Below, piece by piece: positions 1-64,000 of a DNA stretch of 64,000 nt (within the stretch, counting starts at the first letter, position 1; every line of letters starts with the position of its first letter). The notes under the pieces were generated by a model. The model was given only the letters and a program-made list of their open reading frames with translations, did no database searches and had not been told where the DNA came from. This DNA comes from a virus. The DNA is taken from positions 13,353-77,352 of IMG/VR virus record IMGVR_UViG_3300005563_000033. One strand, 5' to 3'. The translations under genes and the position numbers were made by a program.

Positions 1-136
1 TACCCCACAGGGATCGCAGTCTTTGTACTCGTTACCTTCTTCATCGTAATAAAAAATGTTATTGGGCATACTTTGTTTTTTTAGGTTATCTCATTCCATC
101 CCTGCTAGGGGTAGATGTCTATTAGGGGGGGGGGTG

Positions 137-352
137 CTAAGGCTCCCATTCGTTATCTGGGAAGTCCTCGGGTTTAATATTAATCTTGTGAATTTTCTTT
201 ATCTGACCGACCGGGATGCAAAACTCCTTCAGGAACTTCCGATAGCCCATTTCGTCCCATGTCTCTCGATTAAAGAATAAATCCATCCAGTCGTGAAACT
301 CTATGATCACTACAGGGATAGTGCCGGGGCCTTTAACATTTTTATAGCTCAT
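137..352 (-). CDS. hypothetical phage protein
   Basis: 71-aa ORF in a tightly packed leftward run. Confidence 0.55.
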   Translation of the reverse strand: MSYKNVKGPGTIPVVIIEFHDWMDLFFNRETWDEMGYRKFLKEFCIPVGQIKKIHKINIKPEDFPDNEWEP

Positions 353-364
353 ATTGCTGTTTAT

Positions 365-613
365 TTACTTGGTGGATGGGTTGTTACGCTCCCTTTTGAA
401 TATTTCATATATCTCTGCCGTGGTTCGCTTCGTGTGGCGGCCAACTTTCCAAATACCGTTTCCTGCATAATGCCCCCAGTTTTTGCCATCCATCCACTCC
501 GCAAAAGCAATCGCATTCTTCTCATTCTCCTCTTTTAGCAGCCTATAAGATTCCCTTAAGACCTTTATCTCTTCATCTTTATCGGCGGGGGTGGATAGAT
601 TGTCTGTATTCAT
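365..613 (-). CDS. hypothetical phage protein
   Basis: 82 aa; start overlaps the stop of the upstream gene; N-terminus nearly identical to that of 610..1035. Confidence 0.65.
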   Translation of the reverse strand: MNTDNLSTPADKDEEIKVLRESYRLLKEENEKNAIAFAEWMDGKNWGHYAGNGIWKVGRHTKRTTAEIYEIFKRERNNPSTK

Positions 614-1035
614 GCGTTTTGTTTTATTTGCACATTATCGGGGATTCTTATTTCAAATATTCCTTGATATGGACCAGACACATAGTAATGCCTGAATTCA
701 AAATCTCTACTGAAATAGCGCCAGTCCTTAAGAAGAAGAGACTTTCTATCAGGGTGCCATTCGATGCAAGCCGCCTGTTCATCTTCTTTGAGCATGGGAC
801 GGCCGTCATAGATATTCACAATGCAAAGAGCTTTCCCCGCATTTTTGCTGACCGAATTTGTCTTCCCGCAGCAGATAACAATATCTCCACGGTATTTAAA
901 CAACCTTCCCATGCGCGTCTCTATCGTCTTTTTCTGAATCTTTACCCATTCTGCATAATGTGCCCCGGGATAGTCATTCAATATAATTGCCTTATAGATT
1001 CTTTCTTCCGGGGTGGATAGATTGGGGGTGTTCAT
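610..1035 (-). CDS. ASCH domain protein
   Basis: KKTIETR..KYRGDIVIC..G.ALCIVNI pattern typical of ASCH/PUA-like proteins. Confidence 0.75.
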   Translation of the reverse strand: MNTPNLSTPEERIYKAIILNDYPGAHYAEWVKIQKKTIETRMGRLFKYRGDIVICCGKTNSVSKNAGKALCIVNIYDGRPMLKEDEQAACIEWHPDRKSLLLKDWRYFSRDFEFRHYYVSGPYQGIFEIRIPDNVQIKQNA

Positions 1036-1047
1036 GATGGTTGGGTT

Positions 1048-1323
1048 TTATTGTTTATTCCATTTTATTTTAAATGCATAATCCATAGCGCCTATAAAAT
1101 AGGTCATACTATCTCTCGATACCTTGTATTTTGAAATGGACGCCGAATCTCCCATTATATTTCCGCGCATGTATTTAAGACTGGAATCATAATTTCTACT
1201 ATATCCAGAAATAGCTTCAGTGAAATAGTCCTTATGCTGGGCAACAGGCCGATCACAGGAAAGAGTATTCATGCAAATGAGAATAAATAAAACAGATCGG
1301 GATAGTTCGTTGGGGATTGTCAT
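1048..1323 (-). CDS. putative lipoprotein
   Basis: hydrophobic N-terminus ending in TLSC; DSA/DSM sequons. Confidence 0.5.
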   Translation of the reverse strand: MTIPNELSRSVLFILICMNTLSCDRPVAQHKDYFTEAISGYSRNYDSSLKYMRGNIMGDSASISKYKVSRDSMTYFIGAMDYAFKIKWNKQ

Positions 1324-1595
1324 TGTTGTGTTTTTTCTTGCAATGATTGTATTTCGTCATTCCATATATCTAGGGCACAGCAAATGGTTTCTTTATCCAA
1401 AGAACCCCATACATCCTCTAATCTATGGCCTATTTTGTATTTCGTGGGGTCATAACCACATTTACAGACTACCCATACGTCGCAGGTATCTATTGCGCAT
1501 TGTTCCGAATGGGCCGTAAATTCGGTATTATTCCCGCATTTAGGGCACTTCTCAATCTGCGTGTTTTCTTTTAGATTAAACTTTTTTGTTCCCAT
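1320..1595 (-). CDS. zinc-ribbon protein
   Basis: CPKC...CKCG cysteine pairs. Confidence 0.55.
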   Translation of the reverse strand: MGTKKFNLKENTQIEKCPKCGNNTEFTAHSEQCAIDTCDVWVVCKCGYDPTKYKIGHRLEDVWGSLDKETICCALDIWNDEIQSLQEKTQQ

Positions 1596-1806
1596 CTTTA
1601 ATAGAGTTTTGAATAATACTTCCCCCTTGTTGTATATAGTTATCTACGGCTTTTCGGAAATCTTCTATGGTCTGGTATGGAGTACCTTTCCAAACTATTC
1701 GGCCGTCTTTATCTTTTTCTCCACGGAATCCGCGATAATCCACGAAAAATGCATGTAAAAGCCGTTGAAAACTATTGCCTAGATCAGTCTTTCTCATTTT
1801 ATACAT
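1576..1806 (-). CDS. hypothetical phage protein
   Basis: 76 aa, overlaps both neighbours in the operon. Confidence 0.55.
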   Translation of the reverse strand: MYKMRKTDLGNSFQRLLHAFFVDYRGFRGEKDKDGRIVWKGTPYQTIEDFRKAVDNYIQQGGSIIQNSIKDGNKKV

Positions 1807-2314
1807 TTTTTAATACGCTCTTCCAAGCCCTTTTGCCTTTAATGTCCCATATTCTATTAAAACTTATATTATAGAGCTTAGATAGCTCTTTATATGATTT
1901 TTTTGAATTATATATCTCAATAACTTCCCTTTCTGACAGCCTAGACATATTGTTTTTCGAACCGTTTTGATCTCTATTTCGGCCCCTAACTTTTCTGTCT
2001 ATATTATTCTGTCTTGGGGTTCCCAAAACTAGGTGTAATGGGTTAATACACTTTCTGTTATCGCATGTGTGCCTAATAACTTTACCTTTGGGTATTTTCC
2101 CTTTGGCAAAAGTGTATGCAAATCGAGAGGCACGCCATCTAATGCCGTTAACGCTTACGTATGGATATCCATCACCATTACAAGCGTGTGAGACGCAAAT
2201 ATGACAACCCTCGCTGGATATAATATATAAAATTGGCGTGCGTTTAGGGCCTTTTTTATTTTCTTCCGAATGCCATTTACTATAATCCAGTGTAAGTTTT
2301 TTTATTTGTGTCAT
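1799..2314 (-). CDS. HNH homing endonuclease
   Basis: VIRHTCDNRKCINPLHLVLGTPRQNNID HNH/Zn-loop motif plus C-terminal HTH-like segment. Confidence 0.85.
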   Translation of the reverse strand: MTQIKKLTLDYSKWHSEENKKGPKRTPILYIISSEGCHICVSHACNGDGYPYVSVNGIRWRASRFAYTFAKGKIPKGKVIRHTCDNRKCINPLHLVLGTPRQNNIDRKVRGRNRDQNGSKNNMSRLSEREVIEIYNSKKSYKELSKLYNISFNRIWDIKGKRAWKSVLKNV

Positions 2315-2526
2315 ATTTTTATTATTTCAAGTTTAGAATTATCACTTTCTTTCATTTCTGATAGGGCCATACCCAGATGGTCTTCTGCTAGTGACTTGTC
2401 GCCAAATGAAGTTCCATTTTCGCGCAACCCTTCGTAAGATATCGCCCATCCATGCATCTTTGTACGTTGAAACCTAGCAAAATATCTGTATCTATTATAT
2501 ACTAGTTTAGAAATTAGGTAACTCAT
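2311..2526 (-). CDS. hypothetical phage protein
   Basis: 71 aa, translationally coupled to neighbours. Confidence 0.5.
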   Translation of the reverse strand: MSYLISKLVYNRYRYFARFQRTKMHGWAISYEGLRENGTSFGDKSLAEDHLGMALSEMKESDNSKLEIIKI

Positions 2527-2666
2527 TTAGTGGCTTTTTGTTTGTGGATTGGATTTCGACATTTTTTGCCCACAGCATAAAACCAGCCACAATTACATTT
2601 TTTCCAGCATTTGCATTCTTTCATCCCTTTGCCGCATTTAACACATTTTACAGTGCTATCTATCAT
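2523..2666 (-). CDS. small Cys-rich protein (47 aa, not in ORF track)
   Basis: MIDSTVKCVKCGKGMKECKCWKKCNCGW...; stop overlaps the next start (ATGA). Confidence 0.45.
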   Translation of the reverse strand: MIDSTVKCVKCGKGMKECKCWKKCNCGWFYAVGKKCRNPIHKQKATK

Positions 2667-2687
2667 TTTTTCTAAAGGACTTGGCAT

Positions 2688-3218
2688 TTATTTAAGGTTT
2701 TTAAGTTTATTCTCGTATTCCAGAATCATTTGCCTAAGCTCTTCTCGGCTCCAACGGTGAATTATTTTAGACTCTTCTAGCAATATTTCCGTTATCCCGG
2801 GGTGGTCTTCCTCAAGTCTTTTACCATACTCAGCTTGTAGGCCGTATTTAAATCTGTTATCCGTTCTGGATTGGGGACGAATATTGCGAAGATCAAACCT
2901 CAAATACATGCAATTCCTTGATATATAGTGCCCTGCATCAAGTTCTGAAGGTTTAAATCGCTTACGAGAAGTATAACATTCAACCAGTCCATCGAGCCCT
3001 ACTGCACTATATCTAACCCATTTGCTTACTAATGAATCCAGCCTTGTAATAAGCTCCGAAAGCCCTTCGTCTTTCGCCAACTCTCGTTCTTCCCTGGCAT
3101 AAAAATCTTCTACCTTTGCGCACTGCTGACAGCGTTTTTTCGAAAACCATTGACAAGGACGCCCACAGTTGACACAGATTTTCTCCCTGATTCTTATTGT
3201 TGAATTATGCCTTAGCAT
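2688..3218 (-). CDS. NinG/Rap-like recombination endonuclease
   Basis: LDSLVSKWVR..ECYT..LDAGHYISR...LRFDLRNIRPQ..N..Y...L pattern of NinG; extra N-terminal CxxC pairs. Confidence 0.8.
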   Translation of the reverse strand: MLRHNSTIRIREKICVNCGRPCQWFSKKRCQQCAKVEDFYAREERELAKDEGLSELITRLDSLVSKWVRYSAVGLDGLVECYTSRKRFKPSELDAGHYISRNCMYLRFDLRNIRPQSRTDNRFKYGLQAEYGKRLEEDHPGITEILLEESKIIHRWSREELRQMILEYENKLKNLK

Positions 3219-3363
3219 TATGCCTATTTAATAATTGAAGGGCGCGGGTTGTGTAGTCGTAAAGGTTAATTTCTTTCTCTACACATATTTTCCTAGACTC
3301 TTTTACAACATCCTTTTCGGCCTTGATGGATGCTAATTCCGGCTTCTTTTTCTTTTTAATCAT
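3205..3363 (-). CDS. putative ribbon-helix-helix regulator (52 aa, not in ORF track)
   Basis: MIKKKKPELASIKAEKDVVKESRKICVEKEINLYDYTTRALQLL; first gene of the leftward operon at a divergent promoter. Confidence 0.45.
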   Translation of the reverse strand: MIKKKKKPELASIKAEKDVVKESRKICVEKEINLYDYTTRALQLLNRHNAKA

Positions 3364-3454
3364 AAGCGAATATACAAACTTTGTAGAAAAGTAGAAAAAT
3401 ATTTGTTTTTTATTTTTTCAGCCATTACCTTCACAAAACAAATTCCTTATCACA
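3364..3454. promoter_or_regulatory. divergent promoter region, Bacteroidota-type
   Basis: + strand TTTG (3402) then 20 nt then TACCTTCA; - strand TATATTCG just before the 3363 start; TTTGTAGAAAA at 3380 recurs at 8285. Confidence 0.45.
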
Positions 3455-3925
3455 GTGGACAGAGAGCGTTTCAAAGAGGTCTATGAAGAGCATTATATAA
3501 AGATGCTCAGATATGCCAGAACAATGGTGCATGATCTGGATACGGCCCATGACTTAGTGCTTGACGTTTTTCTGTTGTATCATAAGAATGCAGACATTGT
3601 TAAGTACGACGAAGTTTGGTTAATACGGGCCACCAGAAATTTATGCATAGACCATCTTAGAAGGGTAAAGTTGCATAGAATAATGGAGGATACAATAGAA
3701 TTAGAAGAGTGGGAGCCTTTCAAATGTAAAATTATCGAAGCGGAAGTAGGATACAATCTATCAAAAGAAATAAGTAAATTTCCTCCCAGATGCAGCCGTA
3801 TTGTAACTTTATTTTTGAAGGGGCTTAATAGCAAACAGATAGGGGAAAGGTTGGGGATATCTTCACAAACAGCTAACAATCAGTACTCAATAGCTGTTAA
3901 AAAACTAAGATCACAATTACATTAA
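3455..3925 (+). CDS. ECF-type sigma-70 factor
   Basis: F.EVYEEHY..MLRYA...AHDLVLDVFL...WLIRATRNLCIDHLR region 2; region 4 HTH (GLNSKQIGERLGISSQT). Confidence 0.85.
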   Translation: MDRERFKEVYEEHYIKMLRYARTMVHDLDTAHDLVLDVFLLYHKNADIVKYDEVWLIRATRNLCIDHLRRVKLHRIMEDTIELEEWEPFKCKIIEAEVGYNLSKEISKFPPRCSRIVTLFLKGLNSKQIGERLGISSQTANNQYSIAVKKLRSQLH

Positions 3926-3926
3926 T

Positions 3927-4316
3927 ATGGCCAAAAGAAAAGTAGCGGCCACATCCAGAGCCGCATACGACAGTCTTACAGCAGACAAGCTAAGAGAAGA
4001 TTACAAAAAGATCATGTCTGCGCTTTCGGTGCTTGGTGAGGCAACTTCAGAACAGATAGCCGGTAAGCTGAAATGTAAGCCAGATAAGGTATGGAAGCGT
4101 TTATCTGAACTAAAAAAGGCAGATGTTTTATACAAACCTGGCAACCGCCGCCCTCTTAAATCCGGCTGCATGGGATTTACTTGGGCGCTAACTGAGAAGG
4201 GGAAGCAGATAGTAGAGTCTTCTCAAGAATTACTCCCTGGACAGACAGTTCAAGACTTTTCAAGAGCATTCAACCAGCCATCACAATCTAATAATACAAT
4301 TAATAGGTTATTTTGA
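3927..4316 (+). CDS. winged-helix DNA-binding protein
   Basis: ATSEQIAGKL...VWKRLSELKK..G.RR..SG....W pattern. Confidence 0.65.
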   Translation: MAKRKVAATSRAAYDSLTADKLREDYKKIMSALSVLGEATSEQIAGKLKCKPDKVWKRLSELKKADVLYKPGNRRPLKSGCMGFTWALTEKGKQIVESSQELLPGQTVQDFSRAFNQPSQSNNTINRLF

Positions 4317-4906
4317 AAAGAGTTTTTCACCCTTATGATCTGTGGGAGGATTTTAAGTTTGGGATGTGGCGCAAAGTATCATTTAAAGAGGAACGACATT
4401 TTTTAGAAGCCGCCATAGTATTTACAGGAGATGCTGAATTGTATGGTAGATATATGATTAGAGCGATAAACGAATGGCCCTACGGATGTGAACATAATCT
4501 TAGTTGTGTCGGAATGAATAGACAAGCATGGATAGGACACGCGGCCACTTGTATAGCTATCCACTGCCCTGAATATATTACCCGTCTTGCATGGCATCAA
4601 TTGACTCAAAAACAGCAAGACGACGCAAACGAAAAAGCTGACATAGCAATAAAAACTTGGGAAGAAAATTATGCCAAAGACAAAGATTGGAATAGATGTA
4701 TTGACAGCCGCCCGTCATCGGATTTCATGGACGTTCGACACCTTCGAGAAAGTTTACCTTTCTTTCAGTGCCGGGAAGGACAGTACGGTGATGTTGCACT
4801 TAGTAGCGGAGGAAGCAAGAAAAAGAAAAAGGACGTTTGGTCTGTTGTTGATAGACATGGAAAGTCAATACAAACTAACGATGGATCACGCGACCGCCTG
4901 TTTTAG
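4313..4906 (+). CDS. hypothetical protein upstream of the IbrA-like gene
   Basis: TTG start; protein-like first ~120 aa (HPY.LWED...GM, WP..CEHNL, NR.AWIGHAA); last 236 nt overlap the next gene. Confidence 0.6.
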   Translation: MKRVFHPYDLWEDFKFGMWRKVSFKEERHFLEAAIVFTGDAELYGRYMIRAINEWPYGCEHNLSCVGMNRQAWIGHAATCIAIHCPEYITRLAWHQLTQKQQDDANEKADIAIKTWEENYAKDKDWNRCIDSRPSSDFMDVRHLRESLPFFQCREGQYGDVALSSGGSKKKKKDVWSVVDRHGKSIQTNDGSRDRLF

Positions 4907-5882
4907 CGAATACTCTGATTGTACAGAGCCTTTTTGGTGCTGCCTTGAAATACATCTACGCAATGCCGTAAGTGTTTACGAGCCTCATTGGATAGCGTGG
5001 GACGAAACTAAAAAAGCCAGTTGGGTAAGAGAAAAGCCAGCAATTGCATATCCTACTAATTTCTTTCCTTTTTATCACCGGGGGATGGAATTTGAAGAGT
5101 TTGTACCCGAATTTGGCTCATGGTATGCTGAAGGGAAACCATGCGCCTGTTTTGTTGGTATAAGATCGGACGAAAGCCTTAACCGTTATAGAACAATTGC
5201 CAGTGATAAAAAAATGATGTACGAAGGTCGTAAATGGACATCCTTAGTTCAGGATCAAGTATACAATATCTATCCCATTTACGATTGGAAGACAGAGGAT
5301 ATTTGGACATACCACGGCAAGAGACCAGACAAGCAATATAACAAGCTGTACGACTTAATGTACAAAGCAGGACTAACTATTAGCCAGATGCGTATATGTC
5401 AACCATATGGAGATGATCAAAGACGTGGCTTGTGGTTATTTCACCTTATAGAGCCAGAAACATGGGCACGTGTAGTAGCCAGGGTGAACGGCGCAAACGG
5501 TGGCGCATTGTATATAAACGAATCTGGGAATGTAACAGGGTATAGGCGAATAAGCAAGCCGGAAGGCCATACGTGGCAATCGTTCGCTAAGATGCTTCTA
5601 TCCTCAATGCCAGCTAAATCTCAAATACACTACGACGCTAAGATCAGCGTCTTTATAAAGTGGTGGATGGATAGAGGATACCCAGATGGTATACCAGACG
5701 AAGCACCCTACGAGATGGAAGCGAATAAACTAGCCCCCTCATGGCGTAGAATATGTAAGTCGTTGTTACGCAATGACTATTGGGGTAAGAGTATGGGCTT
5801 CAGCCAGACAAAATCGGAAGCGTACGAAAAATATTTAGCTCTTATAAAAAGAAAAAAAGAAAAATGGAAATTATCAATTTAA
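4671..5882 (+). CDS. IbrA-like PAPS-reductase/PP-loop protein (DUF3440)
   Basis: SFSAGKDS PP-loop, GIRSDESLNR, YPIYDW, MRICQPYGDDQRRGL, PSWRRICKSLLRNDYW. Confidence 0.85.
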   Translation: MPKTKIGIDVLTAARHRISWTFDTFEKVYLSFSAGKDSTVMLHLVAEEARKRKRTFGLLLIDMESQYKLTMDHATACFSEYSDCTEPFWCCLEIHLRNAVSVYEPHWIAWDETKKASWVREKPAIAYPTNFFPFYHRGMEFEEFVPEFGSWYAEGKPCACFVGIRSDESLNRYRTIASDKKMMYEGRKWTSLVQDQVYNIYPIYDWKTEDIWTYHGKRPDKQYNKLYDLMYKAGLTISQMRICQPYGDDQRRGLWLFHLIEPETWARVVARVNGANGGALYINESGNVTGYRRISKPEGHTWQSFAKMLLSSMPAKSQIHYDAKISVFIKWWMDRGYPDGIPDEAPYEMEANKLAPSWRRICKSLLRNDYWGKSMGFSQTKSEAYEKYLALIKRKKEKWKLSI

Positions 5883-6520
5883 TGGAAATAGAAGCGTTGC
5901 CGCTTCATGAAAAAATTGAAGCAATTAATCAGGCAAAACTAGCCTTACACGCTATTTCGCCTTTTAATAAAGAGCCGGTGGACTGTGTGTTGTGGGTAAG
6001 ATCAGATACGGTTACAGCTAATGACTATAACCCTAATGCCGTAGCACCCCCAGAAATGAAATTACTGGCTATTTCTATAGGTGAAGATGGATATACACAA
6101 CCTATCGTAACTTGGGTAGAAGAAGATAGGCGAGAAGTAATTGACGGCTACCATAGGCACCGTGTAGGTAAAGAGGACAAGGAAATAAATGTACGCATAT
6201 TCAACTATCTCCCAGTGGTTACAGCCAACGAAAACAGAACAGACAAAGGAGATCGTATTGCCGCCACTATAAGACACAACCGAGCTAGGGGTAAGCACAA
6301 GATAGACGCAATGAGCGAAATTGTGTTAGAGCTTAAACGTCGAAACTGGTCAGATAAAAAGATAGGTCAGCAATTGGGTATGGATCAGGATGAAGTTTTA
6401 AGATTAGCGCAAATAACAGGGTTGGCTGAAATGTTTGCCGATAGAGAATTTTCAGAAGCCTGGGAAGTTGATAAAATAGACGAAAACGACACACTTAGCA
6501 TTCAAGAAGAAAATCAATAG
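5864..6520 (+). CDS. IbrB-like ParB/Srx-domain protein
   Basis: ANDYNPNAVAPPEMKLL..SI.EDGYTQPIV, IDGYHR, ATIRHNRARGKH. Confidence 0.85.
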   Translation: MEIINLMEIEALPLHEKIEAINQAKLALHAISPFNKEPVDCVLWVRSDTVTANDYNPNAVAPPEMKLLAISIGEDGYTQPIVTWVEEDRREVIDGYHRHRVGKEDKEINVRIFNYLPVVTANENRTDKGDRIAATIRHNRARGKHKIDAMSEIVLELKRRNWSDKKIGQQLGMDQDEVLRLAQITGLAEMFADREFSEAWEVDKIDENDTLSIQEENQ

Positions 6521-6522
6521 TA

Positions 6523-7527
6523 ATGAATATTCCAATTAAAGAATTAAAAAGATTTCAGGCAATGGCCGGCCATGTACAAGGGTCAAACATTCTCCCGGCG
6601 CATAAGTATCTAAAAATAGGTGAAGGCAAGATTGTAAAAAACGTCAGCAGCAGTTTTATAGTCTATGAATGTAAGGCAGCAGATGAAGGGCCTTTGCTGG
6701 TTCATGAAGATGACCTTTTTGGGCTTGTATCCGAAACACCATCCGCTGTAGTATCCATAAACAAGGTGAAAGGTAAGATTGAATTAAATGACGGCATAGA
6801 TGTAATTAAATTGCAGGAAATGCCACCAAAGACGTTTAATGAACCACCCGTGGCAGATAGCGAAAAAGTTATTTTATCGGATGAGTTTTGGGAGGCCGTT
6901 GCCAAAGCGACGCATTTTTCACAGTTTATAAAAGACATGCCAACCTATTACGGCTATGTGCATATAGCTGAAAACTGCGTATGTGCAGGGGATGGAATAA
7001 TAGCCTATCACTATCCGATAGAAGAGGATGTAAAGATTATCATAGAAGGTAAACTAGCGAAGTCAATAGCGGAAGCAAAACCGTCATGGTTCTCACAGAA
7101 CGAAAAAAACGTATTCTTTGAAGGTGCGGGCGTAGTGTTCGGGTTTGTAAAGCCAGAAATAGGCTGGCTGGACATAAAGAGGCTGTTTGCACATGAAAAG
7201 AAATATGCATTCTCGCTGCCTGCCAGCGATATAACATCCTTTGGAAACTTGTCCATTAAGTTAACATCTGATCCAATGGTTACTATTACTACAGGACTAT
7301 TGGAGATGAACGACATGCTACTGGATAAGAACCACAAGCGGGCCGTACCTTCCATAAAGATGCCGGGAGAGTTTACCTACAACCCAAAAAGAATGAACAC
7401 AGTATTGAAAGGCTTAGATGTTGAAGATATAGATTTCAGCGAAAACGGATCAGCATACTACCTTTCATCGAAAGACACAAAAGCAACCGCACTTATAGCA
7501 AAAATTCAAAAACCCCAACAAAAATGA
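6523..7527 (+). CDS. DnaN-like (beta) sliding clamp
   Basis: 334 aa; N-terminal SNILP and C-terminal FTYNPKRMNTVLKGLDVEDIDF resemble DnaN termini; replication context. Confidence 0.55.
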   Translation: MNIPIKELKRFQAMAGHVQGSNILPAHKYLKIGEGKIVKNVSSSFIVYECKAADEGPLLVHEDDLFGLVSETPSAVVSINKVKGKIELNDGIDVIKLQEMPPKTFNEPPVADSEKVILSDEFWEAVAKATHFSQFIKDMPTYYGYVHIAENCVCAGDGIIAYHYPIEEDVKIIIEGKLAKSIAEAKPSWFSQNEKNVFFEGAGVVFGFVKPEIGWLDIKRLFAHEKKYAFSLPASDITSFGNLSIKLTSDPMVTITTGLLEMNDMLLDKNHKRAVPSIKMPGEFTYNPKRMNTVLKGLDVEDIDFSENGSAYYLSSKDTKATALIAKIQKPQQK

Positions 7528-7829
7528 ACAAGAAGACTAACATAGAATACCTGCGAGATTGCATTAAAGGTAATGAGGAAGCTAATGAGTTTCTTGATGC
7601 AGTCATAAAAGAAATTAAGGCTAAGGATAAAAGAGTTAAAGCCTTAGAAGATGATTGCGACTGTGACGAATATGAAGATAGAAGTTATGAAAATACCATT
7701 GACACGGGCATGGAGCCGCTGGAATGGTCATGCCCTAACTTAGGCATCATTTCTTTGATGGAAACATTTGAAGAAAAGTTGGAAAAATTAGGCCACATAC
7801 GTTTAGAAGCAGCTATTAAATCTCTTTAA
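7524..7829 (+). CDS. hypothetical protein
   Basis: 101 aa, coupled start. Confidence 0.6.
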   Translation: MNKKTNIEYLRDCIKGNEEANEFLDAVIKEIKAKDKRVKALEDDCDCDEYEDRSYENTIDTGMEPLEWSCPNLGIISLMETFEEKLEKLGHIRLEAAIKSL

Positions 7830-7853
7830 CACTCAGCACTACAATTTTAAGTT

Positions 7854-8246
7854 ATGGCTAAGGGTATGAGGAAGTTTAAAGATGATTGGCCTTTAATGGA
7901 GATTCATAGACAATATGAAAAGGACGAAGCCATGAAGGCGCTATTTGATGAAATATCTCGGCTAAAGTTCAAGATTGGAGAGCAAGATTCAGGGATTTCC
8001 GAATTAAAATACGAGATAGTTCATACCAAGCCAAAGGAAATAGAGAAGATTGTTGTTAAAGAGGTGGCTGCCACTGCCGGTAAAAAATCAGTAAAGGCAT
8101 GGAAAAAAGACGAATACTTTGCAGAAATAATGAGCCGGTTAGAAAGAGCTAATGAGACTAAAAAAAGATATGAGAAAGACGTTATTTTATGGCGTAACAA
8201 GTACTTTGACCTTCTAGCCAGAACGAACAAAGACGGCCATGAATAG
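7854..8246 (+). CDS. hypothetical coiled-coil protein
   Basis: 130 aa, charged helical. Confidence 0.6.
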   Translation: MAKGMRKFKDDWPLMEIHRQYEKDEAMKALFDEISRLKFKIGEQDSGISELKYEIVHTKPKEIEKIVVKEVAATAGKKSVKAWKKDEYFAEIMSRLERANETKKRYEKDVILWRNKYFDLLARTNKDGHE

Positions 8247-8396
8247 TCATACTTCTATATATTGTTTCTATTGTGAAAAATAAATTTGTAGAAAAATTTG
8301 CTCATCTGCAAAAAGATTGCCACCTTAGTCTTCCAATGAACTTTTTAAAGCCCTCTACATGCTAAATCATTTTACATAATTGTATCTAGGTATTGA

Positions 8397-8489
8397 CCGG
8401 GAAGCAGTACTGAGAGACTAAAAATAATTCGTGGTGACACGAAGATAAAGTAGTCCCCCATTCTTCCCGGATGGGGGCTATTTATTTTT
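8397..8489 (+). promoter_or_regulatory. terminator/antiterminator leader before the replication genes
   Basis: hairpin 8451-8480 plus T-rich tail; its centre CTTCCCGG (8463-8470) is complementary to upstream CCGGGAAG (8397-8404). Confidence 0.5.
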
Positions 8490-8861
8490 ATGGAATACGA
8501 AGAACTACTAAAGGATGAGAGGTGGCAAGCAAAAAGAAAAGCGATTTTACATAGAGACAATCACCAATGTAAGATAAAAGGCTGTAGGTCAAAGAAAGGG
8601 CTTGACGTTCATCATTATTTCTACATGAGTAAAGACCTTGCACCGTGGGAATATTCGGACGACTGCTTATTAACCTTATGCCGGTATCATCATAGTCAGT
8701 ACCATGATCTTGTTGCGAAAATGGAAGCCAGATTGTGCCTTACTTTAAAAACCAAAGGCTTCATGCTTGGCGATTTATTGGCCTTATCCACTCTTTTTGA
8801 CACGGATGCGGAATTTACCCAATCCCTATTAAGCACCTTAAGAGACATGCAGAATGGCTAA
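8490..8861 (+). CDS. HNH endonuclease
   Basis: W..KR..IL.RDNHQC...C....LDVHH..Y......WEY....LLTLC..HH. Confidence 0.8.
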   Translation: MEYEELLKDERWQAKRKAILHRDNHQCKIKGCRSKKGLDVHHYFYMSKDLAPWEYSDDCLLTLCRYHHSQYHDLVAKMEARLCLTLKTKGFMLGDLLALSTLFDTDAEFTQSLLSTLRDMQNG

Positions 8862-9606
8862 AGACCCGGCTTTTTTGTTTTATTCATCTGATTTTATTAC
8901 CGGGGTGCAGGTAATGGGGATGGAGGATCGTGGGAAGTACATCACAATTCTTTGCCTAATGCATCAGCAAGGTAGGCTGTCCGAAGAAACCATTAGGTTT
9001 CTTGTAGGTTCGGTTTCGGATATCCTAAAATCTAAGTTTTCCGTCGATGAAGCCGGATTATGGTACAACAAGCGCCTGGAAGCCGAATCTGAGAAAAGAA
9101 GAAAATTCTCTAAAAGCCGCTACGACAACGGAGTTAAAGGCGGCAGACCCAAGAATCCGGAAAAACCTAGTGGTTTATCTATGGTTAACCTACCTGAAGA
9201 TGAAAATATAAATAGAATTATAGAGCAGTTGGAGAATATTTCCGGCAAACTGGACGCGACTAAAACAAAAGAGTTTATGTACTTGGTAGTAGAAATGGCA
9301 AGACTATTCATGGCTCATAACCCGGATTATTTTTTTGACAAAGAGTCCGACTATTCCGCCTGCTTGGAAATAGCGTACAAGATCGCAGCTATGAAAAAGT
9401 GGAAAAAGGCAGATGTTGTTGACGGGAAAATGAATGCTTGCCTAACTAGCTGGGCAGCGATAGTAGAATTCATAAAAGAGGATGAATGGCTGCAAAATAG
9501 ATCATTGTCGGATTTAGCAAAGGTAAATGAATGGCAACGGCTTGTTCAAAAAATGAATAATTCCAAGCCACACCAAAGTGGTTCGGAAAAAAGAATGGTT
9601 TTATGA
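8854..9606 (+). CDS. phage replication initiator (DUF1376/YdaU-like N-terminus)
   Basis: MAKDPAFLFYSSDF..G...M..E.RG.YI.ILC..HQ.G; NG.KGGRPK; directly upstream of the primase-helicase. Confidence 0.7.
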   Translation: MAKDPAFLFYSSDFITGVQVMGMEDRGKYITILCLMHQQGRLSEETIRFLVGSVSDILKSKFSVDEAGLWYNKRLEAESEKRRKFSKSRYDNGVKGGRPKNPEKPSGLSMVNLPEDENINRIIEQLENISGKLDATKTKEFMYLVVEMARLFMAHNPDYFFDKESDYSACLEIAYKIAAMKKWKKADVVDGKMNACLTSWAAIVEFIKEDEWLQNRSLSDLAKVNEWQRLVQKMNNSKPHQSGSEKRMVL

Positions 9607-11363
9607 TTTCAGAATATTGTATACAGCGCATTAAGGATTCAGCCATTATAAATGAAGTAATAGGTTCATTTATAACACTTAAGAGAGAAGGGAAAGACTA
9701 TAAAAGTTGCTGCCCTTTCCATGCGGAAAAAAGCCCGTCTTTTAGCGTTTCTCCGGTAAAGGGCATATACAAATGCTTTGGATGTGGTAAGTCTGGGGAT
9801 AGTATAACCTTTTTGATTGAACACGAAAAAATGTCTTACGTCGATGCATTGAAATGGGTGGCAAGCAAATATAATATTGAAATTGAAGAAGTTAGAACTA
9901 AAAATTATGTAAAGCCTGCCCCCAGACTACAAAAAATGAGCGACAAAGCCGTTGAATGGTTTGAAAAGGAGCGACATATAAGCAATAATACTCTTTTGCG
10001 TTTTGGTGTTACAGAGGCAATAGAATGGATGCCACAATTCAAGCAAGAGGTTAACACAATATGTTTCAACTACATTAAGGATGGCGAGTTGATAAATATT
10101 AAATTCCGTGGGCCAAAAAAGTCATTCAAGATGGCTAAGGATGCGGAATTAATTTTCTACAACTTAGACGAAATTGAAAAAGAGCAAGAATGCATAATCG
10201 TAGAAGGGGAAATAGACTGTCTCTCTCTTTATGAAGCTGGTATGTACAATGTCGTATCGGTTCCAAATGGAGCCGCGCCGGGCAACCAACGGTTAGAATA
10301 TTTAGATAATTGCTGGTCGTACTTTGAAAATAAAACGAAGATCATTCTCATGGTGGACAATGATCCGCCAGGAGAGCGATTACGAGAAGAATTAGGGCGT
10401 AGGCTTGGCTATGACAAATGCTGGCAAGTTGCATACCCGCCCGGCTGCAAAGATGCCAACGATGTGCTTATTAACCACGGGAAATCTGCCCTCAAAGTTA
10501 TTGTTGAGGAAGCTAAAATGTGGCCATTAGAGGGCTTGGTTACTATGGATGATATGTTTGAAACGGTAGTATCATTCTACGAGGATGGATATCCTAAAGG
10601 CTGTAACGCCAATATTGGCCCTTTTGATGATTACCTTACGTTTTATCCCGGGCAGTTGACGGTGATAACAGGCATCCCAGGCTCCGGTAAATCCGAATTT
10701 ATCGACTGGCTTATGGCGTCCTTAGCAAAGTATCATGATTGGACTTGGGGAATATGTAGTTTTGAGACCCCCCCCGAGTTTCATGTAACAAAATTAGCTG
10801 AGAAATTCACGAATAAATCGTTCTCTTTTAGAAAAGACCCCAATCATAGAATGAATAGGTCTGAGTTCGAATATGCTATTGGGATGATTGATAAGTACTT
10901 CCACTTCATAAATCTTTCTCTTATTGATATTACAATGGACGGACTAATTAAAAAGGGGGAAGAGTTGGTAAAAAGGAAGGGGATAAAAGGAATATTATTT
11001 GATCCGTGGAATTGCATAGAGCATAAGCATGGCGGCGAAAATGAAACTACATATGTTCTAGCCTGCTTAAATAAATTTATTGCTTTTTTGGATAAATATA
11101 AGGTGCATGGGTTTTTGGTGGCACACCCTACAAAGTTGAAAAAGGATGTGAAGACGGGGAAATACGAAATTCCAACTTTATATAGTATTTCAGGATCAGC
11201 CCATTTTTTTAATAGGACGCACAACGGACTAAGTGTATGGAGGGATTTTGAAACAAATGTGGTTGATGTGTATGTGCAGAAAGTTAAATGGAGTTGGCTT
11301 GGTAAAATAGGGTTCTGTAGCTATCAATTTAATTCATTCACAAGAGAATACGAACAATTATGA
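9603..11363 (+). CDS. primase-helicase (CHC2 zinc finger + TOPRIM + Twinkle/DnaB-like helicase)
   Basis: CPFH.EKSPSF..CFGCG; VEGEIDCLS, DND..GE, CKDAND; Walker A GIPGSGKS; DPWN; VAHP. Confidence 0.92.
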   Translation: MISEYCIQRIKDSAIINEVIGSFITLKREGKDYKSCCPFHAEKSPSFSVSPVKGIYKCFGCGKSGDSITFLIEHEKMSYVDALKWVASKYNIEIEEVRTKNYVKPAPRLQKMSDKAVEWFEKERHISNNTLLRFGVTEAIEWMPQFKQEVNTICFNYIKDGELINIKFRGPKKSFKMAKDAELIFYNLDEIEKEQECIIVEGEIDCLSLYEAGMYNVVSVPNGAAPGNQRLEYLDNCWSYFENKTKIILMVDNDPPGERLREELGRRLGYDKCWQVAYPPGCKDANDVLINHGKSALKVIVEEAKMWPLEGLVTMDDMFETVVSFYEDGYPKGCNANIGPFDDYLTFYPGQLTVITGIPGSGKSEFIDWLMASLAKYHDWTWGICSFETPPEFHVTKLAEKFTNKSFSFRKDPNHRMNRSEFEYAIGMIDKYFHFINLSLIDITMDGLIKKGEELVKRKGIKGILFDPWNCIEHKHGGENETTYVLACLNKFIAFLDKYKVHGFLVAHPTKLKKDVKTGKYEIPTLYSISGSAHFFNRTHNGLSVWRDFETNVVDVYVQKVKWSWLGKIGFCSYQFNSFTREYEQL

Positions 11364-11506
11364 AGCCAAAGAAAGATAGAAATAAACCAATGGACGGCAT
11401 TATTTATTTAAAAGACATATTTCCTGAAATGTTTGAAAGGTTCAAAAAGATAAAAAAGGGACAATATGTTAGAAATTCCAAAATGACACCATAAATACTT
11501 TTTACA

Positions 11507-11851
11507 ATGAATTACTGGGTAGTACCATCTGCTTTGTCTAAGTATGATCCTGAAATAATAAGAACAGCTAGAGCATTAAGTATAGACGATATTGTAAAAG
11601 CCGTGTGCAATTACTATATGGTACATGAAAAATTGTTATACAATAAAAACAGAAAAAGAGAAGTAGTGGATGCTAGGAATATAGTATTTTACATAGCTCG
11701 AAAGTATACTAGACTTTCTTTGAAAAATGTTGGAAAGCCATTTGGGAAAGATCATACTACCGTAATACATGGCATCCAATCATTCAAAGATAGATTTGAT
11801 ACAGAGGATAAGCTTAAAATGGAGATTGGAATAATTTGTCAATCTTTATAA
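11507..11851 (+). CDS. DnaA C-terminal (domain IV) HTH protein
   Basis: KNRKREVVDARNIVFYIARKYT.LSLKNVG..FGKDHTTVIHG. Confidence 0.85.
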   Translation: MNYWVVPSALSKYDPEIIRTARALSIDDIVKAVCNYYMVHEKLLYNKNRKREVVDARNIVFYIARKYTRLSLKNVGKPFGKDHTTVIHGIQSFKDRFDTEDKLKMEIGIICQSL

Positions 11852-11867
11852 AACATTTAAAGGAGTA

Positions 11868-12179
11868 TTGTATATGAAAAGTAGTTTAATAAAGTTGTTT
11901 CCTTGGTGTCTTTCGCTTTGTTTTTTGTGCTGGGCAGTTTGGAGTAATTTGGAATTGAACAAGACTGGCCTTATATTATTTTATGTAGAACAGTATAATG
12001 ATCGTATTCAGCATAAATATGACTCTGTAGTTAAGGTGAATGAACGAATAATTAGCCTTAACCCCTTGCATTTAGAAATAGGTTCAGCAGGGCCAAATAG
12101 AGTAATATCAGGGGACAATGATATACTAGTGCTGCAAGGAGGTAACGAAAATTCATCAGTCATTAAAATTAAAAAATAA
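11868..12179 (+). CDS. membrane-anchored hypothetical protein
   Basis: N-terminal hydrophobic segment. Confidence 0.5.
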   Translation: MYMKSSLIKLFPWCLSLCFLCWAVWSNLELNKTGLILFYVEQYNDRIQHKYDSVVKVNERIISLNPLHLEIGSAGPNRVISGDNDILVLQGGNENSSVIKIKK

Positions 12180-12182
12180 ATC

Positions 12183-12599
12183 ATGATTTCAACAACAACA
12201 AAACGTTCAGGATGTATTCCCTCAATGGTCTTTATTATGGGTATTGTAATTTGTATTTACGCTTGCAATGGCAGTAAAGCACCAGAAGTTAAAGCGCAAA
12301 CTAATCTTTGCAATATAGCTACTACTCCACGTGGTAATGACTCAGGATGGACTCTACTCAAGGCAGAGTATACGGTAGGTAAGAAATGGGCTTATGGAGA
12401 CTCGATTAAAAGCGAGGGCCAGTTTAAAATGGATACCATATCTTGGAGAGTATTTATTTTAGACACCGCTAGAGATGCAAAAGGTAAACCCATCTATGAT
12501 TCTACTCTTAAAAGATGGAAACCGGGTGGATACTGGGTAGAACTAACCGAAGCCCAAAAACAAGCAAATCTTATTCATATACTACCTAAATCTAAATAA
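12183..12599 (+). CDS. putative lipoprotein
   Basis: VFIMGIVICIYAC lipobox-like; DSI, DTI, DTA, DST sequons. Confidence 0.55.
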   Translation: MISTTTKRSGCIPSMVFIMGIVICIYACNGSKAPEVKAQTNLCNIATTPRGNDSGWTLLKAEYTVGKKWAYGDSIKSEGQFKMDTISWRVFILDTARDAKGKPIYDSTLKRWKPGGYWVELTEAQKQANLIHILPKSK

Positions 12600-12600
12600 A

Positions 12601-12846
12601 GTGACTATAATAGTAGAGACAAATACAGAGACCTTTAAAAGGATTGGCAACGGAGAATTAACTATGATTGTCCATAAATTCAATAAGCCAATTGCCGTGA
12701 CCGATAATATTATCTTTCAGGAAGTAGTAGGCGAAGTAAAGCACACCGGGGAAGAGTTAACCTATGTAGTTTCCCAGATTGAAACGGATGGGTGCAAAGC
12801 TGGATATTCGGCCGTAGCTTTCAAAGAAAAAGAACCAAACTATTAA
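12601..12846 (+). CDS. DUF3850/ASCH-like protein
   Basis: F.RI.NGE.T......D.IIFQE....TGEEL...VS.I...G.K.GY pattern. Confidence 0.55.
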   Translation: MTIIVETNTETFKRIGNGELTMIVHKFNKPIAVTDNIIFQEVVGEVKHTGEELTYVVSQIETDGCKAGYSAVAFKEKEPNY

Positions 12847-12849
12847 GCC

Positions 12850-13482
12850 ATGAAATACTTTATTGACCAAGAATTTATAGAGGGCTTTTATAAGCCAACT
12901 TTCGGCAAAAGGCGTCATTTCATAGACTTAATCAGCATAGGCATAGTAAGTGAGGATAACAGGGGGCTATATTTCCTAAGCAGCGAATACAACTATAAAG
13001 ATGCCGACAAATGGGTTAAAGACAACGTTATTCTTAAAGCCTATACCCATGCAGTACACGGGGACAACAGAAACAGATATTCGGCAAATACTTTCCATAA
13101 ATCGTTTGGCGTCCCTGTGAAAGAAATACGAAAGGAGATATTGAAGTTTATAGGAGACGATAAGGATATTTCATTCTACGGGTATTATGCAGACTATGAC
13201 TGGGTGCTATTTTGTTCCATATTTGGCCGCATGATAGACTTGCCTAAAGGATGGCCTATGTATTGTATCGACTTAAAACAAGAACTAGATAGAAGGGTGG
13301 CCGCTTTGACAAATAGCGACTTCCTGACTCATTTCCATGTGCCAGAACCTTTAAAATTTGAAGATAAATTACGACTAGTTAAAGAGAAAAATGTAAGGTA
13401 TCCCAAACAATCCAACGAACATTTGGCCATAAACGATGCCGCCTGGAACAAAGAACTTTACAAATTCCTACAAACTTTGTAA
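12850..13482 (+). CDS. DEDDh 3'-5' exonuclease (Rv2179c-like)
   Basis: YFIDQEF, DLISIGIV, YYADYDWV, CIDLKQ, EHLAINDA. Confidence 0.8.
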   Translation: MKYFIDQEFIEGFYKPTFGKRRHFIDLISIGIVSEDNRGLYFLSSEYNYKDADKWVKDNVILKAYTHAVHGDNRNRYSANTFHKSFGVPVKEIRKEILKFIGDDKDISFYGYYADYDWVLFCSIFGRMIDLPKGWPMYCIDLKQELDRRVAALTNSDFLTHFHVPEPLKFEDKLRLVKEKNVRYPKQSNEHLAINDAAWNKELYKFLQTL

Positions 13483-13485
13483 CCC

Positions 13486-13899
13486 ATGAATACATACATA
13501 CTACTAATATTCCTTTTTATTGGGAATGTTTGTTTCGGGCAAAATGATCTGATAGAAAAGATCAGAAGTGGCGGCAATTACAATGATTCTGCCATAAGAT
13601 ATGTACTTTATAAATCTGATTCTTTTAAGATATTCTACAGATTTGATAATACATTCTGGTCAGAACCAATGGTAGGGATTATTATTAGAGATAGTGCAGG
13701 AAACTATGACGAAAATGCGGTTAATGAATATTATAGGCAAAACAGGCATTACTTTGCCGAAGTAACCGTAAGTTTAATTAAGAAGGGAAAGTCAATTAAA
13801 TCATGGCCGCCTATTTCAACAAAATATGTCCCTGCTGGCTGCTTCGAAGATGTTCCAGAAGGTTATGTCAAACAAGTTCTAAATGAGAAGAAACCATGA
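13486..13899 (+). CDS. exported hypothetical protein
   Basis: signal peptide ending CFG, Gln at +1. Confidence 0.55.
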   Translation: MNTYILLIFLFIGNVCFGQNDLIEKIRSGGNYNDSAIRYVLYKSDSFKIFYRFDNTFWSEPMVGIIIRDSAGNYDENAVNEYYRQNRHYFAEVTVSLIKKGKSIKSWPPISTKYVPAGCFEDVPEGYVKQVLNEKKP

Positions 13900-14120
13900 T
13901 AAAATTATCTTCCATACTACTAATGCTTTTTATTATTTTCACTGGATGTTATTCTCCGCGTGATTCTAATGGTCGATATTGGCCAGCAAAGTGTGTATGG
14001 AAGAGAGTGCTATCAAAAAAGGAACATAAGTCATTACCCCCATTTATAAAAATGCCCCGACAAAAAAGCCGGGGCCTAACCAAAGTAAATTCAGATGAAA
14101 TTAAGCAGCACCCGTATTAA
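13896..14120 (+). CDS. putative small lipoprotein
   Basis: ILLMLFIIFTGC lipobox. Confidence 0.5.
   Translation: MIKLSSILLMLFIIFTGCYSPRDSNGRYWPAKCVWKRVLSKKEHKSLPPFIKMPRQKSRGLTKVNSDEIKQHPY
14054..14075 (-). terminator. intrinsic terminator for the 14101..14385 gene
   Basis: GCCCCG..CGGGGC stem followed by a T run on the minus strand. Confidence 0.6.
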
Positions 14121-14385
14121 GAGTAGCAGCAGTGGAATCGGTAAGATACTTTTTACCGTGGGTATTAAGCCCGGTGGGAAGTACTTCTACGATAGCGTTA
14201 CAGGTAGCCGAACCTACGGTAATAGCAGGACTAATTGCCGTAAAGACCGTACCGGCAGAAGCAACGCTTTTGGCAATACCCATAGGAGAGTTGGCGTACG
14301 GGTAAATGTTGCTTGTGCTTGAATTGATTTTGGAGTCATTGCCTGTATACTCTCCATACCCTTGAAAGATTACATGACCAGCCAT
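14101..14385 (-). CDS. small Ala/Thr/Ser/Gly-rich protein, possibly a virion decoration protein
   Basis: own terminator, AT-rich start, beta-rich composition. Confidence 0.65.
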   Translation of the reverse strand: MAGHVIFQGYGEYTGNDSKINSSTSNIYPYANSPMGIAKSVASAGTVFTAISPAITVGSATCNAIVEVLPTGLNTHGKKYLTDSTAATLNTGAA

Positions 14386-14432
14386 TTTGTTTAGTTTTAA
14401 TGTTAGGTAAATAATATATATTAGTAAAAATA

Positions 14433-15860
14433 ATGAAAAATTTAGATAGGGTAACTTTAATTATTGTTGATACTTATAGATATGGACGGGCATTGCATAG
14501 CCTTAAAATGTCTCTAATCCAAATAAAACCAGCCAGAACCATATTTTTTACTGACATAGATTTGGATTGTGGACCAGATATAGAGGTAGTAAAAATAGAC
14601 CCAATTCAGTCAAAACAAGATTATAGCCGGTGGGTAATGCGAGAGCTTTATAAGCACATTACTACTGAGTTTGTGCTAGTAACCCAGTGGGATGGATGGA
14701 CGTTAGACGGGGAACTATGGAATGATGAATTTTATGAGTATGACTATTTGGGTGCCCCCTGGATTTTCGAGCATAATCGCAACATCGCAAATGGTGGATT
14801 TTCTTTAAGATCGAAACAACTTTGCGAAATATTAGGGACTGACCCGCTGATACAAATTACTCATCCAGAAGATCAATCGATAGGTATTCTATATAGAGGT
14901 TACTTGGAAGAAACTTATGGAATAAAATTTCCATCCGAAGAACTAGCCGACACGTTTGCCTTTGAATTAAAATGCCCAGCAACCCCCACCTTTGGATTTC
15001 ATGGCTGGTTCCATAAACCTTATCAAAAGACCGTCGTTATAAAAAGGACTGCTGCAATGGGAGATGTAGTGCAAACGGAAGCTGTCCTTTACTATTTTTT
15101 CAAAAAAGGGTATAGGGTGGTTCTGGACACGTTGCCGCAATTCCACAATCTTTTTATTCAGCATCAATTCAAAGTACACCGGCCAGAAGAAGTAGACGGG
15201 AGAGTATTAGCTACGGCCAAAAAGTATGATCTAGATTTTTCCTACGAAAGCAAACCAGCACAACTTCATCTTAAAACTTATTTTGAGTTTTGTGAAGTGC
15301 CAGAAAGCGAAATGTTACTTCAAAATCCAGTACTACATCTTAATATCCCGAAAGACCAATCTACTAAATTATTCAAGAAGTATGCGGTCATTCACTACCC
15401 TGACCGTAAGCAAAATTCGCGCAATATTCAAGGAAAAATTGATTGGGTGTCTGTAGTTAAATATCTTAAAACAAAAGGATACGACTCCATCCAGCTAAGT
15501 GGCGGTAAAGACATTGAGGGGGCTTTACGAATGCAGACGCCAGGAGAACCATTTTTAATGTGGGTATTGCGAGAGGCTGATCTAATGATAGCAATTGACA
15601 GTGGCCCGGCGAATATCGCGGTGGCATTTGATGTACCCGCTATCATATTTTTTGGGTCTGTTGACGCCTCTCATATATACGCTGACTTAAGTAAGGTTGA
15701 GGTAATAGAAACGGAGCCTAATTGTGGCAATAGAAAATGTTGGAGCCGTGTAGTTGGTTGCGAAGGTATGGAATGTGTGGTAGACGAATCCCGCCCGCCA
15801 TGCGTACAGTACACCACCGAACAAGTCATAACCGCTATAAATAATATCACATGCAAATAA
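14433..15860 (+). CDS. DUF5672-like GT-A domain fused to GT9 (heptosyltransferase-like) domain
   Basis: QWDG, YDYLGAPW, NGGFSLRSK, PED, TFGFHG; then RTAAMGDVV and ADLMIAIDSGPANIAVAF. Confidence 0.8.
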   Translation: MKNLDRVTLIIVDTYRYGRALHSLKMSLIQIKPARTIFFTDIDLDCGPDIEVVKIDPIQSKQDYSRWVMRELYKHITTEFVLVTQWDGWTLDGELWNDEFYEYDYLGAPWIFEHNRNIANGGFSLRSKQLCEILGTDPLIQITHPEDQSIGILYRGYLEETYGIKFPSEELADTFAFELKCPATPTFGFHGWFHKPYQKTVVIKRTAAMGDVVQTEAVLYYFFKKGYRVVLDTLPQFHNLFIQHQFKVHRPEEVDGRVLATAKKYDLDFSYESKPAQLHLKTYFEFCEVPESEMLLQNPVLHLNIPKDQSTKLFKKYAVIHYPDRKQNSRNIQGKIDWVSVVKYLKTKGYDSIQLSGGKDIEGALRMQTPGEPFLMWVLREADLMIAIDSGPANIAVAFDVPAIIFFGSVDASHIYADLSKVEVIETEPNCGNRKCWSRVVGCEGMECVVDESRPPCVQYTTEQVITAINNITCK

Positions 15861-16432
15861 CCTTAGAAGGATTACATGGTAGTGGAGAACTTTGGCTAGA
15901 CATAATGAGAATTATTTGTGGAAATACGTATGGCAAATCGTTCCTAGACGCTGGTTGCCATAAAGCCCCTTATACGCCTTCACTTGGGTTTACAGAAAGG
16001 ACATACGTTGATATTCAAGGACGGAAATTAGACCATTCGGAGGAGCAAAGATATTTTATACAAGACGATGTGGTAGAATATTTATATTTCAGTAAAAAGC
16101 ATTTTGATGTTATTATCGCAAGTGATTTTCTGGAACATTTGACAATTGAAAAAGGGTACGAGTTTATAGCATTGATATGTATGAACTCCAATAAGCAAAT
16201 TATTTTTACACCATTAGGAGAATATAACATCACCGATGATAATCATCCAGATAGCCATCATAGTGGGTGGACGCCGGAAATGTTTGTAGATAAGAGTCCG
16301 TTTAACTGGCTTTTTATTGTGCTGCCAAACTTTCATCCAACCTTAGAAGTCGGTGCATTTTTCGCAATCAGGTGTGAACAAGATGATCAATTAAGAATCT
16401 ATAACGAAATAAAAAATAAATATGTTAAGTAA
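15851..16432 (+). CDS. class I SAM-dependent methyltransferase
   Basis: FLDAGC motif I, FDVIIASDFLEHL, FTP.G, H.SGW. Confidence 0.7.
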   Translation: MQITLEGLHGSGELWLDIMRIICGNTYGKSFLDAGCHKAPYTPSLGFTERTYVDIQGRKLDHSEEQRYFIQDDVVEYLYFSKKHFDVIIASDFLEHLTIEKGYEFIALICMNSNKQIIFTPLGEYNITDDNHPDSHHSGWTPEMFVDKSPFNWLFIVLPNFHPTLEVGAFFAIRCEQDDQLRIYNEIKNKYVK

Positions 16433-17108
16433 GATTGAGCAAATACAAGAAGCTATTTTTTATGCGGAACAAAGACAGTCTAAAATTACGCCACTGGCCT
16501 TGGCCGTTCCGGCATTAAGCTCTTTAAACATTCGCCATTTAATGAATAATTTAGGGGCCATATCCACGCATTATCTTGAACATGGCGTCCATAAAGGAGG
16601 TTTATTCTGCGCAACCGTCTTTAAGAACAACAACCTTATGTCAGCTACAGCGGTGGATAACTTTGAATCAGACGAACATAACGCTGATAAGGCTATGCCG
16701 CAGTTTCTGGAAAATGTAGAAATATGTTTGCCAAAAGAACTGAAAATGGGGTTCGTTCATAGAGAGGAAGAAAATACTTTGACAGAGTGCTTTACGCTCA
16801 TTAAGCGAAATAGTTTCGATGTTTCTCCGGAAGAAATACCGCACAAGATAGACTTATATCTTTTTGATGCAGATCACAGTGAGGATTCGCAATGCCGGGC
16901 CTTAACTCACTTCCTCCCTGCAATGGCAGATGAATTTATTTTTTGCGTAGATGATTGGGATTTTCCAGAAGTGAGTGCCGGAACCCTAAGAGGGATAAAG
17001 GAAACAGGAGTTGAAATATTGTTTTGTCAAATATTCGAAGGGAATGACCACGATAATGACGGCTGGTGGAATGGCTATGCGGTGTTCCTGCTAAAAAAGA
17101 AGGTATGA
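16422..17108 (+). CDS. SAM-dependent methyltransferase (Methyltransf_24-like)
   Basis: YLEHGVHKG, AVDNF, YLFDADHS, CVDDWD, WWNG. Confidence 0.75.
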   Translation: MLSKIEQIQEAIFYAEQRQSKITPLALAVPALSSLNIRHLMNNLGAISTHYLEHGVHKGGLFCATVFKNNNLMSATAVDNFESDEHNADKAMPQFLENVEICLPKELKMGFVHREEENTLTECFTLIKRNSFDVSPEEIPHKIDLYLFDADHSEDSQCRALTHFLPAMADEFIFCVDDWDFPEVSAGTLRGIKETGVEILFCQIFEGNDHDNDGWWNGYAVFLLKKKV

Positions 17109-17857
17109 GCAAACGATTAGGGGGAACGATGTTTGTTATTGATGGCCTAAAATGGGACTACCCTTTCGAAGAGTCTATTTTGTCCATGAAAGAGCATTGT
17201 GATGAAATTATCATTTTAGATGCTGGTTCATTGGATGGAACGGCTCAGGTGTTGAAAAAGTTAGAGGATAAAAAGACCAAAGTAATTTACCTAGATCGTA
17301 CCGAATGGGAAGAACAAAAAGGGTGGCAAAAATTAAATTACTTTTCCAATAAGGCCATTGCGGAACTTACAACCGAATGGAATTGGTATCAGCAATCCGA
17401 CGAAATTCTACATGAGCATTGTTATAACGTACTAAGAGGAGCCATAAATTCAGGCAAAGCAGATAGCTATATGTGTGCTAGGTTCAATCTATGGGCATCC
17501 CCTTACAAGATGATTAATGTTGTCGGGAATAGGAACCCGTGCAGCACTAAAGTTCTAAGACTGGCCAAATCTCAGTATATGACATACGGAGACGCCGAAA
17601 GCATTGCTTGCGACAACGTGAACGAAGACTATGTTAATCGTATTCGATTATATCATATGGGATTTGTAAGGTCAAAAGAAGTACACGCGGCCAAAATAAG
17701 ACACATGCAAGCAGACGTGTTCCAGGTTACGCCGGACGCAAAACTAGAAGGAATGACTACATTTGACCCGTATAAATGGTTTTCCGAGGACGATCTTATC
17801 CCAATTCCAGAACCATTACCCAGAGTCATACAAGAATGGGCAAGAGCTAGGGAATAA
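17105..17857 (+). CDS. GT2-like glycosyltransferase
   Basis: DYPF.ESI.S, ILDAGSLDGT, QQSDEILHE, LYHMG; ATG overlaps the upstream stop. Confidence 0.75.
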   Translation: MSKRLGGTMFVIDGLKWDYPFEESILSMKEHCDEIIILDAGSLDGTAQVLKKLEDKKTKVIYLDRTEWEEQKGWQKLNYFSNKAIAELTTEWNWYQQSDEILHEHCYNVLRGAINSGKADSYMCARFNLWASPYKMINVVGNRNPCSTKVLRLAKSQYMTYGDAESIACDNVNEDYVNRIRLYHMGFVRSKEVHAAKIRHMQADVFQVTPDAKLEGMTTFDPYKWFSEDDLIPIPEPLPRVIQEWARARE

Positions 17858-17893
17858 ACAAAAAATCCTTAACTTAGTAAAAATTTAAATATT

Positions 17894-18118
17894 ATGCCAA
17901 CTACATCTGCCAGCACTAAGGTAAACCATGCTGACCTTCCCAATCTTTCAGGGCAATCCGTTGTCGTTCGCTTCACTTCCGATGAATCTGAAAAAAGAGG
18001 AACCGTTAGCACTTATGACAGCGGTAACCAGAAGGTAAGGATTAACCAAGGGAAACGCCATTTCTGGGTTCCATCCGTAAATACTACATCCCACATTATC
18101 CGGGTAGAAAACTTCTAA
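17894..18118 (+). CDS. small beta-barrel hypothetical protein
   Basis: 74 aa after TAACTTAG promoter-like motif. Confidence 0.6.
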   Translation: MPTTSASTKVNHADLPNLSGQSVVVRFTSDESEKRGTVSTYDSGNQKVRINQGKRHFWVPSVNTTSHIIRVENF

Positions 18119-18121
18119 GCC

Positions 18122-18340
18122 GTGACCAAGGTAAAAGTTTCAAAAGGGAAGGGACAAATAACCTATCCGCCAGATCATAAACCGGGGATGAGAGTGCCAA
18201 AGGGCGGTAGTTCGTGTTTATCATGCGAGTACCTTTCGGATGGGAAATGTACCAACCGCTACTTTATAAAGTGGAATGGAAGTGGTGTATTGCCAGCACC
18301 CCCCGACGAATACTGTTCGGACTGGTATGAGCAAAAATAA
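18122..18340 (+). CDS. small Cys-rich metal-binding protein
   Basis: CxxC-x6-C-x21-C with aromatic residues. Confidence 0.6.
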   Translation: MTKVKVSKGKGQITYPPDHKPGMRVPKGGSSCLSCEYLSDGKCTNRYFIKWNGSGVLPAPPDEYCSDWYEQK

Positions 18341-18345
18341 TATTT

Positions 18346-19038
18346 ATGAGTGAATTAAAAGCTGCTGCTGGCCGTGTAATAGTCAAAGTAAAAATGGATG
18401 AAAAGGATTCATACCAGTTTGAATCCGGGCTAAAAATAGCTATCCAACGCAACACCGAAAACTTTGACCGCAAATACACCTCTATATCCCAAGGAGAGGT
18501 AATGGACTCTGAATACATACCCAAAGGAGCAACCGTTTATTTCCACCATAACGGAACCCACGAAAACAACCACATTTATAATTATAAAGCTCTTAATACC
18601 GAAGACATAGCCAATGAAATAAGATACTTCTCTATTCCAGAACAAGAATGTTTCTTATATCGCATTGGAGACGGTGAATTATTGCCATTAAAGGGATTTG
18701 CCACCGCGCTTAGGGTATTCAAGCCTTACAATGGAATACTACAAGGCATAGAACCAACTCTATTAAAGAATGTCCTGTATCTTACTTCCGGTGAAATGAA
18801 AGGACAAGTTTGTCATACCCTTAAAGCCTGCGATTATCAGCTAACAGTATTGGTAGACGGAAGAGATAGAAACATCATTCGCGTACGAGATGTAGGATTC
18901 CATGAAGAACATCGAGAGGAACTTGTGGCCATTAACCACGCTTACGCCAAGCAAGTAAAAGAAGGAAAGCTATACCTAGGACTTACTACAACCGACTGCA
19001 AACCTTTAAATGAGTTTCAAAATGCCGTTCACGGATAA
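18346..19038 (+). CDS. GroES-like-fold protein
   Basis: LKA..GRVIVK...SGL.I....GEV.....G.TVYFHH...E..LY resembles Cpn10; 230 aa suggests a tandem arrangement. Confidence 0.45.
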   Translation: MSELKAAAGRVIVKVKMDEKDSYQFESGLKIAIQRNTENFDRKYTSISQGEVMDSEYIPKGATVYFHHNGTHENNHIYNYKALNTEDIANEIRYFSIPEQECFLYRIGDGELLPLKGFATALRVFKPYNGILQGIEPTLLKNVLYLTSGEMKGQVCHTLKACDYQLTVLVDGRDRNIIRVRDVGFHEEHREELVAINHAYAKQVKEGKLYLGLTTTDCKPLNEFQNAVHG

Positions 19039-19327
19039 GTTCATAAAAGTACCTATAATTAAGTATGATACTTCGGAAGAAAACATACTAGGGAAAGACC
19101 CGCATGATTGTGAACGGTATATGACATTTAAATGCATTGATCCCCTCGAAATAGCCTCTTATGATCCTGCCATTCCTAAAGGCCTGCCATTGACAAAAGA
19201 AAATGAAGTCTGGACTTCTGTGTATATGAAATACGGGGATTCTTTTTATACGCCTATCCCTATAACCGAATTTGAACAAATACTAAACTCATTCAAACAT
19301 ATAGAACTATGGGCGACGAATCAATAG
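19010..19327 (+). CDS. hypothetical protein
   Basis: 105 aa in the operon. Confidence 0.6.
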   Translation: MSFKMPFTDKFIKVPIIKYDTSEENILGKDPHDCERYMTFKCIDPLEIASYDPAIPKGLPLTKENEVWTSVYMKYGDSFYTPIPITEFEQILNSFKHIELWATNQ

Positions 19328-19665
19328 AGGAACTAAAGAAGCAGTTAGAGGCTGAAAAAAAAAGGAATAAGGCGTTGATTGAAAAGATAGCCGGGTATGA
19401 AGGCCCAAGCAAGGCAAAGCTTTACTATGCCATTAACCGACAGGTGTCAGATATGGCTGACATGATAAACTCTAAAAGCCTTAAAAATATAGATATATCG
19501 GATGGCTCAGATAAGAGTATTGAAAAAATGAAAATAATATGGGGTGCCGTTAAATCCCTATGTGAAATTCTCCCATTACTTGCTCAGTCTGCCGGTATAA
19601 CCGGAAATGAAGAAGAGGACCTTAAAACCCCATTTATTGAAACCGTAGCCGAAACAAGAAAATAA
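19309..19665 (+). CDS. putative terminase small subunit
   Basis: helical 118-aa protein directly before the large subunit; positional call. Confidence 0.45.
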   Translation: MGDESIEELKKQLEAEKKRNKALIEKIAGYEGPSKAKLYYAINRQVSDMADMINSKSLKNIDISDGSDKSIEKMKIIWGAVKSLCEILPLLAQSAGITGNEEEDLKTPFIETVAETRK

Positions 19666-21735
19666 ATGCTGTCAGTAGACATATATGGCTCACTTTGTTA
19701 CTATCCGGATGCTCCTCCGGATTCTTTAATTGAGGGGTGGGACCTGCCAAGGGAGGAACAATATTGGAGAAGAAAAGAACTGCCAGACTATTTCGACATT
19801 ATTAACTATGATGAAGATAAAAATGCGATACTTACCCCACAACAGAAAGCATATGCATCAATAGAGGTACAACGTTGCAAAAAAGGGTATTGGTTCTTTA
19901 ATAATGGCATTCCTACTTACATAACCGGGAAAAACTATTTCTATCTTCAGTGGTGGAAATTAGAGGACGATATACACCCAGACTATAGAGATGCAGATAG
20001 GAGGTATTTTTTATTCCTTGATAAGTGGGAAAACATTCTATGGTGTATTGGCATAGGGAGAGGTAAAAAAAGACGCGAAGGCGCAAGCTCTCAGGCTACA
20101 TCCAATTTAATTTATGAATGCATATTTTACACTAATAGTAATTGCGGTCTTGTAAGTAAAACAAATATAGACAGCAGAGACACCTTTACTGACATGGTAT
20201 CTTTCGGCTACAATCAGTTGCCTGTATTCTTAAAGCCAAGGCAGTTAAATAGGGCCGACAGTGTTACTGAACTTGTGTTTGCTGCAAGAGTAGGAAAGGG
20301 AGATGTGGCCGCAAAGGGTATGCGGTCTAAGGTAAATTATCGAGCCCCTGTAGAAAATGCATACGATAGAGGCCGCGTTTCGAGAGGGCTGTGGGATGAG
20401 GGCGGAAAATGGCCATTGGATGTGAAGTTCTCTAAATTCATTTCTAAGGTTACAAAGACAATGGTGAAAGGAGCCAAGCGCGTTGGGTTCGCTGAATGTC
20501 CATCAACTGTGAACGAAATGACAAAAGGGGGCGGCGCGGAGTATAAGGTATTTTGGGATGGAGCCAATCAATTTAAAAGTGGTGGCAAGAAAACAAAAAA
20601 TAGATTTGTTACTTACTTCACTCCGGCATATGATAATTACGAAGGGTTTATTGATAAATACGGAATGTCCGTCATTGACGAACCTACAGAGGAGCAATAT
20701 CAATACCTTGTTGAAAAATGGGTAGTTAAAGACCCTAATACCGGAGAAACGGTTTCCGAAATATCGGAAGAAGATATTAGGCTAGGCGCAAGGAAGTATA
20801 TTTATAGTAGGCGCGAAGGGTTAACGGGAGAGTTATTAGAAGAGGAGATAAGGCAAAACCCATGCACTGTACAGGAGATGTTTGAGGCTGCCAATACAGA
20901 TTGCGCCTTTAATTCCTATAATATCAATAAACGCAGAAAAGAACTTGAAGAAAAGCCTATATACAAAAGGAAGGTTCTGTTTTATAGAACGCTTGATCAA
21001 AAAGTAACCTTCCGGGATGTAGATGAAAAGAAAGACCCATTTTATTGGAGGATAACAGCCTTCCCGCCCCCGGGCCAAGAAAATATCTATAAAACAAATG
21101 CGGGAGTAAGAGAGCCAGGACGTACGCATGATGGAGTTATTGCCGTGGATAGCTATTCTAATAGTCAGGGAGGGCGTAAATATGGCTCCAAAGCGTCTGC
21201 TTGGATAGGCAGAAGATTTGATATATTAGACCCAGAAAACACAGGGAAGCCAATAGGCCATCTTTACGGACGACCAGCAGACAAGGCTATACTTCACGAC
21301 CAGTGTCTCTTAGCGGCAGAATACTTTGGTTTTAAAGTTTTTTATGAACACACGGCAGATGATTACCTGTCCCACTATCGGGATAGGGGCAAATCCGGGT
21401 ATTTAGGGACATACCCCATGAGTTTAATTGATCCGAATAAGCGGCATAATGCAGATCGTTTCAAGGGTGTACCTATAACACCATTCAGCCTTACTAAGCA
21501 ACTAGACAATGGGATTGCCTATTTCAACGACCATTGTGATTTGATAGATTTTGAGGAACTACTTGAAAATGCGCTCATTTTTGATCCTTACGATAGGACG
21601 GCCTATGACTGCGTGGTAGCATTTCTGATTCTTGTATCTTGCCTGATGGAGCCTATAAATAAGCCAAGGAAACAAACCGAACCCTTGGTAACAGTCTACG
21701 AAAATCCCCTTTATGGTAGAAATTCAATGAATTAA
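19666..21735 (+). CDS. terminase large subunit
   Basis: YITG..YFYLQW, KKRREGAS Walker A variant, WDEGGKW Walker B, AVDSY nuclease motif. Confidence 0.92.
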   Translation: MLSVDIYGSLCYYPDAPPDSLIEGWDLPREEQYWRRKELPDYFDIINYDEDKNAILTPQQKAYASIEVQRCKKGYWFFNNGIPTYITGKNYFYLQWWKLEDDIHPDYRDADRRYFLFLDKWENILWCIGIGRGKKRREGASSQATSNLIYECIFYTNSNCGLVSKTNIDSRDTFTDMVSFGYNQLPVFLKPRQLNRADSVTELVFAARVGKGDVAAKGMRSKVNYRAPVENAYDRGRVSRGLWDEGGKWPLDVKFSKFISKVTKTMVKGAKRVGFAECPSTVNEMTKGGGAEYKVFWDGANQFKSGGKKTKNRFVTYFTPAYDNYEGFIDKYGMSVIDEPTEEQYQYLVEKWVVKDPNTGETVSEISEEDIRLGARKYIYSRREGLTGELLEEEIRQNPCTVQEMFEAANTDCAFNSYNINKRRKELEEKPIYKRKVLFYRTLDQKVTFRDVDEKKDPFYWRITAFPPPGQENIYKTNAGVREPGRTHDGVIAVDSYSNSQGGRKYGSKASAWIGRRFDILDPENTGKPIGHLYGRPADKAILHDQCLLAAEYFGFKVFYEHTADDYLSHYRDRGKSGYLGTYPMSLIDPNKRHNADRFKGVPITPFSLTKQLDNGIAYFNDHCDLIDFEELLENALIFDPYDRTAYDCVVAFLILVSCLMEPINKPRKQTEPLVTVYENPLYGRNSMN

Positions 21736-21758
21736 TTAGGATTTTCAAAAAAATGTTA

Positions 21759-21766
21759 TATTTGAA
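21759..21766 (+). promoter_or_regulatory. Bacteroidota -7 promoter element before portal
   Basis: TATATTTG matches TAnnTTTG in the intergenic gap. Confidence 0.45.
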
Positions 21767-21784
21767 CTAACTAACTCTTTTTCA

Positions 21785-24214
21785 TTGTATCCCGAAAATA
21801 GATCAGGGGACCCCGGCCCGCAGTCCGGTAATGTACTCAAAAACTTCCAGTTAACAACGGATAGTAAGAGTAAACTAGATTTCTCCTACGGGAAAAGTAT
21901 AGCGGAATACATAGTCTCTACAATGGCTGGAACCAATAGCTATTACTGGTTACGGAACAATCGATATAAGCTCAATAGGAACGCAGCAGCCGGGAAAATA
22001 GATATGTCAAAATTCCAAGATCGCTTGGAAATGAACGGGAAGGACAACTTTGCAAATTTAAATTGGCAAAGTATCAAGGTGGTCAATACGATCATAGCTC
22101 GTTTAGTAGCTCGTGGGATGAATAGCACTGAAAAGATTGTTGTAACCGCCGTAGATTCCCTTTCCCAAAAAGATAAGCAAGAAGAATATCAAGCCGCCGA
22201 ATTTTACATGCGTCATCAACAGATGATCCGACAATTAGAACAAGCATCCGGCCAACAAATCATTCCTACTGGCCAATACATTCCAGAAGATCAAAATGAG
22301 CTAGACCTTTGGGCGGCTGAATATTTGGAACTTCCAGAAGAAATATTGTACGAAAAAACGGTCAATGATATATTAGCGGCGAATGGCTTTTTTGATGTGA
22401 TAAAGGAAATGCAATTGCATGACAGTGATGAGGTTGGATTTGTTGGTACATACACTTGGATGGATGAGTCTGGGGTTATTCACGTAGACCGAGTGAAGCC
22501 AGAAAATGCCATCTATTCGTATTCAGAATTTAATGATTTCAGGGATACAGCTTGGCGTGGTCGAGCTTTCGATATGAAAATCAGTGAGTTTAGACGTAGA
22601 TATGGTAAAGAATTTGGTGGCAAATTGACGGAGGAAGAGATTTGGCAATACGCTATGACTTCCAAAGAATACCAGCTTGATGATAAAATACGCTGGCTCT
22701 TACAATGGAATACAATGATGTTACGACCTTATGACGAATGGAATATAGGTATGATCCATTTTGAATTAAGGAGCTTGGACAAAGACGATTACACTATCAC
22801 CGAAACCCTTCAAAATAAAAGAACCTTTGTTGATCGGGGCGTCCCTACTAATCTGAAACCCAATCAGGAATATGTAGCAGATGAATATTGGAATATCTAT
22901 GAAGGGATGTTTGCCCGCGATAAGTGCGAAATGCTGGAATGGGGATTGAAGAAAAACATGATTCGCCCCCAAGACCCGAAAGAAATAGGTAACGCTGAAT
23001 TCTCTTATAGCTTCTATATGCATCAAAATTACCAGATGCGTAATGTAGCTATCCCGGAAAAGATAGAGGAGCCGGTGGATCAAATGATATTGGCTCTTCT
23101 GAGGATTCAACAGTGTATTGCCACTATGCGGCCGCCCGGATCAGCCATAAACGTAAGGGCATTAAGAGAGGTGGATTTGGGATTAGCAGACGGCACAAAA
23201 CCTTTTGATGTAAAAAAAGTTTTTGACCAAAAAGGAGACTTGTATTATACGGACATGGATGCGGAAGGGAATATGATTCCCGGCTCTCCCGTAACGGCTG
23301 CCCCAGACGACGGCTTTATGAACAAACTACAAGCCCTGATTGCCGATTATCAATTCCATCAGGCTGTTTTGCGAGATGAACTAGGAGAAGACCCCAATCT
23401 TATTTCCCAAGCAGCCAAACCCCGCGTTACCACAGAGAACATAAATACTGCCCAAAATCAAAGCCTCTTAGCTACCGATTACTTTTATGACTCTTGGTTA
23501 AATTGCATGAAAGATACAGCCAAGAAAGTATGCTGTTTGATTCATGACTCTGTTTATTACGGAGCATCAGTCTATAGGCATCTTTTAGGGGAGCAAGATG
23601 TAGAAGGGCGTGTGTTTACTTCTGACATACAAATGTTACCTACGGAGCAAGAGCAAGCTAACTTACAGGCCATGATGAATGAGATTATCCAAAGTAACCC
23701 TGAATTTTTGGTATACTGCGACACATTTAAGGTCATGCGGATGGCTAAGGAGGATTACAAACTTGCAGAGAAGTATTTGCGTCAATGTCAGAAAAAAATG
23801 ATTCAAGGCCAAAAAGAACAAGCCGCGCAGAATACACAGTTGGCCGCACAACAACAACAGGCAAGCAACCAACAGGCCGCTGAAAATGAAATGCAGATGG
23901 AGAAAATGAAGGCGGATTTAGAATCTCGAAAGAATGAGGAGTTAAGTAGGGCCAAAAAAGAAGAGCTATTTATTAACGGAATATTCTCTGTTTGGACAAA
24001 AGGGGGAACGCTACCACCCGAATTACAGGGGGTGGCTCAGGAGCTAATCCAAAATGTAGGATTACCTTTATTTGCTCAAAATACAAAAAATAATGTAGCT
24101 TTAGCACAAGGAATGCAGGCCATGCAACAATCGGACCAGGGACAACAGGCCCCATCTGAAGATCAGCAAGAACCTGCCGAAACCGATCAATCACCACAAA
24201 CTATGCAACAATGA
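21785..24214 (+). CDS. portal protein
   Basis: 809 aa after terminase; helical with Gln-rich C-terminal barrel, as in Bacteroidota podoviruses. Confidence 0.85.
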   Translation: MYPENRSGDPGPQSGNVLKNFQLTTDSKSKLDFSYGKSIAEYIVSTMAGTNSYYWLRNNRYKLNRNAAAGKIDMSKFQDRLEMNGKDNFANLNWQSIKVVNTIIARLVARGMNSTEKIVVTAVDSLSQKDKQEEYQAAEFYMRHQQMIRQLEQASGQQIIPTGQYIPEDQNELDLWAAEYLELPEEILYEKTVNDILAANGFFDVIKEMQLHDSDEVGFVGTYTWMDESGVIHVDRVKPENAIYSYSEFNDFRDTAWRGRAFDMKISEFRRRYGKEFGGKLTEEEIWQYAMTSKEYQLDDKIRWLLQWNTMMLRPYDEWNIGMIHFELRSLDKDDYTITETLQNKRTFVDRGVPTNLKPNQEYVADEYWNIYEGMFARDKCEMLEWGLKKNMIRPQDPKEIGNAEFSYSFYMHQNYQMRNVAIPEKIEEPVDQMILALLRIQQCIATMRPPGSAINVRALREVDLGLADGTKPFDVKKVFDQKGDLYYTDMDAEGNMIPGSPVTAAPDDGFMNKLQALIADYQFHQAVLRDELGEDPNLISQAAKPRVTTENINTAQNQSLLATDYFYDSWLNCMKDTAKKVCCLIHDSVYYGASVYRHLLGEQDVEGRVFTSDIQMLPTEQEQANLQAMMNEIIQSNPEFLVYCDTFKVMRMAKEDYKLAEKYLRQCQKKMIQGQKEQAAQNTQLAAQQQQASNQQAAENEMQMEKMKADLESRKNEELSRAKKEELFINGIFSVWTKGGTLPPELQGVAQELIQNVGLPLFAQNTKNNVALAQGMQAMQQSDQGQQAPSEDQQEPAETDQSPQTMQQ

Positions 24215-24486
24215 GTGTAGTAGTAACCAACCAAGTTTCATCTCCTGCGAATGCCGGTCAATGCGCATTGGTAACACTTAATTCAGCAGATGCTTTGGCA
24301 CAACTGCCTACATTGACAAATGGGACAAAGGCCACTTGTGGCTCAAGCTCAAAAGTTGGGTATGTAACTAATGTGGACGCATTGGGTAATACCTTTGAGG
24401 TAAGACCGGTTACACAACAGGCTAGATTTGATAGTTCAAGCACTCCGTACATACTAAATGCTACAGAGTCAATAACTTTAGGGTAA
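24211..24486 (+). CDS. small virion protein resembling the capsid insertion domain
   Basis: visual alignment to capsid residues ~77-170 (see findings). Confidence 0.55.
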   Translation: MSVVVTNQVSSPANAGQCALVTLNSADALAQLPTLTNGTKATCGSSSKVGYVTNVDALGNTFEVRPVTQQARFDSSSTPYILNATESITLG

Positions 24487-24502
24487 CGAATAAAATATTT
24501 TT

Positions 24503-24856
24503 ATGGCTACATCCTCAGTACTTGATATATCGGCTGAATTTAATTCAGTAGGGCATAAGAATATAGATATGTCCGGGTGGGATTCGGTTACTATTCAATT
24601 AGTGACACCCACGGGAACTATCACATTTAATGGAACAAATGACGATGGAAGCGTAACGGGGAGCGTTCAGGGAAATGCAAATTCTGCTATTAACTGGACA
24701 GCTATTCAGGCAACCAACTTAAATACCGGTGCGGCGGCCACTACCGGCGCAGCGTCTGGGCTATGGAGGGTATCTGCGTTTCCCAGGTTCTTGCAATTAA
24801 CCGGCAGTTCAGTTACGGCTGCTAAAATATTATTGTTCTTTAGTAAGATTTGTTAA
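24503..24856 (+). CDS. small beta-rich virion protein
   Basis: G/T/S/A-rich beta pattern (TIQLV..TGTITFNGTND...W..). Confidence 0.55.
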   Translation: MATSSVLDISAEFNSVGHKNIDMSGWDSVTIQLVTPTGTITFNGTNDDGSVTGSVQGNANSAINWTAIQATNLNTGAAATTGAASGLWRVSAFPRFLQLTGSSVTAAKILLFFSKIC

Positions 24857-24973
24857 AATATTTCCACGTGGAACGTTCTGTGGAACAGAAAGGCCCGCTG
24901 TAGAAACAGAAGGCCTATAAAAAATTGGTTAGTATCAGGACACAAGGTAGTGATTTTTAATCAACTATAATAT

Positions 24974-26134
24974 ATGCCTGATACGTTAGTTTCTCCGGGA
25001 GCCGCTCCCATTGATTTAGGGTTTGTAAATCCCTTTGATACTACGCTTGTAAAAGAGCCTGTAGTAACCCCTCCCGCACCTGCTGCCACCACGGAACCCG
25101 TGGTAACGCCGCCAACTCCTGAAGTAAAAGAACCGCCCGCGCCAGCCACTCCCCCCAAAGAGGAAGATGATATTTTTGACGAAGTGCAATATGTAAAAAA
25201 TACCTTCGGGTGGGATAACGTAGAAGCCGGGAAAGCCGAATTGGAACGCCTTCGCGCCTTGGAAAAGCAGCCTTTTAAGTTCCCCAATGCTGATAGCGAA
25301 GCGGCCTTTAATTATCTGAAAGAAGATAAGCTACCGGAATTGCACAGTCTATTAGACAAAAAGATAAAACTCAGTAAGGCCGATACGCTGGATGCAAAAA
25401 ACGCTATTGCCCTTCACTTGCAAGTAACAAATCCGCACTTTACCCAACAGGACATAGACGACGTATTGGAAGAAAGATACCCGGCTCCCGCACAGCCCAA
25501 AAAGGGAGCCGACGAAGAAGATGCCGAATTTGAGGCCCGGCAAAACGAATACAAGGCCGCTATGGAAAAGATTAACCGGCGCATTAACCGGGACTCCTTG
25601 GCAGCTAAAGAAGACCTCAAAAAACTACATAGCGAACTCGTTCTCCCAGATATAAACAGAGTAGACCCAAAACTGGCTCAGGAAGCTGCCCAAAAGGAAT
25701 TGGAAGCCACTCAGGCCAGGGAAAGGTTTCTGCAAACATTAGATCGCGATTTCAAAAACGTTGAAGGGTTTAAGGCAACGTACAAAGACAAGGAAGTCGA
25801 AATACCGTTGTCCTACGACATTACCGACGAAGAAAAAGCGGCCTATAAAGAAAAGATCAAAACGCTCGATCTACGGGAGTATTTCGGACCGCGATGGTTC
25901 AATGAAGACGGCACTCCAAAAGTTAATAGGATCATTCGTGACCTATACCGATTGGAGAATGAAGAAAAGGTTGATCAAAAACTTGTTAACGATGCCGGTT
26001 CCAAAAGAATGGAACAGTATTTAAAACAACGTAAGCAAATCAGTCTTGACGGTAAAAAGCCGGAAGGAACCTTTGCGCCGGATATTACCAAAGAACAAGA
26101 GCAGCGTTTAGGAGAATGGGCATTTGCGAAATAA
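24974..26134 (+). CDS. capsid scaffolding protein
   Basis: Pro-rich acidic N-terminus, coiled coil, directly before the capsid gene. Confidence 0.7.
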   Translation: MPDTLVSPGAAPIDLGFVNPFDTTLVKEPVVTPPAPAATTEPVVTPPTPEVKEPPAPATPPKEEDDIFDEVQYVKNTFGWDNVEAGKAELERLRALEKQPFKFPNADSEAAFNYLKEDKLPELHSLLDKKIKLSKADTLDAKNAIALHLQVTNPHFTQQDIDDVLEERYPAPAQPKKGADEEDAEFEARQNEYKAAMEKINRRINRDSLAAKEDLKKLHSELVLPDINRVDPKLAQEAAQKELEATQARERFLQTLDRDFKNVEGFKATYKDKEVEIPLSYDITDEEKAAYKEKIKTLDLREYFGPRWFNEDGTPKVNRIIRDLYRLENEEKVDQKLVNDAGSKRMEQYLKQRKQISLDGKKPEGTFAPDITKEQEQRLGEWAFAK

Positions 26135-26164
26135 CAATTTTACTAACATCTAATTCTAAATAAG

Positions 26165-27577
26165 ATGCCAGCAGGAATTCCTACGTCAAATATATTACAG
26201 CCGGGTGCGATTAGTCAGCAGACCCAGCTACGCCAGCTTATGGTGGACCTTCAAATTCTCAAGCCTCAGTGGTATAAAAACTACGTAGAAAAGTACGGCA
26301 ACGAAGATTTTACGTGGTGGTTAGCTACCTATGCCGGAATGGAAGAGGTTAAAAACCAGCAGTATTTTTGGTTTGAAAACCGTGGTAAGCTCATGGTAGC
26401 TATCACGAACCTGAATGCAGTAAATGCTCCCGCAGCAGGGGCTACCGTTACGGTAACCTTGCCGGTAGGTGACCACTTCGATGCCGGTACATTAAGCCCG
26501 TTGCGTGTTGGTGAAACTGTTCGTATTGCATCTAACCACGTAGAAGGTAAGATACTTACGATCAACGAAACTACGCCTAATGCGCACTTCTGTACCATTC
26601 GTCCGCTTCAGTCTACCCAGGCATTTGCCAGCCCGTCCGGTAACCTGGATGCGAACGAAATTCTCATCTTTGGTGGCGATACGGAAGCCGGTGAACAATC
26701 GACCCAGATTAACCCGCTCATTCACTTGGACAAGCAGTATTTAAACACTATCACTGAAATACGTGATGGATGGAGCAATACAGACCTTGCTCAGATGGCA
26801 GAAACCTACTACGAGTTTCCGGTTAGCGGGGATTTGGCACAGAATGGTGTAACCGCCTTCACCTATAAGGGCATGTTTAAGACGCTCACGCGCTTCAAGA
26901 ACAACGTAGAAGCAAAGCTCATGTTTGGTGATGTACAGACCAATACGGGCCTTAATACGTCCGTAGGCGCTCAGGGCTTACTTCCTAAGCTGTTTGCCGA
27001 TGCCGAAACATTGACCTACACGCCTCCTACGATTGACTTTGCCAAGATGCATGAACTTACCCGTATCATGGACGTAAACGGATGCGATAAGCAGTGTGCT
27101 TGGTTGATGGATATTTTCCAGTCTCAGCAATTCAGTGATGGCATTTTCAACGAACTGCCAGCCGGTGCATTTGTATGGGGCCAAGGGGAAAAATCCGAAG
27201 AGGCAAGCATGGCTTACGGGTTCAAGCAGCTCTACATCGACGGATATATGTTCATGAAAAAGAAGTACGTCAACTTCAATACAGAGGTCATGACCGGTAA
27301 GACCCCCAACACGGACCTTACTCGCAACTTCGGCATTATCTATCCGATGGGAGAAACAAAAGACGCCCGTTCTGCCGCGCCGATGAAGAACTTGACCGTG
27401 ATGTATCAACAGCCTCCTGTAGGCGGTACAATCGGTAACGCGATTCGTCTATGGCAGTACGGTGGTGGTTCTCCGAACCCCACGGACGGAACAATGACTA
27501 ATCAATTGGCTATGATCACCTACCGTTCGCTCCGGTGTGTATCTGCTAACAAGTTCGTCGTTGTAGAATCCAACTAG
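26165..27577 (+). CDS. major capsid protein (HK97 fold)
   Basis: 470 aa, position after scaffold, followed by a strong terminator. Confidence 0.88.
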   Translation: MPAGIPTSNILQPGAISQQTQLRQLMVDLQILKPQWYKNYVEKYGNEDFTWWLATYAGMEEVKNQQYFWFENRGKLMVAITNLNAVNAPAAGATVTVTLPVGDHFDAGTLSPLRVGETVRIASNHVEGKILTINETTPNAHFCTIRPLQSTQAFASPSGNLDANEILIFGGDTEAGEQSTQINPLIHLDKQYLNTITEIRDGWSNTDLAQMAETYYEFPVSGDLAQNGVTAFTYKGMFKTLTRFKNNVEAKLMFGDVQTNTGLNTSVGAQGLLPKLFADAETLTYTPPTIDFAKMHELTRIMDVNGCDKQCAWLMDIFQSQQFSDGIFNELPAGAFVWGQGEKSEEASMAYGFKQLYIDGYMFMKKKYVNFNTEVMTGKTPNTDLTRNFGIIYPMGETKDARSAAPMKNLTVMYQQPPVGGTIGNAIRLWQYGGGSPNPTDGTMTNQLAMITYRSLRCVSANKFVVVESN

Positions 27578-27587
27578 TATTTATCAG

Positions 27588-27625
27588 GTGTGGCGGGGTA
27601 ATGCCTGCCACACTTTCATTTTTTT
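27588..27625 (+). terminator. intrinsic terminator after capsid gene
   Basis: GTGTGGCGGG..CCTGCCACAC stem plus T tract. Confidence 0.75.
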
Positions 27626-27638
27626 AAACAATTTTAAT

Positions 27639-28541
27639 ATGGCAACAACGCTCAGAAATACGCAATCTGCATTGGCAGATCGTACTCCGGAAGGCCCGGC
27701 TATTGAATCAGAGCAACTTGCCTCTACAATGGCAGTCGCACAGGCGGCAGCACAAGCGGGGGTAGCTCAGACGCACAAAGTTTTTAAACTAGTCAATACC
27801 AAAAGAAATGGCCGTGTCCATATCTCAGGTATTGATGATGTGCCGGACCCCGTAACCAAGAAATTAACCCGTATCCGACTTTTGCAAGGGTTTGACAGTA
27901 TTTGGGTAAAAGATCAAAAAGACTTACCAGAAGATTTCGTAAAAATGAATCAACGAAGTCTAACTTTCGAAAGCAAGATTTTACGTATTCCTATATGGGA
28001 TACGCAGGCATTGGAATTTATTTCCTTGTGTCGCTCCAATGTAAAAAGCCCCAATAAGACCAAGGCGGCCAAACACCAGTTTTTCGAATGGGAACCGGAA
28101 GAAATGCAGAAAGAGCAGCTTAAAAAACGCAAAGCTAAATTGGATGCTATCAAAATGGCGCTCAATGAAACCGACATGGATAAGGTACGTAAGCATTGCA
28201 GTTTCTTAGGCATCCCCATGATTGACCAATTAGGATTTCCGCTTACAGATAGCGGATTGTCGGACGCCTATGCATTATATGCTGAACAGAACCCGGATAG
28301 GTTTACAGAAACCATTACATCTCCCCTTATCAATGTCTCCTGGCTCGTTAAAAAAGCCATTATAGACGCTAAAATTGATTTAGGAAAGCAACCCAATACT
28401 GCTTGTTGGTCTAATGGAGGCGGTTTTATCTGTAAAATCCCCGATCCTGCAAAGGCAACCGAATACCTTATAGAACTAGCCATGTTACATACGGATGAGG
28501 GGAAACAATTTTTAATGCAACTACAAGAAAACGTACGATAA
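27639..28541 (+). CDS. conserved post-capsid morphogenesis protein
   Basis: likely start ATG 27639 after the terminator; position as in crAss-like gene blocks. Confidence 0.6.
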   Translation: MATTLRNTQSALADRTPEGPAIESEQLASTMAVAQAAAQAGVAQTHKVFKLVNTKRNGRVHISGIDDVPDPVTKKLTRIRLLQGFDSIWVKDQKDLPEDFVKMNQRSLTFESKILRIPIWDTQALEFISLCRSNVKSPNKTKAAKHQFFEWEPEEMQKEQLKKRKAKLDAIKMALNETDMDKVRKHCSFLGIPMIDQLGFPLTDSGLSDAYALYAEQNPDRFTETITSPLINVSWLVKKAIIDAKIDLGKQPNTACWSNGGGFICKIPDPAKATEYLIELAMLHTDEGKQFLMQLQENVR

Positions 28542-29228
28542 ATGGACGCTGATACGCCGTATAGAATTCTGCAAATAATTTGCAACAAGTTTCAGGCGGG
28601 AAATATTACGGCCCAGCAGTACATGGACGCTATTAATCAGGCCCAGCGAGACTTTCTTGCTTTCTTGCTGGGCCAATTCGTATCCTATCAATATGGCAAA
28701 CCTCTATCTAGGGTGCAATTTGGTATGAATGAAATAGTGCGCCAAAGGGTTACTCCTTTTATAAGCAAGCCAGCACCATTAGTAATCGACACCAACGGTA
28801 ATGCACCTTATCCAGTTGGCATGCAGCAAGTAGATGCCATGTACACAACATCTATGGATAGGATTAGATACGTACCGCAGCATAAACTATTTTCATATTT
28901 AAAGAGCAAGATAGACCCAATTGCAACTAATCCAATATTCTTAATAGAAGACACTCAGTTTCAATTTTATCCGAATACAACTTTTAATGGAGTTGCATTG
29001 AGTTCTGCTAAGATTAGCTATGTAAATACGCCTCCTGATGTAGTTTGGGCTTCAATACCTGATGGGCAAGGAAGACCCGTTTACAATCCGGGAGCAAGCC
29101 AAGGACCATTGTTTTATGATGTAGATGTAATGGAATTGATTTCAAGGGCATTAGCTATGTTTGGAGTAAATCTTCAAGCGAATGAGGTAAGTCAATATGC
29201 ACAGATGGCTAAAACACAAGGAGCGTAA
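28542..29228 (+). CDS. head-tail connector (ring) protein
   Basis: NK.Q.G.IT...Y...INQAQ.D N-terminal helix pattern, ~230 aa. Confidence 0.65.
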   Translation: MDADTPYRILQIICNKFQAGNITAQQYMDAINQAQRDFLAFLLGQFVSYQYGKPLSRVQFGMNEIVRQRVTPFISKPAPLVIDTNGNAPYPVGMQQVDAMYTTSMDRIRYVPQHKLFSYLKSKIDPIATNPIFLIEDTQFQFYPNTTFNGVALSSAKISYVNTPPDVVWASIPDGQGRPVYNPGASQGPLFYDVDVMELISRALAMFGVNLQANEVSQYAQMAKTQGA

Positions 29229-29855
29229 ATGGATAGATACACTTTTTGCGAAAGGGCATTACGTCAAATATACGGAGAACAGCCTACGGATGATTCAAAT
29301 ATCACCGTAAATCTAGTCAATTCGTGGATTGGTGATGCCACCGCCTTCGCCGCAAAAAAGAACTGGACGGATAATATACAAATTGATCAGTTGGCGTATG
29401 TGAATAACGGGTTCTACACCACCTTCAAAAATATACCTGTTGTAGATGAAGGTGAACTTTTTTTATACAAAATAACCTTGCCTGAAATACCAGTAGGAAT
29501 TGGGAGAAATGAAGGCGTTTCTACTTTACAATTCGTAGATTCTAGTGGGAATGTGTCAGACCCAGCTATCCCGTTGAGCCAAAATCAAGTTGGATATTAT
29601 AGGGGGCAGCGCCAAATACCTAATAAAATATCCTATTACCCGGAAGGAACATTTTTATACGCCATTTCTCCCTTGATTTTAAGTGACTATACAGCCAAGG
29701 TAAAAATGGTTAGCGCAGGCGATAGTACGGATTTGAATAGTACTTTAAATGTTCCACAGGATTATTTTCAGCCAATGGTTGAGTATATAAAAATGCAGTT
29801 ATCCTTTGAAAGGGCTCAAGTTAAAGATTTGCAGAACGATGGCCAAGATTCATAA
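29229..29855 (+). CDS. tail ring/adaptor protein
   Basis: size, position, C-terminal LNVP.DY...MVEY..QL....DLQNDG. Confidence 0.6.
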   Translation: MDRYTFCERALRQIYGEQPTDDSNITVNLVNSWIGDATAFAAKKNWTDNIQIDQLAYVNNGFYTTFKNIPVVDEGELFLYKITLPEIPVGIGRNEGVSTLQFVDSSGNVSDPAIPLSQNQVGYYRGQRQIPNKISYYPEGTFLYAISPLILSDYTAKVKMVSAGDSTDLNSTLNVPQDYFQPMVEYIKMQLSFERAQVKDLQNDGQDS

Positions 29856-30070
29856 TGCCGATCTATTCAAACATATCAGGAGCATCGAATATATCAGCTT
29901 ACAATATAGGCCCAGATTTTATAGATGTCATGTTTAATAGTGGTCAGGTTTACAGATATTCCTATGATAGTGCCGGGGAGGATAATGTGGAAGAAATGAA
30001 AAGATTGGCTGAAAGCGGCAGCGGATTAAACAGCTATATTTTAGCATACGTAAAAGAAGATTATGAGTAA
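29855..30070 (+). CDS. KTSC-like domain protein
   Basis: SNISAY.IG.D.IDV.F.SG.VY.YSY.SAG...VE.MK.LA..G.GLNSYI. Confidence 0.65.
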   Translation: MPIYSNISGASNISAYNIGPDFIDVMFNSGQVYRYSYDSAGEDNVEEMKRLAESGSGLNSYILAYVKEDYE

Positions 30071-30338
30071 TATACGACCGATAAAAACACAAGTTTTGGT
30101 AAAACCATGTGCATCAGATACTATTTCTGAGGGAGGCATAATTGTTCCAAATAGCTTTTTGGAAGAGAGTAACAAGGTGGAAGTTATTGCTACCGGGAAT
30201 GGGACAAAGAAAAAACCTATGCGATACTCAAAAGGACAAATAGCTTTTCGGGTAAAAGGGCACGGCGAACCGATTGAGGAAAATGGAGAAAGATATTACT
30301 TAATGGATCAAGACGCGCTTTTGGCAACTTTAAATTAA
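30063..30338 (+). CDS. groES: GroES-like co-chaperonin
   Basis: IRPI..QVLVKP, SEGGIIVP mobile loop, EVIATGNG, IE.NGERY.LM...ALLA. Confidence 0.8.
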   Translation: MSNIRPIKTQVLVKPCASDTISEGGIIVPNSFLEESNKVEVIATGNGTKKKPMRYSKGQIAFRVKGHGEPIEENGERYYLMDQDALLATLN

Positions 30339-30343
30339 AAAAA

Positions 30344-31114
30344 GTGGCACAGCAGAAACAAGGAATGATAACAGTGGATGAGGTAGTTAACAACTACTTA
30401 GATCGATCTGAGCAAGGTATCCATAAGTATTGGAAAATCTGGCATATAGCCTTTGATGGATTGTATGAAATGGGCCTTGATTTCTTTTTTAGGGTTAAAT
30501 CTGTCAAACTTCCTGTAAATGCCAACTTGACCGTAAATATGCCGGATGATTGCTTGATTTATTCCAAGGTGGGCGTTTTGAATTCTCGTGGTGAAGTTAT
30601 TCCGCTTTCATATAATAACAAACTTACTGCTTTTGCTGATTTGAGTTCTGATCGATTAGCCAAGACGCAGGATAATACCATTGTAGACCTATTGCTATTT
30701 AATACTCCAATTTGGTATAACTATTGGAATGGCGACTGTTATACAGCTCTATATGGACTACCAAGCGGTGCGCCATTTGTGGGGTCATTCAAAATAGACT
30801 TAGCAAACGGAATTATTCTACTGGGGGAACATTTTGGTTATGACTACATTTTACTTGAATATGTAGCGAGTCCAGAAGAGGGAGGCACATATTACTTGCC
30901 CGTTCAGTTTAAAACAGCCCTCATGTGGTATCTTGCTTGGCAGGATATTGCCATGATGCCAAATACTAGACGCGGAACCTTGGGAGACAAAGCGGACAGA
31001 AAAAGGAATTATTTTAATGAACTCAGAAAAGCAAATGCAAGGTTCAAGCCGATTTATCTTAGCGACGCATATGAATGGAGTATGGAAAATCAAAGACTTG
31101 TAGTTAAAATGTAA
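30344..31114 (+). CDS. tail ring protein
   Basis: V.MPDD.L.Y.KV, ILLEY, RK.Y.NE.R.A..R pattern; directly before the muzzle gene. Confidence 0.6.
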   Translation: MAQQKQGMITVDEVVNNYLDRSEQGIHKYWKIWHIAFDGLYEMGLDFFFRVKSVKLPVNANLTVNMPDDCLIYSKVGVLNSRGEVIPLSYNNKLTAFADLSSDRLAKTQDNTIVDLLLFNTPIWYNYWNGDCYTALYGLPSGAPFVGSFKIDLANGIILLGEHFGYDYILLEYVASPEEGGTYYLPVQFKTALMWYLAWQDIAMMPNTRRGTLGDKADRKRNYFNELRKANARFKPIYLSDAYEWSMENQRLVVKM

Positions 31115-31117
31115 TAA

Positions 31118-34100
31118 ATGGCTATTGCTCTACATAGATTTGCGGGTGCCATGGATTTGGATAGTCCGGATACAGTCAAACAAAAAGGACTGCATGGCCC
31201 AGCCCGTAATGGCATCTTTCGCGGAGTGCCTGGAAATTATCGGTGGGAGTCTAATGTAGGAAATACTTTACGGGCTAATCCCCTTTTGCCAAATACCGGA
31301 ACGAATAAAAATATAGGCAGGCATTATGACCCGGTTAATCACCGGCTTTTTTCCTTTAACTGGAATAGTACAGGATTTCACGGGATTTACATATATGATA
31401 CGCTCCTATCCACATGGTCTAGGCTGATTCAAACAGGCATTAATACCATTGGAGACCCATTGGCCTTTACAGCTACGGTAAGAGTTCATAGTATTGACAT
31501 TTTATACGGAGATGGGACAGCCGGAGACTTATTATTTTTTGTAGACAGCCAGAAAAGGCCGCGTAAGCTGAATATTCAACGGCTTTTAAATGGTGGGTAT
31601 GTAAATGTAAGGGATAGTTTTCTAAAAGTTATCAAAGCTCCGCCAATACCGCCTCCTAATTGCGTATACGAAAATGACACTACTGTAACAGCTAATAACG
31701 TTATAAACTCATTATTTAATTTCTGCTGTACGCATTTGTATGATGATGCGGAAGAGTCCGTTTTAGGAAGTGCGTGTATTCAGCCATTGCCACCCGATCC
31801 ATTTGACCCTACGAATAATACACCCGCTTCAAGATGCGCCCGCATAGCTATTTACCTGCCAACGGGAGACGCCAATGTAAAAAAGATACGAGTATACGGC
31901 AAGCAAACAAAAGACGGAAACACAACCGATTGGTTTATTATTGATACGCTTATAAAGGCTGATTTGGGAATAGCTGATAATACAGTCTACAGGTATCTAT
32001 TTTTTAATAACGGTAATTATATTCCAGCGGACATTGGTTTTGCTGTTTTGGATCAGGATTATGTTCCCCAAGCAGCCAATACACAATCTCTTATAAACGG
32101 CAGTGTCATTTCCTACGGAGGTATCACAGAGGGGTATAATTTTTTCAATCCGTCCTTTGGGATTACTACTTCTAATGTCAATAGTCCCCAATTCATTGCC
32201 AATGGAACACTATTCTTTGCGGCTTTTAATGGGCAATTTACGGGCAATCAACCGCAATTAACCGTATATTTAACAGGCGTCGGGACTAATGATGGGTTTG
32301 GCAATCCCCAAACATTGGAGAAATCCCCGCTTAACCTTATTGTATCGGCAACTTCCCGATTGGTTTCTATCGTAACAATTATCGACTTTAATTACGTAAA
32401 TTCTACGAACTCCAACAATATACCATTCTTGTTAACCGCACTACAGGCATCGGCGGTAACAGCAGGATGGGTAGTGGTATCTTCAACAGCTAATAGTTTT
32501 ACTGTATATTACCCAACGGGTGTAATTTCTTTAAAATCTTCCCATACAGTAGGGTTTACCAACACATCTCCTTATTCATCTGCGGTTAGCTGTCATTTAC
32601 CCGAATGCGCATACTCTTATGGTGTATTATATAGGGATGCAGATGGTCGTACGAACGGGGTTATTAGCAATGTAACCGGGAATATAAAAACACAAACCAG
32701 AGGGCCAGCCGGCCAGATACCGCAAATACAAATTGGATTAGCCGGTTTTACACCCCCGCTTTGGGCAGCTTATTACGAGATTGTACGAACGGATAATTTG
32801 ACGTACAATAAAAGATTAGAGTGGATAAGCGACTCTGCATATAGCGATATAGCCCAAGTAAGTAATATCAAATATGCATACTTTGGCATCAGTAATATAC
32901 AGTACTACAATGACAGTATAAAAGCTACTGAAGGGGTCGTAAGTTATGGATTTACGCCGGGAGATCGGATTAAGATTACGGGAAGGTATGATGTAAACGG
33001 TAACTTTTTTTCATTGGCATTTGATTATGCTATTTTGGGCGTTACCGTTGATCCGGTGATTAATGGTCAAGTACAACTGGGAACTTTCATTCAAATATCC
33101 TACCCAACGAATGACATAAGCCCTTCTTTTAAATTTGACGGTACGCAAGACTTTTTACAATATCAAGTGCTTATCTACTCGTACAAAGCCTTTGCCGCCA
33201 CCAATCAAAACGTATATTTTCAAGTAGGCCATCAGTATGGTATAGGCAATCCAGGTACCCTAACTGCCTTCCATTATGGCAATACGGCAGATAATCAAGT
33301 AACGCTGACAGACGGGGATGTTTTTTACCGAACGCGGACCGTACCTATTATAAACACCTTCTACATGCCAATGGGTTCCTATGAACAAGGGGACCAATAC
33401 ATGACCATTTGGACCTATGCGGGCGGCATTAATCCTTTATCTGATAACGCTATTTGGAATGTAGGGGGTGACATACAAAGACCAGCTAGTTTAGACGCGG
33501 CTGCGTTCCCGACTTCTGCCAGTGCCGGATGGGTAGTCCAAAACAAGTCAGCCAACCAGTTTAGCGTACGATTAAGAGGGTCGATTACGGCCATTGAAAA
33601 AACGGACCCTAACGGAGCATTTGCGCTGTATGTGAAAGTTGTTCTGCCAGGACAGGCATTTATCTACAATGTAGTTCCTCAAAAACCAGGATTGAAAGTA
33701 GGCGACACGAATTTGTACGAATACGACATAACCATTCCCGTGCCCGCCGGGGGAAAATTGTGGATTGTAGATTATGTGTTGCTGGATATGCTCATAGGCG
33801 GAAGTCCCTTAAGGATAGATATTATCCGGTACATTACACAGAACGTATTTGACTACTCCTTTAGTGATATTTATAAGCTGGTAACCAACTCAGATAATAA
33901 ACCCAACATCATAGATGCAACGGCGTTAAGTACGTATTACAGTACCTTGTTTCGGTTCAGCCAACCAGATCAATTAGGAACTAATATAAATAATTCCAAT
34001 CGTTTTTACTTTAATAACTTTGATGAATTTGATAAATCTTTTGGAGATATTATTAGGATGCGTGTCCGACAAAGGGAGCTTAGGGTTTTTCAATATAGGA

Positions 34101-35095
34101 GGTGTGGCCAAGTAGGAATTTATCAAAAATTCATCAAGGGTAACACGGGATCAAACCAGTTGATAACAACCGATACAATTATTACGCCCAATAACATTCA
34201 TTATTTTGAGGGAGAGTTTGGTATAGGCAACCAGCCGGATAGCTTGTGTAGTTCTGGTTATCAGGACTATTTTGCTGATCCAGTAAAAGGATATTGGTGC
34301 AGACTTTCTTTAAACGGCATAGAACCTATCAGCGAATTGTATAAGGTACAAACATTAGCAGGTAATAGGCTTCCTATCTATCTCAATAATTATAACAATG
34401 TAAGGGGCGGCTACGCTGTTATTTTGGGAGCCTTTAATTTTTGCAAAGACAGGGATGGAGAAGTGATATTTTCTATGCAATCAGGCACAACAAGTGCCGT
34501 ATCTTTTGCCGGACCTAGCAGTACAACCATAACACAAGGCGCTATTTTTGGTATATCTCCAAGTACAATACCAGGAGAATCTATTCAATTTAACGAGTCT
34601 AAAAATGGATGGACTTCTTTTATGGACGTGGACCCGGATAGTATAGTGTGCTGTGAAAACCTGCTTATGAGTTCAGTAAATGGAGAATGGTATACCCATG
34701 ATAATACGTCTGCATATGCCAATTATTTTGGTACTCAGTTCCCATGTAGTATAACTATTCAGATTAACGATAATTTGGTAGAAAAGAAAACTTTTCTTAG
34801 CCTCACAGAAGTGGCGAATCAAATATGGGAATGCCCGTCTATTACAACTAATCTGATGAGCTACGGAACTACTCCGCAGCAAAGTAATTTGGTGGCGGAA
34901 GATTTTGCGGCCTTGGAAAGTACGTTTAATTCTAGTTTTTGGAGAGATGCCAACTCGATTGGTGGCCAATTTAACGGTAATGCTTTGAAGGGGAACTTAA
35001 TTGTTATACAATTCCAAGTGACCAATCCGGCCAATTTCGTAAATTTAACTGACATTTCGGTGCATTACATTGAGTCACGAAGAAACAATAGATAA
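31118..35095 (+). CDS. tail muzzle/stabilisation protein (P22 gp10-like)
   Basis: 1325 aa, F.G.MD.D start, beta-propeller-like, GEFGIG.QP.S, FNE.KNGWTSF, LKGN near C-terminus. Confidence 0.75.
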   Translation: MAIALHRFAGAMDLDSPDTVKQKGLHGPARNGIFRGVPGNYRWESNVGNTLRANPLLPNTGTNKNIGRHYDPVNHRLFSFNWNSTGFHGIYIYDTLLSTWSRLIQTGINTIGDPLAFTATVRVHSIDILYGDGTAGDLLFFVDSQKRPRKLNIQRLLNGGYVNVRDSFLKVIKAPPIPPPNCVYENDTTVTANNVINSLFNFCCTHLYDDAEESVLGSACIQPLPPDPFDPTNNTPASRCARIAIYLPTGDANVKKIRVYGKQTKDGNTTDWFIIDTLIKADLGIADNTVYRYLFFNNGNYIPADIGFAVLDQDYVPQAANTQSLINGSVISYGGITEGYNFFNPSFGITTSNVNSPQFIANGTLFFAAFNGQFTGNQPQLTVYLTGVGTNDGFGNPQTLEKSPLNLIVSATSRLVSIVTIIDFNYVNSTNSNNIPFLLTALQASAVTAGWVVVSSTANSFTVYYPTGVISLKSSHTVGFTNTSPYSSAVSCHLPECAYSYGVLYRDADGRTNGVISNVTGNIKTQTRGPAGQIPQIQIGLAGFTPPLWAAYYEIVRTDNLTYNKRLEWISDSAYSDIAQVSNIKYAYFGISNIQYYNDSIKATEGVVSYGFTPGDRIKITGRYDVNGNFFSLAFDYAILGVTVDPVINGQVQLGTFIQISYPTNDISPSFKFDGTQDFLQYQVLIYSYKAFAATNQNVYFQVGHQYGIGNPGTLTAFHYGNTADNQVTLTDGDVFYRTRTVPIINTFYMPMGSYEQGDQYMTIWTYAGGINPLSDNAIWNVGGDIQRPASLDAAAFPTSASAGWVVQNKSANQFSVRLRGSITAIEKTDPNGAFALYVKVVLPGQAFIYNVVPQKPGLKVGDTNLYEYDITIPVPAGGKLWIVDYVLLDMLIGGSPLRIDIIRYITQNVFDYSFSDIYKLVTNSDNKPNIIDATALSTYYSTLFRFSQPDQLGTNINNSNRFYFNNFDEFDKSFGDIIRMRVRQRELRVFQYRRCGQVGIYQKFIKGNTGSNQLITTDTIITPNNIHYFEGEFGIGNQPDSLCSSGYQDYFADPVKGYWCRLSLNGIEPISELYKVQTLAGNRLPIYLNNYNNVRGGYAVILGAFNFCKDRDGEVIFSMQSGTTSAVSFAGPSSTTITQGAIFGISPSTIPGESIQFNESKNGWTSFMDVDPDSIVCCENLLMSSVNGEWYTHDNTSAYANYFGTQFPCSITIQINDNLVEKKTFLSLTEVANQIWECPSITTNLMSYGTTPQQSNLVAEDFAALESTFNSSFWRDANSIGGQFNGNALKGNLIVIQFQVTNPANFVNLTDISVHYIESRRNNR

Positions 35096-35319
35096 TGGGA
35101 GAATTGACGCGAAAAATAGAAAACTGGGAGCATTATTGGAATGTTTGCAAGACCAGACCGGATTTGAAGGAATTTAAAGACTTGCTGCACGTGAATGCCA
35201 ATATGCCCCATATGAAAATTGGAGAAAACTTAATCAGTACCAAGGACGGAAACAAAACATTTAATCAACTGGTAAAAGAATTAGCGCCTAAAAATGATAG
35301 CGAAGCCAATAACATATAA
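35095..35319 (+). CDS. hypothetical protein
   Basis: 74 aa, coupled. Confidence 0.5.
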   Translation: MGELTRKIENWEHYWNVCKTRPDLKEFKDLLHVNANMPHMKIGENLISTKDGNKTFNQLVKELAPKNDSEANNI

Positions 35320-35722
35320 GGAATTCGAAATGGCCATTAAAACGGTCTTTGAGGGCGATAAAGATGCCGTTGCCTTATATGACCCAAAGGCAACTATTGA
35401 AAGCGTTGACGACATTATAAGAGATGTAGTATTAAAGGTCCGTACATATGAAAATGCCATTTACAAGGGGATTTTTGAAAAAGGTAAATTGATCGGCTAT
35501 TATGTCTATGAAGACAATTCCCTTGTGAGTTTCGGCCTTAATCCACAATACAGGATAAGGAATTATTTAAGAGAATTTTTCGGCATCATTAAAAAGGAAT
35601 TATCTAAGCCATTTTTTTGTGTGTTACACAGCAGGAATTTGAGGGGAGTTAAATGGCTAAGAAAAATGGGCATGGAAATAAATGACTCAAACCCTTTACA
35701 AACACAATTAATATATAAATAA
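35294..35722 (+). CDS. GNAT-like acetyltransferase preceding ejection proteins
   Basis: LIGY....LVSFGLNPQYR...N.RG.KWLRKMG. Confidence 0.6.
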   Translation: MIAKPITYKEFEMAIKTVFEGDKDAVALYDPKATIESVDDIIRDVVLKVRTYENAIYKGIFEKGKLIGYYVYEDNSLVSFGLNPQYRIRNYLREFFGIIKKELSKPFFCVLHSRNLRGVKWLRKMGMEINDSNPLQTQLIYK

Positions 35723-35723
35723 A

Positions 35724-36392
35724 ATGCCCGTATCGGCCATCAGCAGTATGTTTTCCAAAACCCTTCAGACGGGAGCCGGGGTATTGCAAACCGGCTTCGG
35801 GTTGTTTGGAATGCACAAGAACCAAAAGGCGTTGGATGCGCTGTCCAATCCCATGTACACCCCGAGTAGGGCCATTGCAGACTATTACAGTGCGGCAAAA
35901 AGTAGGTATGATGCAGGGCCGTATAATTCTAACTATTACCAGCAAGCTGAAAAAAATACTGGACGCGGCTTAGCTACGGGGATTAATGCGCTAGTCGATA
36001 GACGCTCCTCTGGTAATGTGGCCGGATTGGTACAAGGAGCCGAAGATCAATTACAAAAAGCAGGTGTACAGGCAGAGGCCATGCAAAGCAGAAATTTAGC
36101 CCAATTAGGACAAGCAGCAGGCGCTAAGGCGGGCGATGAACGGTACGCATTTGGTGTCAACCAAGAGGCTCCTTTTGAACGTAAATATGGGGAGTTAAGC
36201 CAGCGGTTACAAAATTCAAGAGCCTTGTTTAATTCCGGAGTTAGTAATTTGTTTGGCGGGTTAACGGGCGGCGGCGGTCAGGGTCTTGGGGGTATAATGA
36301 ATCTACCGGGTGCTTTAAGAGGAACCAGCGGGCTATCGGGGGCAACGAATCCATACACACCTTCTTATTCAAATAGTCAATTCAACGATTAA
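35724..36392 (+). CDS. internal virion (ejection) protein
   Basis: Gly/Ala/Gln-rich with hydrophobic ends; position after muzzle and GNAT genes. Confidence 0.65.
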   Translation: MPVSAISSMFSKTLQTGAGVLQTGFGLFGMHKNQKALDALSNPMYTPSRAIADYYSAAKSRYDAGPYNSNYYQQAEKNTGRGLATGINALVDRRSSGNVAGLVQGAEDQLQKAGVQAEAMQSRNLAQLGQAAGAKAGDERYAFGVNQEAPFERKYGELSQRLQNSRALFNSGVSNLFGGLTGGGGQGLGGIMNLPGALRGTSGLSGATNPYTPSYSNSQFND

Positions 36393-37795
36393 TGGCCAAA
36401 CGTTTTCATATACCTACTGTTGGTAATGTGGCTGCCGGAGCCGTGGTGTTTAATCCGCACTATGACAACATGGCCCGTCAAATGCAGATGCACCAACTGG
36501 CCAAAGATCAGGCATTGGGTCAATACTACAGCAAGCTGGAAAATAGCATCAATCCGGCAGGCGTTAGGCAACAGGATATGGACGGATGGCAGAAAAAACT
36601 ACAGGATTGGCAAGCGTTTGCTATCGAAAATAGACAAGCTCTTATTAATCCCAACCTAGACAGAGGGCAGGCCATGCGTAGGTTCGGAGCCATGCACCAA
36701 GACCTTTTGGGAGATATTCAAAAATCAAAGGCGGCCGCTGCTACAGAAAGGGCCGTTCAGCCGCTTTTTCTTGACCCGAAAAGAAGGGCTTTAACTACCA
36801 ATAAAGACCTAGAATACGGACACCGGCTAAGTGCTTCTATTTATGATCCACAGCATTACAAAGACGATGGAGTCACACCCATAGCACCGGAAGATTTTTC
36901 TTTTAACGCGGCCCCTTATGATGTAAACAAACAGAGAACTACCAATATTGAATTAACGAGGGGATTGAAGCAAGAAAAAACATATGGTAAGGGGAAGGTA
37001 AATGAAGCAGAACTAAAAGATTATGTGCCTTTTACGTTAAAGCATTCGCCCCAAAACCTACGGGTTATTGGTGATCGGATGGCATCTTTGTATGGGAGTG
37101 GGGATCATGGAGACAAGTCCATCCAACAGTATTATGACAACTTCCCTGTAGACGCCGCCGCTCATGAGCAATTGGATAAAGCCTATCGTTCGGTCTATCC
37201 AGAAGATAAAGACGGCATTGGAACGGACCCCAAAAAATTGGCTATGGCCCATGCTATCCAATTAAACTCCCAAGAAACACAAGGGACAGAGATAAAAGGC
37301 TGGTCTCGACCACCACAAGGCCGTCAATTGAGTCAAACCAAGCAAGCACAACAGGATATGGCTAACTGGATAAATGGATTCTCAACAGCCATAAAGAACG
37401 GGGATGAGGGAGAAATGAACCGGTACGGGGACCTTTTATATGGCGGGAAAGGGCAGAGCAAGTATCAAGGATTAGAGAAAGGGCCGGTTGAAACTGGTAA
37501 TCCACCCGGGCTACACCTAATAGAAAATATTAAGCCAGGGGTTAGTATTATCCATCAGGATCAGGTTTTCAACCCCACTAAGGGTATTTATGAACCGCAG
37601 ACCTTACGAGAACAATTAGACCCGAACGACCCGGCACTGGCAGATAAACTAGGGAGAATTTATCAAATGCATATGGGAAGTTCTTCCCCGATGAAGAATG
37701 TTCTTTTGAAAAGCGCCGTCAATCAACCGCCGCCCCCTAGCACGAAACCCGCTCCCGTAACACCCGAAAAAGACCCATTAGGACTATTTAAATAA
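36392..37795 (+). CDS. internal virion (ejection) protein
   Basis: 467 aa helical protein in the ejection block. Confidence 0.55.
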   Translation: MAKRFHIPTVGNVAAGAVVFNPHYDNMARQMQMHQLAKDQALGQYYSKLENSINPAGVRQQDMDGWQKKLQDWQAFAIENRQALINPNLDRGQAMRRFGAMHQDLLGDIQKSKAAAATERAVQPLFLDPKRRALTTNKDLEYGHRLSASIYDPQHYKDDGVTPIAPEDFSFNAAPYDVNKQRTTNIELTRGLKQEKTYGKGKVNEAELKDYVPFTLKHSPQNLRVIGDRMASLYGSGDHGDKSIQQYYDNFPVDAAAHEQLDKAYRSVYPEDKDGIGTDPKKLAMAHAIQLNSQETQGTEIKGWSRPPQGRQLSQTKQAQQDMANWINGFSTAIKNGDEGEMNRYGDLLYGGKGQSKYQGLEKGPVETGNPPGLHLIENIKPGVSIIHQDQVFNPTKGIYEPQTLREQLDPNDPALADKLGRIYQMHMGSSSPMKNVLLKSAVNQPPPPSTKPAPVTPEKDPLGLFK

Positions 37796-40700
37796 TGCCT
37801 GTAAATAAATACGATATACCAACCTTTGCTTCTCGAATAAAAGAGAAATACCCCCAATATAAGGATGTTAATGATACAACGTTAACTAAGGCTATCGTAG
37901 ACAAGCATCCAGAATATAGAGAGGCGGTTGACTTGTCTGGACTCGACAAACAGACTTCGCCCGTCGATCAAGGTATTGACAAAACCACGAACAAGGTTAA
38001 CCAATCTATCCAATTCAATGGGACTTTCCAGCCGGATTTAGAGGGTGAAAAGAACGGCGTTTATACCAATGACCCCGATTACCAGAAGCAAAAGGCCGAC
38101 TTCGTAAGCAAGATCATGACGGATCAACAAGGGCGACTACTTTATCCCGAACAGGATACCAAGGGGAACTGGGTAAACTATTATACCAAAGAGCCTATTG
38201 TAAACTTTGATCCACACGAAATGAGGGGGAAAATACTGCAAGTTCCCCATGAATATCTCCCGGCAACAGGTGGTAAAAAGTTCATCACCCCCGTTTATAA
38301 TCAAAAGACAGGAAGTTACGACTTCCCGGATGTGCAAACACCAGATGTGCCGCATCAAGAAACGCTACCAGAAGCAACCGTTTATGGAGGTAAAAAAGGA
38401 AATGGAGAATCTCCTGAATTACAAGGGCTCTCACCTGAAGTAAATTCTATACTTGATGAATCCGGCAAACAGGGGGGGCAATTTTCGCAGATTCTAAAAA
38501 AGAACCCATCATTAGCGCAAGATATAGACAAAACGCTGAAAAAATACGGCGAACCTTATGTCCAATCCCTTAAAACAGGTAGTGAAGCGATGAGCAATGT
38601 CCTTCAAAAAACTGTAGAGGATAAGTTTGATCTGAATAAACCATTGCCACAAGACGTTGACCCGGCTATCTTAAATGGGCATTTGAATGTCTTAAATAAC
38701 TTTGAGAAAAACAGGAAACAATTTGAGGATACGCAGAAAGAACTACAAAGACAGGCAGATTTAATAGCCGACAAAGCAAAAAGGACCGGGCAGCCGATTG
38801 CTCAACAGGATGTAGATATATTGAATCAAAAATCTGCTAAAAATACAGCCAATTGGAATGAATATACCAAGGCAGTTAAATATGCGCAGAACTTTGTAGA
38901 ACAACCGGCTGTAAAAAACTATTTGGATGAATTTAAAAAACGGCAATCCGGCCTTCAATTATTGGATGAAGTTCGGCAAAGAACCTTCCCAAGTGATATA
39001 AACAAGGAAATAAAACAAGATGAATACGACCGAAAAGCCATTGAGGGGAATCTAAATGCCTGGGATTACGCGAAAACATTCATGGGTAAGGCCGGTGCTG
39101 GTATTTCTAATATAGGGGAATCTGTTTTAAAAGCCGCTCCTAGCGTAGTTACAGGCGGCGCACTAAGATGGTCTCCGGAAGGGGAAGCCAAGATAGAAAG
39201 TCTTAATAATGGGGCACAACAATTTTTATCAGCCAATCTCCCGTCTATTTCCCAAGAAGCATTACAAGAAATGGACAAGCGGGGAATGGGGCATTTGATT
39301 GATGATATAAGCTCTACCTTGGGAGGATTTGCGCCTTATATTATTCCGGGCGCAGCAGGAGAAGGGTTAGGGGCTAAAGCAGCTACGTTTGCGACTGCCT
39401 TAGCAGAAAGTGTTCCTACGGTTCGAAAAGAGGCCGAAAAAGCTGGCTTAACCGGAGCAGCTTACAATACCTTCATTACGGCCAAGCCTTTGATTAATGC
39501 GGCCTTTATGACCTTACTGCCCAATGTGAAATTTGCCAAAGGATTCGATAATGATCTAGCTAAATCTATTGTAAATGGGGAATTTAATAGCCCGAAACGA
39601 TTCTTGTTGAATATGGCATCCAAAGCATTGAAAGACCCTAGCGACATTGCCCACTTGCAGGCTATGTTATCCGGAACCGAAATAGGAAACAATTTGGTCA
39701 ATCAAATTACCAATGCCATCCAAAAGGGTCAGGATATTGACAGAGGCATTAGCAGAAAAGAAGGACTACCCGTTGACTATTCGAATATAATCAATCCCAG
39801 ACAGACGGCAGTTATGGCATTGGCTGGTAAAGTGCTGGAAACAATCCCGACCCTTAAAAATGCTATAGGAGATCGGATAGCCGGAAAAGATATTGCCGAA
39901 ACGTACAACCATATTCAAAGTAATATAGTCGAACTAGCTGCCCATAACTTAGATGGCGTAAGCAAGCAAGTGGACGCCTTAGTGAAGAAAGACCCCGGTA
40001 ATATATATGCGCAACACCTCAAAAATACGTTACAAGATTTTGCTTATGCCAAAGCGCATATGCCGGAAGGATTAAATGAGGATCAGCAAGCGGCTATCTT
40101 TTCACTTCAGCAAGAAACTTCCAAGGCACAACGGCAACTATCAACTGCTGACCCCATGTATCAACCTCACCTGCAAAAAATGGTAGAGGAATACAATAAA
40201 CAAATTGGAGATATCATAAAGAATCCTAATAAAGCTATCGACTATTTAAAAGATTCTCATAAAGATTTGCAGGAACAAATTTTATCACCTCAAACAGAAC
40301 AAAATGGCAAAGAAACCGAAGCCAATGCCCAAGCCGAAGGGGTATTAAGCCAACCAGAAGGCGAAGCTAAGGAAGTAGCTGCAAAATCGCCTTCTTATCT
40401 TCTTTCCAGACATGCGGATACAAAAAAAGACGAAGAGGGGAAAGTGAGCGGACCGAACCAGCATCCATTGTCCGAGATGGGTAAAAAAGATGCCGACGAC
40501 TTGGCGACTGAAGTGCAAATGCAAGCAGATAAAACCGGCATTCCTATTACTAAAATCGTTCACTCCGGGTTAGAGAGATCAGCGGAAACAGCCAATAGAG
40601 TGGCAAACAGGGTAAAGGCTCGCACTGTGAGTGATCCTGATTTAAACACATGGGCTAATGGAGATTTCGACAATATTTCAGACCAAGAGTGGAAGGATGT

Positions 40701-43700
40701 ACAAGCATGGTATGGAGAGCATCCTGACGAAGTAGTTTACGATGGGCCTATTGAAAAATTCAAAGGGTGGAAATTGGATGAATCCTTAAATCAATATGCC
40801 AACAGAACAATTGGAGCGCATGCTAAATACGAAGGCGAACCGGCCAGTACCCTATTAATCGACCATAGCAATAACATGATGGTCATGGATGCTTATCGTA
40901 AAAATGGTGGCAAATGGGATAAAAAGGCTATCCAATATTATCTGAATGCCGAAAAGCCGGAACCGGCATCCTTAGTGAAAGGAGAAAAGCCAAAGATCAC
41001 CATATCGACACCAAATATTGTTAACGTAAAATTGAAAGAAAATCCAATTATTGACTTAAATAATGAAAACCATGTATCTAGTGTTATAAAAACACAATGG
41101 GATGCCGTAAATGAAGGTAAGCTATTGGATAATGAGGGAAGTTCTATACAAGGGCCAAATAACGGCATCGCATCTAATGGGCTTGAAAATTTGACAGATA
41201 AAACATGGGGACACGGATCGGATAGGTTGACTGTAAAAGACAGTCTAAAAGCATTACAGAGTTTGATGTCAGGTGGTAAATTCACAGGGTGGTTTGGGAA
41301 AATAAAAGAACCGGAAGGCGGGATGAATGTTCGTGATTATGGGGCTAAATTTGTAGTGGCTACGGATGATGTAGAAGCCATACATGGAGAGAAAGGAACA
41401 GGTAAGTTAAATCCTAAAGAAGTTGAGATAATATTGAATGATCAATTATCTCCTTTTGGCCAATCGCTAAAAAATGAGTACCCTGAATTTACTATTAAAG
41501 ATTATAATGGGAAAGAATTTAAACAAATAAAACCAAAAGAAAATGTATCAGTCGGACAAACAGCGCCGCTGGGCACACACGAAAACGGGGACGGAGGCAC
41601 TGGGAGGACCAGCGAAAGTAGCGGAGTGGGACCAAGCCAGCAAGGGGAAGGACCTGCCGGAAACGGCCCCAAAAAAGAAGAAGATACGGGTCAAAAAGAA
41701 AAGCCAGTAAGCGACGAACTGCCTTTCATTGAAGAAGAAGGAGACAATGAGTTTACCAGCACCAAAAATGAAGTAACCAAGCAGAAAGTAGAAGACTCTG
41801 GACTCAGGCCAGCAATGGAAGAAGCCGCTAGGGATTTTGGTAGTGTGTGGAAAGATGCCCAAAAGAAACTAAGTAAGGGTTTTGACATTGAAGGACTACT
41901 GAAGGGATTAGCCAAAAAGCCAAGGGCTGTGACTGACCTTGAAAACGCTATGATCCTTTTTCATCAAAACGTAAAAGAGGCGCAATTGGATGCCGCTAAT
42001 AAGGAATTGGATCAGGCCAGAAAAGATGGCGACCGGGATAAATGGAATGAAGCCTATGGAACGAGAGCAAGATTGTTAGACGACTTGCAAGATATTTATG
42101 ACGTAGATAAGTCTATCGGTCGTGAAACGGCTAGAGGTTTGAATGCGCGGAAAATGATGGCAGACCGTAGGTTTTCGTTGGTGAATATGCAAATGGAGAA
42201 GCGGGCGGCAGGCGGCGGTGAACCATTAACCGAAAAACAAACGGAAGAGGTTCAAAAACAATATGAGGCTATAAAACAGGCTAAAGAGGCTCTTGATGCA
42301 AGAGTATCTGAATTGGAAAAAGAGAATGTCAGATTGAAGGCAGAAAAATCCGTTCAGGGCCAACGGGGAACAGGCGGTCGTACGAAGAAAACAAAAGAGC
42401 AATACGCTCAGGACAGGAAAGATATTGTCCAAAAAATGAGGGATGATCTACTTAAAGCGGCCAAAGGCGGAGAAGGTTTAACCTCATCCATTCCCTTGGC
42501 GGCCCAATTGAAGGCCATTGCTCCGCACGTAAAAAAATTAGTCGAAAGTTTCATAGAGCAGGGTATTGATAAACTGGAAGATATTACCAAGGGGATTCAT
42601 GATCTTTTAAGTCCTTCCATTCCTGAGTTAGAAGAAAGGCATATTCATGACCTGATTGCCGGTGAATTCAATGAGCCCAAACCTAAATCCGGCACACCTT
42701 CAAAGGCACAACAGATAAAAGAAGAGGCTAAGGTACAAAAGTATAGAGCAACCGATCCAGTATTAATGAAAGCTCAGGCCGAATATGAAAAAGCAAAAGA
42801 AACATTCTTACAAAATATAAAGAAGGATCAACTTAAGGCCAGAACCGGACTTCAAAAGATACAGGATGCTTTCCTTAAATATGAACGCTTTGCAAAGCTA
42901 TCCAACCCTATTACCCTTGGCAAACTGTCAATGGCGGCGCTCACTAGACTATCCACCACTCCCCTAGAAGAAGGCGTAGGCGCTGTTTATTCTAAATTGC
43001 TGCCAGGATTAGCCGCCAAAGCTCCGGGCGAAGCTGGCGCTAATGTAAAGGCATTGGCTAAAGGGTATAAAGCAGCTTTCATGAGAGGGTTGGATGATGC
43101 GGCAACCGTTGTAAAAGGTGGTAAAACAGATATAGAAGCCGTCTACGGAAAGAAGGGATATTTACCCCCCGAAGCCATAGATTTCTTCGGACAACTTCAC
43201 AGTGCTATTAAAGCCCCGGTGAAAAGGTTTGCCTTTGAGCGGTCTTTCGAAAAGAGAATGGCCAATAATATTAAGAATGGGACGCCTATTGACGGAATGG
43301 TCGAGGCGCGTATTGCAGTGGAAGCCTATAAAGACGCCCAACGATCTATATTCATGCAAGATAATGCCGTATCTCGCGGGTGGTCGATGTTGATAAATGG
43401 GCTGGAAAGAACGGATACGCCGGGCGGCAAAGAATTGGCAACGGCTATGCAGTGGCTAATCCCGTTTGTGAAAGTGCCTACCAATATCGTAGGAGAGACG
43501 GTATCGCATGTAGCCGGACCTGAAATAGCATTGGCTAAAGTGCTTCATGCCGGATTGACGAAAGGGCTTAAAAATTTGTCACAAGATGAAGCAGAAATGA
43601 TCTTACGTAACCTTAAAAAAGGAACCATAGGACACGGAGCATTGATGTTGGGTTATTTGAATCCACAAGCATTTGGAGGGTATTACCAAAAGTATGAAAA

Positions 43701-44202
43701 ACGAGACCCGGAAGATGTAAAATTCGGAGCGGCAAAACTTTTTGGAGTGAAAATACCTGCTTGGATGCTAGAAGCTCCTATACTCCAGACTATGCAATTG
43801 GGGGCAACCGTTAGACGTGTTAAAGACACAATGGTAAAGGGCCAGCCCAAAGGAATAGGAGAAGGGATGTGGGCTGGTGGGCTTGGGTTATTGGAACATG
43901 AACCCTTAATAGATGAGCCAGTAAGATTAGGCGAAATGTTGGGTAAGAGCAATGAAAGGCAGTACTTCATGGGTGAATTAGCCAAAAGCACGTTGGTTCC
44001 CGCTGCGGCTGATTATGCGGCAAAGGTGAGTGATCCGCTGGATACAAGACCAGTGGGAGAAAGATTAATGGACCCTGAAAACAAAAGAAAGCCGACTACT
44101 ATACCAGAACATATTGAAAGTGCCATACCGGGATTGCGTGAAAATGTAGAAGAAAAAAAACCAGTACCGCACAAACAAAGACAACATAAACCAGCTAGTT
44201 GA
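37795..44202 (+). CDS. giant internal virion/ejection (polyvalent) protein with histidine-phosphatase domain
   Basis: 2135 aa; N-terminal F...IK.KYPQY.D..D..L; RHA..S.LERS.ETA..DH module; C-terminal PFVKVPTNI region. Confidence 0.75.
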   Translation: MPVNKYDIPTFASRIKEKYPQYKDVNDTTLTKAIVDKHPEYREAVDLSGLDKQTSPVDQGIDKTTNKVNQSIQFNGTFQPDLEGEKNGVYTNDPDYQKQKADFVSKIMTDQQGRLLYPEQDTKGNWVNYYTKEPIVNFDPHEMRGKILQVPHEYLPATGGKKFITPVYNQKTGSYDFPDVQTPDVPHQETLPEATVYGGKKGNGESPELQGLSPEVNSILDESGKQGGQFSQILKKNPSLAQDIDKTLKKYGEPYVQSLKTGSEAMSNVLQKTVEDKFDLNKPLPQDVDPAILNGHLNVLNNFEKNRKQFEDTQKELQRQADLIADKAKRTGQPIAQQDVDILNQKSAKNTANWNEYTKAVKYAQNFVEQPAVKNYLDEFKKRQSGLQLLDEVRQRTFPSDINKEIKQDEYDRKAIEGNLNAWDYAKTFMGKAGAGISNIGESVLKAAPSVVTGGALRWSPEGEAKIESLNNGAQQFLSANLPSISQEALQEMDKRGMGHLIDDISSTLGGFAPYIIPGAAGEGLGAKAATFATALAESVPTVRKEAEKAGLTGAAYNTFITAKPLINAAFMTLLPNVKFAKGFDNDLAKSIVNGEFNSPKRFLLNMASKALKDPSDIAHLQAMLSGTEIGNNLVNQITNAIQKGQDIDRGISRKEGLPVDYSNIINPRQTAVMALAGKVLETIPTLKNAIGDRIAGKDIAETYNHIQSNIVELAAHNLDGVSKQVDALVKKDPGNIYAQHLKNTLQDFAYAKAHMPEGLNEDQQAAIFSLQQETSKAQRQLSTADPMYQPHLQKMVEEYNKQIGDIIKNPNKAIDYLKDSHKDLQEQILSPQTEQNGKETEANAQAEGVLSQPEGEAKEVAAKSPSYLLSRHADTKKDEEGKVSGPNQHPLSEMGKKDADDLATEVQMQADKTGIPITKIVHSGLERSAETANRVANRVKARTVSDPDLNTWANGDFDNISDQEWKDVQAWYGEHPDEVVYDGPIEKFKGWKLDESLNQYANRTIGAHAKYEGEPASTLLIDHSNNMMVMDAYRKNGGKWDKKAIQYYLNAEKPEPASLVKGEKPKITISTPNIVNVKLKENPIIDLNNENHVSSVIKTQWDAVNEGKLLDNEGSSIQGPNNGIASNGLENLTDKTWGHGSDRLTVKDSLKALQSLMSGGKFTGWFGKIKEPEGGMNVRDYGAKFVVATDDVEAIHGEKGTGKLNPKEVEIILNDQLSPFGQSLKNEYPEFTIKDYNGKEFKQIKPKENVSVGQTAPLGTHENGDGGTGRTSESSGVGPSQQGEGPAGNGPKKEEDTGQKEKPVSDELPFIEEEGDNEFTSTKNEVTKQKVEDSGLRPAMEEAARDFGSVWKDAQKKLSKGFDIEGLLKGLAKKPRAVTDLENAMILFHQNVKEAQLDAANKELDQARKDGDRDKWNEAYGTRARLLDDLQDIYDVDKSIGRETARGLNARKMMADRRFSLVNMQMEKRAAGGGEPLTEKQTEEVQKQYEAIKQAKEALDARVSELEKENVRLKAEKSVQGQRGTGGRTKKTKEQYAQDRKDIVQKMRDDLLKAAKGGEGLTSSIPLAAQLKAIAPHVKKLVESFIEQGIDKLEDITKGIHDLLSPSIPELEERHIHDLIAGEFNEPKPKSGTPSKAQQIKEEAKVQKYRATDPVLMKAQAEYEKAKETFLQNIKKDQLKARTGLQKIQDAFLKYERFAKLSNPITLGKLSMAALTRLSTTPLEEGVGAVYSKLLPGLAAKAPGEAGANVKALAKGYKAAFMRGLDDAATVVKGGKTDIEAVYGKKGYLPPEAIDFFGQLHSAIKAPVKRFAFERSFEKRMANNIKNGTPIDGMVEARIAVEAYKDAQRSIFMQDNAVSRGWSMLINGLERTDTPGGKELATAMQWLIPFVKVPTNIVGETVSHVAGPEIALAKVLHAGLTKGLKNLSQDEAEMILRNLKKGTIGHGALMLGYLNPQAFGGYYQKYEKRDPEDVKFGAAKLFGVKIPAWMLEAPILQTMQLGATVRRVKDTMVKGQPKGIGEGMWAGGLGLLEHEPLIDEPVRLGEMLGKSNERQYFMGELAKSTLVPAAADYAAKVSDPLDTRPVGERLMDPENKRKPTTIPEHIESAIPGLRENVEEKKPVPHKQRQHKPAS
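41543..41710 (+). CDS. nested small basic protein in the +1 frame of the giant gene
   Basis: MYQSDKQRRWAHTKTGTEALGGPAKVAEWDQASKGKDLPETAPKKKKIRVKKKSQ; A-rich start context. Confidence 0.6.
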   Translation: MYQSDKQRRWAHTKTGTEALGGPAKVAEWDQASKGKDLPETAPKKKKIRVKKKSQ

Positions 44203-45170
44203 GAAAGTATTATGCCATATTACCAAGTGAAGGAGGGGAAGTAGAAGAACTACCAAAGACAGCGGCAACCCCATCCTTAGCGTCCTTGCCTACAATGGCT
44301 AATCCTATTGTCGCACCCGTTCCCGCTGCTGCACCTTCTTTGCCTATTAAAGCAGCTTCTATTCCGCCTGATAGAATACCGTTGCCCAATTTCAATGATG
44401 CAGCTTCAAGAGGAAATTACCTCAAACAATGGCAGGGGAAATACGGGAGCTTAGAGGGAAGAGGAGACACCGTTTTGAAAGTAAATGAAACTCCGAGAAC
44501 AGGCTCGGCAACAGCTAAAGAAATTTCGGCTAAAGCAGCAGGTAAATACGGCCTTGATCCGGCTTTATTGTATTCATCTGCTATGGAAGAGGGTATGAGT
44601 GGGCTTTTTAAAGACAAATCAGGAATTGATACCAAACATAGAAAACCCTCTGATTTTGGTTATCAGGATTATTACGGAGATAAAGAATATCCTATCGAAG
44701 GAAAGGAGAATTTTGGATTAAACACTTTTGCAGATAGGTTCCCGGATTTAGTGAAAAAAGGATATTTGAGTGCTGATTTTGCAAAGAACTTCAGAGGAGC
44801 AAAAAACGAAACCGGTGGTTTTTTGAGAAATGATTTCAAAAGCGTGGATGCTGCTATGCAAGCTAAGGCAGCTATCATGAAATATCATTATGACGATATA
44901 GATTCATATGCGGCACATCGGGGGATAAAACTTTCTCCTAAAGCCAGAGATTTTTTTGCGCTTGCAGAATACAACGGAGGCGAAGGTACGGGGCATCAAA
45001 TGCTAAATGATTATTACAATAACGGCCATTTAGAAGGAGACAAATTTTTGCAAGGACGACCGACAACCGGGAAGGGTCTAAAGGCTGACTCCTACAAGGC
45101 TGTGTATGACAATGTAGCCCGAAGACTGAGAATGCAAGAAGGACTTAAAAAAGAAGGATTATTTGACTAA
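44199..45170 (+). CDS. lytic transglycosylase-like virion protein
   Basis: AAGKYGLDPALLYSSAMEEG catalytic helix; FGL; ALAEYNGGEG. Confidence 0.65.
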   Translation: MRKYYAILPSEGGEVEELPKTAATPSLASLPTMANPIVAPVPAAAPSLPIKAASIPPDRIPLPNFNDAASRGNYLKQWQGKYGSLEGRGDTVLKVNETPRTGSATAKEISAKAAGKYGLDPALLYSSAMEEGMSGLFKDKSGIDTKHRKPSDFGYQDYYGDKEYPIEGKENFGLNTFADRFPDLVKKGYLSADFAKNFRGAKNETGGFLRNDFKSVDAAMQAKAAIMKYHYDDIDSYAAHRGIKLSPKARDFFALAEYNGGEGTGHQMLNDYYNNGHLEGDKFLQGRPTTGKGLKADSYKAVYDNVARRLRMQEGLKKEGLFD

Positions 45171-45206
45171 TATAACCATTTTCATTAATTTTAACAAACC
45201 AATAAA

Positions 45207-45719
45207 ATGCCGATAGTCCCCAACGTATCTTTAGGATCGGTTAACACCGGAGCGACAATCGATCCTAGTGCGATTATCGCTCAAGATATTTCTACGGGTT
45301 CCGATGTGGCTATAGCGTCGCGGCAAATTCTCCTATATACAGTACAGAATGCACAATTTGTCGCGGCTATTCCTTGGCCCTTGGCGACAAATCCAATTAC
45401 AATAAATCCCCTTACGCAAGACATCGCACTTAACTGCGTAATTAATTGGTTAGATGGAAGCGGGAATGTCCTTTATACATTTTCTGCAATACAATCATTT
45501 ACGGGGTATGGGGAGAATTTTGCCTATAATTTAATTCAGACCGAAGAGTCTTCACCCGGCATTTTACAGGATACAAACTATCAGAATTACGTAAATACGC
45601 TTAATAATTATTTAGTTTCTGCTGTAAGAGCTATTTCCGTAGGGCAGAGTTTAAAAAATGCTCAATTGATGATACTGAAAGAGCAATATTTGGTAACTAA
45701 TTCAAATAGGTATTATTAA
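45207..45719 (+). CDS. tail-associated structural protein
   Basis: 170 aa, D.STGSD motif, start of the fibre block. Confidence 0.5.
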   Translation: MPIVPNVSLGSVNTGATIDPSAIIAQDISTGSDVAIASRQILLYTVQNAQFVAAIPWPLATNPITINPLTQDIALNCVINWLDGSGNVLYTFSAIQSFTGYGENFAYNLIQTEESSPGILQDTNYQNYVNTLNNYLVSAVRAISVGQSLKNAQLMILKEQYLVTNSNRYY

Positions 45720-46588
45720 TGCCAAGCGAATACTCTATACAAACCATTTTGTCTATCGCTGATATTAGTCAATATTTGGCCAATGCCGATAATGACAAAC
45801 AAACCTTTTTCAAAGGCGGAACGCTTGATCCACTATTGGGCAGAACTATTTATAGGATAAGAAGGTCTTTGGGATTAAGATTTCAGGCCGCTCCGAACGA
45901 TACAACTTTAAGAGGAACAGCAGAGTATCTTTTATCATTATGTGGGCCTTATGCCTTACAAGCAAAGCAAATATTGAACAATCTGGGCCAATCTCCCCCA
46001 GTGATAACAGGACCAAATAACCAAAGCGTTCTCGTAGGGCAGACCGGAACGTTTAGCGTATCGGTTACAGGAACAGCACCATTCGCTTATCAGTGGTATC
46101 TCAACTCTGTTCTTATACCGGGAGCCACAAGTAGTTCTTATTCTAAAACAAATGCGCAGCTTACTGATAGTGGTGGGGTATATTTCGTAAAAGTAAGCAA
46201 TCCTGCCGCACCTTCAGGAGTATTTAGTAATACAGCTACTTTGACGGTTACGGCTGTATTACAGGGCTTTTTCGCTTATATGGACACTGATCCAGGCCCA
46301 GACTTGCAAGCCAATTTAGACCCATTCACTTATCAATCGACTTTTGCCATAACGCACAATGCCCCCTTTGTAATAACCTTACCGGGAGCCAGTACGCCGA
46401 ATAAATACCTTATTGTAAAAGTTCCTATTGGAGAATCTGTAAAATCAACGTGGTTCAATACTCCGCTGAATAATGGCACTATACCGGATAGCGTATGGCA
46501 GTCATTGATACAATTTGGCGGATTTTCATATTATTACACGCGGGTAGCTGCCAGCATGGACACTTCACAAACTTTAACTCTTTCATAA
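45719..46588 (+). CDS. Ig-domain virion protein
   Basis: PVIT.P.NQSV.VGQT.TFSVSV.GT.PF.YQWY....IPGATSSSY....L.DSG.Y.V.VSN immunoglobulin I-set. Confidence 0.8.
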   Translation: MPSEYSIQTILSIADISQYLANADNDKQTFFKGGTLDPLLGRTIYRIRRSLGLRFQAAPNDTTLRGTAEYLLSLCGPYALQAKQILNNLGQSPPVITGPNNQSVLVGQTGTFSVSVTGTAPFAYQWYLNSVLIPGATSSSYSKTNAQLTDSGGVYFVKVSNPAAPSGVFSNTATLTVTAVLQGFFAYMDTDPGPDLQANLDPFTYQSTFAITHNAPFVITLPGASTPNKYLIVKVPIGESVKSTWFNTPLNNGTIPDSVWQSLIQFGGFSYYYTRVAASMDTSQTLTLS

Positions 46589-47166
46589 TGAATGAATTTG
46601 TAGACATAAAAGGATTCGAAGGTTTTTTTAAAATCAACTCTATTGGTGAGGTATTTAGTTATGACAGGGTTGTAAATACTGGCAACGGATTTTACATTAT
46701 GAAAGCAAAAAAATTAGCCATTGTTATAAGACAAAAATACCCGTCAGTATCATTATGCATGAATGGCGGAAGAGTCAAGAAATTTCTCCACGTGTTATTG
46801 GCAGAGCATTTTATTCCCAATCCGAATAACTTTAAATTTGTTAGGCATTTGAATGATGATAAATTAGATTTTCGGTTGGAAAACCTGGCGTGGGGTACGC
46901 ATGCCGATAACGCCGCAGACGCCATAAGAAATGGTAAATTTGTCTTTTTGAAGCCGGAAAATAATCCTCAAACTGGCAAGAAAGGAAAATTAAGTATGTT
47001 TTATAGGGAGAAGAGCGGTCGCGCAAGACTAGTCTTAGATTTAAATACTGGCATTTTTTATGAAACTGCGAAAGATGCTGCCGAAGCAAAAAATGTTAAA
47101 TACAAGGGACTGGCTAGAAAATTATTAGGGCGCAGAAAAAATAATACAGGAATGGTTTATGTATAA
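46588..47166 (+). CDS. NUMOD4-HNH homing endonuclease
   Basis: DIKGFEG.FKINS.GEV.S (NUMOD4); VRHLNDDK.D.RLENL.WGT..DN; start taken as ATG 46588. Confidence 0.85.
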   Translation: MNEFVDIKGFEGFFKINSIGEVFSYDRVVNTGNGFYIMKAKKLAIVIRQKYPSVSLCMNGGRVKKFLHVLLAEHFIPNPNNFKFVRHLNDDKLDFRLENLAWGTHADNAADAIRNGKFVFLKPENNPQTGKKGKLSMFYREKSGRARLVLDLNTGIFYETAKDAAEAKNVKYKGLARKLLGRRKNNTGMVYV

Positions 47167-47175
47167 ATAATAAAA

Positions 47176-50100
47176 TTGAACGATATGGCTCCAAAAGAAA
47201 GAAGGAGGTTAGGGAATAAATATCCCTCCCTCTTTCTGACGATAATCATACTATTATTATGCGTTAAAGTAAATTCTCAGACGTATAATCCTAGCTTACA
47301 TACGGTTACAAATAAGGCTCTGGGGATAGCGCAAGCAACACCTACGGATGCTCGTAGTATGTTCTATGATCAGACAAATTTTATTTACAGACCCTATCAA
47401 TCTATTGTTGAGGTTAAAACATATTTGAATCTAGCAAAATATCGAACTGGTAATTTCTTAATTGTAGTCGATTCCGGAGGTTTATTGCAACCGAACGGCG
47501 TGTATGTCGGGGGGCATAATAATTTTTGGATGTTTAAAGATTCTACGGCAGATGCAAATCTCATAGAATTAAATCTTCAAGGAAGTTCCGGAAGTTGTGC
47601 TGGATGTCTTTTGGCTGTTAATAATCTAAGTGATTTAGCTAATGCTACAACCGCTCGATCTAACCTTGGCTTAGGTTCCATATCTACATTGTCATCTACC
47701 GCATCAGGAGGTGACGCGTCGGGGAACTGGCCTGCCATCACCGTAAACTCAATTCAAGGGAAGAATTTAGCCTACATAACCAACTATCTCAATTTAAGTA
47801 ACACTCCGGCAATTCCAAGTCAATTAAACCCAACAGGACTAGGTTTAGTAACCATAACGGGGGTATACCCCAATCTTACGTGGACTGGAAGAACACCGGG
47901 AATCGAGGAAACTATTTTCGCGAATAATGCTACGTCTCGAACTGACTCTCTTAATATAGGAGCTTTCTTGTTTAGGATGTATGGTACATCTGCTTTTGGA
48001 CTTCCCAAGGGTACAACAGCACAAAGACCGTCCTCTGCTGCTGCCGGTGACACCAGATGGAATACGGATAGTTTAAAGAAAGAAACATTTGACGGTGCTT
48101 CATGGGTAACAGATGGAAGCGGGGGAGGGGGTGGAGGCGGTATTACAGCCCTTACAGGAGACGGTACGGCATCAGGAACAGGATCAGTACCTTTCACCTT
48201 AGCAACAGTTAATAGTAATGTCTTTGGCTCCAATACCTTTTTGAAATTTGGGGTGAATGGCAAAGGTTTGGTAACAAGTGCGACCGCCGTAGGATCAGGA
48301 GATATTACGGGAGCTTTGGGCTTCACTCCTTATAATGCTACCAATCCGGCAGGATACATTTCTAACATAACAGGACTCGTAACTCAGGGTACGGAAATAA
48401 GTATAACGGGTTCTGGAACGTCTGGGACACCTTACGTAGTCAATTCTAAGGCCAATATCCGGACGGTTAAAACAATAGCCAATTTGTATGCGCTACCTAC
48501 GGCAGGGTTAACGGACAGTGCGGTGGTTGTGGTTACGGATACAGTTGCAGGTGGACCTATGATGTGGATTTCCACTACAACTACTGTAGAAGATTCGGGA
48601 ACAATATTCAAACCAACTGCCATTAGTTCGGGAAGCCCTGGCCGGTGGATACGTCAATACAACGGGTTAAAAAGTTTGCATTTTTGGGGTGTGAACGGCG
48701 ACAATAGCACCAACGTTACAAGACGTACACAGCTTGCTATGAATAGTTGTGTGGGTGGTACTTTATATGTTCCATCGGGGATATACCTGATCGACTCTCT
48801 TATTTATCCAGCGCAATTATCCATGAGAGGGGAAAGCCGTAGGAATACACGCTTCCAGGCAACCGCCAGCGGTGCCCAATCTTTCATACGTCTTGGCCCC
48901 GGTCAGTCTAATGAAATTTATTGGACAGATATATCCATTGTAGCCAATGCCAGTAACGTAGGTCAAAAAGGATTTGACTTTACGGCGGTTCCGGGGTCAA
49001 CTACGGGTGGTTTGTGGAACTTCGAAATGGACAGAGTGGATGTAACGAATTTCAGAGGTACGGGTATTAACCTATACTGTCATGATGGAGCCTTTGATAT
49101 GGCGCATCAATTCCTAACTTTCCGTCAAGTAAGAGTCTATTGTACCACCGATACAGCCTCTCATGCCGTGGTATGGGATGGGCAAGTCAACCAGACAACT
49201 TTTGATGATTGCGAATTCGATTGCCCTAGTTGGGCAGCCGGAACGAGAGGCGTTGTTTTGATTAGTGGAGGCGCAAGCAATGACCAGATCGTAGGAGGCA
49301 ATACTTTTCATAACATATCGGTTCAAGGGTTTGATCAGGCTGTATATACTTATAATGCACAAGGGGTAAGTTTCACGCAGGATTATTTTGAGTCAGACAG
49401 CGTTGGCATCTATGCCACCAATAGTTCCCGCATTACCGTGTACGACATTCACCTGTCCAATGTAGGTAACACCAGATACGTGTTTGGGAATGACAATAGC
49501 GTAATGGACATTCTAGGATACCGGCTAACTCCCAACCCCATCACCGGAAAATTCTATACCTCTCCGGGCGGAACTTCGGGCGGCGGCGTTATTCAACGTG
49601 GTGTTGGGCAAACAACCAATACCGTAACAACTGTTTTTACCGGGCAGAACATAAACGTCTCTGCTAACACCTTAAACACGGGTTATTTTACCGACATTAT
49701 AACCAACGTAAGCAGTTCTGTATCCAGCTATGTAACGACCATTAACAGCAATCTTAGCCCAACGGAGCATCTTTTTATAAGAGCTTATGACGCATCTCAT
49801 ACCAGCAATAATGCTTTGTTATTTAAATCGGGCGGTAATATATCTCTTCCCGGTAGTTTAGATAGCGGAATGCTGGTATTGCATGACGGACAATCGGCAG
49901 AGTTTGCACGTACTGACATTGGCACTAGTGTATGGGCTTTGGTGCCTTCGTCTATTACGCCCTTATACATGAGTGCCTTTCCAACTACTGGCTTGTGGAT
50001 TACTGGCAACGTTGTTTATAACAGCAATCCAACTTTCGGAACGGCTGGGATATGGGTATGTAAGAAAGGGGGCATTGGAGCAGCAGCTTTATGGGATAGT

Positions 50101-53100
50101 CTTGTAGTGGGAGCAGGGGGCGGAAGCGGAGGGACTAATTCAAATGTGGGTTCCGGGTATCGCTTGGCAATACCGACCACCAACAATATAAAAACTATTT
50201 TTGGTAGCACTTTTATTTCGTGGGATTCTACTTCAAATACCAATGCGCTGACCTCTAAAATAGCCAATGGAACCGCTAATAATATACTGGGTTGGGATGG
50301 GTCTGGGAATCCAGCTTCGTTAGCCCCCGATACTTTGTTTGTAAAAAATAGAGTGTCAGGAACAGGGGTTCAAGTAGGGAATATATCAAACGACACGCTG
50401 TATTTGAATAATCTAAACGGCAGCACCTTCATATCGCAGGCGAAAAATTCCGACAGTTCCATAACAACCGCAATAGCCAATTCTACGGCCAATACTCTTT
50501 TAGGGTGGAATGGGTCCGGAGTACCGACGAATATAACAGCAGGATCAGGAATCACAATATCTGGTGGCGTTATAAGTTCAAGTGGTGGCTCTAGCGCCTT
50601 AACCAATACGCATATTTTCGTAGGAAACGCCTCTAACATAGCCACAGACGTAGCCTTGAGTGGAGACGCTACAATAGCCAATACAGGAGCTTTAACGATT
50701 GCCAGCAATGCTATAACTACTGGTAAAATAAACAATAACGCTGTAACATACGGTAAGTTACAGGCCGCTTCTGGGCAGTCTTTATTAGGAGCTACAGGGG
50801 CTGGTAATTTTCAAGAACTCACATTAGGCACCAATCTTTCCATATCTGGAACTACTCTTAATGCTGCGGGCAGCGGAACGGACACGATAACGCAGGCGAC
50901 AGCCCCATTACGGATTACCAGAGCGAGCAATGTAGTCACTATAGGCGGCGACAGTCTGTTGAATAAATACAATTCCAATTATGCTACCACGCAGAGAATA
51001 CAATATTATCAGCCTGCATCAGGCGTTAATGGCACGTCGGATACGGTAACTAATTATGGGTGGGCAAATATAGACTCCGCTCTTTCTTATTATACAACAG
51101 TAGGAAAAGGCGCTGACTTTGGCGGCTGGCTGGTGAATAGTACGTCAAATGATTCCGTTCAGTTATTGACACCCATTGGGGTTTATATAGGCAATTCTTT
51201 TGCGGCCGCCCATCCTTGGTTTACTGGTCCGCTAGAACAACCGGGTGGATGGAATCCTACGATTGCTGATCCTTGGGGAACAACTACGCATACTTTGGAT
51301 AGCCTAACGCATTATAAGTGGTACGGTATGGGGATCGGCGGGCAGACTACCTCTCAGATGCGTTCTCGATTTTTACGTGATGTGCTTGGGCTTCCCTCTA
51401 ATCCCAATGACGGACTAGGAAGTCGAACGATTGGTCGAAAAGCTTCTTTTGCAATTATCGAGGGTGCAATAAATGACCTTGCTGCTGGGGTATCAGATAG
51501 TATTGTTCGGGATAATTTAGTTTGGATGGCCGAAACCTGCCTACAATATCAAGTTCCTTGCGTGATGTTGAACTGCCCTGGTGACGGGTCTGGCACAACT
51601 AAATCTTATTACCAAGCCATCGCCAGACTGAATAAGTGGATGGCTTCCGGCATATTGCAATCCTTGGGTGTAACGGTAATCGATTTAAACAAGCTATGGA
51701 ACACAGCTGAGATGAACAACTACAATTTTAGCTCTTATGTAAACTCGGGAGACAAAATACATCTGACAAAGACTGGATATGATACCTTGGGAAAAATAAT
51801 ATTTTTTAATGCAAATATACCCGTCTTAACAAAGGCAGTTATTATAAAAGCGAACTCTCCAACCAATCCAATATCTGGCTACAACGTGCCCACAGGTATT
51901 ACATTTACAGGAGTAAGCTATTCTCTAACTTCTAATCCCATAGATACGATAGCCATTACATCGTATATAACGGATTCTGTTTGGATGAAAATAACCAGCT
52001 CGTCCGGCGCTGGAAGTAAAACGGGCGTTAATTCCGTATTGTGGTATATCGATAACGATCCGACGAACGCATTTATGTATACGGAAAGAACAGCCTTTTC
52101 CGGTCCGCATCTTCCTTTCTCTAACATGTCTTCCTTGAATATCCGTGCAAAAGATTATACTGTTGGGTTAAGGCTCATAGATGTAATGGGGAATGATAAT
52201 GTTTATAACCATTTACGATTAATAGGCGGACAAAGTGCCAGCACAAATATGATTATAAATGGGGGCGCTAGTCCATCCGTGCTTAACAGCTCAGCCTTGA
52301 CTGTTTATGGGCATTTATCATTAAATACCGGGAGTAATATTTTCGTTCCGGGTTTTGGATCGACGATAGGTAACTTACAAATTGGCAACACCTCCAATCC
52401 AAGTACGTTAGGGAGAGGTGTTGGATATATTAACTCCGCGATGGATTTTCAAGCTGGTCAAGGATCATCGATGGCTAGTGAGGTTATGCGGTTTTCACCG
52501 TTCAGTAATACCGTGTATACGATTACGAGCAGCTCCACCCGTTTTCCAATGCACAAGTTCAATGGAGGATTGGGTAATGGAACCGACAGAGATACAGTAT
52601 CATTAATGGGGACAAACTTCCAATGGAACAACACGGAAACGGGCAATGTTATACCGGGTTTTCGTGGGATATTGGATTTGCATTCCACTATACTTTCAAG
52701 GGGAACGTCCAATAGATTTTATAGCATCTGGGCAGAGAATGGAGACAACTGGTTGAATACGGTTACAGGCAAAACCTCTATCGGCACCATAAATCCAGCG
52801 GGTTCAGCTAAATTAGACGTTACCAGCAGAACAAGAGGATTTATACTGCCAAGGATGCGTCAAGGTCAACGTGATAGTATAGGATATATAGGAGCCGTAA
52901 ATATTACTACTGCCGGGACTGGATATACTACGGTTCCAGTCCAGACAATCACAGGCACAGGGACGGGGGCTGTAATAAATTTCATGTTGTCTGGTGGAGG
53001 TATTGCAACTCCCACAATCATCGATCCGGGAGAAGGGTATAAGCCGGGATCGAGTATAAGTATCGCTTTCTCTGGTGGGGGCGGTTCCGGGGCTGCGGCT

Positions 53101-54150
53101 ACGTTAACGATAAATGGACCGGATAGTGGGCTGATGATTTATAATACGACCGTAGATTCACTTCAATGGTATAAGCCATCTTGCGCTTGTTGGATAGACG
53201 CAGGTGACGGCGGACAAAATATATACAATGCAGACGGAACGCTTACGGGTAATAGAACTTTATCGGGTGCCAATTTTACGTTGGCTTTGGGTACATCCGG
53301 CAGCAAGCTATCTAATCTATCCATATGGTCTACCGCAGGCGTTAACTTAACAGGGGGACAATACGCTAGTACGGGCGGTTCTCAACTTTTGGAAGTGGCA
53401 TCCACTATAAATAATCCGGTCACAGCGGCCAGCGGCACAGTAAGTAATTTTTCTGCTTATTTGTTTTCAGCCCCTACGATTACGAGTACGAATTCAAGCA
53501 TTACCTATTCTAGCCCAGCCACTCTAAGAATAGACAATCAGCCGACTATGAGTACTAACTCTACTGCGACTGGCAGATTGTTGGCTTTGGATGTAGCAGC
53601 TGGGATAACACATATGGGGGTTGGGTCGTCTAATTTTTCTCTCATAGCTGATGGGTATGCTTATTTTGATGGAGCCTCACCCACCAATACTATAGGAGTG
53701 GGATTCGGGCTATCAACATCTAGTCACGCCACCTTGAACCTTCCGGCAGGTACGGACCCGTCTACAGGAGGCGTTAACACCGCTAGCGGGAATATGTGGT
53801 ATAACGGCACTAATCTATATTTTGTAGATGGCAGCACGAACGGTGTTAAAAGGGATATATTGAACGGCATTCATAATTACCTACATTCAATATCAACTCC
53901 GGCTACCGGCGGAACGGTGAACTTAGTAGCTAATCAGTATAATATTATAAATCCATCTGGGACCATCGCTACGTTGACAGTTAATTTACCGTCTAGCCCC
54001 AACAATAATGACGTAGTTTATATAAAATACACACAAGCCGTTACAACAGTTACTTACGGTAACGGCACCGTTGTGGACGGCATAACAACGCCTAGTGCCG
54101 GTGGGTTGGTAGTACTAACTTTCGACAGCGGCACATCCAGCTGGTATTAA
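47176..54150 (+). CDS. giant tail fibre/spike with pectin-lyase-like beta-helix and SGNH esterase; N-terminal signal peptide
   Basis: NNLSDLAN..TARSNLGLG fibre motif; WGV.GD...LYVPSGIY beta-helix start; GNS/GIGG.T/GAIND/D.IH SGNH blocks; SAKLDVTS.TRGFILPRM. Confidence 0.8.
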   Translation: MNDMAPKERRRLGNKYPSLFLTIIILLLCVKVNSQTYNPSLHTVTNKALGIAQATPTDARSMFYDQTNFIYRPYQSIVEVKTYLNLAKYRTGNFLIVVDSGGLLQPNGVYVGGHNNFWMFKDSTADANLIELNLQGSSGSCAGCLLAVNNLSDLANATTARSNLGLGSISTLSSTASGGDASGNWPAITVNSIQGKNLAYITNYLNLSNTPAIPSQLNPTGLGLVTITGVYPNLTWTGRTPGIEETIFANNATSRTDSLNIGAFLFRMYGTSAFGLPKGTTAQRPSSAAAGDTRWNTDSLKKETFDGASWVTDGSGGGGGGGITALTGDGTASGTGSVPFTLATVNSNVFGSNTFLKFGVNGKGLVTSATAVGSGDITGALGFTPYNATNPAGYISNITGLVTQGTEISITGSGTSGTPYVVNSKANIRTVKTIANLYALPTAGLTDSAVVVVTDTVAGGPMMWISTTTTVEDSGTIFKPTAISSGSPGRWIRQYNGLKSLHFWGVNGDNSTNVTRRTQLAMNSCVGGTLYVPSGIYLIDSLIYPAQLSMRGESRRNTRFQATASGAQSFIRLGPGQSNEIYWTDISIVANASNVGQKGFDFTAVPGSTTGGLWNFEMDRVDVTNFRGTGINLYCHDGAFDMAHQFLTFRQVRVYCTTDTASHAVVWDGQVNQTTFDDCEFDCPSWAAGTRGVVLISGGASNDQIVGGNTFHNISVQGFDQAVYTYNAQGVSFTQDYFESDSVGIYATNSSRITVYDIHLSNVGNTRYVFGNDNSVMDILGYRLTPNPITGKFYTSPGGTSGGGVIQRGVGQTTNTVTTVFTGQNINVSANTLNTGYFTDIITNVSSSVSSYVTTINSNLSPTEHLFIRAYDASHTSNNALLFKSGGNISLPGSLDSGMLVLHDGQSAEFARTDIGTSVWALVPSSITPLYMSAFPTTGLWITGNVVYNSNPTFGTAGIWVCKKGGIGAAALWDSLVVGAGGGSGGTNSNVGSGYRLAIPTTNNIKTIFGSTFISWDSTSNTNALTSKIANGTANNILGWDGSGNPASLAPDTLFVKNRVSGTGVQVGNISNDTLYLNNLNGSTFISQAKNSDSSITTAIANSTANTLLGWNGSGVPTNITAGSGITISGGVISSSGGSSALTNTHIFVGNASNIATDVALSGDATIANTGALTIASNAITTGKINNNAVTYGKLQAASGQSLLGATGAGNFQELTLGTNLSISGTTLNAAGSGTDTITQATAPLRITRASNVVTIGGDSLLNKYNSNYATTQRIQYYQPASGVNGTSDTVTNYGWANIDSALSYYTTVGKGADFGGWLVNSTSNDSVQLLTPIGVYIGNSFAAAHPWFTGPLEQPGGWNPTIADPWGTTTHTLDSLTHYKWYGMGIGGQTTSQMRSRFLRDVLGLPSNPNDGLGSRTIGRKASFAIIEGAINDLAAGVSDSIVRDNLVWMAETCLQYQVPCVMLNCPGDGSGTTKSYYQAIARLNKWMASGILQSLGVTVIDLNKLWNTAEMNNYNFSSYVNSGDKIHLTKTGYDTLGKIIFFNANIPVLTKAVIIKANSPTNPISGYNVPTGITFTGVSYSLTSNPIDTIAITSYITDSVWMKITSSSGAGSKTGVNSVLWYIDNDPTNAFMYTERTAFSGPHLPFSNMSSLNIRAKDYTVGLRLIDVMGNDNVYNHLRLIGGQSASTNMIINGGASPSVLNSSALTVYGHLSLNTGSNIFVPGFGSTIGNLQIGNTSNPSTLGRGVGYINSAMDFQAGQGSSMASEVMRFSPFSNTVYTITSSSTRFPMHKFNGGLGNGTDRDTVSLMGTNFQWNNTETGNVIPGFRGILDLHSTILSRGTSNRFYSIWAENGDNWLNTVTGKTSIGTINPAGSAKLDVTSRTRGFILPRMRQGQRDSIGYIGAVNITTAGTGYTTVPVQTITGTGTGAVINFMLSGGGIATPTIIDPGEGYKPGSSISIAFSGGGGSGAAATLTINGPDSGLMIYNTTVDSLQWYKPSCACWIDAGDGGQNIYNADGTLTGNRTLSGANFTLALGTSGSKLSNLSIWSTAGVNLTGGQYASTGGSQLLEVASTINNPVTAASGTVSNFSAYLFSAPTITSTNSSITYSSPATLRIDNQPTMSTNSTATGRLLALDVAAGITHMGVGSSNFSLIADGYAYFDGASPTNTIGVGFGLSTSSHATLNLPAGTDPSTGGVNTASGNMWYNGTNLYFVDGSTNGVKRDILNGIHNYLHSISTPATGGTVNLVANQYNIINPSGTIATLTVNLPSSPNNNDVVYIKYTQAVTTVTYGNGTVVDGITTPSAGGLVVLTFDSGTSSWY

Positions 54151-54153
54151 AAT

Positions 54154-55752
54154 ATGAAGACAATTTTAACTATACTGTTTTCTTGGGCTTTTATTGCCAA
54201 TGCTCAAACCGTCAAACAGGTCGTTCAAGCCGAATACAGAGTGTGGTATGTGTATTCTGATTCCACCGTTAAAGGCTATTCAAATAACGGCGGGGCACAT
54301 ATAAAAACATGGCAAGAGCCTTCCGGTTTTCATTGGAAAGTCGTCACACCTGCTTTCAACTACATGAATGTAATTGATAGATTCGGGTACATATGGCAAA
54401 GTAAAATTTTCTTTTTAGACAATAAGGATAGCTTCTGGCGGGTAGATACCGATACAACCGGAGCCGCCTTTAATGGTAACTGGTATATTACGTACTTCGA
54501 TTTTGCCAACATGACACTCCGGTCTGACTCAACACCGTGGTATTTTGGGCAAGATAACTATAGCTTCTTCTATGCAGGCGGAAATCTTGATCCTTGGACC
54601 GGCACCAACATGAAGCCCACACAATTTTCTACAGCCAAGCTGCGGAAGATCGTCATGGGATACAATCACATCGTAGGGTTGAGCAGCGACGGACTTACCG
54701 TATATGAATGGGTGCCCCCCAGCCGTACGCCCCATCAGACTATCTCGCTTCCAAGGCCAGGCGTAGATGTTTTTGTAGCATCCAGTGACTTCTGGGGCTA
54801 CATAATGCCGGACGCAACGGGGTCCCAGACAATGGGTTATCCGTACGTTGCCGGAACAAGCACAAGTCTATACGGTGGTTCTACTGCCTTTACTACGCCA
54901 ACATCAATAAAAGCTCTTTGGGGCCTTACGCAGCCCATAAAGAAATTTGATGTGGATTGGCAAGCGATACATTTTATAGATAGCTCTGGGCGTCTTTGGG
55001 GTTGCGGGTGGAACTCCTTTGGAGAAGTGGGTAATGGGGTGGAATTCGTGGGACGGTATACTTACCAGGGAGGTAACTTCTCTTACGGCTGGCCGCTCAA
55101 CAACGGCGAAAATCCATCAGGCATCCCGGTCAAGATAGGCGACACAACAAAGAACGATTGGCAAGATATATGGTCAACTAATTGGTTCGGGACCACGAAA
55201 GGCGCACGGGATTCGAGAGATAGCATATACACGTGGGGACGTAACAAGGCCAATGTCATGGGGAATGGCCTTCAGAACAACATTTGGTTAAAAGACACTT
55301 CCAATATGGACCAGTTCCACTACAACGCCATAGATATAATAACCCCCACGATTGTTACCCCAATTTCGCAAACGACCACTTTAGTAAACGGGCGACCCCC
55401 CACCGTAAATGCACTCAATCAAAGCATAAGTACATCCAGCACTACCATTACGACAACCGGTAATATGCTGAAAGTAATGACGGTTGCCGACACCACCAAT
55501 GTTATTTGTTGTGCTATTGCTTCCCATGCTTGGACTCAGATAAGCGGTCCCAATACAGCAACCCTTACCAATGCTAATACACAAACCGTTACAGCCTCTA
55601 ATCTTATCAATGGAACATATGTTTTTCAAGATTTCGTATCCGACAATCACAGTGGACAAGATACAGTACAGACGCATATAACAGTCTCAATTTCGGCAGC
55701 TCAACCTTGGATTCATCACAATAGAAAATTCAAAACCAAGCAACTTCCGTAA
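54154..55752 (+). CDS. exported RCC1-like propeller + PKD-type domain protein
   Basis: signal MKTILTILFSWAFIANA then Q; LWGCGWNSFGEVGNG and YTWGRN..MGNG RCC1 repeats; WTQISGP...GTYVFQ..V.DN. Confidence 0.75.
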   Translation: MKTILTILFSWAFIANAQTVKQVVQAEYRVWYVYSDSTVKGYSNNGGAHIKTWQEPSGFHWKVVTPAFNYMNVIDRFGYIWQSKIFFLDNKDSFWRVDTDTTGAAFNGNWYITYFDFANMTLRSDSTPWYFGQDNYSFFYAGGNLDPWTGTNMKPTQFSTAKLRKIVMGYNHIVGLSSDGLTVYEWVPPSRTPHQTISLPRPGVDVFVASSDFWGYIMPDATGSQTMGYPYVAGTSTSLYGGSTAFTTPTSIKALWGLTQPIKKFDVDWQAIHFIDSSGRLWGCGWNSFGEVGNGVEFVGRYTYQGGNFSYGWPLNNGENPSGIPVKIGDTTKNDWQDIWSTNWFGTTKGARDSRDSIYTWGRNKANVMGNGLQNNIWLKDTSNMDQFHYNAIDIITPTIVTPISQTTTLVNGRPPTVNALNQSISTSSTTITTTGNMLKVMTVADTTNVICCAIASHAWTQISGPNTATLTNANTQTVTASNLINGTYVFQDFVSDNHSGQDTVQTHITVSISAAQPWIHHNRKFKTKQLP

Positions 55753-55991
55753 TGGATGAGAAAGAAATACAAATACGGGGTATAGTACTCATGGAAGAGA
55801 TGAGTAAAAAAGTAAATACCATTGAAATAAAAGTGGATTCTATTTACAATGAAAAAATCCATACCCTTGACAAAAGACAGGGAATTACAGAGGATAAAGT
55901 TTCTAGGATTGAAAAAATGTTTTACGGATCAATCATGATAATAATAGCGCAGGCTATTGGATTGGTATTCTTATGGATTCAAAAAAAGTAA
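55752..55991 (+). CDS. XhlA-like holin candidate
   Basis: coiled coil plus one C-terminal TM helix and basic tail. Confidence 0.55.
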   Translation: MDEKEIQIRGIVLMEEMSKKVNTIEIKVDSIYNEKIHTLDKRQGITEDKVSRIEKMFYGSIMIIIAQAIGLVFLWIQKK

Positions 55992-55992
55992 A

Positions 55993-56400
55993 ATGGAGAT
56001 AGAAAAAGAAATACGAGAATTGAAAGTGCTGGCAATGCGCAACGCCAAGCCCATCTTTGACGAACAAATAACGCGGTGTGTAAGCGCCATCATCGTTGAT
56101 CTTTCAGATGGAACGATCCTCTATTCTACACCGCCGTCCAATGATTTATTTGGGTATGTAAATGGGGGACTAGACGGGAAAAACATAACCGATTTGATGC
56201 CGGAAAGATTCAGAGTAAAGCACAAGGGACACTTAGCGCACTTTGCTCATGCGCCCAAAATAAGACAAATGGGAGAATCTGAAATGGCCCTTTACGGTCT
56301 TCACACAGACGGATCAGAGTTTAAGATAGAAATAAGCCTATACCCTACTGAAATAATAAATACCCGATGTGCCGTAGCCACTATTTTGAAGATGAGATAA
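55993..56400 (+). CDS. stand-alone PAS domain protein (FixL-like)
   Basis: LFGY....L.GKNI.DLMPERFR..H....F...P..R.MG....LYGL..DGSEF.IEISL. Confidence 0.85.
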   Translation: MEIEKEIRELKVLAMRNAKPIFDEQITRCVSAIIVDLSDGTILYSTPPSNDLFGYVNGGLDGKNITDLMPERFRVKHKGHLAHFAHAPKIRQMGESEMALYGLHTDGSEFKIEISLYPTEIINTRCAVATILKMR

Positions 56401-56432
56401 ATTTACTATATTTATAATATAAAATCCCCATT

Positions 56433-56780
56433 ATGAGCCCATTCTGGACCGAAGTACTTGGAAAGGATAACGATCCTAATGTTTTAGGAGCCGCATTCTT
56501 CTTTGCCCTCATAGGTATTTTCATTACGCTCCTTTTAGGCACATATGCCAGGGTGCCCGTTTCGCCAAATAGCCCTACTAAATTTTCTTGGTCGTATTTA
56601 TGGTCGGATAATTTCAAAAGAATAATAGCTACTCTTTTAATGGTGGTCGTTTCTCTTAGATTCATTCATGATCTTTTTGGATTTGAATTAAGTGCTTGGC
56701 ATGGGTTTGTCATTGGAACCGGATGGGACGGGCTCGCATTTTTGATAAAACAAAAAACGCGTTTGCTTGACCCGAAATAA
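56433..56780 (+). CDS. holin-like membrane protein (about 3 TM)
   Basis: three hydrophobic segments, basic C-terminus. Confidence 0.55.
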   Translation: MSPFWTEVLGKDNDPNVLGAAFFFALIGIFITLLLGTYARVPVSPNSPTKFSWSYLWSDNFKRIIATLLMVVVSLRFIHDLFGFELSAWHGFVIGTGWDGLAFLIKQKTRLLDPK

Positions 56781-57444
56781 CCTCATAGCATATATCATAA
56801 TAGGAGCGGCTATTGCTATAGGTTTAATCATTGGATTAAGGGGATGTGAAAGAAAGCCGGGGCCAGATCATGCTGTAGATAAAGCAGTGATAGATAGTAT
56901 AACGAATAAAGCGCATAAGGATAGTGCTGTAGCGGCTAAAATAACAGCAGTTTTAACAGATTCATTAAGTAAGCTCCGGCATGCTAATGATTCCTTAGAA
57001 ATAGATCAAAAATGGCAAGAAGGAATGGTATTAGATAAGGCGACACGCTTGAAATGGTTGATACGTAAAATAGACTCTCTGAAAGCTAAAAATGATACAC
57101 TGGGTCAATTAGCCGGATGTGACTCATTGAGGGATTTATATGAAGGCGCGGCCAAAATTGTAGGCGGGTATGAATATCTTTCTGATAGTCTTATTGATCG
57201 TCTGAAGTCAGAAAGAAAACTCTCCGATAGCGTAAAGAATTATCTTTACTCCATGTTTAGCCAATCCAATAACGATCTATTTGAGATTTCCAGAAAATAT
57301 AACAATCTTTACGAAGATTATAAAAAAGTGAATGTTAGACCAAAACGATGGAGTTTAGGGCCTTCGGCAGGGGCATTTATTACTAATAATGGAGTTGGGT
57401 ACGGTATTGGCATTACACTTTCTTATTCCATATTAAAGTTCTGA
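56767..57444 (+). CDS. spanin-like protein
   Basis: N-terminal hydrophobic/LRGC, long coiled coil, C-terminal amphipathic beta hairpin ending in Phe. Confidence 0.55.
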   Translation: MTRNNLIAYIIIGAAIAIGLIIGLRGCERKPGPDHAVDKAVIDSITNKAHKDSAVAAKITAVLTDSLSKLRHANDSLEIDQKWQEGMVLDKATRLKWLIRKIDSLKAKNDTLGQLAGCDSLRDLYEGAAKIVGGYEYLSDSLIDRLKSERKLSDSVKNYLYSMFSQSNNDLFEISRKYNNLYEDYKKVNVRPKRWSLGPSAGAFITNNGVGYGIGITLSYSILKF

Positions 57445-57493
57445 TTATGCAGCACAACATACCAAATGAAACCATTCAAAACCTTATTATGCC

Positions 57494-57784
57494 ATGGGAA
57501 AAACACTATGGGAGAAGCTCATCCACTTCATCAAAATTTGTTATCAAGAAAAATTTTCAACTCTATTTAAGAGTTGTCTTTTGGGACTTATTGCAAGTAT
57601 GCAGTTACTGTGGAGCGGCTCGCTTGCTGCATCTTTGGTGATATATGTTTTAAAGGGGATGGGAACCCTCCTATTAACAGCCGGAACTACTTTGACAGGA
57701 TGTTATATCTCGTATCGCTTTGATAAATGGAAAGAAAAACAATCTTCGGATAAACCAAAGAAAAAGAATCGTAAAGCAGCTTAA
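57494..57784 (+). CDS. membrane protein (holin-like)
   Basis: two TM segments, Lys-rich tail. Confidence 0.5.
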   Translation: MGKTLWEKLIHFIKICYQEKFSTLFKSCLLGLIASMQLLWSGSLAASLVIYVLKGMGTLLLTAGTTLTGCYISYRFDKWKEKQSSDKPKKKNRKAA

Positions 57785-57794
57785 ATTATATTTT

Positions 57795-57914
57795 ATGTCT
57801 AAAGCCACAAAGCCCGTAAAGCCAACAAAACCAATTAAACCCGGTCAGCCGGGGCCAAAACCAGCAGATGGAAGTCTTCCGCCCGGAACAAATCCACCAC
57901 CACCTAAGACGTAA
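57795..57914 (+). CDS. Pro/Lys-rich peptide (39 aa)
   Basis: MSKATKPVKPTKPIKPGQPGPKPADGSLPPGTNPPPPKT; AT-rich start. Confidence 0.45.
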   Translation: MSKATKPVKPTKPIKPGQPGPKPADGSLPPGTNPPPPKT

Positions 57915-58347
57915 CGACGATAATAGGAGGCGGATTATTTGGATAGTAGTAATGATATTGTTGGGATTCGAAATACCCGAAATCCCGACGTATATTTACT
58001 ATTTCGATAACAGTATAATAGTGCGGCAAAAAGATTGGTTTTTATGGCCATGGCATCATCAAAAAATAGCTGAATTTTGGTACTTTAAAGAAACGGCTAA
58101 TCATATTTCTAGGCTATTATTTCTGATAGCAGCCACTAAAACGGCTGTTCAATATAGTACTGTTGTGTTTTTGGCTTTCTTTATGGCAATGATGTACCCC
58201 GTTGTTGATCTTATCATGTTCTGGCTTAACTATAACCAATGGCCTGTAGTATATGAGTTTGTTGTATTGATATTTTACTTGGCAGGCCGTGGATTGATAA
58301 GACCTTATATGCCGGATTCATTCGCTCGTATTCGTTCGATTTTTTAA
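57868..58347 (+). CDS. multi-pass membrane protein
   Basis: about 4 TM segments, aromatic-rich. Confidence 0.55.
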   Translation: MEVFRPEQIHHHLRRNDDNRRRIIWIVVMILLGFEIPEIPTYIYYFDNSIIVRQKDWFLWPWHHQKIAEFWYFKETANHISRLLFLIAATKTAVQYSTVVFLAFFMAMMYPVVDLIMFWLNYNQWPVVYEFVVLIFYLAGRGLIRPYMPDSFARIRSIF

Positions 58348-58362
58348 CCCAAAATACACAAT

Positions 58363-58461
58363 ATGATACATCTTAATTTTTGGCTATTCCTGATTCTTAT
58401 GGCTGGCTCTTTTGTCGGCGGCTATCTTGTACGAAACAATGGCAACAAAGTAAAACTTTAA
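58363..58461 (+). CDS. single-TM micropeptide (32 aa, not in ORF track)
   Basis: MIHLNFWLFLILMAGSFVGGYLVRNNGNKVKL fills the gap. Confidence 0.45.
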   Translation: MIHLNFWLFLILMAGSFVGGYLVRNNGNKVKL

Positions 58462-58464
58462 ACT

Positions 58465-58743
58465 ATGCCAGAATACATTTCTTTCGGTGAAGCATGGAGG
58501 TATGTATCCTCCTTTCCTTCATATTGGATTTGGATAGGAGCCTTCATAGTAGCTTTGATTGCCGGGCTTATTATCATTGAAAAGCTGGCCATTAAAATGA
58601 ATAGAGAGTTAAATACCGTGAAATTAGTATGGGTAATTGTATTTTCTTTTTTAATCATGGGGGCCATCTTTAAGAATCCGACAAACATTGCACAGAATAC
58701 CACAAAGGAACAAGCCGCCCGTGGCGTATATATCGGCTGGTAA
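58465..58743 (+). CDS. two-TM membrane protein
   Basis: hydrophobicity pattern. Confidence 0.55.
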   Translation: MPEYISFGEAWRYVSSFPSYWIWIGAFIVALIAGLIIIEKLAIKMNRELNTVKLVWVIVFSFLIMGAIFKNPTNIAQNTTKEQAARGVYIGW

Positions 58744-58747
58744 AACC

Positions 58748-59152
58748 ATGAAACCACTATTTATAATAACAGTATGGGTGATATTTGCCGTGGGGAATAT
58801 TGGCATAGCTGAATGGAATGACTCAGTAAGGCGGAAAAGAATTGCCAATAAGATCACTAAGCAAATAGAACACGGCTGGTATTTTACTGGCTATACCCTT
58901 CTTTGTCTTGGCGTGTTTTATATATCCAGAAATTATTGGGAATTATCCAGTCTGTTGTTATTGAGAACATCGGTATTTGCAGTTGCGTACAATAAGTTCA
59001 GTGATTTACCGGCCTTCCATCTTTCCATTTCAACAACCTCATGGTGGGATAGGTTATTACGTACCATAGGACTAAAATCAATTGAGGAAGTTGCTATTAT
59101 TTCATTTTGTATCAGCATCACGTTTGTGATGTTCCAACTTTTCCACATATGA
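58748..59152 (+). CDS. multi-pass membrane protein
   Basis: ATG 58748; I.H.W, N...LP..HLS..T.S.WD pattern. Confidence 0.55.
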   Translation: MKPLFIITVWVIFAVGNIGIAEWNDSVRRKRIANKITKQIEHGWYFTGYTLLCLGVFYISRNYWELSSLLLLRTSVFAVAYNKFSDLPAFHLSISTTSWWDRLLRTIGLKSIEEVAIISFCISITFVMFQLFHI

Positions 59153-59679
59153 CACTACCGGATCAATACAAATGGCTTGCTGATGTAACAGGGCCAAAAA
59201 TGCTAGTAACGGCTTTAAAGTACTACGGACTAAAAGAAGGCGCTGGCAGCGCGGATAACCCAACCATAATGCAATGGGCGCATGATTTTGGGATAACTTG
59301 GTACACCCATGACTCAATTGCTTGGTGTTCGCTCTTTTTAGGAGAGGTCGCTAAAGAGTCAGGATACACACCCCCAGATAAAAATAATTTATTGGCTGCT
59401 GTTAGCTGGTCTAATTGGGGCAATTGGACAAACGGCCATTGGTTGGGGGCTATTATGGTATTCAATCGACCAGGAGGTCATCATGTAGGGCTATATATCG
59501 GGGAAGATAATGACGCATTCCATATCCTTGGAGGGAATACAGGTGATGCCGTAGCGGTGGCGCGATTGGCAAAAGATCGGCTTATCTCTGTCCGGTGGCC
59601 TACAAACGAACCATTACCAGCAAATAAGAATATAATAGTCTTAGCAAGTTCTGGAGCCTTGTCTCAAAACGAGGCATAA
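59149..59679 (+). CDS. endolysin, TIGR02594/NlpC-P60-like
   Basis: G.KE..G..DNP.I..WA, D.IAWCSLF, G.IMVF.R.GGHHVG.Y.GED....LGGN. Confidence 0.85.
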   Translation: MTLPDQYKWLADVTGPKMLVTALKYYGLKEGAGSADNPTIMQWAHDFGITWYTHDSIAWCSLFLGEVAKESGYTPPDKNNLLAAVSWSNWGNWTNGHWLGAIMVFNRPGGHHVGLYIGEDNDAFHILGGNTGDAVAVARLAKDRLISVRWPTNEPLPANKNIIVLASSGALSQNEA

Positions 59680-59710
59680 ACTAGGTTTCTCGATAGGGTT
59701 TTATAGGGGA

Positions 59711-59744
59711 GCCCTTGGCGTAGCGGTACGTCAGGGGCATTTTT
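59711..59744 (+). terminator. terminator after endolysin
   Basis: GCCCTTGGCGTA..TACGTCAGGGGC stem plus T tract. Confidence 0.7.
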
Positions 59745-60080
59745 ATAATGCAAAATGCCCGAACAATCATATTTCAGATCATTCGGGCGTTGTTACTGCT
59801 CGGGCGAATGGCCGGTTAAAGGACGGTGCTGTTAGCGGAAACCTGGTGTATAATATTATCGTATAAAAAGTGGGATTTTGGCCTCCCGGGGGCACCACGA
59901 GAATCGTGCATGTGATTCGAGTTTAATTGTTAATAATGCATTATTGCAATTGAAATGCTAAAGTATGCAAGATGCGTCAAAAAAACAATAGCAGAAACTA
60001 AATTCCGGGTAAATAGGTATATTCAAAACAATTTATAAGAAATATTTTGCCGTTTGTTGGAAAAGGTTTTATTTAGTGGT

Positions 60081-60239
60081 ATGGAAAAAGGAACAAAGAA
60101 AGAAAGGCGCGGCAAGGTATATGTAGCGGCATGGATAGACAAGGATGTTGAAAAGAAGGCCAAAAAACGGGCTAAAGAAGATAAGCGTACTTTTACCGCG
60201 TATCTGGAAATGGCGCTTTATGATTTTAACGAACGCTAA
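60081..60239 (+). CDS. ribbon-helix-helix (Arc/CopG-like) regulator
   Basis: VYVAAWIDKDVEKKAKKRAKEDKRTFTAYLEMAL. Confidence 0.65.
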   Translation: MEKGTKKERRGKVYVAAWIDKDVEKKAKKRAKEDKRTFTAYLEMALYDFNER

Positions 60240-60250
60240 AAATAATTCAC

Positions 60251-60640
60251 ATGACATATCCTGAAGCAGAGAACAAAATTATACAGGCTTATTTTAGAGA
60301 TGAAATAAAGCCAATGAATCCTTCCTTTTGCTTTTGTGGCACCTTAAATGGGTCGGATAGTTGGTGTATTGCAAGACGCGGTTTTGATTGGCCAGATAAT
60401 TATACTCGGGCCGAATATGCTAAAATGGAAGCGGCTCTTTTGAATGAGTTACGACCATTTGGGGTAAGAAATTTTTCACGCATCCCCGGTGGATGGACAG
60501 GGGATATTGATGAGAATATTGGCTATGAGGACGCTTTATTTATCGGGATGAGTAAAGCCCTTGAGGTCTTAAAGCAAATACACATAGACCGTGGAGAAAA
60601 CATAGACCCAGTACCCTTTAAGAAGCGCGAATTAGTTTAG
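60251..60640 (+). CDS. hypothetical protein
   Basis: 129 aa followed by a terminator. Confidence 0.6.
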   Translation: MTYPEAENKIIQAYFRDEIKPMNPSFCFCGTLNGSDSWCIARRGFDWPDNYTRAEYAKMEAALLNELRPFGVRNFSRIPGGWTGDIDENIGYEDALFIGMSKALEVLKQIHIDRGENIDPVPFKKRELV

Positions 60641-60678
60641 GTTCTGATATTTTTCATCTGGACAGGTCATCATAGGAG

Positions 60679-60706
60679 AATCCGCTCAGCCGAGGGGCGG
60701 ATTTTT
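60679..60706 (+). terminator. intrinsic terminator
   Basis: AATCCGC..GCGGATT plus T tract. Confidence 0.6.
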
Positions 60707-60723
60707 AAAAAGTTCTTTAAATT

Positions 60724-60957
60724 CTTGCGTATAAAGGCAAGCTACAAAATAAAGGAGGTTTACGGCCTTTAGGCGTAGTATAGATTGTTGGGAGTGGGAG
60801 AAACACCACAGTAAACTAAGCTGGTGAGAACACCCAGATAGGAAAACCCTTGGGCAAGGCGGACCGAAGGATAAAGACCCGCAGGATGATCATCCTTATT
60901 CGTAGAAGCTGGCAGACAGTGGAGAATTCGCACGAGGTAGGTAAAGCCTCGGTTTTT
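60724..60957 (+). ncRNA. candidate structured ncRNA
   Basis: chain of short hairpins with purine-rich loops ending in CGAGG..CCTCG plus T tract. Confidence 0.4.
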
Positions 60958-61000
60958 AATCCTTCCCCTATATCTTATTCAAAAGTTAAAACCCCTTGCC

Positions 61001-61210
61001 ATGACATTTTTAAAATACGCCATTGGTTTTTTCGGGTTCTGTGCATTGTTTGTATTGTCTTTGGCTATATGGAGTAATAAAAAAGAACCAATAGAAGAGG
61101 AAGAAGGGGGAGTAGTGAGAGAAATGTATCCATCACCGGACGACCCGGAATACGCACAATTCAAAGACAATAAGCCCGATTGGAAACCGAAACGCGCACA
61201 AAATAATTAG
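61001..61210 (+). CDS. small membrane protein
   Basis: N-terminal TM, acidic tail. Confidence 0.55.
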   Translation: MTFLKYAIGFFGFCALFVLSLAIWSNKKEPIEEEEGGVVREMYPSPDDPEYAQFKDNKPDWKPKRAQNN

Positions 61211-61508
61211 GCCTTTTTCATACGGATCATCACCACAGGACCACCAGGGAGTCGCTTACGGGTCATAGCGGCTCCCACTTTTAAAATGAATTAAAGAGTG
61301 TTCTAATACGATAAGATAAGGTTTAAGCGGCTAACGGATGCTGGTTGGCATTCATTAGTAACCGGTTCCCGGAATTTCCCGGGAACCCTTTTTCAACTTC
61401 TTGCCGGTGGTTCTCCGGACGGCGTTAATATGACGGGGAGCGAATTCTAAGTTGGAGGGCGGGATAGCTTAGGTTTTATAGTTCCGCCCTTTTTTAAAAC
61501 CCTAAATC

Positions 61509-61619
61509 ATGAAGCGCATTATTTTTTATCTCGGAATAGTAAGTATATTATTCATTTCCGCATGTAGGTCTGAAAAGAATATGTGTGACCGTGTGCATCG
61601 CTCTTATTCCGGGTACTAA
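61509..61619 (+). CDS. 36-aa lipoprotein (not in ORF track)
   Basis: MKRIIFYLGIVSILFISA-CRSEKNMCDRVHRSYSGY; lipobox; followed by a hairpin. Confidence 0.6.
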   Translation: MKRIIFYLGIVSILFISACRSEKNMCDRVHRSYSGY

Positions 61620-61699
61620 CCTTTCTTCATAGATAAATTGAAGGCAAGCAAGACGGCCCAGCATATCTATGTTGGGCTTTTTAACTTAAAACATTGTTC

Positions 61700-61786
61700 A
61701 TGAAACCACTCAAAGAAACAAATCCCCTCATAGAATTACCCCTGTGGACACTTGTTTTTGGATGTATCTACTATCTACTGACTTAA
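61700..61786 (+). CDS. 28-aa hydrophobic micropeptide
   Basis: MKPLKETNPLIELPLWTLVFGCIYYLLT. Confidence 0.35.
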   Translation: MKPLKETNPLIELPLWTLVFGCIYYLLT

Positions 61787-61882
61787 CTTTGTAATGTTTA
61801 GTTGTTAACAGCAGAAAAAATCCCCGCGCTATGTCTATGGCCGGGGATCATTGTTTTATGAAACGCTTCTAGGACGATGGCA

Positions 61883-62176
61883 TTATATCAAGTATTTTAC
61901 GAATTCGGAGAAAGATTCGAAAACAAAAATACGAACGTCTTCAAACTTAATCATAATCGATTTTACTGCTAAAGCGGGATTGGTAAAATTGCGATATTCC
62001 CAATCATGCGTGTTATTTACCCCTAAATAGCCAACTGTAGAGGAAATGTTAGCAAATATCCATTGGTCTTTCCCTGTCTTTTGGAGCTTCATTATCTGTC
62101 CATCCTTCGTTTTATATGCTATTAAGGAGGTGTCAGTTACCAAATCAATGATTGTATTCATTCTTATTTCTTGCAT
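61883..62176 (-). CDS. hypothetical protein
   Basis: 97 aa in the leftward run. Confidence 0.55.
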   Translation of the reverse strand: MQEIRMNTIIDLVTDTSLIAYKTKDGQIMKLQKTGKDQWIFANISSTVGYLGVNNTHDWEYRNFTNPALAVKSIMIKFEDVRIFVFESFSEFVKYLI

Positions 62177-62255
62177 CTTTATTAATTTTAATGGTAGTTA
62201 ATCGCTACTTCCACCGTCTCCGCCGCCGCTATCACTAGAACCGCCTGCATCATGG

Positions 62256-62438
62256 CTAGTCAATTTCAATAGTTTCTACGATAGCCGTCAACTCTTCATC
62301 TGCCTTCCTGGTTTCGGCGGCTGGTTCTGATTCAAAGTAATACGCTTCAAATAAATCCAGAGTCCAGCCATTTGGACCCCAATAGTATTTACTTGTATCT
62401 GCACAGTTATCGACAATTACGTAGGCTGTGTGTAACAT
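62256..62438 (-). CDS. hypothetical protein
   Basis: 60 aa, YYWG..GWT.D..EA..F motif. Confidence 0.55.
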   Translation of the reverse strand: MLHTAYVIVDNCADTSKYYWGPNGWTLDLFEAYYFESEPAAETRKADEELTAIVETIEID

Positions 62439-62441
62439 GGC

Positions 62442-62651
62442 TTATTGTTTTTTAGGTTTAATATGCCATAGGCAAACAAGATATTCCCTGGCACAAATAA
62501 TATCTTCCTGCTCTTCATTATAAAAGGCAATCCGTGTGTTACCAAAATTGTATTGATTTATTAGAGAATGTCCTTGACGCTCATTGTAAGTAATGGGGAT
62601 GCCGTTGAATTCTGTTTTCATAAAAAAGGTTTTATTTATTGCATTCTTCAA
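62442..62651 (-). CDS. hypothetical protein
   Basis: leftward run. Confidence 0.45.
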   Translation of the reverse strand: MKNAINKTFFMKTEFNGIPITYNERQGHSLINQYNFGNTRIAFYNEEQEDIICAREYLVCLWHIKPKKQ

Positions 62652-62787
62652 TAAGGGCCTTAGCCAAGGATACGCTTATTGTAGCTATTTTTTCATTATC
62701 AGTAGGAAGTGACGCGCTCCAAGATGAATTAGATAGAAGCCCGTTGGTTATAAGCATCGCTGCATATTCTAGCTTAGTAAAGCCTCA

Positions 62788-63015
62788 TCAGTTAGCCTTT
62801 ACTACAATAATTTTTGCCCCATTCACATAGCAATATTGAGCATTGCTACGCACATGAGCAGCCCGGCTTTCTGTTGTTGATTTATCTCTTGTGGTTGCCG
62901 ATGCGATGTCAGTAGTGGTGTTGTACCATCCATCGCCCGTATGCGTGTTAACATAATGGCCATCATAGTGGCCCCCTTGAATTTGAACTGCGAAAAGTTC
63001 TGTATTTGTGTTCAT
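62788..63015 (-). CDS. hypothetical protein
   Basis: 75 aa after a TACCTTTA promoter-like element. Confidence 0.55.
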   Translation of the reverse strand: MNTNTELFAVQIQGGHYDGHYVNTHTGDGWYNTTTDIASATTRDKSTTESRAAHVRSNAQYCYVNGAKIIVVKAN

Positions 63016-63117
63016 AACTTAGTTTTTAGTGATTATTTAATTCCCTTCAACGATATAAAGGTAATACGTAAATCACAATTCACAAAGCCTTTTGCCATTT
63101 ATTTTGAAAAATAGTTT

Positions 63118-63327
63118 TTAGCATGTTTTAGCAGATTGACGCACAATGAAATTGCGTTCGAAATAAATAACTATTTTAAAGTCAGCAGTGCCTCTTTTGA
63201 GTCTATTGTATAATGCTGGCTCTTTAATTCCGTGTAAGTCGGCATAATCTTTTACTAGCATTGCGCCGGGGGGCAATACATCAACTATTGGATATTTCCC
63301 TTCATTTCGTTTCATTCTGATTAACAT
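63118..63327 (-). CDS. HTH DNA-binding protein
   Basis: VKDYADLHGIKEPALYNRLKRG. Confidence 0.6.
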   Translation of the reverse strand: MLIRMKRNEGKYPIVDVLPPGAMLVKDYADLHGIKEPALYNRLKRGTADFKIVIYFERNFIVRQSAKTC

Positions 63328-63673
63328 TTTTAGCGTAATCTTTTAACCATTGCGGCATATTGCCCATTTGCGCAGCGTTCCCCCAATTACGTACAATCTT
63401 ATAAATAAGGTTAATTTCTGGGTGTTCTGGGCTATCAGCTACATGAGCGCGTAATGGGGTTACGATTTGATTCTTGAAATCTATAAACGCCCCAACTAAA
63501 AGTTTTTCGTAGGTGGCCTTAAAAGTTGATTTATTATAACGTTCACCTGCGAAATATTTATTGTACTGAAGCTCAATAAAATCTCTTATGTATTGCTCTT
63601 CTAATTGCTCTGTTTTTAGATCATTGTACATCTCATGCATTTCTGGCAATTGATTGTAATATGCATCATTCAT
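63302..63673 (-). CDS. hypothetical protein
   Basis: 123 aa downstream of the tRNA-like elements. Confidence 0.55.
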   Translation of the reverse strand: MNDAYYNQLPEMHEMYNDLKTEQLEEQYIRDFIELQYNKYFAGERYNKSTFKATYEKLLVGAFIDFKNQIVTPLRAHVADSPEHPEINLIYKIVRNWGNAAQMGNMPQWLKDYAKNVNQNETK

Positions 63674-63685
63674 GATATAATATTT

Positions 63686-63757
63686 TGGACTGGCTTAAGG
63701 ATTCGAACCTCTTCGTTCCTGGAACTTTACCATGTGGCAGATATCATGCCGCCAATC
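63686..63757 (-). ncRNA. degenerate tRNA-like element
   Basis: GATTGGC/GCCAGTC acceptor-like stem, GGTTCGAATCC T loop, non-canonical D and anticodon arms. Confidence 0.4.
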
Positions 63758-63766
63758 ATTTATAAA

Positions 63767-63927
63767 TGCCCTGCATGGATTCGAACCATGATAACTAATC
63801 TATCGCATATTTTCCGGGGATCAATCCATAGCATTTGCGAACCAATTAGCTGTCCTTCCCGGCTCAATGGGATTATGTATTATGCCCAACAACTTGGCCT
63901 TCGCTGGCCTGCTTAGACGACAGAACA
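63767..63927 (-). ncRNA. tRNA-shaped RNA with expanded D loop and anticodon arm (161 nt)
   Basis: acceptor TGTTCTG/CAGGGCA, D stem GTCT/GGAC, stem GCTAATT/GATTAGT, perfect T arm CATGG-TTCGAAT-CCATG. Confidence 0.6.
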
Positions 63928-64000
63928 ATGCAAATATAAGCAATGATTCACAATTCACCAAACTATTTATTTCAGTAGCTTCATCCCCCCCTCCCCCCCC

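Follow-up and report, generated by a model that had tools for sequence, protein, structure and literature searches.

The 64,000-nt stretch of viral DNA analysed here (the window) very probably contains a case of true dual coding, in which an old small phage gene lies wholly inside the gene for a giant virion protein and is displaced from it by one base. The features concerned are listed in Table 1. An earlier note on this DNA had proposed that the giant gene contains, in its +1 frame, a complete 55-aa ORF opened by an A-rich start context and lying over a low-complexity linker in the host frame. Each of these points was confirmed against the sequence, as was the peptide quoted in the note. The ORF begins with ATG and ends with TAA, and its offset from the start of the 2135-aa ORF, (41543-37795) mod 3 = 1, places it in the +1 frame. 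The further inference that this is a real dual-coding gene is supported by homology and by selection in both frames, although translation has not been shown directly.

Table 1. Positions in the window of the giant gene, the nested small gene and associated features
Feature	Position	Strand	Basis or remarks
Host gene, 2135-aa giant protein	37795..44202	+	Virion module; orthologues; coding periodicity in both flanks of the nested gene
His_Phos_1 histidine phosphatase domain	40399..40845	+	Host aa 869-1017; E = 9.9e-13, 48.6 bits, cutoff 21.7
Candidate initiation region	41518..41542	+	A-rich unstructured leader, A at -3, no Shine-Dalgarno site
Linker reading in host frame	41542..41709	+	Gly/Ser/Glu/Thr/Pro-rich, host aa about 1250-1305; joins two mosaic modules
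Nested small gene (P0001)	41543..41710	+	55-aa ORF, homologues, purifying selection, AF2 fold
A_AAA_AAG heptamer	41671..41677	+	In small-gene frame; rejected as a candidate site for a -1 shift to the host frame

The two genes overlap on the same strand and the overlap is open throughout in both frames, as it is at 15 other loci. The length of the nested ORF is by itself unremarkable; in its +1 frame the giant gene stays open for at least 50 codons in three places. The feature that takes the nested ORF beyond chance is its homology. For a second alternative-frame ORF within the giant gene (38249..38443, 64 aa) no sign of conservation was seen. The nested stretch has a T content of 7.1%, compared with 21.5% across the whole giant gene, and its GC content reaches 63% in a gene of roughly 42% GC. 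Positions 41200-42000 are matched without differences or indels by two independent Logan contigs, which come from two rhizosphere metagenome runs that are possibly the source samples. Cys is missing from the 55-aa product, and its N-terminus is not hydrophobic. It retains all 20 invariant residues of alignment A1 and lacks the near-invariant Pro2, a residue shared by 90% or more of the family. The window copy is possibly impaired because of this absence.

A likeness to small free-standing phage proteins had been suggested in the earlier note, and the homology searches returned such free homologues in abundance. The best match of the nested peptide to called small proteins had E = 1.6e-17 (5.8 billion sequences searched), and 14 called small proteins match it with 58-87% identity. 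There were 247 matches at E <= 1e-3 in a search of 1.84 billion representatives, and 80 IMG/VR loci carry the family. Its members are about 45-60 aa in size and have the motifs MPYxS, WAHT, ALGGP, EWD, SKG and LPE, followed by a Lys-rich tail. Judged by its sequence, the 55-aa product is a member of this large, unnamed and widespread family of small phage proteins. In most phages the family takes the form of a free-standing gene, and its members often adjoin terminase and portal genes. In-frame internal copies also occur, within multidomain proteins of 300-1000 aa; in these copies Lys, not Met, precedes the motif and the accompanying domains are NUDIX, VTC and DUF6321.

There was no Pfam, PHROG or PDB sequence match for the small protein, and Foldseek searches of BFVD and PDB gave no named fold. 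The window protein, 61 relatives and 10 divergent members were all without a family match in Pfam, DUF3008 included, and an Atlas search yielded nothing beyond 'hypothetical protein' and a weak lead to DUF3008 (0.86). In the GenBank phage collection, tblastn with two family members found no match and blastn with the window region found nothing usable. Within the prokaryote genomes searched, the family was present in three MAG contigs only, none of which indicates a host. The AF2 model of the window protein is a confident three-helix bundle over residues 5-33 (mean pLDDT 84), with helices at 5-11, 14-20 and 23-33; pLDDT falls from about 90 in the core to 65-68 in the tail. A compact three-helix fold with a basic tail is predicted by the model alone.

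The nested arrangement is present at 16 loci, with 15 distinct copies (the window, L002-L004, L010, L017, L030, L044, L061, L068, L069, L073, L074, L077, L080 and L082); choosing this set by a long open host frame is an ascertainment step. The giant genes that act as hosts fall into at least six BLAST-unrelated groups of 33-70% GC, and over this whole GC range the host frames have coding GC1/2/3 patterns on both flanks of the nested gene. The position of the nested gene within the host ranges from aa 51 to aa 1250. All 16 nested copies keep an ATG or GTG start and reach a stop at 45-84 aa, and the relative frame is identical in 16/16, the host frame being the small frame -1. Intrinsic openness of the -1 frame was considered as the cause of this constancy and rejected, because among free copies (n=48) the -1 frame is open in only 10, compared with 17 for the +1 frame.

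The three orthologues of the window giant gene (L002-L004) hold a nested copy at the same site. Conservation of the +1 frame, which the earlier note had proposed as a check, is found both in orthologues and in unrelated giant genes; neither of the two conditions that the note gave as refuting, a lack of free-standing homologues and a lack of such conservation, holds. The copy in the window is of a long WAHT type and those in L002-L004 are of a short WAFA type; the presence of different subfamilies at one orthologous site shows in-place replacement. Nested copies span at least five sequence subfamilies, each of which has free members too. In the small-protein trees, starred branches force at least four changes and the best tree needs nine, but how often nesting arose independently is uncertain because these trees have few columns. 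The arrangement recurs in unrelated giant genes and across phages whose GC content spans 33-70%, and so is not a single oddity.

The genes upstream of the giant gene encode terminase, portal and virion structural proteins, and the giant protein is a candidate for a packaged and injected multidomain protein. His_Phos_1 is its only recognised domain and a search of the giant protein against PDB gave no match. Among the other nested hosts, L010 has a His_Phos_1 domain, L069 a ddrB-ParB domain, and L068 a GNAT domain with a weak ART-PolyVal match. Locus L005 has its upstream domain in common with the window up to the start of the small gene and is divergent beyond it. The nested stretch is an island of nucleotide similarity among otherwise unrelated giant genes and is located at a mosaic junction.

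Selection was compared between the two frames. In pairs of nested copies, ω is 0.06-0.32 for the small frame and 1.4-3.6 for the host frame; dS is saturated in those pairs that inherited the nested state jointly. This meets the frame-specific selection check proposed in the earlier note. Where the host is shared by descent, periodicity switches to the small frame solely inside the overlap. For L010 and L030, h1/h2/h3 values are about 3/2/12 per 20 codons in the flanks and 7/5/3 and 7/2/2 in the overlap. For L002 and L004 they are 4/1/1 and 5/2/1 in the overlap and about 3/1/10 in the downstream flank. In the comparison of L069 with L073, 4/4 differences are on small-frame third positions. These data show that purifying selection acts on the small frame, the host frame being carried along as a passenger and moulded into a linker.

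The passenger frame leaves its own mark on the small gene, whose third positions coincide with the first codon positions of the host. At third positions T makes up 14/630 (2%) in nested copies and 335/2016 (17%) in free copies (Fisher 1e-26), and G makes up 347/630 (55%) and 704/2016 (35%), respectively (Fisher 5e-19). The same is seen in low-GC phages, where T is 1.8% in nested and 29% in free copies and G is 51% and 22%. Read in the -1 frame, free copies contain 2.2 stops per 42 codons, and F, W, Y, I, L, M and C make up 16% of their residues, whereas nested copies contain zero stops and these residues make up 4.6%. Synonymous recoding, with T avoided and G favoured, therefore leaves the host frame stop-free, hydrophilic and rich in Gly, Gln and Glu; over the nested loci its composition is 25% Gly, 12% Gln and 11% Glu, with no Cys, Phe, Trp or Tyr and no stops. 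The host frame is also constrained or translated across the overlap, as judged by coding periodicity in both flanks, T avoidance and G enrichment at small-frame third positions, and the absence of stops, aromatic residues and Cys. Recoding of third positions in nested copies also accounts for the local GC spike. Horizontal transfer is not needed to explain the spike, since third positions are recoded in nested copies of all GC classes.

There are 15 A within the 20 nt before the nested ATG, the maximum among the 148 internal ATGs, and the leader from -25 to +25 has an MFE of 0.0 kcal/mol, in the top 1.4% of the same 148. SD-like motifs are found at only 3/31 gene starts in the window, and in having no Shine-Dalgarno site the nested leader resembles other genes of the same phage. 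In Bacteroidetes, initiation depends on low structure and A-3, according to PMC6847099. In phages of at least 50% GC, 5/5 nested copies have SD-like motifs, which are retained within the host coding sequence. On comparative evidence only, the nested gene carries an initiation signal of its own. What comparison establishes is the homology, the selection on both frames and the conserved starts, stops and SD sites; independent translation of the small protein is inferred, and there is no RNA, proteomics or ribosome-profiling evidence for either frame.

We propose that ribosomes on the giant mRNA, reading in the host frame, would turn the 168 bases into a flexible linker rich in Gly, Ser and Glu that joins two modules, and that other ribosomes would start at the internal ATG at 41543, behind the A-rich unstructured leader, and make a separate small protein. 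The amino-acid constraint is borne by the small frame, its synonymous third positions having been recoded to spare the host frame. The small protein may have a packaging- or virion-associated role. Most simply, the arrangement would have arisen by fusion of two modules across the small gene that lay between them; alternatively, a cassette may have been moved among giant genes by recombination.

A different origin, in which an in-frame domain was displaced by compensating indels and gained its own ATG, or in which a cassette recombined, is possible, if on balance improbable, and would leave the dual coding unaffected. The in-frame copies within multidomain proteins and the replacement of one type by another at the window site both fit such a history. 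The constant -1 host frame, found despite the greater frequency of free copies open in +1, would fit one origin followed by cassette exchange. However, the in-frame form was never found at the orthologous site of a nested host, and the number of nested subfamilies with free members of their own also counts against it. Neither route could be traced because the flanks of free copies have no homology to host modules, and an ancestor with the order 'gene A - small gene - gene B' has not been shown.

It is very unlikely that the nested ORF is in decay or arose by chance, being open merely through lying in a T-poor stretch and neither expressed nor selected today. Its ordinary length, the loss of Pro2 in the window copy and the lack of expression data would all allow this. 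Homology to E = 1e-17 and starts and stops that are intact in 16/16 copies largely refute it, as do low ω values at saturated dS, a periodicity flip confined to the overlap and the SD sites retained inside the host coding sequence.

We give scarcely any credence to the idea that the small protein is made only within the giant protein by programmed frameshifting, either +1 in and -1 out, or -1 at A_AAA_AAG so as to fuse it to the C-terminal 830 aa. This heptamer is of a classical kind, lies in the small-gene frame and would bring a -1 shift into the host frame, and in-frame versions of the domain are known elsewhere in the family. However, L002 and L004, which are orthologues, do not have it, nor do most nested copies, and in-frame slippery heptamers, which lie at scattered positions, are no commoner in nested (7/14) than in free copies (23/58). 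A programmed -1 frameshift at this site was ruled out on the ground that the heptamer is not conserved among relatives. The conserved ATG, the SD sites and the small genes' own stop codons indicate separate initiation and termination. Finally, a conserved nucleic-acid element (RNA structure, recombination site or packaging signal) in place of a second protein can practically be discounted: the island of similarity between unrelated giant genes at a mosaic junction would suit one, but the small frame has three-base periodicity with amino acids kept through synonymous change, the start region has no predicted structure, and elsewhere the same sequence is ordinary free-standing or in-frame coding sequence.

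It is known in which direction the overlap formed: the small gene, which exists in free, fused and nested forms, is old and the linker frame is new, the opposite of classical overprinting. The earlier note had called the small gene overprinted; the overlap stands, but the direction does not, since the small gene is widely distributed and older and the linker was laid over it. The suggestion that giant proteins grow linkers by reading through captured genes names only one of the possible origins. Dual coding of this kind is one way for giant phage proteins to join modules while keeping the gene between them. A T-poor, G-rich island with a flip of codon periodicity in a long gene may be a signature for nested genes missed by callers. 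The analysis has also brought to light an unnamed small-protein family that is common among uncultured phages and frequently adjoins terminase and portal genes. More speculatively, and with only a modest chance of being right, out-of-frame engulfing of a conserved gene lying between modules could be a general and repeated route to the building and reshuffling of giant injected phage proteins, the nested gene being a portable junction cassette that supplies homology for swapping, a linker in -1 and possibly a product that is a partner in packaging or delivery. If this is true, the conserved bases of the nested gene serve module swapping between unrelated giant genes, and the basic three-helix product, found elsewhere beside terminase and portal genes, may partner giant proteins in packaging or delivery.

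Among known families, DUF3008 (PF11450) is similar in its size of about 50-60 aa, its MP.KS start, its basic tail and its occurrence in viruses and bacteria. No tested member reaches even E = 1 against Pfam, however, and the resemblance is only a lead. Like the polyvalent proteins (PMC5512222), the nested hosts are giant multidomain proteins whose genes lie among virion genes, and between them they carry disparate enzymatic domains; the small domain is also found in frame within NUDIX/VTC multidomain proteins. Out-of-frame nested genes seem not to be described for polyvalent proteins in PMC5512222. In contrast with these proteins the window host has one recognised domain, and its membership is not established.

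The small gene resembles Rz1 in being a complete gene in the +1 frame on the same strand inside a larger phage gene, and in being nested in some phages and separate in others. Summer et al. are said to have described, in 2007, the Rz/Rz1 spanin genes of phage lambda and its relatives as embedded, overlapped or separated. Rz1 is a lipoprotein that works with Rz, whereas the window small protein has no Cys or signal sequence; an embedded spanin of the Rz1 type was ruled out, there being no signal peptide with a lipobox Cys. The hosts here are, in addition, mutually unrelated, the overlapped host segment is only a linker, and the small gene, with its free and in-frame forms, is clearly the older partner.

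In viral overprinting one stretch of DNA is read in two frames, a widespread ancestral one and a younger one that is biased and probably disordered (PMC8227390; also PMC3494269). The present overlap has the same pairing of a widespread ancestral frame with a younger, compositionally biased and probably disordered frame. In the classical case, however, a new small protein arises inside an existing gene, whereas here a giant ORF has been extended or fused over a small gene that already existed. What the new frame yields is a linker and not a new protein, and the arrangement recurs in many unrelated hosts.

The nested small ORF lies in the +1 frame relative to the 2135-aa ORF of the giant gene (see table). 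On re-reading of the sequence, the leader and peptide quoted in the earlier note were both correct, and the host frame over the same bases (host aa about 1250-1305) is, as claimed, a low-complexity linker rich in Gly, Ser, Glu, Thr and Pro. GC (63%) and AT skew (0.73) peak locally here, and T makes up 7.1% of the nested stretch against 21.5% of the whole giant gene. Contigs of two rhizosphere metagenome runs (possibly the source samples) are identical to the region, which makes an assembly indel improbable. Length alone is not significant, because three stretches of at least 50 codons are open in the +1 frame of this gene. A longer ATG ORF in that frame, of which neither start nor peptide is conserved in the orthologue L002, is probably a chance ORF.

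Features of the window (positions 13353-77352 of the 77,352-bp IMG/VR virus record) and of related IMG/VR loci
Feature	Locus	Coordinates	Strand	Details
Nested small ORF	Window	41543..41710	+	ATG start, 55 aa, TAA stop
Giant gene	Window	37795..44202	+	2135 aa
His_Phos_1 domain	Window giant gene	40399-40845		aa 869-1017, E = 9.9e-13
Longer +1-frame ATG ORF	Window giant gene	38249-38443		64 aa
A_AAA_AAG heptamer	Window	41671-41677
Site of missing Pro2	Window	41543-41548
Exact match to metagenome contigs	Window	41200-42000
Counterpart of window upstream domain	L005	3001-3700		58% identity
Small-gene copy overlapping a long ORF	L083	2367-2540		TTG start
His_Phos_1 domain	L010 related giant protein
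ddrB-ParB domain	L069 host
GNAT domain and weak ART-PolyVal match	L068 host
DUF7178	L044 host

The resemblance of the 55-aa peptide to small phage proteins, which the earlier note had pointed out, was confirmed by a word-indexed search in which 14 called proteins (54-80 aa) were 58-87% identical to it (best E 1.6e-17). An exhaustive HMMER search gave 247 representatives at E <= 1e-3, and an IMG/VR scan returned 80 family loci. The alignment has 20 invariant columns, variable sites between them and divergent basic tails, a pattern typical of protein families. The AlphaFold2 prediction, made with an alignment of 61 sequences, has three short helices (5-11, 14-20 and 23-33); pLDDT is about 90 in the core, and the basic tail is less confident. 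No family member tested matched Pfam, PHROGs or PDB sequences, tblastn found no family match in the GenBank phage collection, and Foldseek gave no informative match. An Atlas search yielded nothing beyond 'hypothetical protein' clusters and a weak lead to DUF3008, which Pfam did not confirm. By these homology searches the peptide is a member of a large, real but unnamed family.

The family has three architectures. In most of the 80 loci the gene stands alone, as the earlier note had supposed, and the surrounding other frames are short. Its commonest neighbour is the large terminase subunit; portal, major head and tail proteins are also seen. Free copies (L007, L009, L053, L056, L060 and others) often lie directly 3' of the large terminase or just 5' of the portal, and that of L063 follows the major head gene. 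Many protein-library hits have the sequence as an in-frame internal domain of 300-1000-aa proteins, which also contain NUDIX, VTC or DUF6321 domains; here Lys, not Met, precedes the motif. In library proteins P0070, P0101, P0093 and P0037 (500-1000 aa) the in-frame domain is ~45 aa and HExxH-like motifs are also present. Finally, the window and 12 of those 80 loci have the gene nested out of frame inside a long ORF. It is also nested at the same place in all three orthologues of the window giant gene (L002-L004), which were fetched separately and are not among the 12, giving 16 loci and 15 distinct copies. Downstream, these orthologues are 55-72% identical to the window giant gene, and their nested version is a shorter subfamily with its own called small-protein homologues (E down to 1e-13). 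In L083 a small-gene copy shares ~100 nt of its 3' part with the beginning of a 444-aa ORF in the -1 frame, which looks like an intermediate architecture.

The host frame is the small frame minus one in every nested locus. Intrinsic openness does not explain this constancy: among distinct free copies, 10/48 are stop-free in -1 and 17/48 in +1. Host first positions are small-frame third positions, and at these T falls from 335/2016 (17%) in free copies to 14/630 (2%) in nested ones (Fisher p 1e-26), while G rises from 704/2016 (35%) to 347/630 (55%; p 5e-19). Among phages with 30-45% GC flanks the values for nested and free copies are 1.8% and 29% for T, and 51% and 22% for G. Because third positions are T-poor and G-rich, nested copies read in the host frame give a peptide with 25% Gly, 12% Gln, 11% Glu and 10% Ala that lacks Cys, Phe, Trp, Tyr and stops; in free copies this frame contains 2.2 stops per 42 codons, and 16% of its residues are bulky and hydrophobic. 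This recoding also accounts for the GC and T-skew island seen on first reading, and foreign DNA is not needed as its source.

Frame-specific dN/dS (Nei-Gojobori, 40-41-codon core) was in keeping with the dual-coding proposal, with ω of 0.06-0.32 in the small frame and 1.4-3.6 in the host frame for pairs of nested copies. In free-standing control pairs the host-frame ω is similarly in excess (1.6-3.8); dS in their small frame is mostly saturated, and ω of that frame is 0.15-0.18 in the two estimable pairs. Pairs that inherited a common host gene are the fair test, since their divergence came after nesting. Between L010 and L030, differences per 20 codons at h1/h2/h3 are about 3/2/12 in the host flanks, but 7/5/3 and 7/2/2 in the overlap. 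Between L002 and L004 they are about 3/1/10 in the downstream flank, but 4/1/1 and 5/2/1 in the overlap, and in the overlap of L069 and L073 all four differences are at small-frame third positions. The switch of codon periodicity to the small frame thus coincides exactly with the nested gene.

The ATG before the Pro-Tyr/Phe motif is kept in nested copies, apart from two variants: L080 has a GTG start with an ATG one codon upstream, and the window copy keeps the ATG without the Pro. This Pro2 is kept in at least 90% of the family, including the nested copies of the orthologues, and its loss looks like a 3-nt deletion that left both frames intact. All five nested copies from phages with a GC content of 50% or more have a GGAGG-like motif 7-13 nt upstream, inside host coding sequence. 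The window phage has such a Shine-Dalgarno motif at only 3/31 gene starts and its leaders are A/T-rich. The 20 nt before its nested ATG contain 15 A, the maximum among the 148 internal ATGs of the giant gene, with A at -3. Folding energy over -25..+25 is 0.0 kcal/mol, against means of -7.2 for internal ATGs and -3.5 for real gene starts.

That the ORF is a relic or arose by chance is contradicted by small-frame selection, host-frame recoding and these start signals. A -1 frameshift into the host frame at the A_AAA_AAG heptamer was also considered, but even the orthologues do not conserve the heptamer, and nested copies have slippery heptamers no more often than free copies do. The three-base periodicity contradicts a nucleic-acid element, as does the fact that elsewhere this sequence serves as ordinary coding sequence. 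Several independent comparative signals support the stretch as really dual-coding, and the arrangement recurs widely, although translation has not been directly shown.

GC1/GC2/GC3 of the host frame have a normal coding pattern on both flanks of the nested gene, with GC3 from 0.19 (L068) to 0.90 (L017), and by this measure the host ORFs are genuine genes. Most are unrelated to each other. In BLASTP the window, L002, L003, L004, L010 and L030 form one group with a mosaic of shared modules; L061 groups with L080, and L069 with L073 and L074. L017, L044, L068 and L077/L082 each stand alone. The position of the nested gene in its host ranges from aa 51 to 1250. In L005 the homology to the window upstream domain ends one residue before the nested start and is followed by unrelated sequence without a nested gene, so that the nested gene marks a mosaic junction. 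The nested genes of L068, L069, L073 and L074 fall into a single clade with an SH-aLRT of 82, short of the star threshold of 95, yet the L068 host has no BLASTP similarity to the other three, which suggests that the nested gene was retained while its flanks were exchanged.

Because the small frame is more widely distributed, the usual criterion makes it the older one, and the linker is then the overlaid frame. The nested state has to change nine times on the poorly resolved small-protein tree (46 columns), and well-supported branches alone force at least four changes. Different subfamilies occupy the same site in orthologous giant genes, showing replacement in place. Free-copy flanks lack homology to host modules. 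We cannot decide between repeated read-through capture, a single ancient nesting with later cassette exchange, and frame loss of an in-frame domain. The compact helical domain, basic tail, terminase and portal neighbours, and fusion to or nesting within giant proteins that look like effectors led us to the tentative, low-confidence conjecture that the small protein is most likely a packaging- or virion-associated accessory, for example in nucleic-acid binding or cargo-protein docking.

Here a giant ORF overlies an older small gene and gains a linker from it, which is a novel form of gene overlap. The leader of the window's nested ATG has the features reported to determine initiation in Flavobacterium johnsoniae (PMC6847099). 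Like Bacteroidetes, the window phage does not use Shine-Dalgarno-type motifs, and we infer a Bacteroidota host, which its A/T-rich leaders fit. The window giant gene is part of the virion module, 3' of terminase, portal and structural genes, and its His_Phos_1 domain could be an injected enzyme. In their mixture of domains the nested hosts resemble polyvalent proteins, which are packaged and injected and have been described with a similar kind of mixture (PMC5512222).

Follow-up and report, generated by a model that had tools for sequence, protein, structure and literature searches.

In the phage sequence analysed here (the window, 64,000 nucleotides of the IMG/VR record IMGVR_UViG_3300005563_000033), the host-recognition proteins very probably mature outside the cytoplasm, because the large fibre and the product of the next gene carry a host secretion signal and an excess of the motifs to which the host attaches sugars. 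Our best explanation, to which we give slightly better than even credence, is that the fibre is an exported, glycosylated receptor-binding fibre or tailspike that would be docked onto the tail at lysis. Tailed phages are, to our knowledge, considered to assemble all parts of the virion inside the cytoplasm, and as far as we could find in the literature, a maturation route outside it has not been described for them: no paper was found on fibres of tailed phages that are routed through Sec or O-glycosylated by the host.

The preliminary description of this DNA had proposed that both proteins are exported, possibly with glycans and disulfide bonds, and end up either on virions at lysis or on show at the infected cell. 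Export of the two proteins and selection for their O-glycosylation by the host now appear well supported, because the predicted cleavage site is canonical and conserved, there is no downstream start, and the attachment motifs (sequons) are enriched relative to shuffled sequences, to cytoplasmic proteins of the same phages and to family members that have no leader. The sequences themselves show the signal, its conservation, the selection for sequons and the architecture of the fibre; from these we infer that the proteins do leave the cytoplasm, receive glycans and, in the case of the fibre, dock when the cell lyses. The features concerned are listed below.

45719-46588 (+), Ig-like protein, conserved upstream neighbour of the fibre (PHROG and Pfam Ig matches; synteny in 14 loci)
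46495-47166 (+), HNH endonuclease gene, between the Ig-like and fibre genes (phrog_59, E 1.6e-33)
47185-47277 (+), predicted fibre signal peptide, 31 aa from ATG 47185, cleavage VNS/Q (from sequence and homologue conservation)
47278-47580 (+), family-defining, conserved N-terminal domain with which the mature fibre starts (QTYNPS), aa 35-~135
47581-48462 (+), fibre shaft region with conserved CxxC, Gly run and GTTAQRP-type fibre motif (common to cyanophage fibre-like proteins)
48463-50100 (+), probable right-handed beta-helix, tailspike/pectate-lyase-like (ESM Atlas look-alikes PF12708/PF27114, 0.95-0.92)
50716-50868 (+), DUF5907 fibre repeats (PF19264, E 4.4e-7)
51259-51783 (+), GDSL/SGNH esterase domain, aa ~1362-1536 (PF13472, E 4.1e-12; 47.4 bits, curated threshold 32.9)
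53878-54147 (+), conserved C-terminal beta-sandwich, last ~90 aa, ending SWY; phage spike/T4 gp10 type
54154-54204 (+), predicted RCC1+PKD signal peptide, 17 aa, ANA/Q
54205-55752 (+), mature RCC1-like beta-propeller + PKD protein (Pfam PF25390/PF13540/PF22352; 7 sequons)
56767-57444 (+), membrane-anchored coiled-coil (spanin-like) protein (9 sequons against 0.8 expected)

Architecture and surroundings of the fibre

The N-terminal domain, presumably the particle anchor, defines a family with 1489 cluster representatives at E<=1e-3. It is modelled with confidence (AF2 pLDDT ~90, model residues 51-135). Fold searches with Foldseek (PDB and BFVD) and VIA (wide) reached a best Z of only 2.9, and the weak matches were mostly N-termini of podophage tailspikes. 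The domain was not found in cultured phages, because a tblastn search with the N-terminal 327 aa of the fibre matched only the short GTTAQRP-type motif of cyanophages.

Whole-protein scans of the fibre against Pfam, PHROG and NCBIfam gave nothing, and it was only when the protein was cut into pieces that the DUF5907 repeats and the SGNH domain reported in the preliminary description surfaced; the latter scores above the curated PF13472 cut-off, which places it in the SGNH/GDSL family, and has a weak PDB match to 3p94. The beta-helix, also claimed earlier, fared less well: a language-model search returned look-alikes of the Pect-lyase_RHGA_epim/Phage_tail_beta type (top score 0.95), but no Pfam match was obtained for this region even with the fibre in pieces, and we treat the fold as a lead only. 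The close Cys pairs were located as CAGC (141/144) and CAC (2003/2005), and the region around aa ~960-1250 is common to many homologues.

The C-terminal sandwich (AF2 pLDDT 85-96) gave the clearest structural matches. The best six VIA entries had Z 9.0, 8.8, 8.7, 8.1, 7.8 and 7.6, the next one 5.1; five of the six are phage spike, tailspike or baseplate proteins, including TSP4 of CBA120 (residues 80-173, Z 9.0, rmsd 2.6 Å over 86 residues), the Klebsiella KP1 baseplate (Z 8.8) and the Pa223 spike (Z 8.1), and the remaining entry is 6o38 (Z 7.8). Foldseek also lists T4 gp10 and gp9. The same sandwich is common to more than 25 otherwise different fibres, with up to 83% identity, and a coverage map of the homologues shows a conserved N-terminal domain followed by mosaic distal parts. 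On sequence and predicted structure, the protein reads as fibre- or tailspike-like.

The gene is the last one of the structural module, ahead of holin- and spanin-like genes, in agreement with its earlier placement between tail and lysis genes; no endolysin was identified. In 14 loci and a prophage, the gene with the N-terminal domain always lies between the Ig-like gene and the lysis genes. The Ig-like protein is a candidate docking partner of the fibre. The intervening HNH gene is absent from relatives, in two of which (L002 and L003) the fibre gene immediately follows that of the Ig-like protein. These related loci came from an alignment-based scan of viral contigs, a single-protein scan having returned nothing, and the region had no megablast match among cultured phages. 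That the fibre might be a bacterial rather than a phage gene was rejected: the N-terminal domain occurs in only 3 of 301 Chitinophagaceae genomes, and in the one match whose surroundings were examined (G008) its gene adjoins phage structural genes. The phage is an uncultured phage of Bacteroidota, probably of Chitinophagaceae.

The RCC1+PKD protein is the phage form of a Chitinophagaceae family of T9SS cargo proteins, to which it is 47-48% identical. The bacterial homologues (875-910 aa) carry the T9SS C-terminal domain PF18962, whereas the phage form lacks it; its PKD domain is K319L-like, and it had no match among cultured phages.

The nearest cultured relative is Cellulophaga phage phi18:3 (Pachyviridae, KC821620.1), by TerL (26.7% identity, E 6e-50) as well as by the portal and the muzzle-like protein. 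Just before its lysis genes, as in our phage, it has genes for three large proteins (gp085, gp086 and gp087) with leaders ending GYS/Q, VSA/Q and LNA/Q, with tail and tail-fibre PHROG matches, and annotated as 'structural protein, experimental MS/MS', an annotation that records detection and does not distinguish removal of the leader, or attachment from co-purification. These proteins have no sequence similarity to the fibre studied here, and we found no discussion of their leaders in the literature. The architecture of the fibre and this analogy suggest that the fibre would dock onto virions at lysis.

It is conceivable, although on balance rather unlikely, that the two proteins are exported and glycosylated but never reach the particle, and work in the infected cell as factors that are either free or bound to its envelope. 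The fibre might then be an esterase/depolymerase that destroys receptors, with a role in blocking superinfection, in easing release or in keeping progeny off debris, and the RCC1+PKD protein would be a captured host surface protein. The enzymatic nature of the SGNH and beta-helix domains and the kinship with T9SS cargo would suit such roles, docking is itself deduced from sequence, and leader+Gln genes of unknown function in Porphyromonas phages have been read as host-modifying factors (PMC10367356). However, a conserved N-terminal domain with mosaic distal parts and a fixed place after the Ig-like gene is the layout of a receptor-binding protein; other phages have the same domain in a leaderless form; the C-terminal domain has its matches among modules of virion spikes and baseplates; the fibre is the only fibre-like gene seen in the record; and leader-bearing proteins of phi18:3 were detected in virions by MS/MS. 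In addition, no cell-surface sorting signal (T9SS C-terminal domain or lipobox) was found on the fibre.

Signal peptides

The fibre reading frame is open over 47176-54150 (+) with TTG as first codon, but the true start is the ATG at 47185, three codons 3' of it (product 2321 aa), because close homologues open with MAPQERRR or MAPKERRR. The N-terminus then consists of a basic n-region (MAPKERRRLGNKYP, with the pattern KERRR..K), an uncharged hydrophobic h-region (SLFLTIIILLLCV) in the range of 10-15 residues and a c-region KVNS/Q, with V at -3, S at -1 and Gln at +1, that is, with small residues at -3 and -1 as in Sec leaders cut by signal peptidase I; residues 3-30 are predicted to form a helix. 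The RCC1+PKD gene (54154-55752, +) starts with MKTILTILFSWAFIANA followed by Q, and its leader has the same layout, MK, then TILTILFSWAFI, then A-N-A with Gln at +1. Both leaders had been noticed in the preliminary description, and both are borne out by conservation. According to a crude leader caller of our own, a leader of this physico-chemical type is present in 144 of 151 fibre homologues, with Gln at +1 in 139; among 80 RCC1+PKD homologues, nearly all retain a leader, and most have Gln at +1. A preference for Gln after the cleavage site is known for Bacteroidota leaders (PMC5837995, PMC10653852), and fits the 54 of 116 predicted leaders that expose Gln in a Chitinophagaceae genome.

The leader sequence drifts among fibre homologues, while its physico-chemistry and a site with A, G or S before Q persist. 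Selection therefore maintains it, as it stays functional-looking over hundreds of clusters. Leaderless relatives (L005, L006, L009, L010, L015, P0148 and P0150) begin M-[SA]-[YF]NPS, at +1 or +2 of the predicted mature end, and in another phage it is the Ig-like neighbour that bears a leader. A fibre start downstream of the hydrophobic segment can be excluded, since after the h-region no start codon occurs in frame before M62, and conservation of residues 35-61 extends to more than 140 homologues. Other export signals were considered and rejected: LLLC is not a lipobox, and Cys29 is not conserved; the consensus twin-arginine motif of Tat signals is absent from the homologues; and, in line with the preliminary description, no T9SS C-terminal domain (PF18962/TIGR04183 or type B) was found, either in the whole fibre or in its last 199-316 aa (Pfam/NCBIfam, E<=5).

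The long and very basic n-region might instead suggest that the N-terminus is not cleaved, and serves as a signal anchor at the inner membrane or as a lipoprotein or T9SS signal for surface display; moreover, no cleavage site is obvious after the hydrophobic start of one close RCC1+PKD homologue (L002, 17715-19376). We consider this very improbable, in view of the -3/-1 rule and Gln+1 kept in 139 homologues, of the point at which leaderless relatives start, of the missing lipobox and T9SS domain, and of a C-terminal fold that matches phage spike domains.

Sequon enrichment

The fibre contains 25 D-[ST]-[AILVMT] sequons, exactly as counted by hand in the preliminary description, against 9.1 +/- 2.8 expected (2.7 times; none of 2000 shuffles reached 25), and 25 of its 32 D[ST] dipeptides continue with one of AILVMT (binomial P 2.5e-5). 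In the RCC1+PKD protein there are 7 where 2.1 are expected (P 0.002), and in its phage-type homologues 5-7 where about 2 are. For the family as a whole, the 144 leader-predicted fibre homologues contain 1605 sequons where 636 are expected, a ratio of 2.52, although homologues are mutually related and their counts not fully independent, and some members are not enriched (5th percentile 0.93). Neighbouring leader+Gln proteins are similar (60 against 26, 2.31), whereas the ratio is 0.96 in leaderless, cytoplasmic proteins of the same phages (148 against 154) and 0.72 in leaderless members of the fibre family (13 against 18.1). The comparison with the muzzle-like protein that had been suggested gave 9 against 4.2, again less than the fibre.

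External fibre controls ranged from about 1.0 to 1.7 (pooled, about 1.1), with 6 sequons against 8.0 in the phi38:1 fibres, 27 against 26.5 in cyanophage S-RIM2 and, as the highest, 19 against 11.2 in the T4 long tail fibres. Compared with the last (1.7 times), the excess in the single fibre is less striking, as it is against exported proteins of the host (ratio 1.6 in a Chitinophagaceae genome, 1.1 for the rest), where P for the fibre alone is about 0.009; the density in the studied family (2.5-2.7 times) nevertheless exceeds that of the host exported proteins sampled.

The residues around the motif are also informative. After D[ST], the leader-bearing set is enriched in L, V, I, T and A (2.2-1.3 times) and depleted in P, E, H, D, Q and N (0.07-0.33 times), and at the first position Asp is favoured (2.46 times) over Glu (0.55) and Asn (0.95), while the control set is flat. 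The same third-position preference is described in a review of the specificity of Bacteroidota O-glycosylation, according to which engineered motifs placed in exported proteins become glycosylated (PMC12871550). The motif is thus more frequent than composition predicts and follows the residue preferences reported in the literature, as expected of O-glycosylation substrates, and it occurs in two proteins whose leaders predict a non-cytoplasmic location. Known substrates combine, like the fibre, a Sec leader exposing Gln with a D-[ST]-hydrophobic motif (PMC12871550, PMC5837995, PMC10653852), but they are cellular proteins, and the review (PMC12871550) does not mention phages.

The least credible reading is that the leader is unused and that the surplus of sequons simply follows from the composition or structure of an ordinary cytoplasmic fibre, as the values for T4 fibres (cytoplasmic, non-Bacteroidota) and for the muzzle-like protein could suggest. 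Against it stand the contrast between leaderless and leader-bearing family members (0.72 and 2.52), a third-position fingerprint absent from controls, in which P, E, Q, H and D are strongly depleted, the pooled control value, and a drifting yet always functional-looking leader.

Export and glycosylation are separable and not universal, because the leader-bearing proteins of phi18:3 are sequon-poor (1 against 3.6, 1 against 3.1 and 1 against 2.9 expected for gp085-gp087), unlike our fibre, and some leader-bearing homologues of the latter are not enriched.

Proposed route and comparison with known systems

According to the explanation that we prefer, the fibre would be made as a pre-protein and, like the RCC1+PKD protein, would leave the cytoplasm by way of the Sec translocon of its host. 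Cleavage by signal peptidase I after VNS and ANA, respectively, would expose a Gln, a residue that Bacteroidota turn into pyroglutamate. The sequons would be loaded in the periplasm by the host's general O-glycosylation system, and the fibre would fold there, while fibreless particles would be assembled in the cytoplasm. The two pools would meet only when the holin and spanin gene products open the envelope, and the N-terminal domain would then dock the glycosylated fibre on the tail. The likely benefit would be stability of the exposed fibre towards proteases and the environment.

More tentatively, and with appreciably less confidence, this could be extended to an assembly of tailed phages in two compartments in a large group of Bacteroidota phages, with head and tail built in the cytoplasm and a module of the fibre and 1-3 accessory lectin-like proteins exported, pyroglutamate-capped, O-glycosylated and assembled in the periplasm, to be joined at lysis. 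The border between cytoplasmic and exported parts would slide from phage to phage.

Partial parallels exist. CBA120 TSP4 and T4 gp10 resemble our fibre in having enzyme domains on the fibre and in the sandwich, which is C-terminal here and N-terminal in TSP4, but those two proteins lack a leader, and they fold inside the cytoplasm. The g3p protein of filamentous phages is a Sec-exported, disulfide-bonded receptor-binding protein; Ff phages, however, have no tail, and their assembly takes place at the membrane and without lysis. Some mycobacteriophages bear glycans on capsid and tail, added in the cytoplasm by phage-encoded transferases. The mosaic adhesive trimer (MAT) fibres of Bdellovibrio bacteriovorus have a signal peptide, a conserved N-terminal domain of ~130 aa and mosaic phage-like fibre parts, and show that maturation of trimers of this kind is possible once Sec has exported them (PMC10769870); unlike our fibre, they are bacterial surface fibres and not phage genes, come from a host outside the Bacteroidota and involve no sequon system. 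Porphyromonas gingivalis phages have genes of unknown function with a leader and the Q-rule, adapted to the Bacteroidota Sec/signal peptidase I pathway, but the host-modifying role given to them was not linked to fibres or glycosylation, and the term 'tail fiber' is absent from that paper (PMC10367356).

If the proposed route is correct, the crossing of a membrane by the fibre would be a new step of morphogenesis, with joining at or after lysis, and infectivity of the virions would depend on three systems of the host (Sec, glutaminyl cyclase and O-glycosylation), which would make these a new class both of host factors and of routes to resistance. Fibres of many Bacteroidota phages of soil, water and gut would bear host-type glycans, with a bearing on host range, on stability against the secreted proteases of these bacteria, and on recognition by antibodies and lectins, and such receptor-binding proteins produced in E. 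coli would be neither exported correctly nor glycosylated. Because the family comprises about 1500 clusters at 50% identity, this would be a widespread feature rather than a curiosity.

The phage also has a glycosyltransferase/methyltransferase cassette of its own (14433-17857), which may tailor the glycan carried by the fibres.

Gene and residue patterns in the fibre region suggest that the fibre-like protein of this phage is a tail fibre routed through the export and glycosylation pathway of its host. According to the proposed mechanism, the fibre would be exported by the Sec system through its signal peptide (leader), which would be cleaved before a Gln residue (Gln+1); the host would then O-glycosylate some of its D-[ST]-[AILVMT] motifs (sequons), and the fibre, as a part of the virion, would join the tail after the envelope has been opened. 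Export with cleavage before Gln is very probable, and if the fibre is exported, some or all of its sequons are likely to be glycosylated. Joining of the tail once the envelope is open is moderately favoured, and the chain as a whole has a slightly better than even chance of being correct. A more radical reading, assembly in two compartments, is only tentatively put forward. We found no description in the literature of Sec-routed or host-O-glycosylated tailed-phage fibres, the nearest published remark being one on Q-rule leader proteins, their function unknown, that are encoded by Porphyromonas phages (PMC10367356).

The following genes are relevant to the discussion; the window also encodes virion proteins and a 2135-aa giant protein.

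19666-21735: large terminase
21785-24214: portal
31118-35095: 1325-aa virion protein, weak match to the crAss muzzle C-terminal family (PF25729, E 6e-4, below cut-off)
45719-46588: Ig-like gene
46495-47166: HNH endonuclease gene (phrog_59, E 1.6e-33), between the Ig-like and fibre genes and overlapping the end of the former
47176-54150 (+): fibre gene
54154-55752 (+): RCC1+PKD gene, with RCC1-like and PKD domains

Domain architecture and proposed place on the particle

The N-domain of the fibre is common to the whole family, and the middle parts are mosaic. An SGNH domain (PF13472, E 4e-12) and DUF5907 repeats come to light only if the sequence is divided into segments before scanning. Both the SGNH domain and the Cys pairs reported in the preliminary description are real, while the beta-helix proposed there was matched in a language-model search and found no other support. 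The model of the N-domain is confident (pLDDT ~90 for residues 51-135), and no convincing structural match to its fold was found.

The last 90 residues are shared, with up to 83% identity, by more than 25 otherwise different proteins. The model of this C-terminal domain (pLDDT 85-96) superposes on residues 80-173 of CBA120 tailspike 4 (Z 9.0, rmsd 2.6 Å, 86 residues), followed by a Klebsiella phage baseplate protein (Z 8.8), a Pseudomonas phage spike (Z 8.1) and an Acinetobacter tailspike (Z 7.6); unrelated structures scored Z ~5 and below, and the Foldseek list includes T4 gp10 and gp9. As modelled, the domain appears to be a phage spike module and not a T9SS sorting domain, for which Pfam and NCBIfam scans (E<=5) gave no match.

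Cellulophaga phage phi18:3 has terminase, portal and muzzle-like proteins in common with this phage, the 1325-aa protein being similar to its gp114 and gp115. Its gp085, gp086 and gp087 (positions 5892-11584 of locus L025) bear leaders ending GYS/Q, VSA/Q and LNA/Q, and are followed immediately by genes for small membrane proteins and a glycosyl hydrolase. Their PHROG matches are tail protein, tail fiber protein and virion structural protein, and in GenBank they are described as 'structural protein', an annotation derived from experimental MS/MS proteomics; leader-bearing proteins in the fibre position have therefore been detected in purified particles. The main rival explanation, which would accommodate the SGNH domain, is that the protein is an exported, glycosylated enzyme that never becomes part of the particle; in view of the spike module and of the phi18:3 proteins, we consider it less likely than a virion fibre.

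Leaders and predicted cleavage site

The ORF 47176-54150 is uninterrupted, and because close homologues start with MAPQERRR or MAPKERRR, translation of the fibre begins at ATG 47185 (2321 aa). Its N-terminus is composed of a basic n-region, an uncharged 13-residue hydrophobic core, and V-N-S preceding Gln35; the RCC1+PKD gene encodes a 17-residue leader with A-N-A at its end, followed by Gln18. Sec-type leaders had been anticipated for both proteins, and both are present, with Gln at +1 in each. It had also been considered that the true start might lie downstream of the hydrophobic segment, but the gene contains no in-frame start between the hydrophobic core and M62, and therefore cannot yield a leaderless isoform.

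With residues 1-330 of the fibre as query, an exhaustive HMMER search gave 1489 cluster representatives at E<=1e-3. In the best 150 of these plus the query, a crude rule-based caller recognized a leader in 144 of 151 proteins, 139 with Gln+1. The leaders vary freely in sequence and keep a basic start, a hydrophobic core, A/G/S at -1 and the Gln, a pattern that is typical of signal peptides rather than structural elements; QTYNPS..., the mature end, is conserved. Leaderless N-domains are encoded in other phages, and start with M-[SA]-[YF]-N-P-S at or adjoining the predicted +1 (loci L005, L006, L009, L010 and L015; homologues P0148 and P0150), a natural experiment that points strongly to the predicted cleavage site. 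With such starts, an uncleaved anchor, to which a hydrophobic N-terminus might also belong, is very improbable.

Gln+1 after leaders is the Bacteroidota Q-rule (PMC5837995, PMC10653852), and 54 of the 116 predicted leaders of one sampled Chitinophagaceae genome expose Gln. Folding of a fibre after export is feasible, since Bdellovibrio possesses trimeric, phage-like fibres that are exported by Sec and have a conserved domain directly after the leader (PMC10769870). In L005, L006 and L015, which encode a leaderless fibre N-domain, a leader is found on the next gene only. Phages differ in where the cytoplasmic parts end and the exported ones begin.

Sequon excess

The fibre contains 25 sequons, exactly the number of about 25 previously counted by hand, as compared with 9.1 ± 2.8 by shuffling (0 of 2000 shuffles reached 25), and the RCC1+PKD protein 7 versus 2.1 expected, so that the proposed enrichment over composition-shuffled sequences is borne out. 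Among X-[ST]-[AILVMT] motifs of the fibre, Asp is the most over-represented X (2.73x); D-[ST] followed by any other residue is depleted (0.54x), and 25 of 32 D-[ST] dipeptides fall within sequons (P 2.5e-5).

Sequons in protein sets (observed; expected; ratio where calculated)
Fibre homologues with predicted leader (144): 1605; 636; 2.52 (per-protein median 2.49)
Leaderless members of the fibre family: 13; 18.1; 0.72
Other leader+Gln proteins adjoining fibre genes: 60; 26; 2.31
Leaderless proteins of the same phages: 148; 154; 0.96
Muzzle-like protein 31118-35095, without leader: 9; 4.2
Control, cytoplasmic fibres of Cellulophaga phage phi38:1: 6; 8.0
Control, cyanophage S-RIM2 structural and fibre proteins: 27; 26.5

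Host proteins show a ratio of 1.6 with a leader and 1.1 without. The highest control was the T4 long tail fibres (19 versus 11.2, ratio 1.7), which calls for caution when judging any single protein. In the leader-bearing family, L, V, I, T and A are enriched after D-[ST], P, E, H, D, Q and N are strongly depleted, and neither Glu nor Asn substitutes for Asp in the first position; in the leaderless set the profile is flat. The Asp and third-position preferences are those published for the Bacteroidota O-glycosylation system, whose motif is almost fully occupied in non-cytoplasmic proteins and is glycosylated when engineered (PMC12871550); this review makes no mention of phages. That the sequon excess is a chance or structural by-product, as the T4 value might suggest, is very unlikely.

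In contrast with the fibre family, phi18:3 gp085-gp087 have fewer sequons than expected (1 versus 3.6, 1 versus 3.1 and 1 versus 2.9; 3 versus 9.6 in total). Export is therefore not always paired with selection for glycosylation.

Gene order and neighbouring genes

In 14 loci, the fibre gene always comes after an Ig-like homologue, and is followed by one to three further leader+Gln genes and then by small membrane proteins. The HNH endonuclease gene looks like a recent mobile insertion, because the related loci L002 and L003 have no gene between the Ig-like and fibre genes. On a contig of the Chitinophagaceae genome G120 (L020 1892-2749, minus strand), the Ig-like homologue (40% identity to 45719-46588) bears itself a leader, SFA/Q.

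Nearly all of 80 RCC1+PKD homologues keep the leader. Phage-type forms (~530 aa) have 5-7 sequons versus ~2 expected; bacterial forms (875-910 aa) have an extra T9SS sorting domain, PF18962, which is absent from the phage forms. Judging from these sequences, the protein resembles a surface protein acquired from the host whose export now ends in the periplasm.

Between the RCC1+PKD and holin-like genes, 55957-56400 encodes a small protein with a weak match to a PAS domain (E 3e-4, below cut-off). After the holin-like gene, 56767-57444 encodes a membrane-anchored, spanin-like coiled-coil protein with DUF6808 at its C-terminus, containing 9 sequons versus 0.8 expected, with 9 of 9 D-[ST] in sequons. 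In phi38:1, gp084, a comparable small protein encoded after the amidase, has 3 versus 0.3. Glycosylation may also extend to the periplasmic lysis proteins of Bacteroidota phages.

Host and accessory genes

The window comprises bases 13353-77352 of a linear IMG/VR virus record of 77,352 bases, 67% complete (CheckV). The host is a predicted member of the Bacteroidota, most likely of the Chitinophagaceae, because the nearest relatives of the terminase are podophages of Cellulophaga, Maribacter and Flavobacterium (~25% identity), a related element is present in a Chitinophagaceae contig of 2.68 Mb, beside genes for terminase, portal and virion proteins, and Puia sp. and other Chitinophagaceae-like bacteria have proteins with 47-48% identity to the RCC1+PKD gene product. 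The element (L022/L023, G008:C3:2548000-2587999), a probable prophage and a clue to the host, encodes terminase, portal and a giant protein of 2319 aa; three leader+Gln genes in a row (878, 228 and 857 aa) come next, followed by genes for a holin-like protein, a lipoprotein and an endolysin-like protein.

Upstream of the packaging genes, four overlapping genes, all leaderless, occupy 14433-17857:

Gene 1: DUF5672, weak GT9 match
Gene 2: no family match found
Gene 3: methyltransferase (PF13578)
Gene 4: GT2 glycosyltransferase

This cassette might modify a glycan of the host, conceivably that attached to exported proteins. Outside the fibre module, three small genes of the window (12183-12599, 13486-13899 and 13896-14120) have export signals, namely one leader, CFG/Q, and two lipoprotein-like starts, and may encode further exported accessory proteins.

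Follow-up and report, generated by a model that had tools for sequence, protein, structure and literature searches.

Heme-binding PAS domains are known as inputs of cellular kinases and c-di-GMP enzymes and, since 2026, of one transcription factor. In FixL of Bradyrhizobium japonicum (BjFixL), residue Arg220 binds O2 and a propionate. In E. coli DosP (EcDOS), the ferrous heme is six-coordinate with His77 and Met95 as ligands, which is the kind of His/Met switch that we propose below for a phage protein. Both are multi-domain proteins, the FixL sensor being followed by a histidine kinase (HisKA and HATPase) and that of DosP being fused to a GGDEF/EAL output. A third system, FG214 (10jx and 10jy), is a one-component regulator of Fimbriimonas ginsengisoli that carries a LuxR-type (GerE) HTH and binds heme b in a PAS domain with His/His or His/Met ligation (bioRxiv 10.64898/2026.03.15.711900). 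Heme binding is almost lost in its H156I mutant and perturbed in H159I; the ferric form has His175 as distal ligand, and Met172 is an iron ligand in dithionite-soaked crystals (bioRxiv 10.64898/2026.03.15.711900). Signalling by FG214 proceeds via PAS/PAS and helix/helix dimerisation (bioRxiv 10.64898/2026.03.15.711900). By sequence as well as by structure, FG214 is the best match of the phage protein described here, which differs from it in being encoded by a phage and paired with a membrane protein.

Holin accumulation and membrane potential are regarded as the main determinants of when a phage lyses its host, and we know of few regulators of this timing, the T4 antiholins being an example. 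T4 RIII is a small cytoplasmic antiholin, without a sensor cofactor, that acts on the cytoplasmic part of the holin and delays lysis. To our knowledge, no PAS partner has been described for XhlA, the coiled-coil membrane protein of the Bacillus subtilis prophage PBSX (PF10779). PBSX is reported to require XhlA for lysis (PMC6834076). In vibriophage VP882, a PAS receptor encoded by the phage itself, VqmA-Phage, links lysis to a small-molecule signal (PMC8284805). VqmA-Phage, whose ligand is DPO and not heme, includes a DNA-binding domain and works at the level of transcription. The likeness of both VqmA-Phage and RIII to the present protein is one of functional analogy only, with no sequence relation.

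Heme-PAS sensors and phage-encoded PAS receptors are known already, and full-text searches of a limited literature collection found neither a phage heme-PAS protein nor a PAS protein in a lysis cassette. The setting described here is new: a conserved phage family in which the gene of a stand-alone sensor is firmly tied to that of a small membrane protein near lysis genes. For this family we establish the fold and lineage of the PAS protein, the conservation of its ligand residues, its obligate pairing with the membrane protein and the linkage of the pair to lysis genes in several phages.

A stand-alone PAS gene and its conserved partner gene for a membrane protein

The window, by which we mean the whole stretch of 64,000 nucleotides that was analysed, is part of a linear viral record of 77,352 bp that is ~67% complete, the probable source being a rhizosphere metagenome. 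The pair comprises the following features.

55752..55991, + strand: p79, 79 aa, a charged N-terminal coiled coil of ~55 aa and one C-terminal TM helix
55993..56400, + strand: stand-alone heme-PAS-type protein, 135 aa, without TM segment or signal peptide
55993..56073, + strand: N-terminal helices of the PAS protein, residues 1-27, from the secondary structure of the model

The PAS gene runs from an ATG at 55993 to a TAA stop at 56398-56400. The first-pass annotation had described its product as a 135-aa protein made up of a short helix and one PAS domain and starting 1 nt after its upstream neighbour, and all of this proved correct. The motifs LMPERFRVKH, RQMG and DGSEFKIEISL are found in the translation, the N-terminal helix is followed by a single PAS domain, and the gap is 1 nt since the TAA stop of p79 lies at 55989-55991. 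The absence of a kinase or any other output domain, also claimed at that stage, is borne out by the end of the protein at residue 135 and by its close relatives, all 35 of which are stand-alone proteins of 132-150 aa with 54-95% identity. A TTG start at 55957, giving 147 aa, was rejected in favour of the ATG, the extra residues being unmatched in homologues. The ORF is real, far beyond chance, as the family is kept at 54-95% identity with synonymous sites saturated. Relative to the window, dN is 0.13-0.40 for the PAS gene and 0.37-0.49 for p79, and both genes are under strong constraint. The segment RNAKPxFDEQITRCV (residues 16-30), which extends just past the N-terminal helices to nt 56082, is nearly invariant and family-specific, a hint of an interaction surface peculiar to this family.

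Viral or metagenomic contigs are the source of every member of the PAS family seen. The nearest PAS domains of cellular proteins share just 31-43% identity with the phage protein and sit in kinases and GGDEF/EAL proteins (35-43%); His77 is present in all of them, and Arg91, Met93 and Gly94 in most. Among the matches found, no fused form exceeded 41-43% identity. P0036 combines a GerE HTH with a PAS domain in 208 aa; from its residue 79 on it aligns to residues 2-131 of the window protein, and the phage protein therefore corresponds to a linker helix plus PAS domain without the HTH. This is roughly the extent of the truncated FG214 construct whose crystals showed a ligand-dependent dimer. Among 401 sampled Bacteroidota genomes there was no stand-alone member, the best match (92 bits) lying inside a 673-aa frame, and a GTDB-wide pattern scan of genome contigs returned just a distant 884-aa multi-domain protein from a Bacteroidota MAG. 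A tblastn search of 50,697 GenBank phage records with the PAS protein and p79 gave no match, and PHROGs hold no family for the PAS protein. When the PAS profile was run against 1.84 billion representatives, the best 150 matches were dominated by multi-PAS proteins owing to their summed scores, with at least five stand-alone clusters among them.

In p79 the TM helix spans residues 56-74 of 79 and is followed only by QKK. The most economical reading is that p79 is tail-anchored with its coiled coil in the cytoplasm; the coiled coil would then share its compartment with the PAS protein, which lacks a signal peptide. Synteny was compared over 13 loci, the long contigs with P0035 (137 kb), P0015, P0018 and P0026 being outside this set. 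A p79 homologue was found directly upstream of the PAS gene in each of the eight loci with upstream DNA (L001, L002, L003, L007, L008, L009, L012 and L013), with 32-52% identity by BLASTP; in alignment A4 the figure is 39-52%. The gene pair overlaps by ~22 nt or, as in the window, is separated by 1 nt. Even in L014, which has the most distant PAS protein (39% identity), the PAS gene is preceded, with an 8-nt overlap, by that of a 61-aa protein of p79 architecture. When viral contigs were scanned with the p79 family, exactly the three contigs already known from the PAS scan were recovered, and a word-based search for p79 relatives found two proteins. The p79 and PAS genes form an obligate pair, and p79 is the only conserved partner gene, the gene downstream of PAS not being conserved across the loci.

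The first-pass annotation had regarded p79 as an XhlA-like holin candidate. It does resemble XhlA in size, in combining a coiled coil with a C-terminal TM helix and in its position in the lysis block. Furthermore, its ESM Atlas features are close to a viral "putative hemolysin XhlA" cluster (0.94) and to a PF10779 cluster (0.93), which we take as a lead only. However, the XhlA HMM PF10779 had no match anywhere in the record at E<=10, and the host type also differs, being diderm and probably Bacteroidota. Since p79 fails this HMM outright we do not class it as XhlA, and the likeness is confined to size, architecture and language-model features. No Pfam match was obtained for p79 at E<=0.1 and no significant PHROG or NCBIfam family, the PHROG matches being weak (E 0.045-0.065). 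Whether p79 is the partner of the PAS protein we consider about evenly balanced. A single run of complex prediction, with the PAS protein, heme and residues 1-57 of p79, scored 0.01 and speaks neither way.

Linkage of the pair to lysis genes

The + strand of the window holds nearly all genes from ~3.4 kb to 60.6 kb, and those upstream of the pair include primase/helicase and virion proteins. After the tail-fibre genes the order is p79, PAS, p115, p225, four small membrane proteins, a hydrolase and a hairpin.

19666..21735, + strand: terminase large subunit
21785..24214, + strand: portal
47176..54150 and 54154..55752, + strand: two very large tail-fibre-like proteins, directly before p79
56433..56780, + strand: p115, a small viral membrane protein of 115 aa with two clear TM segments and perhaps a third
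56767..57444, + strand: p225, with an N-terminal TM/signal segment ending R-x-G-C, a long coiled coil and a hydrophobic C-terminal tail
57494..59152, + strand: small membrane proteins of 96, 159, 92 and 154 aa, between p225 and the endolysin
59107..59679, + strand: cell-wall hydrolase (endolysin) of the TIGR02594 family, by NCBIfam and PHROG
59711..59738, + strand: intrinsic-terminator-like hairpin with a 12-bp stem, 7 GC pairs and a T run, closing the late/lysis block

The hydrolase matches TIGR02594 at 6.4e-28 (97.7 bits against a cut-off of 70.55) as well as phrog_1259 and phrog_9589, and it has homologues named "cell wall hydrolase" in Rhodobacter and Flavobacterium phages. The gene directly downstream of PAS, p115, had been described as a 3-TM holin-like gene. 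Two TM segments are clear and a third may be present, but the gene is not conserved beside the pair in other phages and p115 is a holin candidate by position only; it has no significant Pfam, PHROG or NCBIfam family and a weak structural resemblance to Phage_holin_3_3 (TM 0.46). The following protein, p225, matches DUF6808 in Pfam (2.2e-6) and has a layout like that of a unimolecular spanin, which it may be; its homologues lie downstream of the pair in L012 and in three further loci named below. The Flavobacterium-phage relatives of the hydrolase and the DUF6808 match suggest a host among the Bacteroidota. The four small membrane proteins are candidates for a holin or antiholin without a family, and the 96-aa protein had no relatives in a scan for phage relatives lacking the pair. 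Among the neighbouring TM proteins no recognised holin was detected by Pfam, PHROG or NCBIfam.

A survey of synteny had been suggested with the first-pass annotation, and it tied the PAS homologues to lysis genes in several phages, among them those of the window, L002 and L009, with L014 as an exception. In L002 an M15/VanY endolysin lies directly upstream of p79 (Pfam 1.4e-11; PHROG endolysin families to 2e-22), and in L009 a GH19 endolysin (phrog_181, 3e-48) is found 1.6 kb downstream of the pair, past several TM proteins. Downstream of the pair, L006, L007 and L008 carry TM proteins together with p225 homologues. The pair thus travels with three unrelated endolysin types, TIGR02594, M15/VanY and GH19, and it is because it adjoins all three that a lysis-related role can best be argued.

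The interval between tail fibres and lysis genes is a classic site of accessory "moron" genes, so that synteny alone is no proof of a role in lysis. The pair might instead be a heme or redox sensor with no part in lysis, a moron-like module at the end of the late operon with a role in the modulation of host respiration, in superinfection exclusion or in the choice between lysis and lysogeny. In L014 the pair is preceded by HNH-type and unknown genes and is not beside recognisable lysis or tail genes, and this context together with the moron-type site weakens the argument from lysis linkage. Also in keeping with such a module, the pair in L002 is the last before an oppositely oriented integrase, a typical position for moron or cargo genes, and p79 weakly matches a "CorA-like" defence-associated membrane model (1.4e-5). 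Against it, the pair shares the strand of the late genes and is closely spaced among them, with no strong terminator between the pair and the endolysin and the first one only after the endolysin. The recurrence of unrelated endolysins beside the pair in different phages also speaks against a lysis-unrelated module, and the PAS protein has no match in PADLOC. We regard a role outside lysis as rather unlikely, and the control of lysis by the PAS-p79 pair as possible rather than probable.

PAS fold and predicted heme ligands

The single PAS sequence stays below the Pfam threshold for PAS_9 (21.8 bits against a cut-off of 27) but passes the NCBIfam model TIGR00229 (29.1 bits against 22.9), and many of its homologues carry PF13426 or PF00989. 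Besides this general PAS model, the FixL and DosP models were the sole NCBIfam matches. A profile of the PAS family was searched against 177,635 distinct PDB sequences, and the matches at E<1e-3 were exclusively heme-PAS proteins: FG214 (10jx) at 7.3e-16, Rhizobium meliloti FixL (RmFixL) at 2.1e-11, BjFixL at ~4e-6 and EcDOS/DosP at 1.5e-5 to 2e-4. The next match was Period, at 0.05, and the single PAS sequence produced an identical list.

The AF2 model of the PAS protein (pLDDT 93, pTM 0.81) shows the five-stranded antiparallel sheet (strands 32-36, 41-45, 100-103, 109-121 and 124-133) and flanking helices of a PAS fold. A structural comparison with FixL, which had been proposed as a check, gave FG214, FixL and DosP as the best matches of the model. 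Foldseek returned 432 matches at E<=1e-3, of which those listed are PAS domains and, to rank 33, FG214, FixL or DosP throughout, with FG214 best at 4e-9. The Foldseek-independent structure search VIA, run over 48,161 chains, returned 98 matches with Z>=8, those listed again being PAS domains; the top ranks went to FG214 (Z 15.2), FixL (14.5) and BjFixL (14.4, with an rmsd of 1.9 Å over 101 residues to 1dp6). Generic PAS domains were close behind at Z 13-14, and the fold therefore indicates "PAS" only. The predicted heme specificity rests on the sequence profile together with the conserved ligand residues. DosP, like FG214 and FixL, matches by both sequence and structure, and there is little doubt that the 135-aa protein is a PAS domain of the heme lineage of FixL, DosP and FG214. 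Its earlier description as FixL-type was right as to this lineage, which includes FixL, but FG214 is the nearer relative and Arg220 of FixL is not conserved.

The residues considered as ligands lie in two adjacent elements.

56203..56250, + strand: F-alpha helix, residues 71-86, with His77 and His80, from the model and alignments
56251..56289, + strand: FG loop, residues 87-99, with Pro88, Arg91, Met93, Gly94 and Met98, from the model and alignments

Residue equivalences were counted through HMMER alignments and checked by hand against the FG214 numbering. A histidine at the position of the axial heme ligand had been pointed out from the sequence alone, and the alignments agree: His77 (codon 56221-56223) corresponds to BjFixL His200, to the histidine of the RmFixL "EH" and to FG214 His156. 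His80 (56230-56232) corresponds to FG214 His159 and Met93 (56269-56271) to FG214 Met172, so that the spacing of His77, His80 and Met93 (+3, +16) is identical to that of His156, His159 and Met172. FG214 and the phage protein also have in common the motif P-E-R-F-R-x-x-H-x-x-H ... P-x-x-R-x-M-G-E and the helix preceding the PAS domain. Neither the HTH of FG214 nor its distal His175 has a counterpart in the phage protein, column 96 being Ser or Ala in the family (Ser96 in the window). In a subclade at 60% identity (L001, L002, L003, L012, P0033 and P0034) the sequence MGH places a His at column 95, one before FG214 His175, and these members may use His/His heme ligation.

In addition to the proximal His column on F-alpha, the phage protein shares with FixL a basic residue at the His214 column (Arg91) and hydrophobic residues, Ile114 and Leu116, at the columns of BjFixL Leu236 and Ile238. 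His83 aligns with Arg206, Gln92 and Met93 with Ile215 and Ile216, and Glu97 with Arg220. Thus the phage protein differs from FixL not only in lacking the HisKA and HATPase kinase but also in having no counterpart of Arg220, as column 97 varies between E, Q, A and S in the family. With Gln92 and Met93 in place of Ile215 and Ile216, and with this variable column, five-coordinate O2 sensing of the FixL type is unlikely. Since Arg220 has no counterpart, O2 binding in the manner of FixL is less likely than redox or ligand-displacement chemistry at a six-coordinate His/Met heme. His77 is the predicted proximal ligand, and Met93, possibly Met98, is probably a displaceable distal ligand. In DosP, the Met lies 18 residues after the His, compared with 16 in the phage protein, and DosP also has Arg97, which the phage protein lacks along with the GGDEF/EAL output. 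The FG loop (residues 87-99) is the lowest-confidence block of the AF2 model.

His77, His80, Pro88, Arg91, Met93, Gly94 and Met98 are the same in all 35 sequences (54-95% identity), and the surrounding positions of the helix and loop vary while His77, His80, Arg91, Met93 and Met98 stay fixed. This bears on another reading, that the PAS protein is a heme-free scaffold, a dimerising cytoplasmic cofactor of p79 in the lysis machinery in which the His and Met residues are inherited or structural. Many PAS domains act solely as interaction modules, the Pfam PAS models remain below threshold here, and the assignment of heme is from homology only, with FixL Arg220 and FG214 His175 not conserved. However, a heme-free scaffold would not account for the invariance of these five residues amid varying neighbours or for the fact that the solved relatives retrieved by sequence are heme proteins without exception. 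In addition, the FG214 counterparts of the conserved residues matter for heme (bioRxiv 10.64898/2026.03.15.711900). We therefore consider the scaffold improbable and, judging by the homology and residue conservation, it is likely that the PAS protein binds heme.

A decoy, in which a phage version of an FG214-type regulator without the HTH, or of the PAS domain of a sensor kinase, would form mixed dimers and block host heme-PAS signalling, accords with the alignment of residues 2-131 to the linker helix and PAS domain of P0036 and with FG214 signalling by PAS/PAS and helix/helix dimerisation (bioRxiv 10.64898/2026.03.15.711900), but it is very improbable, as 31-43% identity to the cellular PAS domains found does not point to a recent acquisition from a host target, the sampled Bacteroidota genomes hold no close relative and the strict pairing with a membrane protein is left unexplained; the earlier suggestion that the protein titrates host PAS kinases is, by the same low identity, unsupported.

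Proposed mechanism and its meaning

The best overall explanation, to which we give a probability of about 0.42, is that the phage encodes a stand-alone heme b PAS sensor which, together with p79, ties the timing of lysis to the respiratory or redox state of the host. We propose that the protein would be a heme b sensor of the FixL/DosP/FG214 lineage reduced to the PAS core and its preceding helix, with no output domain of its own. His77 on F-alpha would hold the iron, joined at rest by Met93 (or Met98) from the flexible FG loop, and the sensor would respond to a change in redox state or to a displacing ligand (O2, NO or CO) rather than by the Arg-stabilised O2 binding of FixL. Made together with p79 from adjacent or overlapping genes, and with p79 tail-anchored so that its ~55-aa coiled coil faces the cytoplasm, the PAS protein may form one half of a two-piece, membrane-tethered sensor within the lysis gene block. 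The state of the heme would alter the N-terminal helix or the dimer state of the PAS protein, as in FG214, and the altered PAS protein would change the way p79 works together with the holin or endolysin system. In this way, the timing of lysis would follow host respiration or redox state. A more specific version, in which the PAS protein binds the p79 coiled coil and a change of heme ligation by redox, O2, NO or CO releases or recruits it, thereby setting holin triggering and with it the time of lysis by respiratory state, is conceivable but doubtful.

If the proposed coupling of heme state to lysis is true, this would be the first known cofactor-based environmental sensor inside a lysis cassette, feeding the oxygen or redox status of the host directly, as a chemical input, into the decision of a phage to lyse. 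Such gating would be plausible in rhizosphere soil, where oxygen fluctuates. At 135 aa the protein is a minimal heme-PAS domain, accessible to expression and spectroscopy, and the p79-PAS pair might be tried out as a redox- or gas-controlled lysis switch. For the phages that carry the pair, the conserved association suggests that lysis may be tied to the oxygen or redox state of the host.

Lysis cassettes around the p79-PAS pair

The pair formed by p79 (79-aa coiled-coil protein with a C-terminal TM) and the stand-alone PAS protein was found to be accompanied, in different phages, by three unrelated types of peptidoglycan hydrolase:

Window 59107-59679 (+), TIGR02594 hydrolase
L002:5241-5747, M15/VanY hydrolase
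L009:2475-3056, GH19 hydrolase

The pair therefore clearly exemplifies mosaic lysis cassettes. Directly 3' of the window's hydrolase gene lie two strong, convergent terminator-like hairpins on opposite strands (59711-59788, 12-bp stems), and these close the late/lysis block.

In one relative, L002, a tyrosine-integrase-family gene (L002:7418-8866, -) follows closely after the pair and runs in the opposite direction. Since it carries this gene, the L002 phage looks temperate, and at least one member of the phage group apparently is so.

Other genes of the window

p79 itself (window 55752-55991) weakly matched the PADLOC 'CorA-like' membrane-effector model (E 1.4e-5, 23 bits), a match probably caused by its coiled coil plus TM composition. 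A 532-aa protein 3' of the giant fibre (54154-55752) comprises RCC1-like repeats and a K319L-like PKD domain (Pfam 8e-12), and a 549-aa homologue stands before p79 in the related locus L008. The early region encodes a 403-aa protein (4671-5882) with a match to the 'phosphoadenosine phosphosulfate reductase' families of phages (phrog_2302, 3.9e-83). ARAGORN found no tRNA or tmRNA genes in window 1-64000, 63767-63927 included.

Distal ligand candidates in a PAS subclade

In a 60%-identity PAS subclade (L001, L012, L002 and L003, e.g. L012:7977-8399; P0033, P0034), 'RPMGH' replaces 'RQMGE'. The subclade His sits one residue before the column of the distal His175 of FG214, the Fimbriimonas ginsengisoli heme-PAS regulator. 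Since these positions adjoin, heme ligation may differ between branches of the PAS family, with His/His perhaps taking the place of His/Met in some.

A spanin-like gene downstream of the pair

p225 (DUF6808) and its homologues are located as follows:

Window 56767-57444 (+), p225
L006:887-1549, homologue
L007:1738-2403, homologue
L008:9664-10308, homologue
L012:12262-13014, homologue

p225 opens with an N-terminal TM or signal segment that closes on a conserved R-x-G-C. A long coiled coil follows, and the C-terminal tail is hydrophobic, with some family members ending in ...LKF. This architecture resembles that of a unimolecular spanin which, if this reading of p225 is true, would be unusual in Bacteroidota-type phages.

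Follow-up and report, generated by a model that had tools for sequence, protein, structure and literature searches.

The minus strand of a stretch of viral DNA carries, at positions 63767–63927, a 161-nt element that is, by its sequence, a tRNA-Gln gene with two clean inserts in its loops and no anticodon. The stretch (the window, 64,000 nt in all) comprises bases 13353–77352 of a linear 77,352-base IMG/VR virus contig, and the element was delimited by sequence reading, alignment and in-silico excision. We take it to be a real, unusual singleton among the tRNA-derived and tRNA-like genes of phages, with a putative function only. A non-decoding mimic of tRNA-Gln, or a scaffold built from one, is the explanation we favour, tentatively and at rather less than an even chance; that the gene is simply dead, a reading absent from the preliminary description of this DNA, is nearly as likely.

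Read on the minus strand, the element is a complete cloverleaf frame interrupted twice. Its 5′ part (63911–63927) consists of the acceptor 5′ strand TGTTCTG, U8-C9, the D-stem strand GTCT and the start of the D loop, AAGC. A 50-nt D-loop insert follows (63861–63910), lying between C17 and G18 as aligned, and then the D-loop end GGGAA (candidate G18, G19 ... A21), the D-stem 3′ strand GGAC and A26 (63851–63860). An extended 'anticodon' arm, GCTAA-TT/GA-TTAGT, encloses a 43-nt insert (63794–63850 for the arm as a whole), and the frame is closed by a 3-nt variable loop, TAT, the T arm CATGG-TTCGAAT-CCATG and the acceptor 3′ strand CAGGGCA (63767–63793). The two acceptor strands (63927–63921 and 63773–63767) form 7 bp, including two G.U pairs, and are directly abutted by a T arm of 5 bp with a TTCRANY loop, as in a tRNA. 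All four stems of the frame pair and both inserts are placed exactly in loops. The tertiary core, too, retains its nucleotides (U8, A14/A15, GG...A21, A26, U33 and G37-A38), along with the U1:A72 acceptor pair, the 4-bp D stem and a perfect T arm.

Departures from a tRNA occur in the D loop, the anticodon arm and the 3′ end. The D stem and the nucleotides at the ends of the D loop are present; the loop itself measures 59 nt, against 7–11 nt in tRNAs. The anticodon-stem strands stand 47 nt apart, and no 7-nt loop occurs anywhere in the element. At the 3′ end, TTTATAAAT follows directly and CCA is not encoded. Every stem and junction segment listed in the preliminary description is found at these positions, and its account of a greatly extended D loop and anticodon arm, a missing 7-nt anticodon loop and an unencoded CCA agrees with the sequence in each respect.

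The frame can be assigned more sharply than the 'tRNA-shaped' of that description, since it is that of a bacterial-type tRNA-Gln. Its last 21 nt, GGTTCGAATCCATGCAGGGCA, are identical to the 3′ ends of tRNA-Gln genes in 27 species or reference genomes, which belong to CPR and other bacteria, not Bacteroidota; where the genomic context was checked, it was the 3′ end of a tRNA-Gln(UUG/CUG). Set side by side with the reference tRNA-Gln L099:1975-2046, the element is identical at 13 of its first 15 nt, the two C>T differences keeping G.U pairs; it has GGACA, U33 and G37-A38 (loop CTTTGGA) in common with it; and its 3′ 24 nt match, with two changes that turn wobble pairs into Watson–Crick pairs. The four stem differences from the closest tRNA-Gln (C3>U, C4>U, U49>C and G50>A) are all pairing-neutral, and outside the anticodon stem the frame is about 90% identical to a real tRNA-Gln. 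Joined together, AAGC and GGGAA would make the normal 9-nt D loop of tRNA-Gln, so that the D-loop insert is, as aligned, exactly 50 nt long with its boundary at C17/G18. The body as a whole (U1:A72, Gln-type D arm and T arm) has the Gln isotype, and the ten best matches of the excised frame among 582 distinct tRNAs, a set partly biased by the fetching of loci, are all tRNA-Gln.

The resemblance of the element to a tRNA is more than chance. Shuffled sequence readily supplies a 7-bp acceptor partner within 320 nt (14–30 matches) and the minimum free energy of the whole element is not unusual (z = −0.75), so the tRNA origin had to rest on other evidence. This is provided by the rarity of GGTTCGAATCC, whose only two occurrences in 64 kb both fall in this region, 78 nt apart, by the 21-nt identity to tRNA-Gln and by the behaviour of the frame on excision: when both inserts are cut out in silico, all 238 of the boundary variants that result are called as tRNAs by ARAGORN with its default settings. 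Their anticodons read AUA, GUA, GGA or GGU, in no case that of Gln. Likewise, in the intact element the UUG triplet is not in place and there is no YUG anticodon at 34–36. As read from its sequence, the element is unable to decode: the 7-nt anticodon loop and a Gln anticodon are both missing.

Intact, the element escapes the standard tools, as had been predicted. ARAGORN at default settings finds no tRNA gene anywhere on the contig, window included; its intron, mitochondrial and tmRNA modes make no call for the intact element, and only thresholds of 70–80% give calls, which are poor and overlap one another. Rfam at gathering score has no match in the window (the threshold of the tRNA model, RF00005, is 29 bits), and at E≤10 the last 700 nt give nothing relevant: no tRNA, tmRNA, Y RNA, ribozyme or riboswitch. 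The earlier picture of a tRNA shape with two large insertions, invisible to finders and outside any Rfam family, therefore stands; of the two interpretations offered with it, the tRNA mimic is possible and the unusual introns are disfavoured, as set out below.

Each insert can be drawn with two helices. The D-loop insert contains the hairpins GGCC-A GCGA A-GGCC, with a GNRA-like loop, and TGGG-13 nt-CCCA. The anticodon insert (43 nt, 63801–63843) lies between U33 and G37 and contains TCGCA/TGCGA and an apical GGA-TTGA-TCC; the latter replaces the GGAT/ATCC helix first proposed, which would leave a 2-nt loop. Folded alone, the inserts are no more stable than shuffled sequence, and there is no endonuclease ORF or trace of a ribozyme core in them. 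The D-loop insert is unique: neither the phage nor its relatives repeat it, and JGI metagenomes yielded no match to a 22-mer taken from it.

Several other origins and roles were considered for these sequences and rejected. For a repeat or duplication origin of the inserts no source was found in the phage or its relatives. A CRISPR repeat mimic in the D-loop insert is disfavoured by the absence of the 22-mer from metagenomes, a weak test. As for an antisense target, the best complement in the phage, of 12 nt, is no better than chance and falls within an ORF but on the wrong strand. Protein coding is also discounted: a 93-aa ORF on the plus strand (63635–63916), antisense to both tRNA-like elements of this region, has an implausible composition, being rich in I, C and W and non-protein-like. 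This ORF is probably an artefact that could mislead automated gene annotation.

No homologue of the element was found. Twenty-three TerL-related contigs were fetched whole (1.03 Mb in total) and searched with blastn and with a covariance model (R1) derived from the one sequence of the element; neither detected a homologue, nor did blastn against INPHARED phages. An exact 24-mer of the element is absent from IMG/VR, and no homologue was returned by three gapped frame patterns in IMG/VR or by a frame pattern in JGI metagenomes, in searches that may have left out records very close to the window. A look-alike in one relative (G011, 12077–12201) is a chance match inside coding sequence. With no homologue of the element or of either insert, nothing shows selection on the inserts. 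Ordinary tRNAs occur in three of the relatives, Ala and Met in G001 and Asp and Gln in G009/G022. None of these is in the syntenic place, and synteny with the relatives does not extend beyond about 58.3 kb of the window.

The element lies about 75 nt from the end of the contig, for which CheckV estimates a completeness of 67%. The last 16 nt of the contig are all C but for one T (window 63985–64000, plus strand), probably an artefact of sequencing or assembly. The phage encodes terminase, portal and primase-helicase genes. Its cultured TerL relatives, at 23–27% identity, are only phages of Flavobacterium, Cellulophaga and Maribacter; because all of these infect Flavobacteriia, the host is probably a member of the Bacteroidota and the phage probably of Flavobacteriia type.

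Directly upstream of the element is a promoter-like box, TTTG-N20-TATATTTG (63931–63962, minus strand), of the Bacteroidota −33/−7 type (consensus form TTTG-N20-TAnnTTTG), which ends 3 nt before the element. We take it to fit the Bacteroides −33/−7 consensus, in which case it would presumably place the transcription start near the 5′ end of the acceptor stem. Across the window such motifs show no enrichment (7 observed versus 3.4 expected), and as a promoter the box is suggestive only.

Nine nucleotides downstream of the element lies a second, degenerate tRNA-like element of 70 nt with four arms (63688–63757, minus strand). Its segments are, in order, GATTGGC, GGCA-TGATATC-TGCC, A, CATGG-TAAAGTT-CCAGG, AACGA, AGAGG-TTCGAAT-CCTTA, A and GCCAGTC. 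The acceptor has 7 bp and a D-like hairpin is stacked directly on it; U8/N9, G18G19 and U33 are missing, and two stems carry A.G and A.A mismatches. The anticodon-like hairpin has the loop TAAAGTT, with A at position 33, and the T arm, which has an A.A mismatch, has the same T loop as element 1. Neither ARAGORN nor Rfam calls element 2, no isotype match stands out and a search of IMG/VR with its 3′ end found no homologue. In the closest relative, G001, a 'tRNA-Ala(TGC)' (L039:13918-13994) has an unusual acceptor and D arm; its T arm, TAAGG-TTCGAAT-CCTTA, is shared with element 2 of the window.

Beyond element 2 a leftward run of six small orphan ORFs begins. The first, of 123 aa (63302–63673, minus strand), has its ATG 14 nt after element 2, giving the layout promoter-like box, element 1, 9 nt, element 2, 14-nt A/U-rich leader and ATG. 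No terminator was found between the tRNA-like elements and the ORFs. No relatives were found for the neighbouring proteins, and the 123-aa protein of the adjoining ORF (P0001) is present in identical form on four contigs, the longest of the other three measuring 77,528 b.

In the mimic or scaffold reading that we favour, transcription from the box 3 nt upstream would begin with element 1, which would lead an operon of small orphan genes running leftward. Folded, the transcript would resemble the L of a tRNA to which two arms have been added, and RNase P, RNase Z and the CCA-adding enzyme, which read the acceptor/T half only, could trim and stabilize it. The product would be a tRNA look-alike that might act in either of two ways: its tRNA body may be a scaffold presenting the two inserted modules, or the RNA may compete for a host factor, or act as its decoy, where that factor recognizes the body of tRNA-Gln rather than its anticodon, a tRNA-directed defence or processing enzyme being the candidate. 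Processing of the 3′ ends of the tandem elements would leave the short A/U-rich leader on the downstream mRNA as a by-product. The fuller version of this proposal is a natural 'tRNA scaffold', a tRNA-Gln converted by the phage either into an early-expressed body mimic that binds or misleads a host factor or into a stable carrier of inserted modules, and it is rather unlikely. The flawless frame, the placing of both inserts in loops, the position at the head of an operon, the promoter-like box and the existence of insert-bearing phage tRNAs elsewhere all argue for a function; the lack of homologues, the lack of excess structure, the degenerate element 2 and the unenriched promoter motif argue against one.

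The main rival is a dead tRNA-Gln gene, a possible if doubtful reading in which two insertions (for example, scars of internally deleted mobile inserts) have knocked out the gene and left it, beside a second decayed tRNA, as a functionless relic in the 5′ leader of an early operon. The anticodon is gone; element 2 next to it has lost U8, G18G19 and U33 and pairs imperfectly in its stems, which suggests a decaying tRNA cluster; and the ordinary tRNAs of G001 and G009/G022 indicate that tRNA gain and loss are ongoing in the group. Element and inserts are, moreover, unique and without excess structure. What a dead gene accounts for poorly is a frame without any decay, its stems all paired and its conserved tertiary nucleotides complete. 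Both inserts sit in loops, with no endonuclease ORF or ribozyme core left behind in them, and useless DNA is usually deleted from phage genomes, a point we count against this reading.

The arrangement of promoter, element 1, element 2, leader and ATG can also be seen as no more than a cis-acting processing signal. The tRNA-like folds would then be RNase P/RNase Z punctuation that sets the 5′ end of an early mRNA, and the excised RNAs would have no role. It is in keeping with this that what both elements preserve well is the acceptor/T half alone and that no terminator precedes the ORFs. Such a signal leaves the intact D stem, the core nucleotides and 93 nt of extra sequence in element 1 unexplained, however, and there is no conserved example among the relatives; we consider it improbable.

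The unusual introns of the preliminary description, that is, a decoding tRNA from which both inserts are removed after transcription, fare worse still and are highly improbable. Their positions in the D loop and the anticodon loop do match those of archaeal multi-intron tRNAs, in-silico excision does give a tRNA accepted by ARAGORN, and ARAGORN -i predicts 'introns' of about 50 nt in other viral tRNA genes. The tRNA type is nevertheless bacterial (U1:A72) and the host probably one of the Bacteroidota. A loose script, run without a positive control, finds 0 BHB-like motifs in the element against a mean of 3.4 in shuffles, 95% of which contain one. The 67%-complete contig has no tRNA-intron endonuclease, RtcB or Rnl1, the search for Rnl1 having had no positive control; in the control for the splicing-endonuclease search, matches came only from archaea, and to our knowledge bacteria generally lack EndA. 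The inserts, at 43–50 nt, fall far short of a group I intron, and Rfam gives no intron or ribozyme match; the ribozyme core of a group I intron in a tRNA usually exceeds 200 nt and lies in the anticodon loop. Finally, the excision anticodons AUA, GUA, GGA and GGU sit on a Gln body and are never those of Gln.

An attachment site that preserves just the 3′ end of a host tRNA-Gln, its 5′ pairing being coincidental, would account for the 21-mer identical to cellular tRNA-Gln genes and draws on the ease with which a 7-bp partner arises within 320 nt. Yet it is effectively refuted by the 5′ half, where tRNA-Gln is matched too, at the 5′ 15 nt and at GGACA, which makes the gene complete rather than a 3′ fragment. 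No integrase is encoded in the contig, and the genomes that match the 21-mer are of CPR and other bacteria, not Bacteroidota.

If the element is functional, phages would rebuild tRNA genes into non-decoding RNAs by adding modules at two loop positions tolerated by the L fold, much as engineers do in the 'tRNA scaffold' design, and an anticodon-less case would join the growing set of extra-arm phage tRNAs missed by finders and Rfam. If it is a pseudogene, it would be a snapshot of the death of a phage tRNA gene and a caution against calling every tRNA-shaped sequence a mimic. Either way, the tRNA content of this phage is under-called, and the two tRNA-derived elements belong in the annotation.

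Conserved, covarying phage tRNA genes with structured inserts exist. One set that we observed, family A2, comprises at least 15 distinct tRNA-like genes of about 120 nt within large tRNA arrays on contigs, often very large ones, from uncultured viruses (L144:5781-5897, L149:2038-2157 on the minus strand, L153:1616-1732, L154:7185-7306, L157:7046-7167 and 10 more). These genes have a normal acceptor, D arm and T arm and an encoded NCCA. Their insert, of about 45 conserved nt including a covarying hairpin, lies in the 5′ side of the anticodon stem, with CTTAT repeated at both of its edges, and is followed by a hairpin with the 7-nt loop AT-NNN-AA, whose triplets are GTC, TCG, TCT, GTT and GCC. 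Eight covarying pairs fall in the acceptor, the T stem and the inserted hairpin (one set inside the hairpin). There is no consistent BHB motif in the family, and no match to it in INPHARED phages. Rfam tRNA scores are 34–56 bits for the three genes checked (L153, L129 and L155), and one A2 member scores 47 bits.

Other unusual viral tRNA genes were also seen. L170:2400-2474 is a tRNA with a hairpin of about 20 nt in the D loop; L129:14498-14620 (= L142) and L131:4585-4691 on the minus strand (= L141) have inserts of about 50 nt in the anticodon loop. L132:6922-7044 (= L135) contains two tandem tRNA-likes with 4-bp/5-nt 'anticodon' hairpins, and L128:8771-8917 starts with a Gln-type 5′ half and continues into a D-loop-like insert of 52 nt whose junctions are irregular.

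The element resembles A2, L170 and L129/L142 in having extra helical modules in the D loop or in the anticodon/variable region, and they too come from uncultured phages and are poorly handled by tRNA finders. In contrast to it, these insert-bearing tRNAs have an anticodon-type loop of 7 nt, many covarying homologues and usually CCA, and they stand in large tRNA arrays; the element has two inserts, no anticodon loop, no homologue and no insert sequence in common with them. With canonical bacterial and phage tRNA-Gln (RF00005) it shares U1:A72, U8, GTCT/GGAC, AAGC..GGGAA, A26, U33, G37-A38, the T arm and the 3′ acceptor strand. It differs in the 50 nt extra in the D loop, the 43 nt that stand for the anticodon triplet and the 3-nt variable loop, and is scored neither by the Rfam tRNA model nor by ARAGORN at default settings.

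Like tmRNA (RF00023), the element has a tRNA-like acceptor/T-arm domain around a large internal insertion. Its 3:70 pair is U.G and not G.U, however, it has a true D stem and it is 161 nt long, well below typical tmRNAs; ARAGORN in tmRNA mode, even relaxed, and Rfam are both negative. A frame GCA AAU GCU AUG GAU UGA occurs by coincidence in the anticodon insert, and its tag 'ANAMD' is unlike known degradation tags. Archaeal multi-intron pre-tRNAs likewise combine short D-loop and anticodon-loop inserts within a single gene; unlike these BHB-containing precursors, the element has no BHB, is of bacterial tRNA type with a probable bacterial host, and the contig has no endonuclease or ligase genes.

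Stable RNAs linked to tRNAs do occur naturally, among them the species 1 and 2 RNAs of phage T4 and the tRNA-like domain of the bacterial YrlA Y RNAs. YrlA has no sequence or Rfam match to the element and its topology is the opposite, its ends lying in the 'anticodon' helix. There is a parallel in design with engineered 'tRNA scaffold' RNAs, which embody the same idea: a tRNA body that processes and stabilizes a cargo RNA placed in its anticodon arm.
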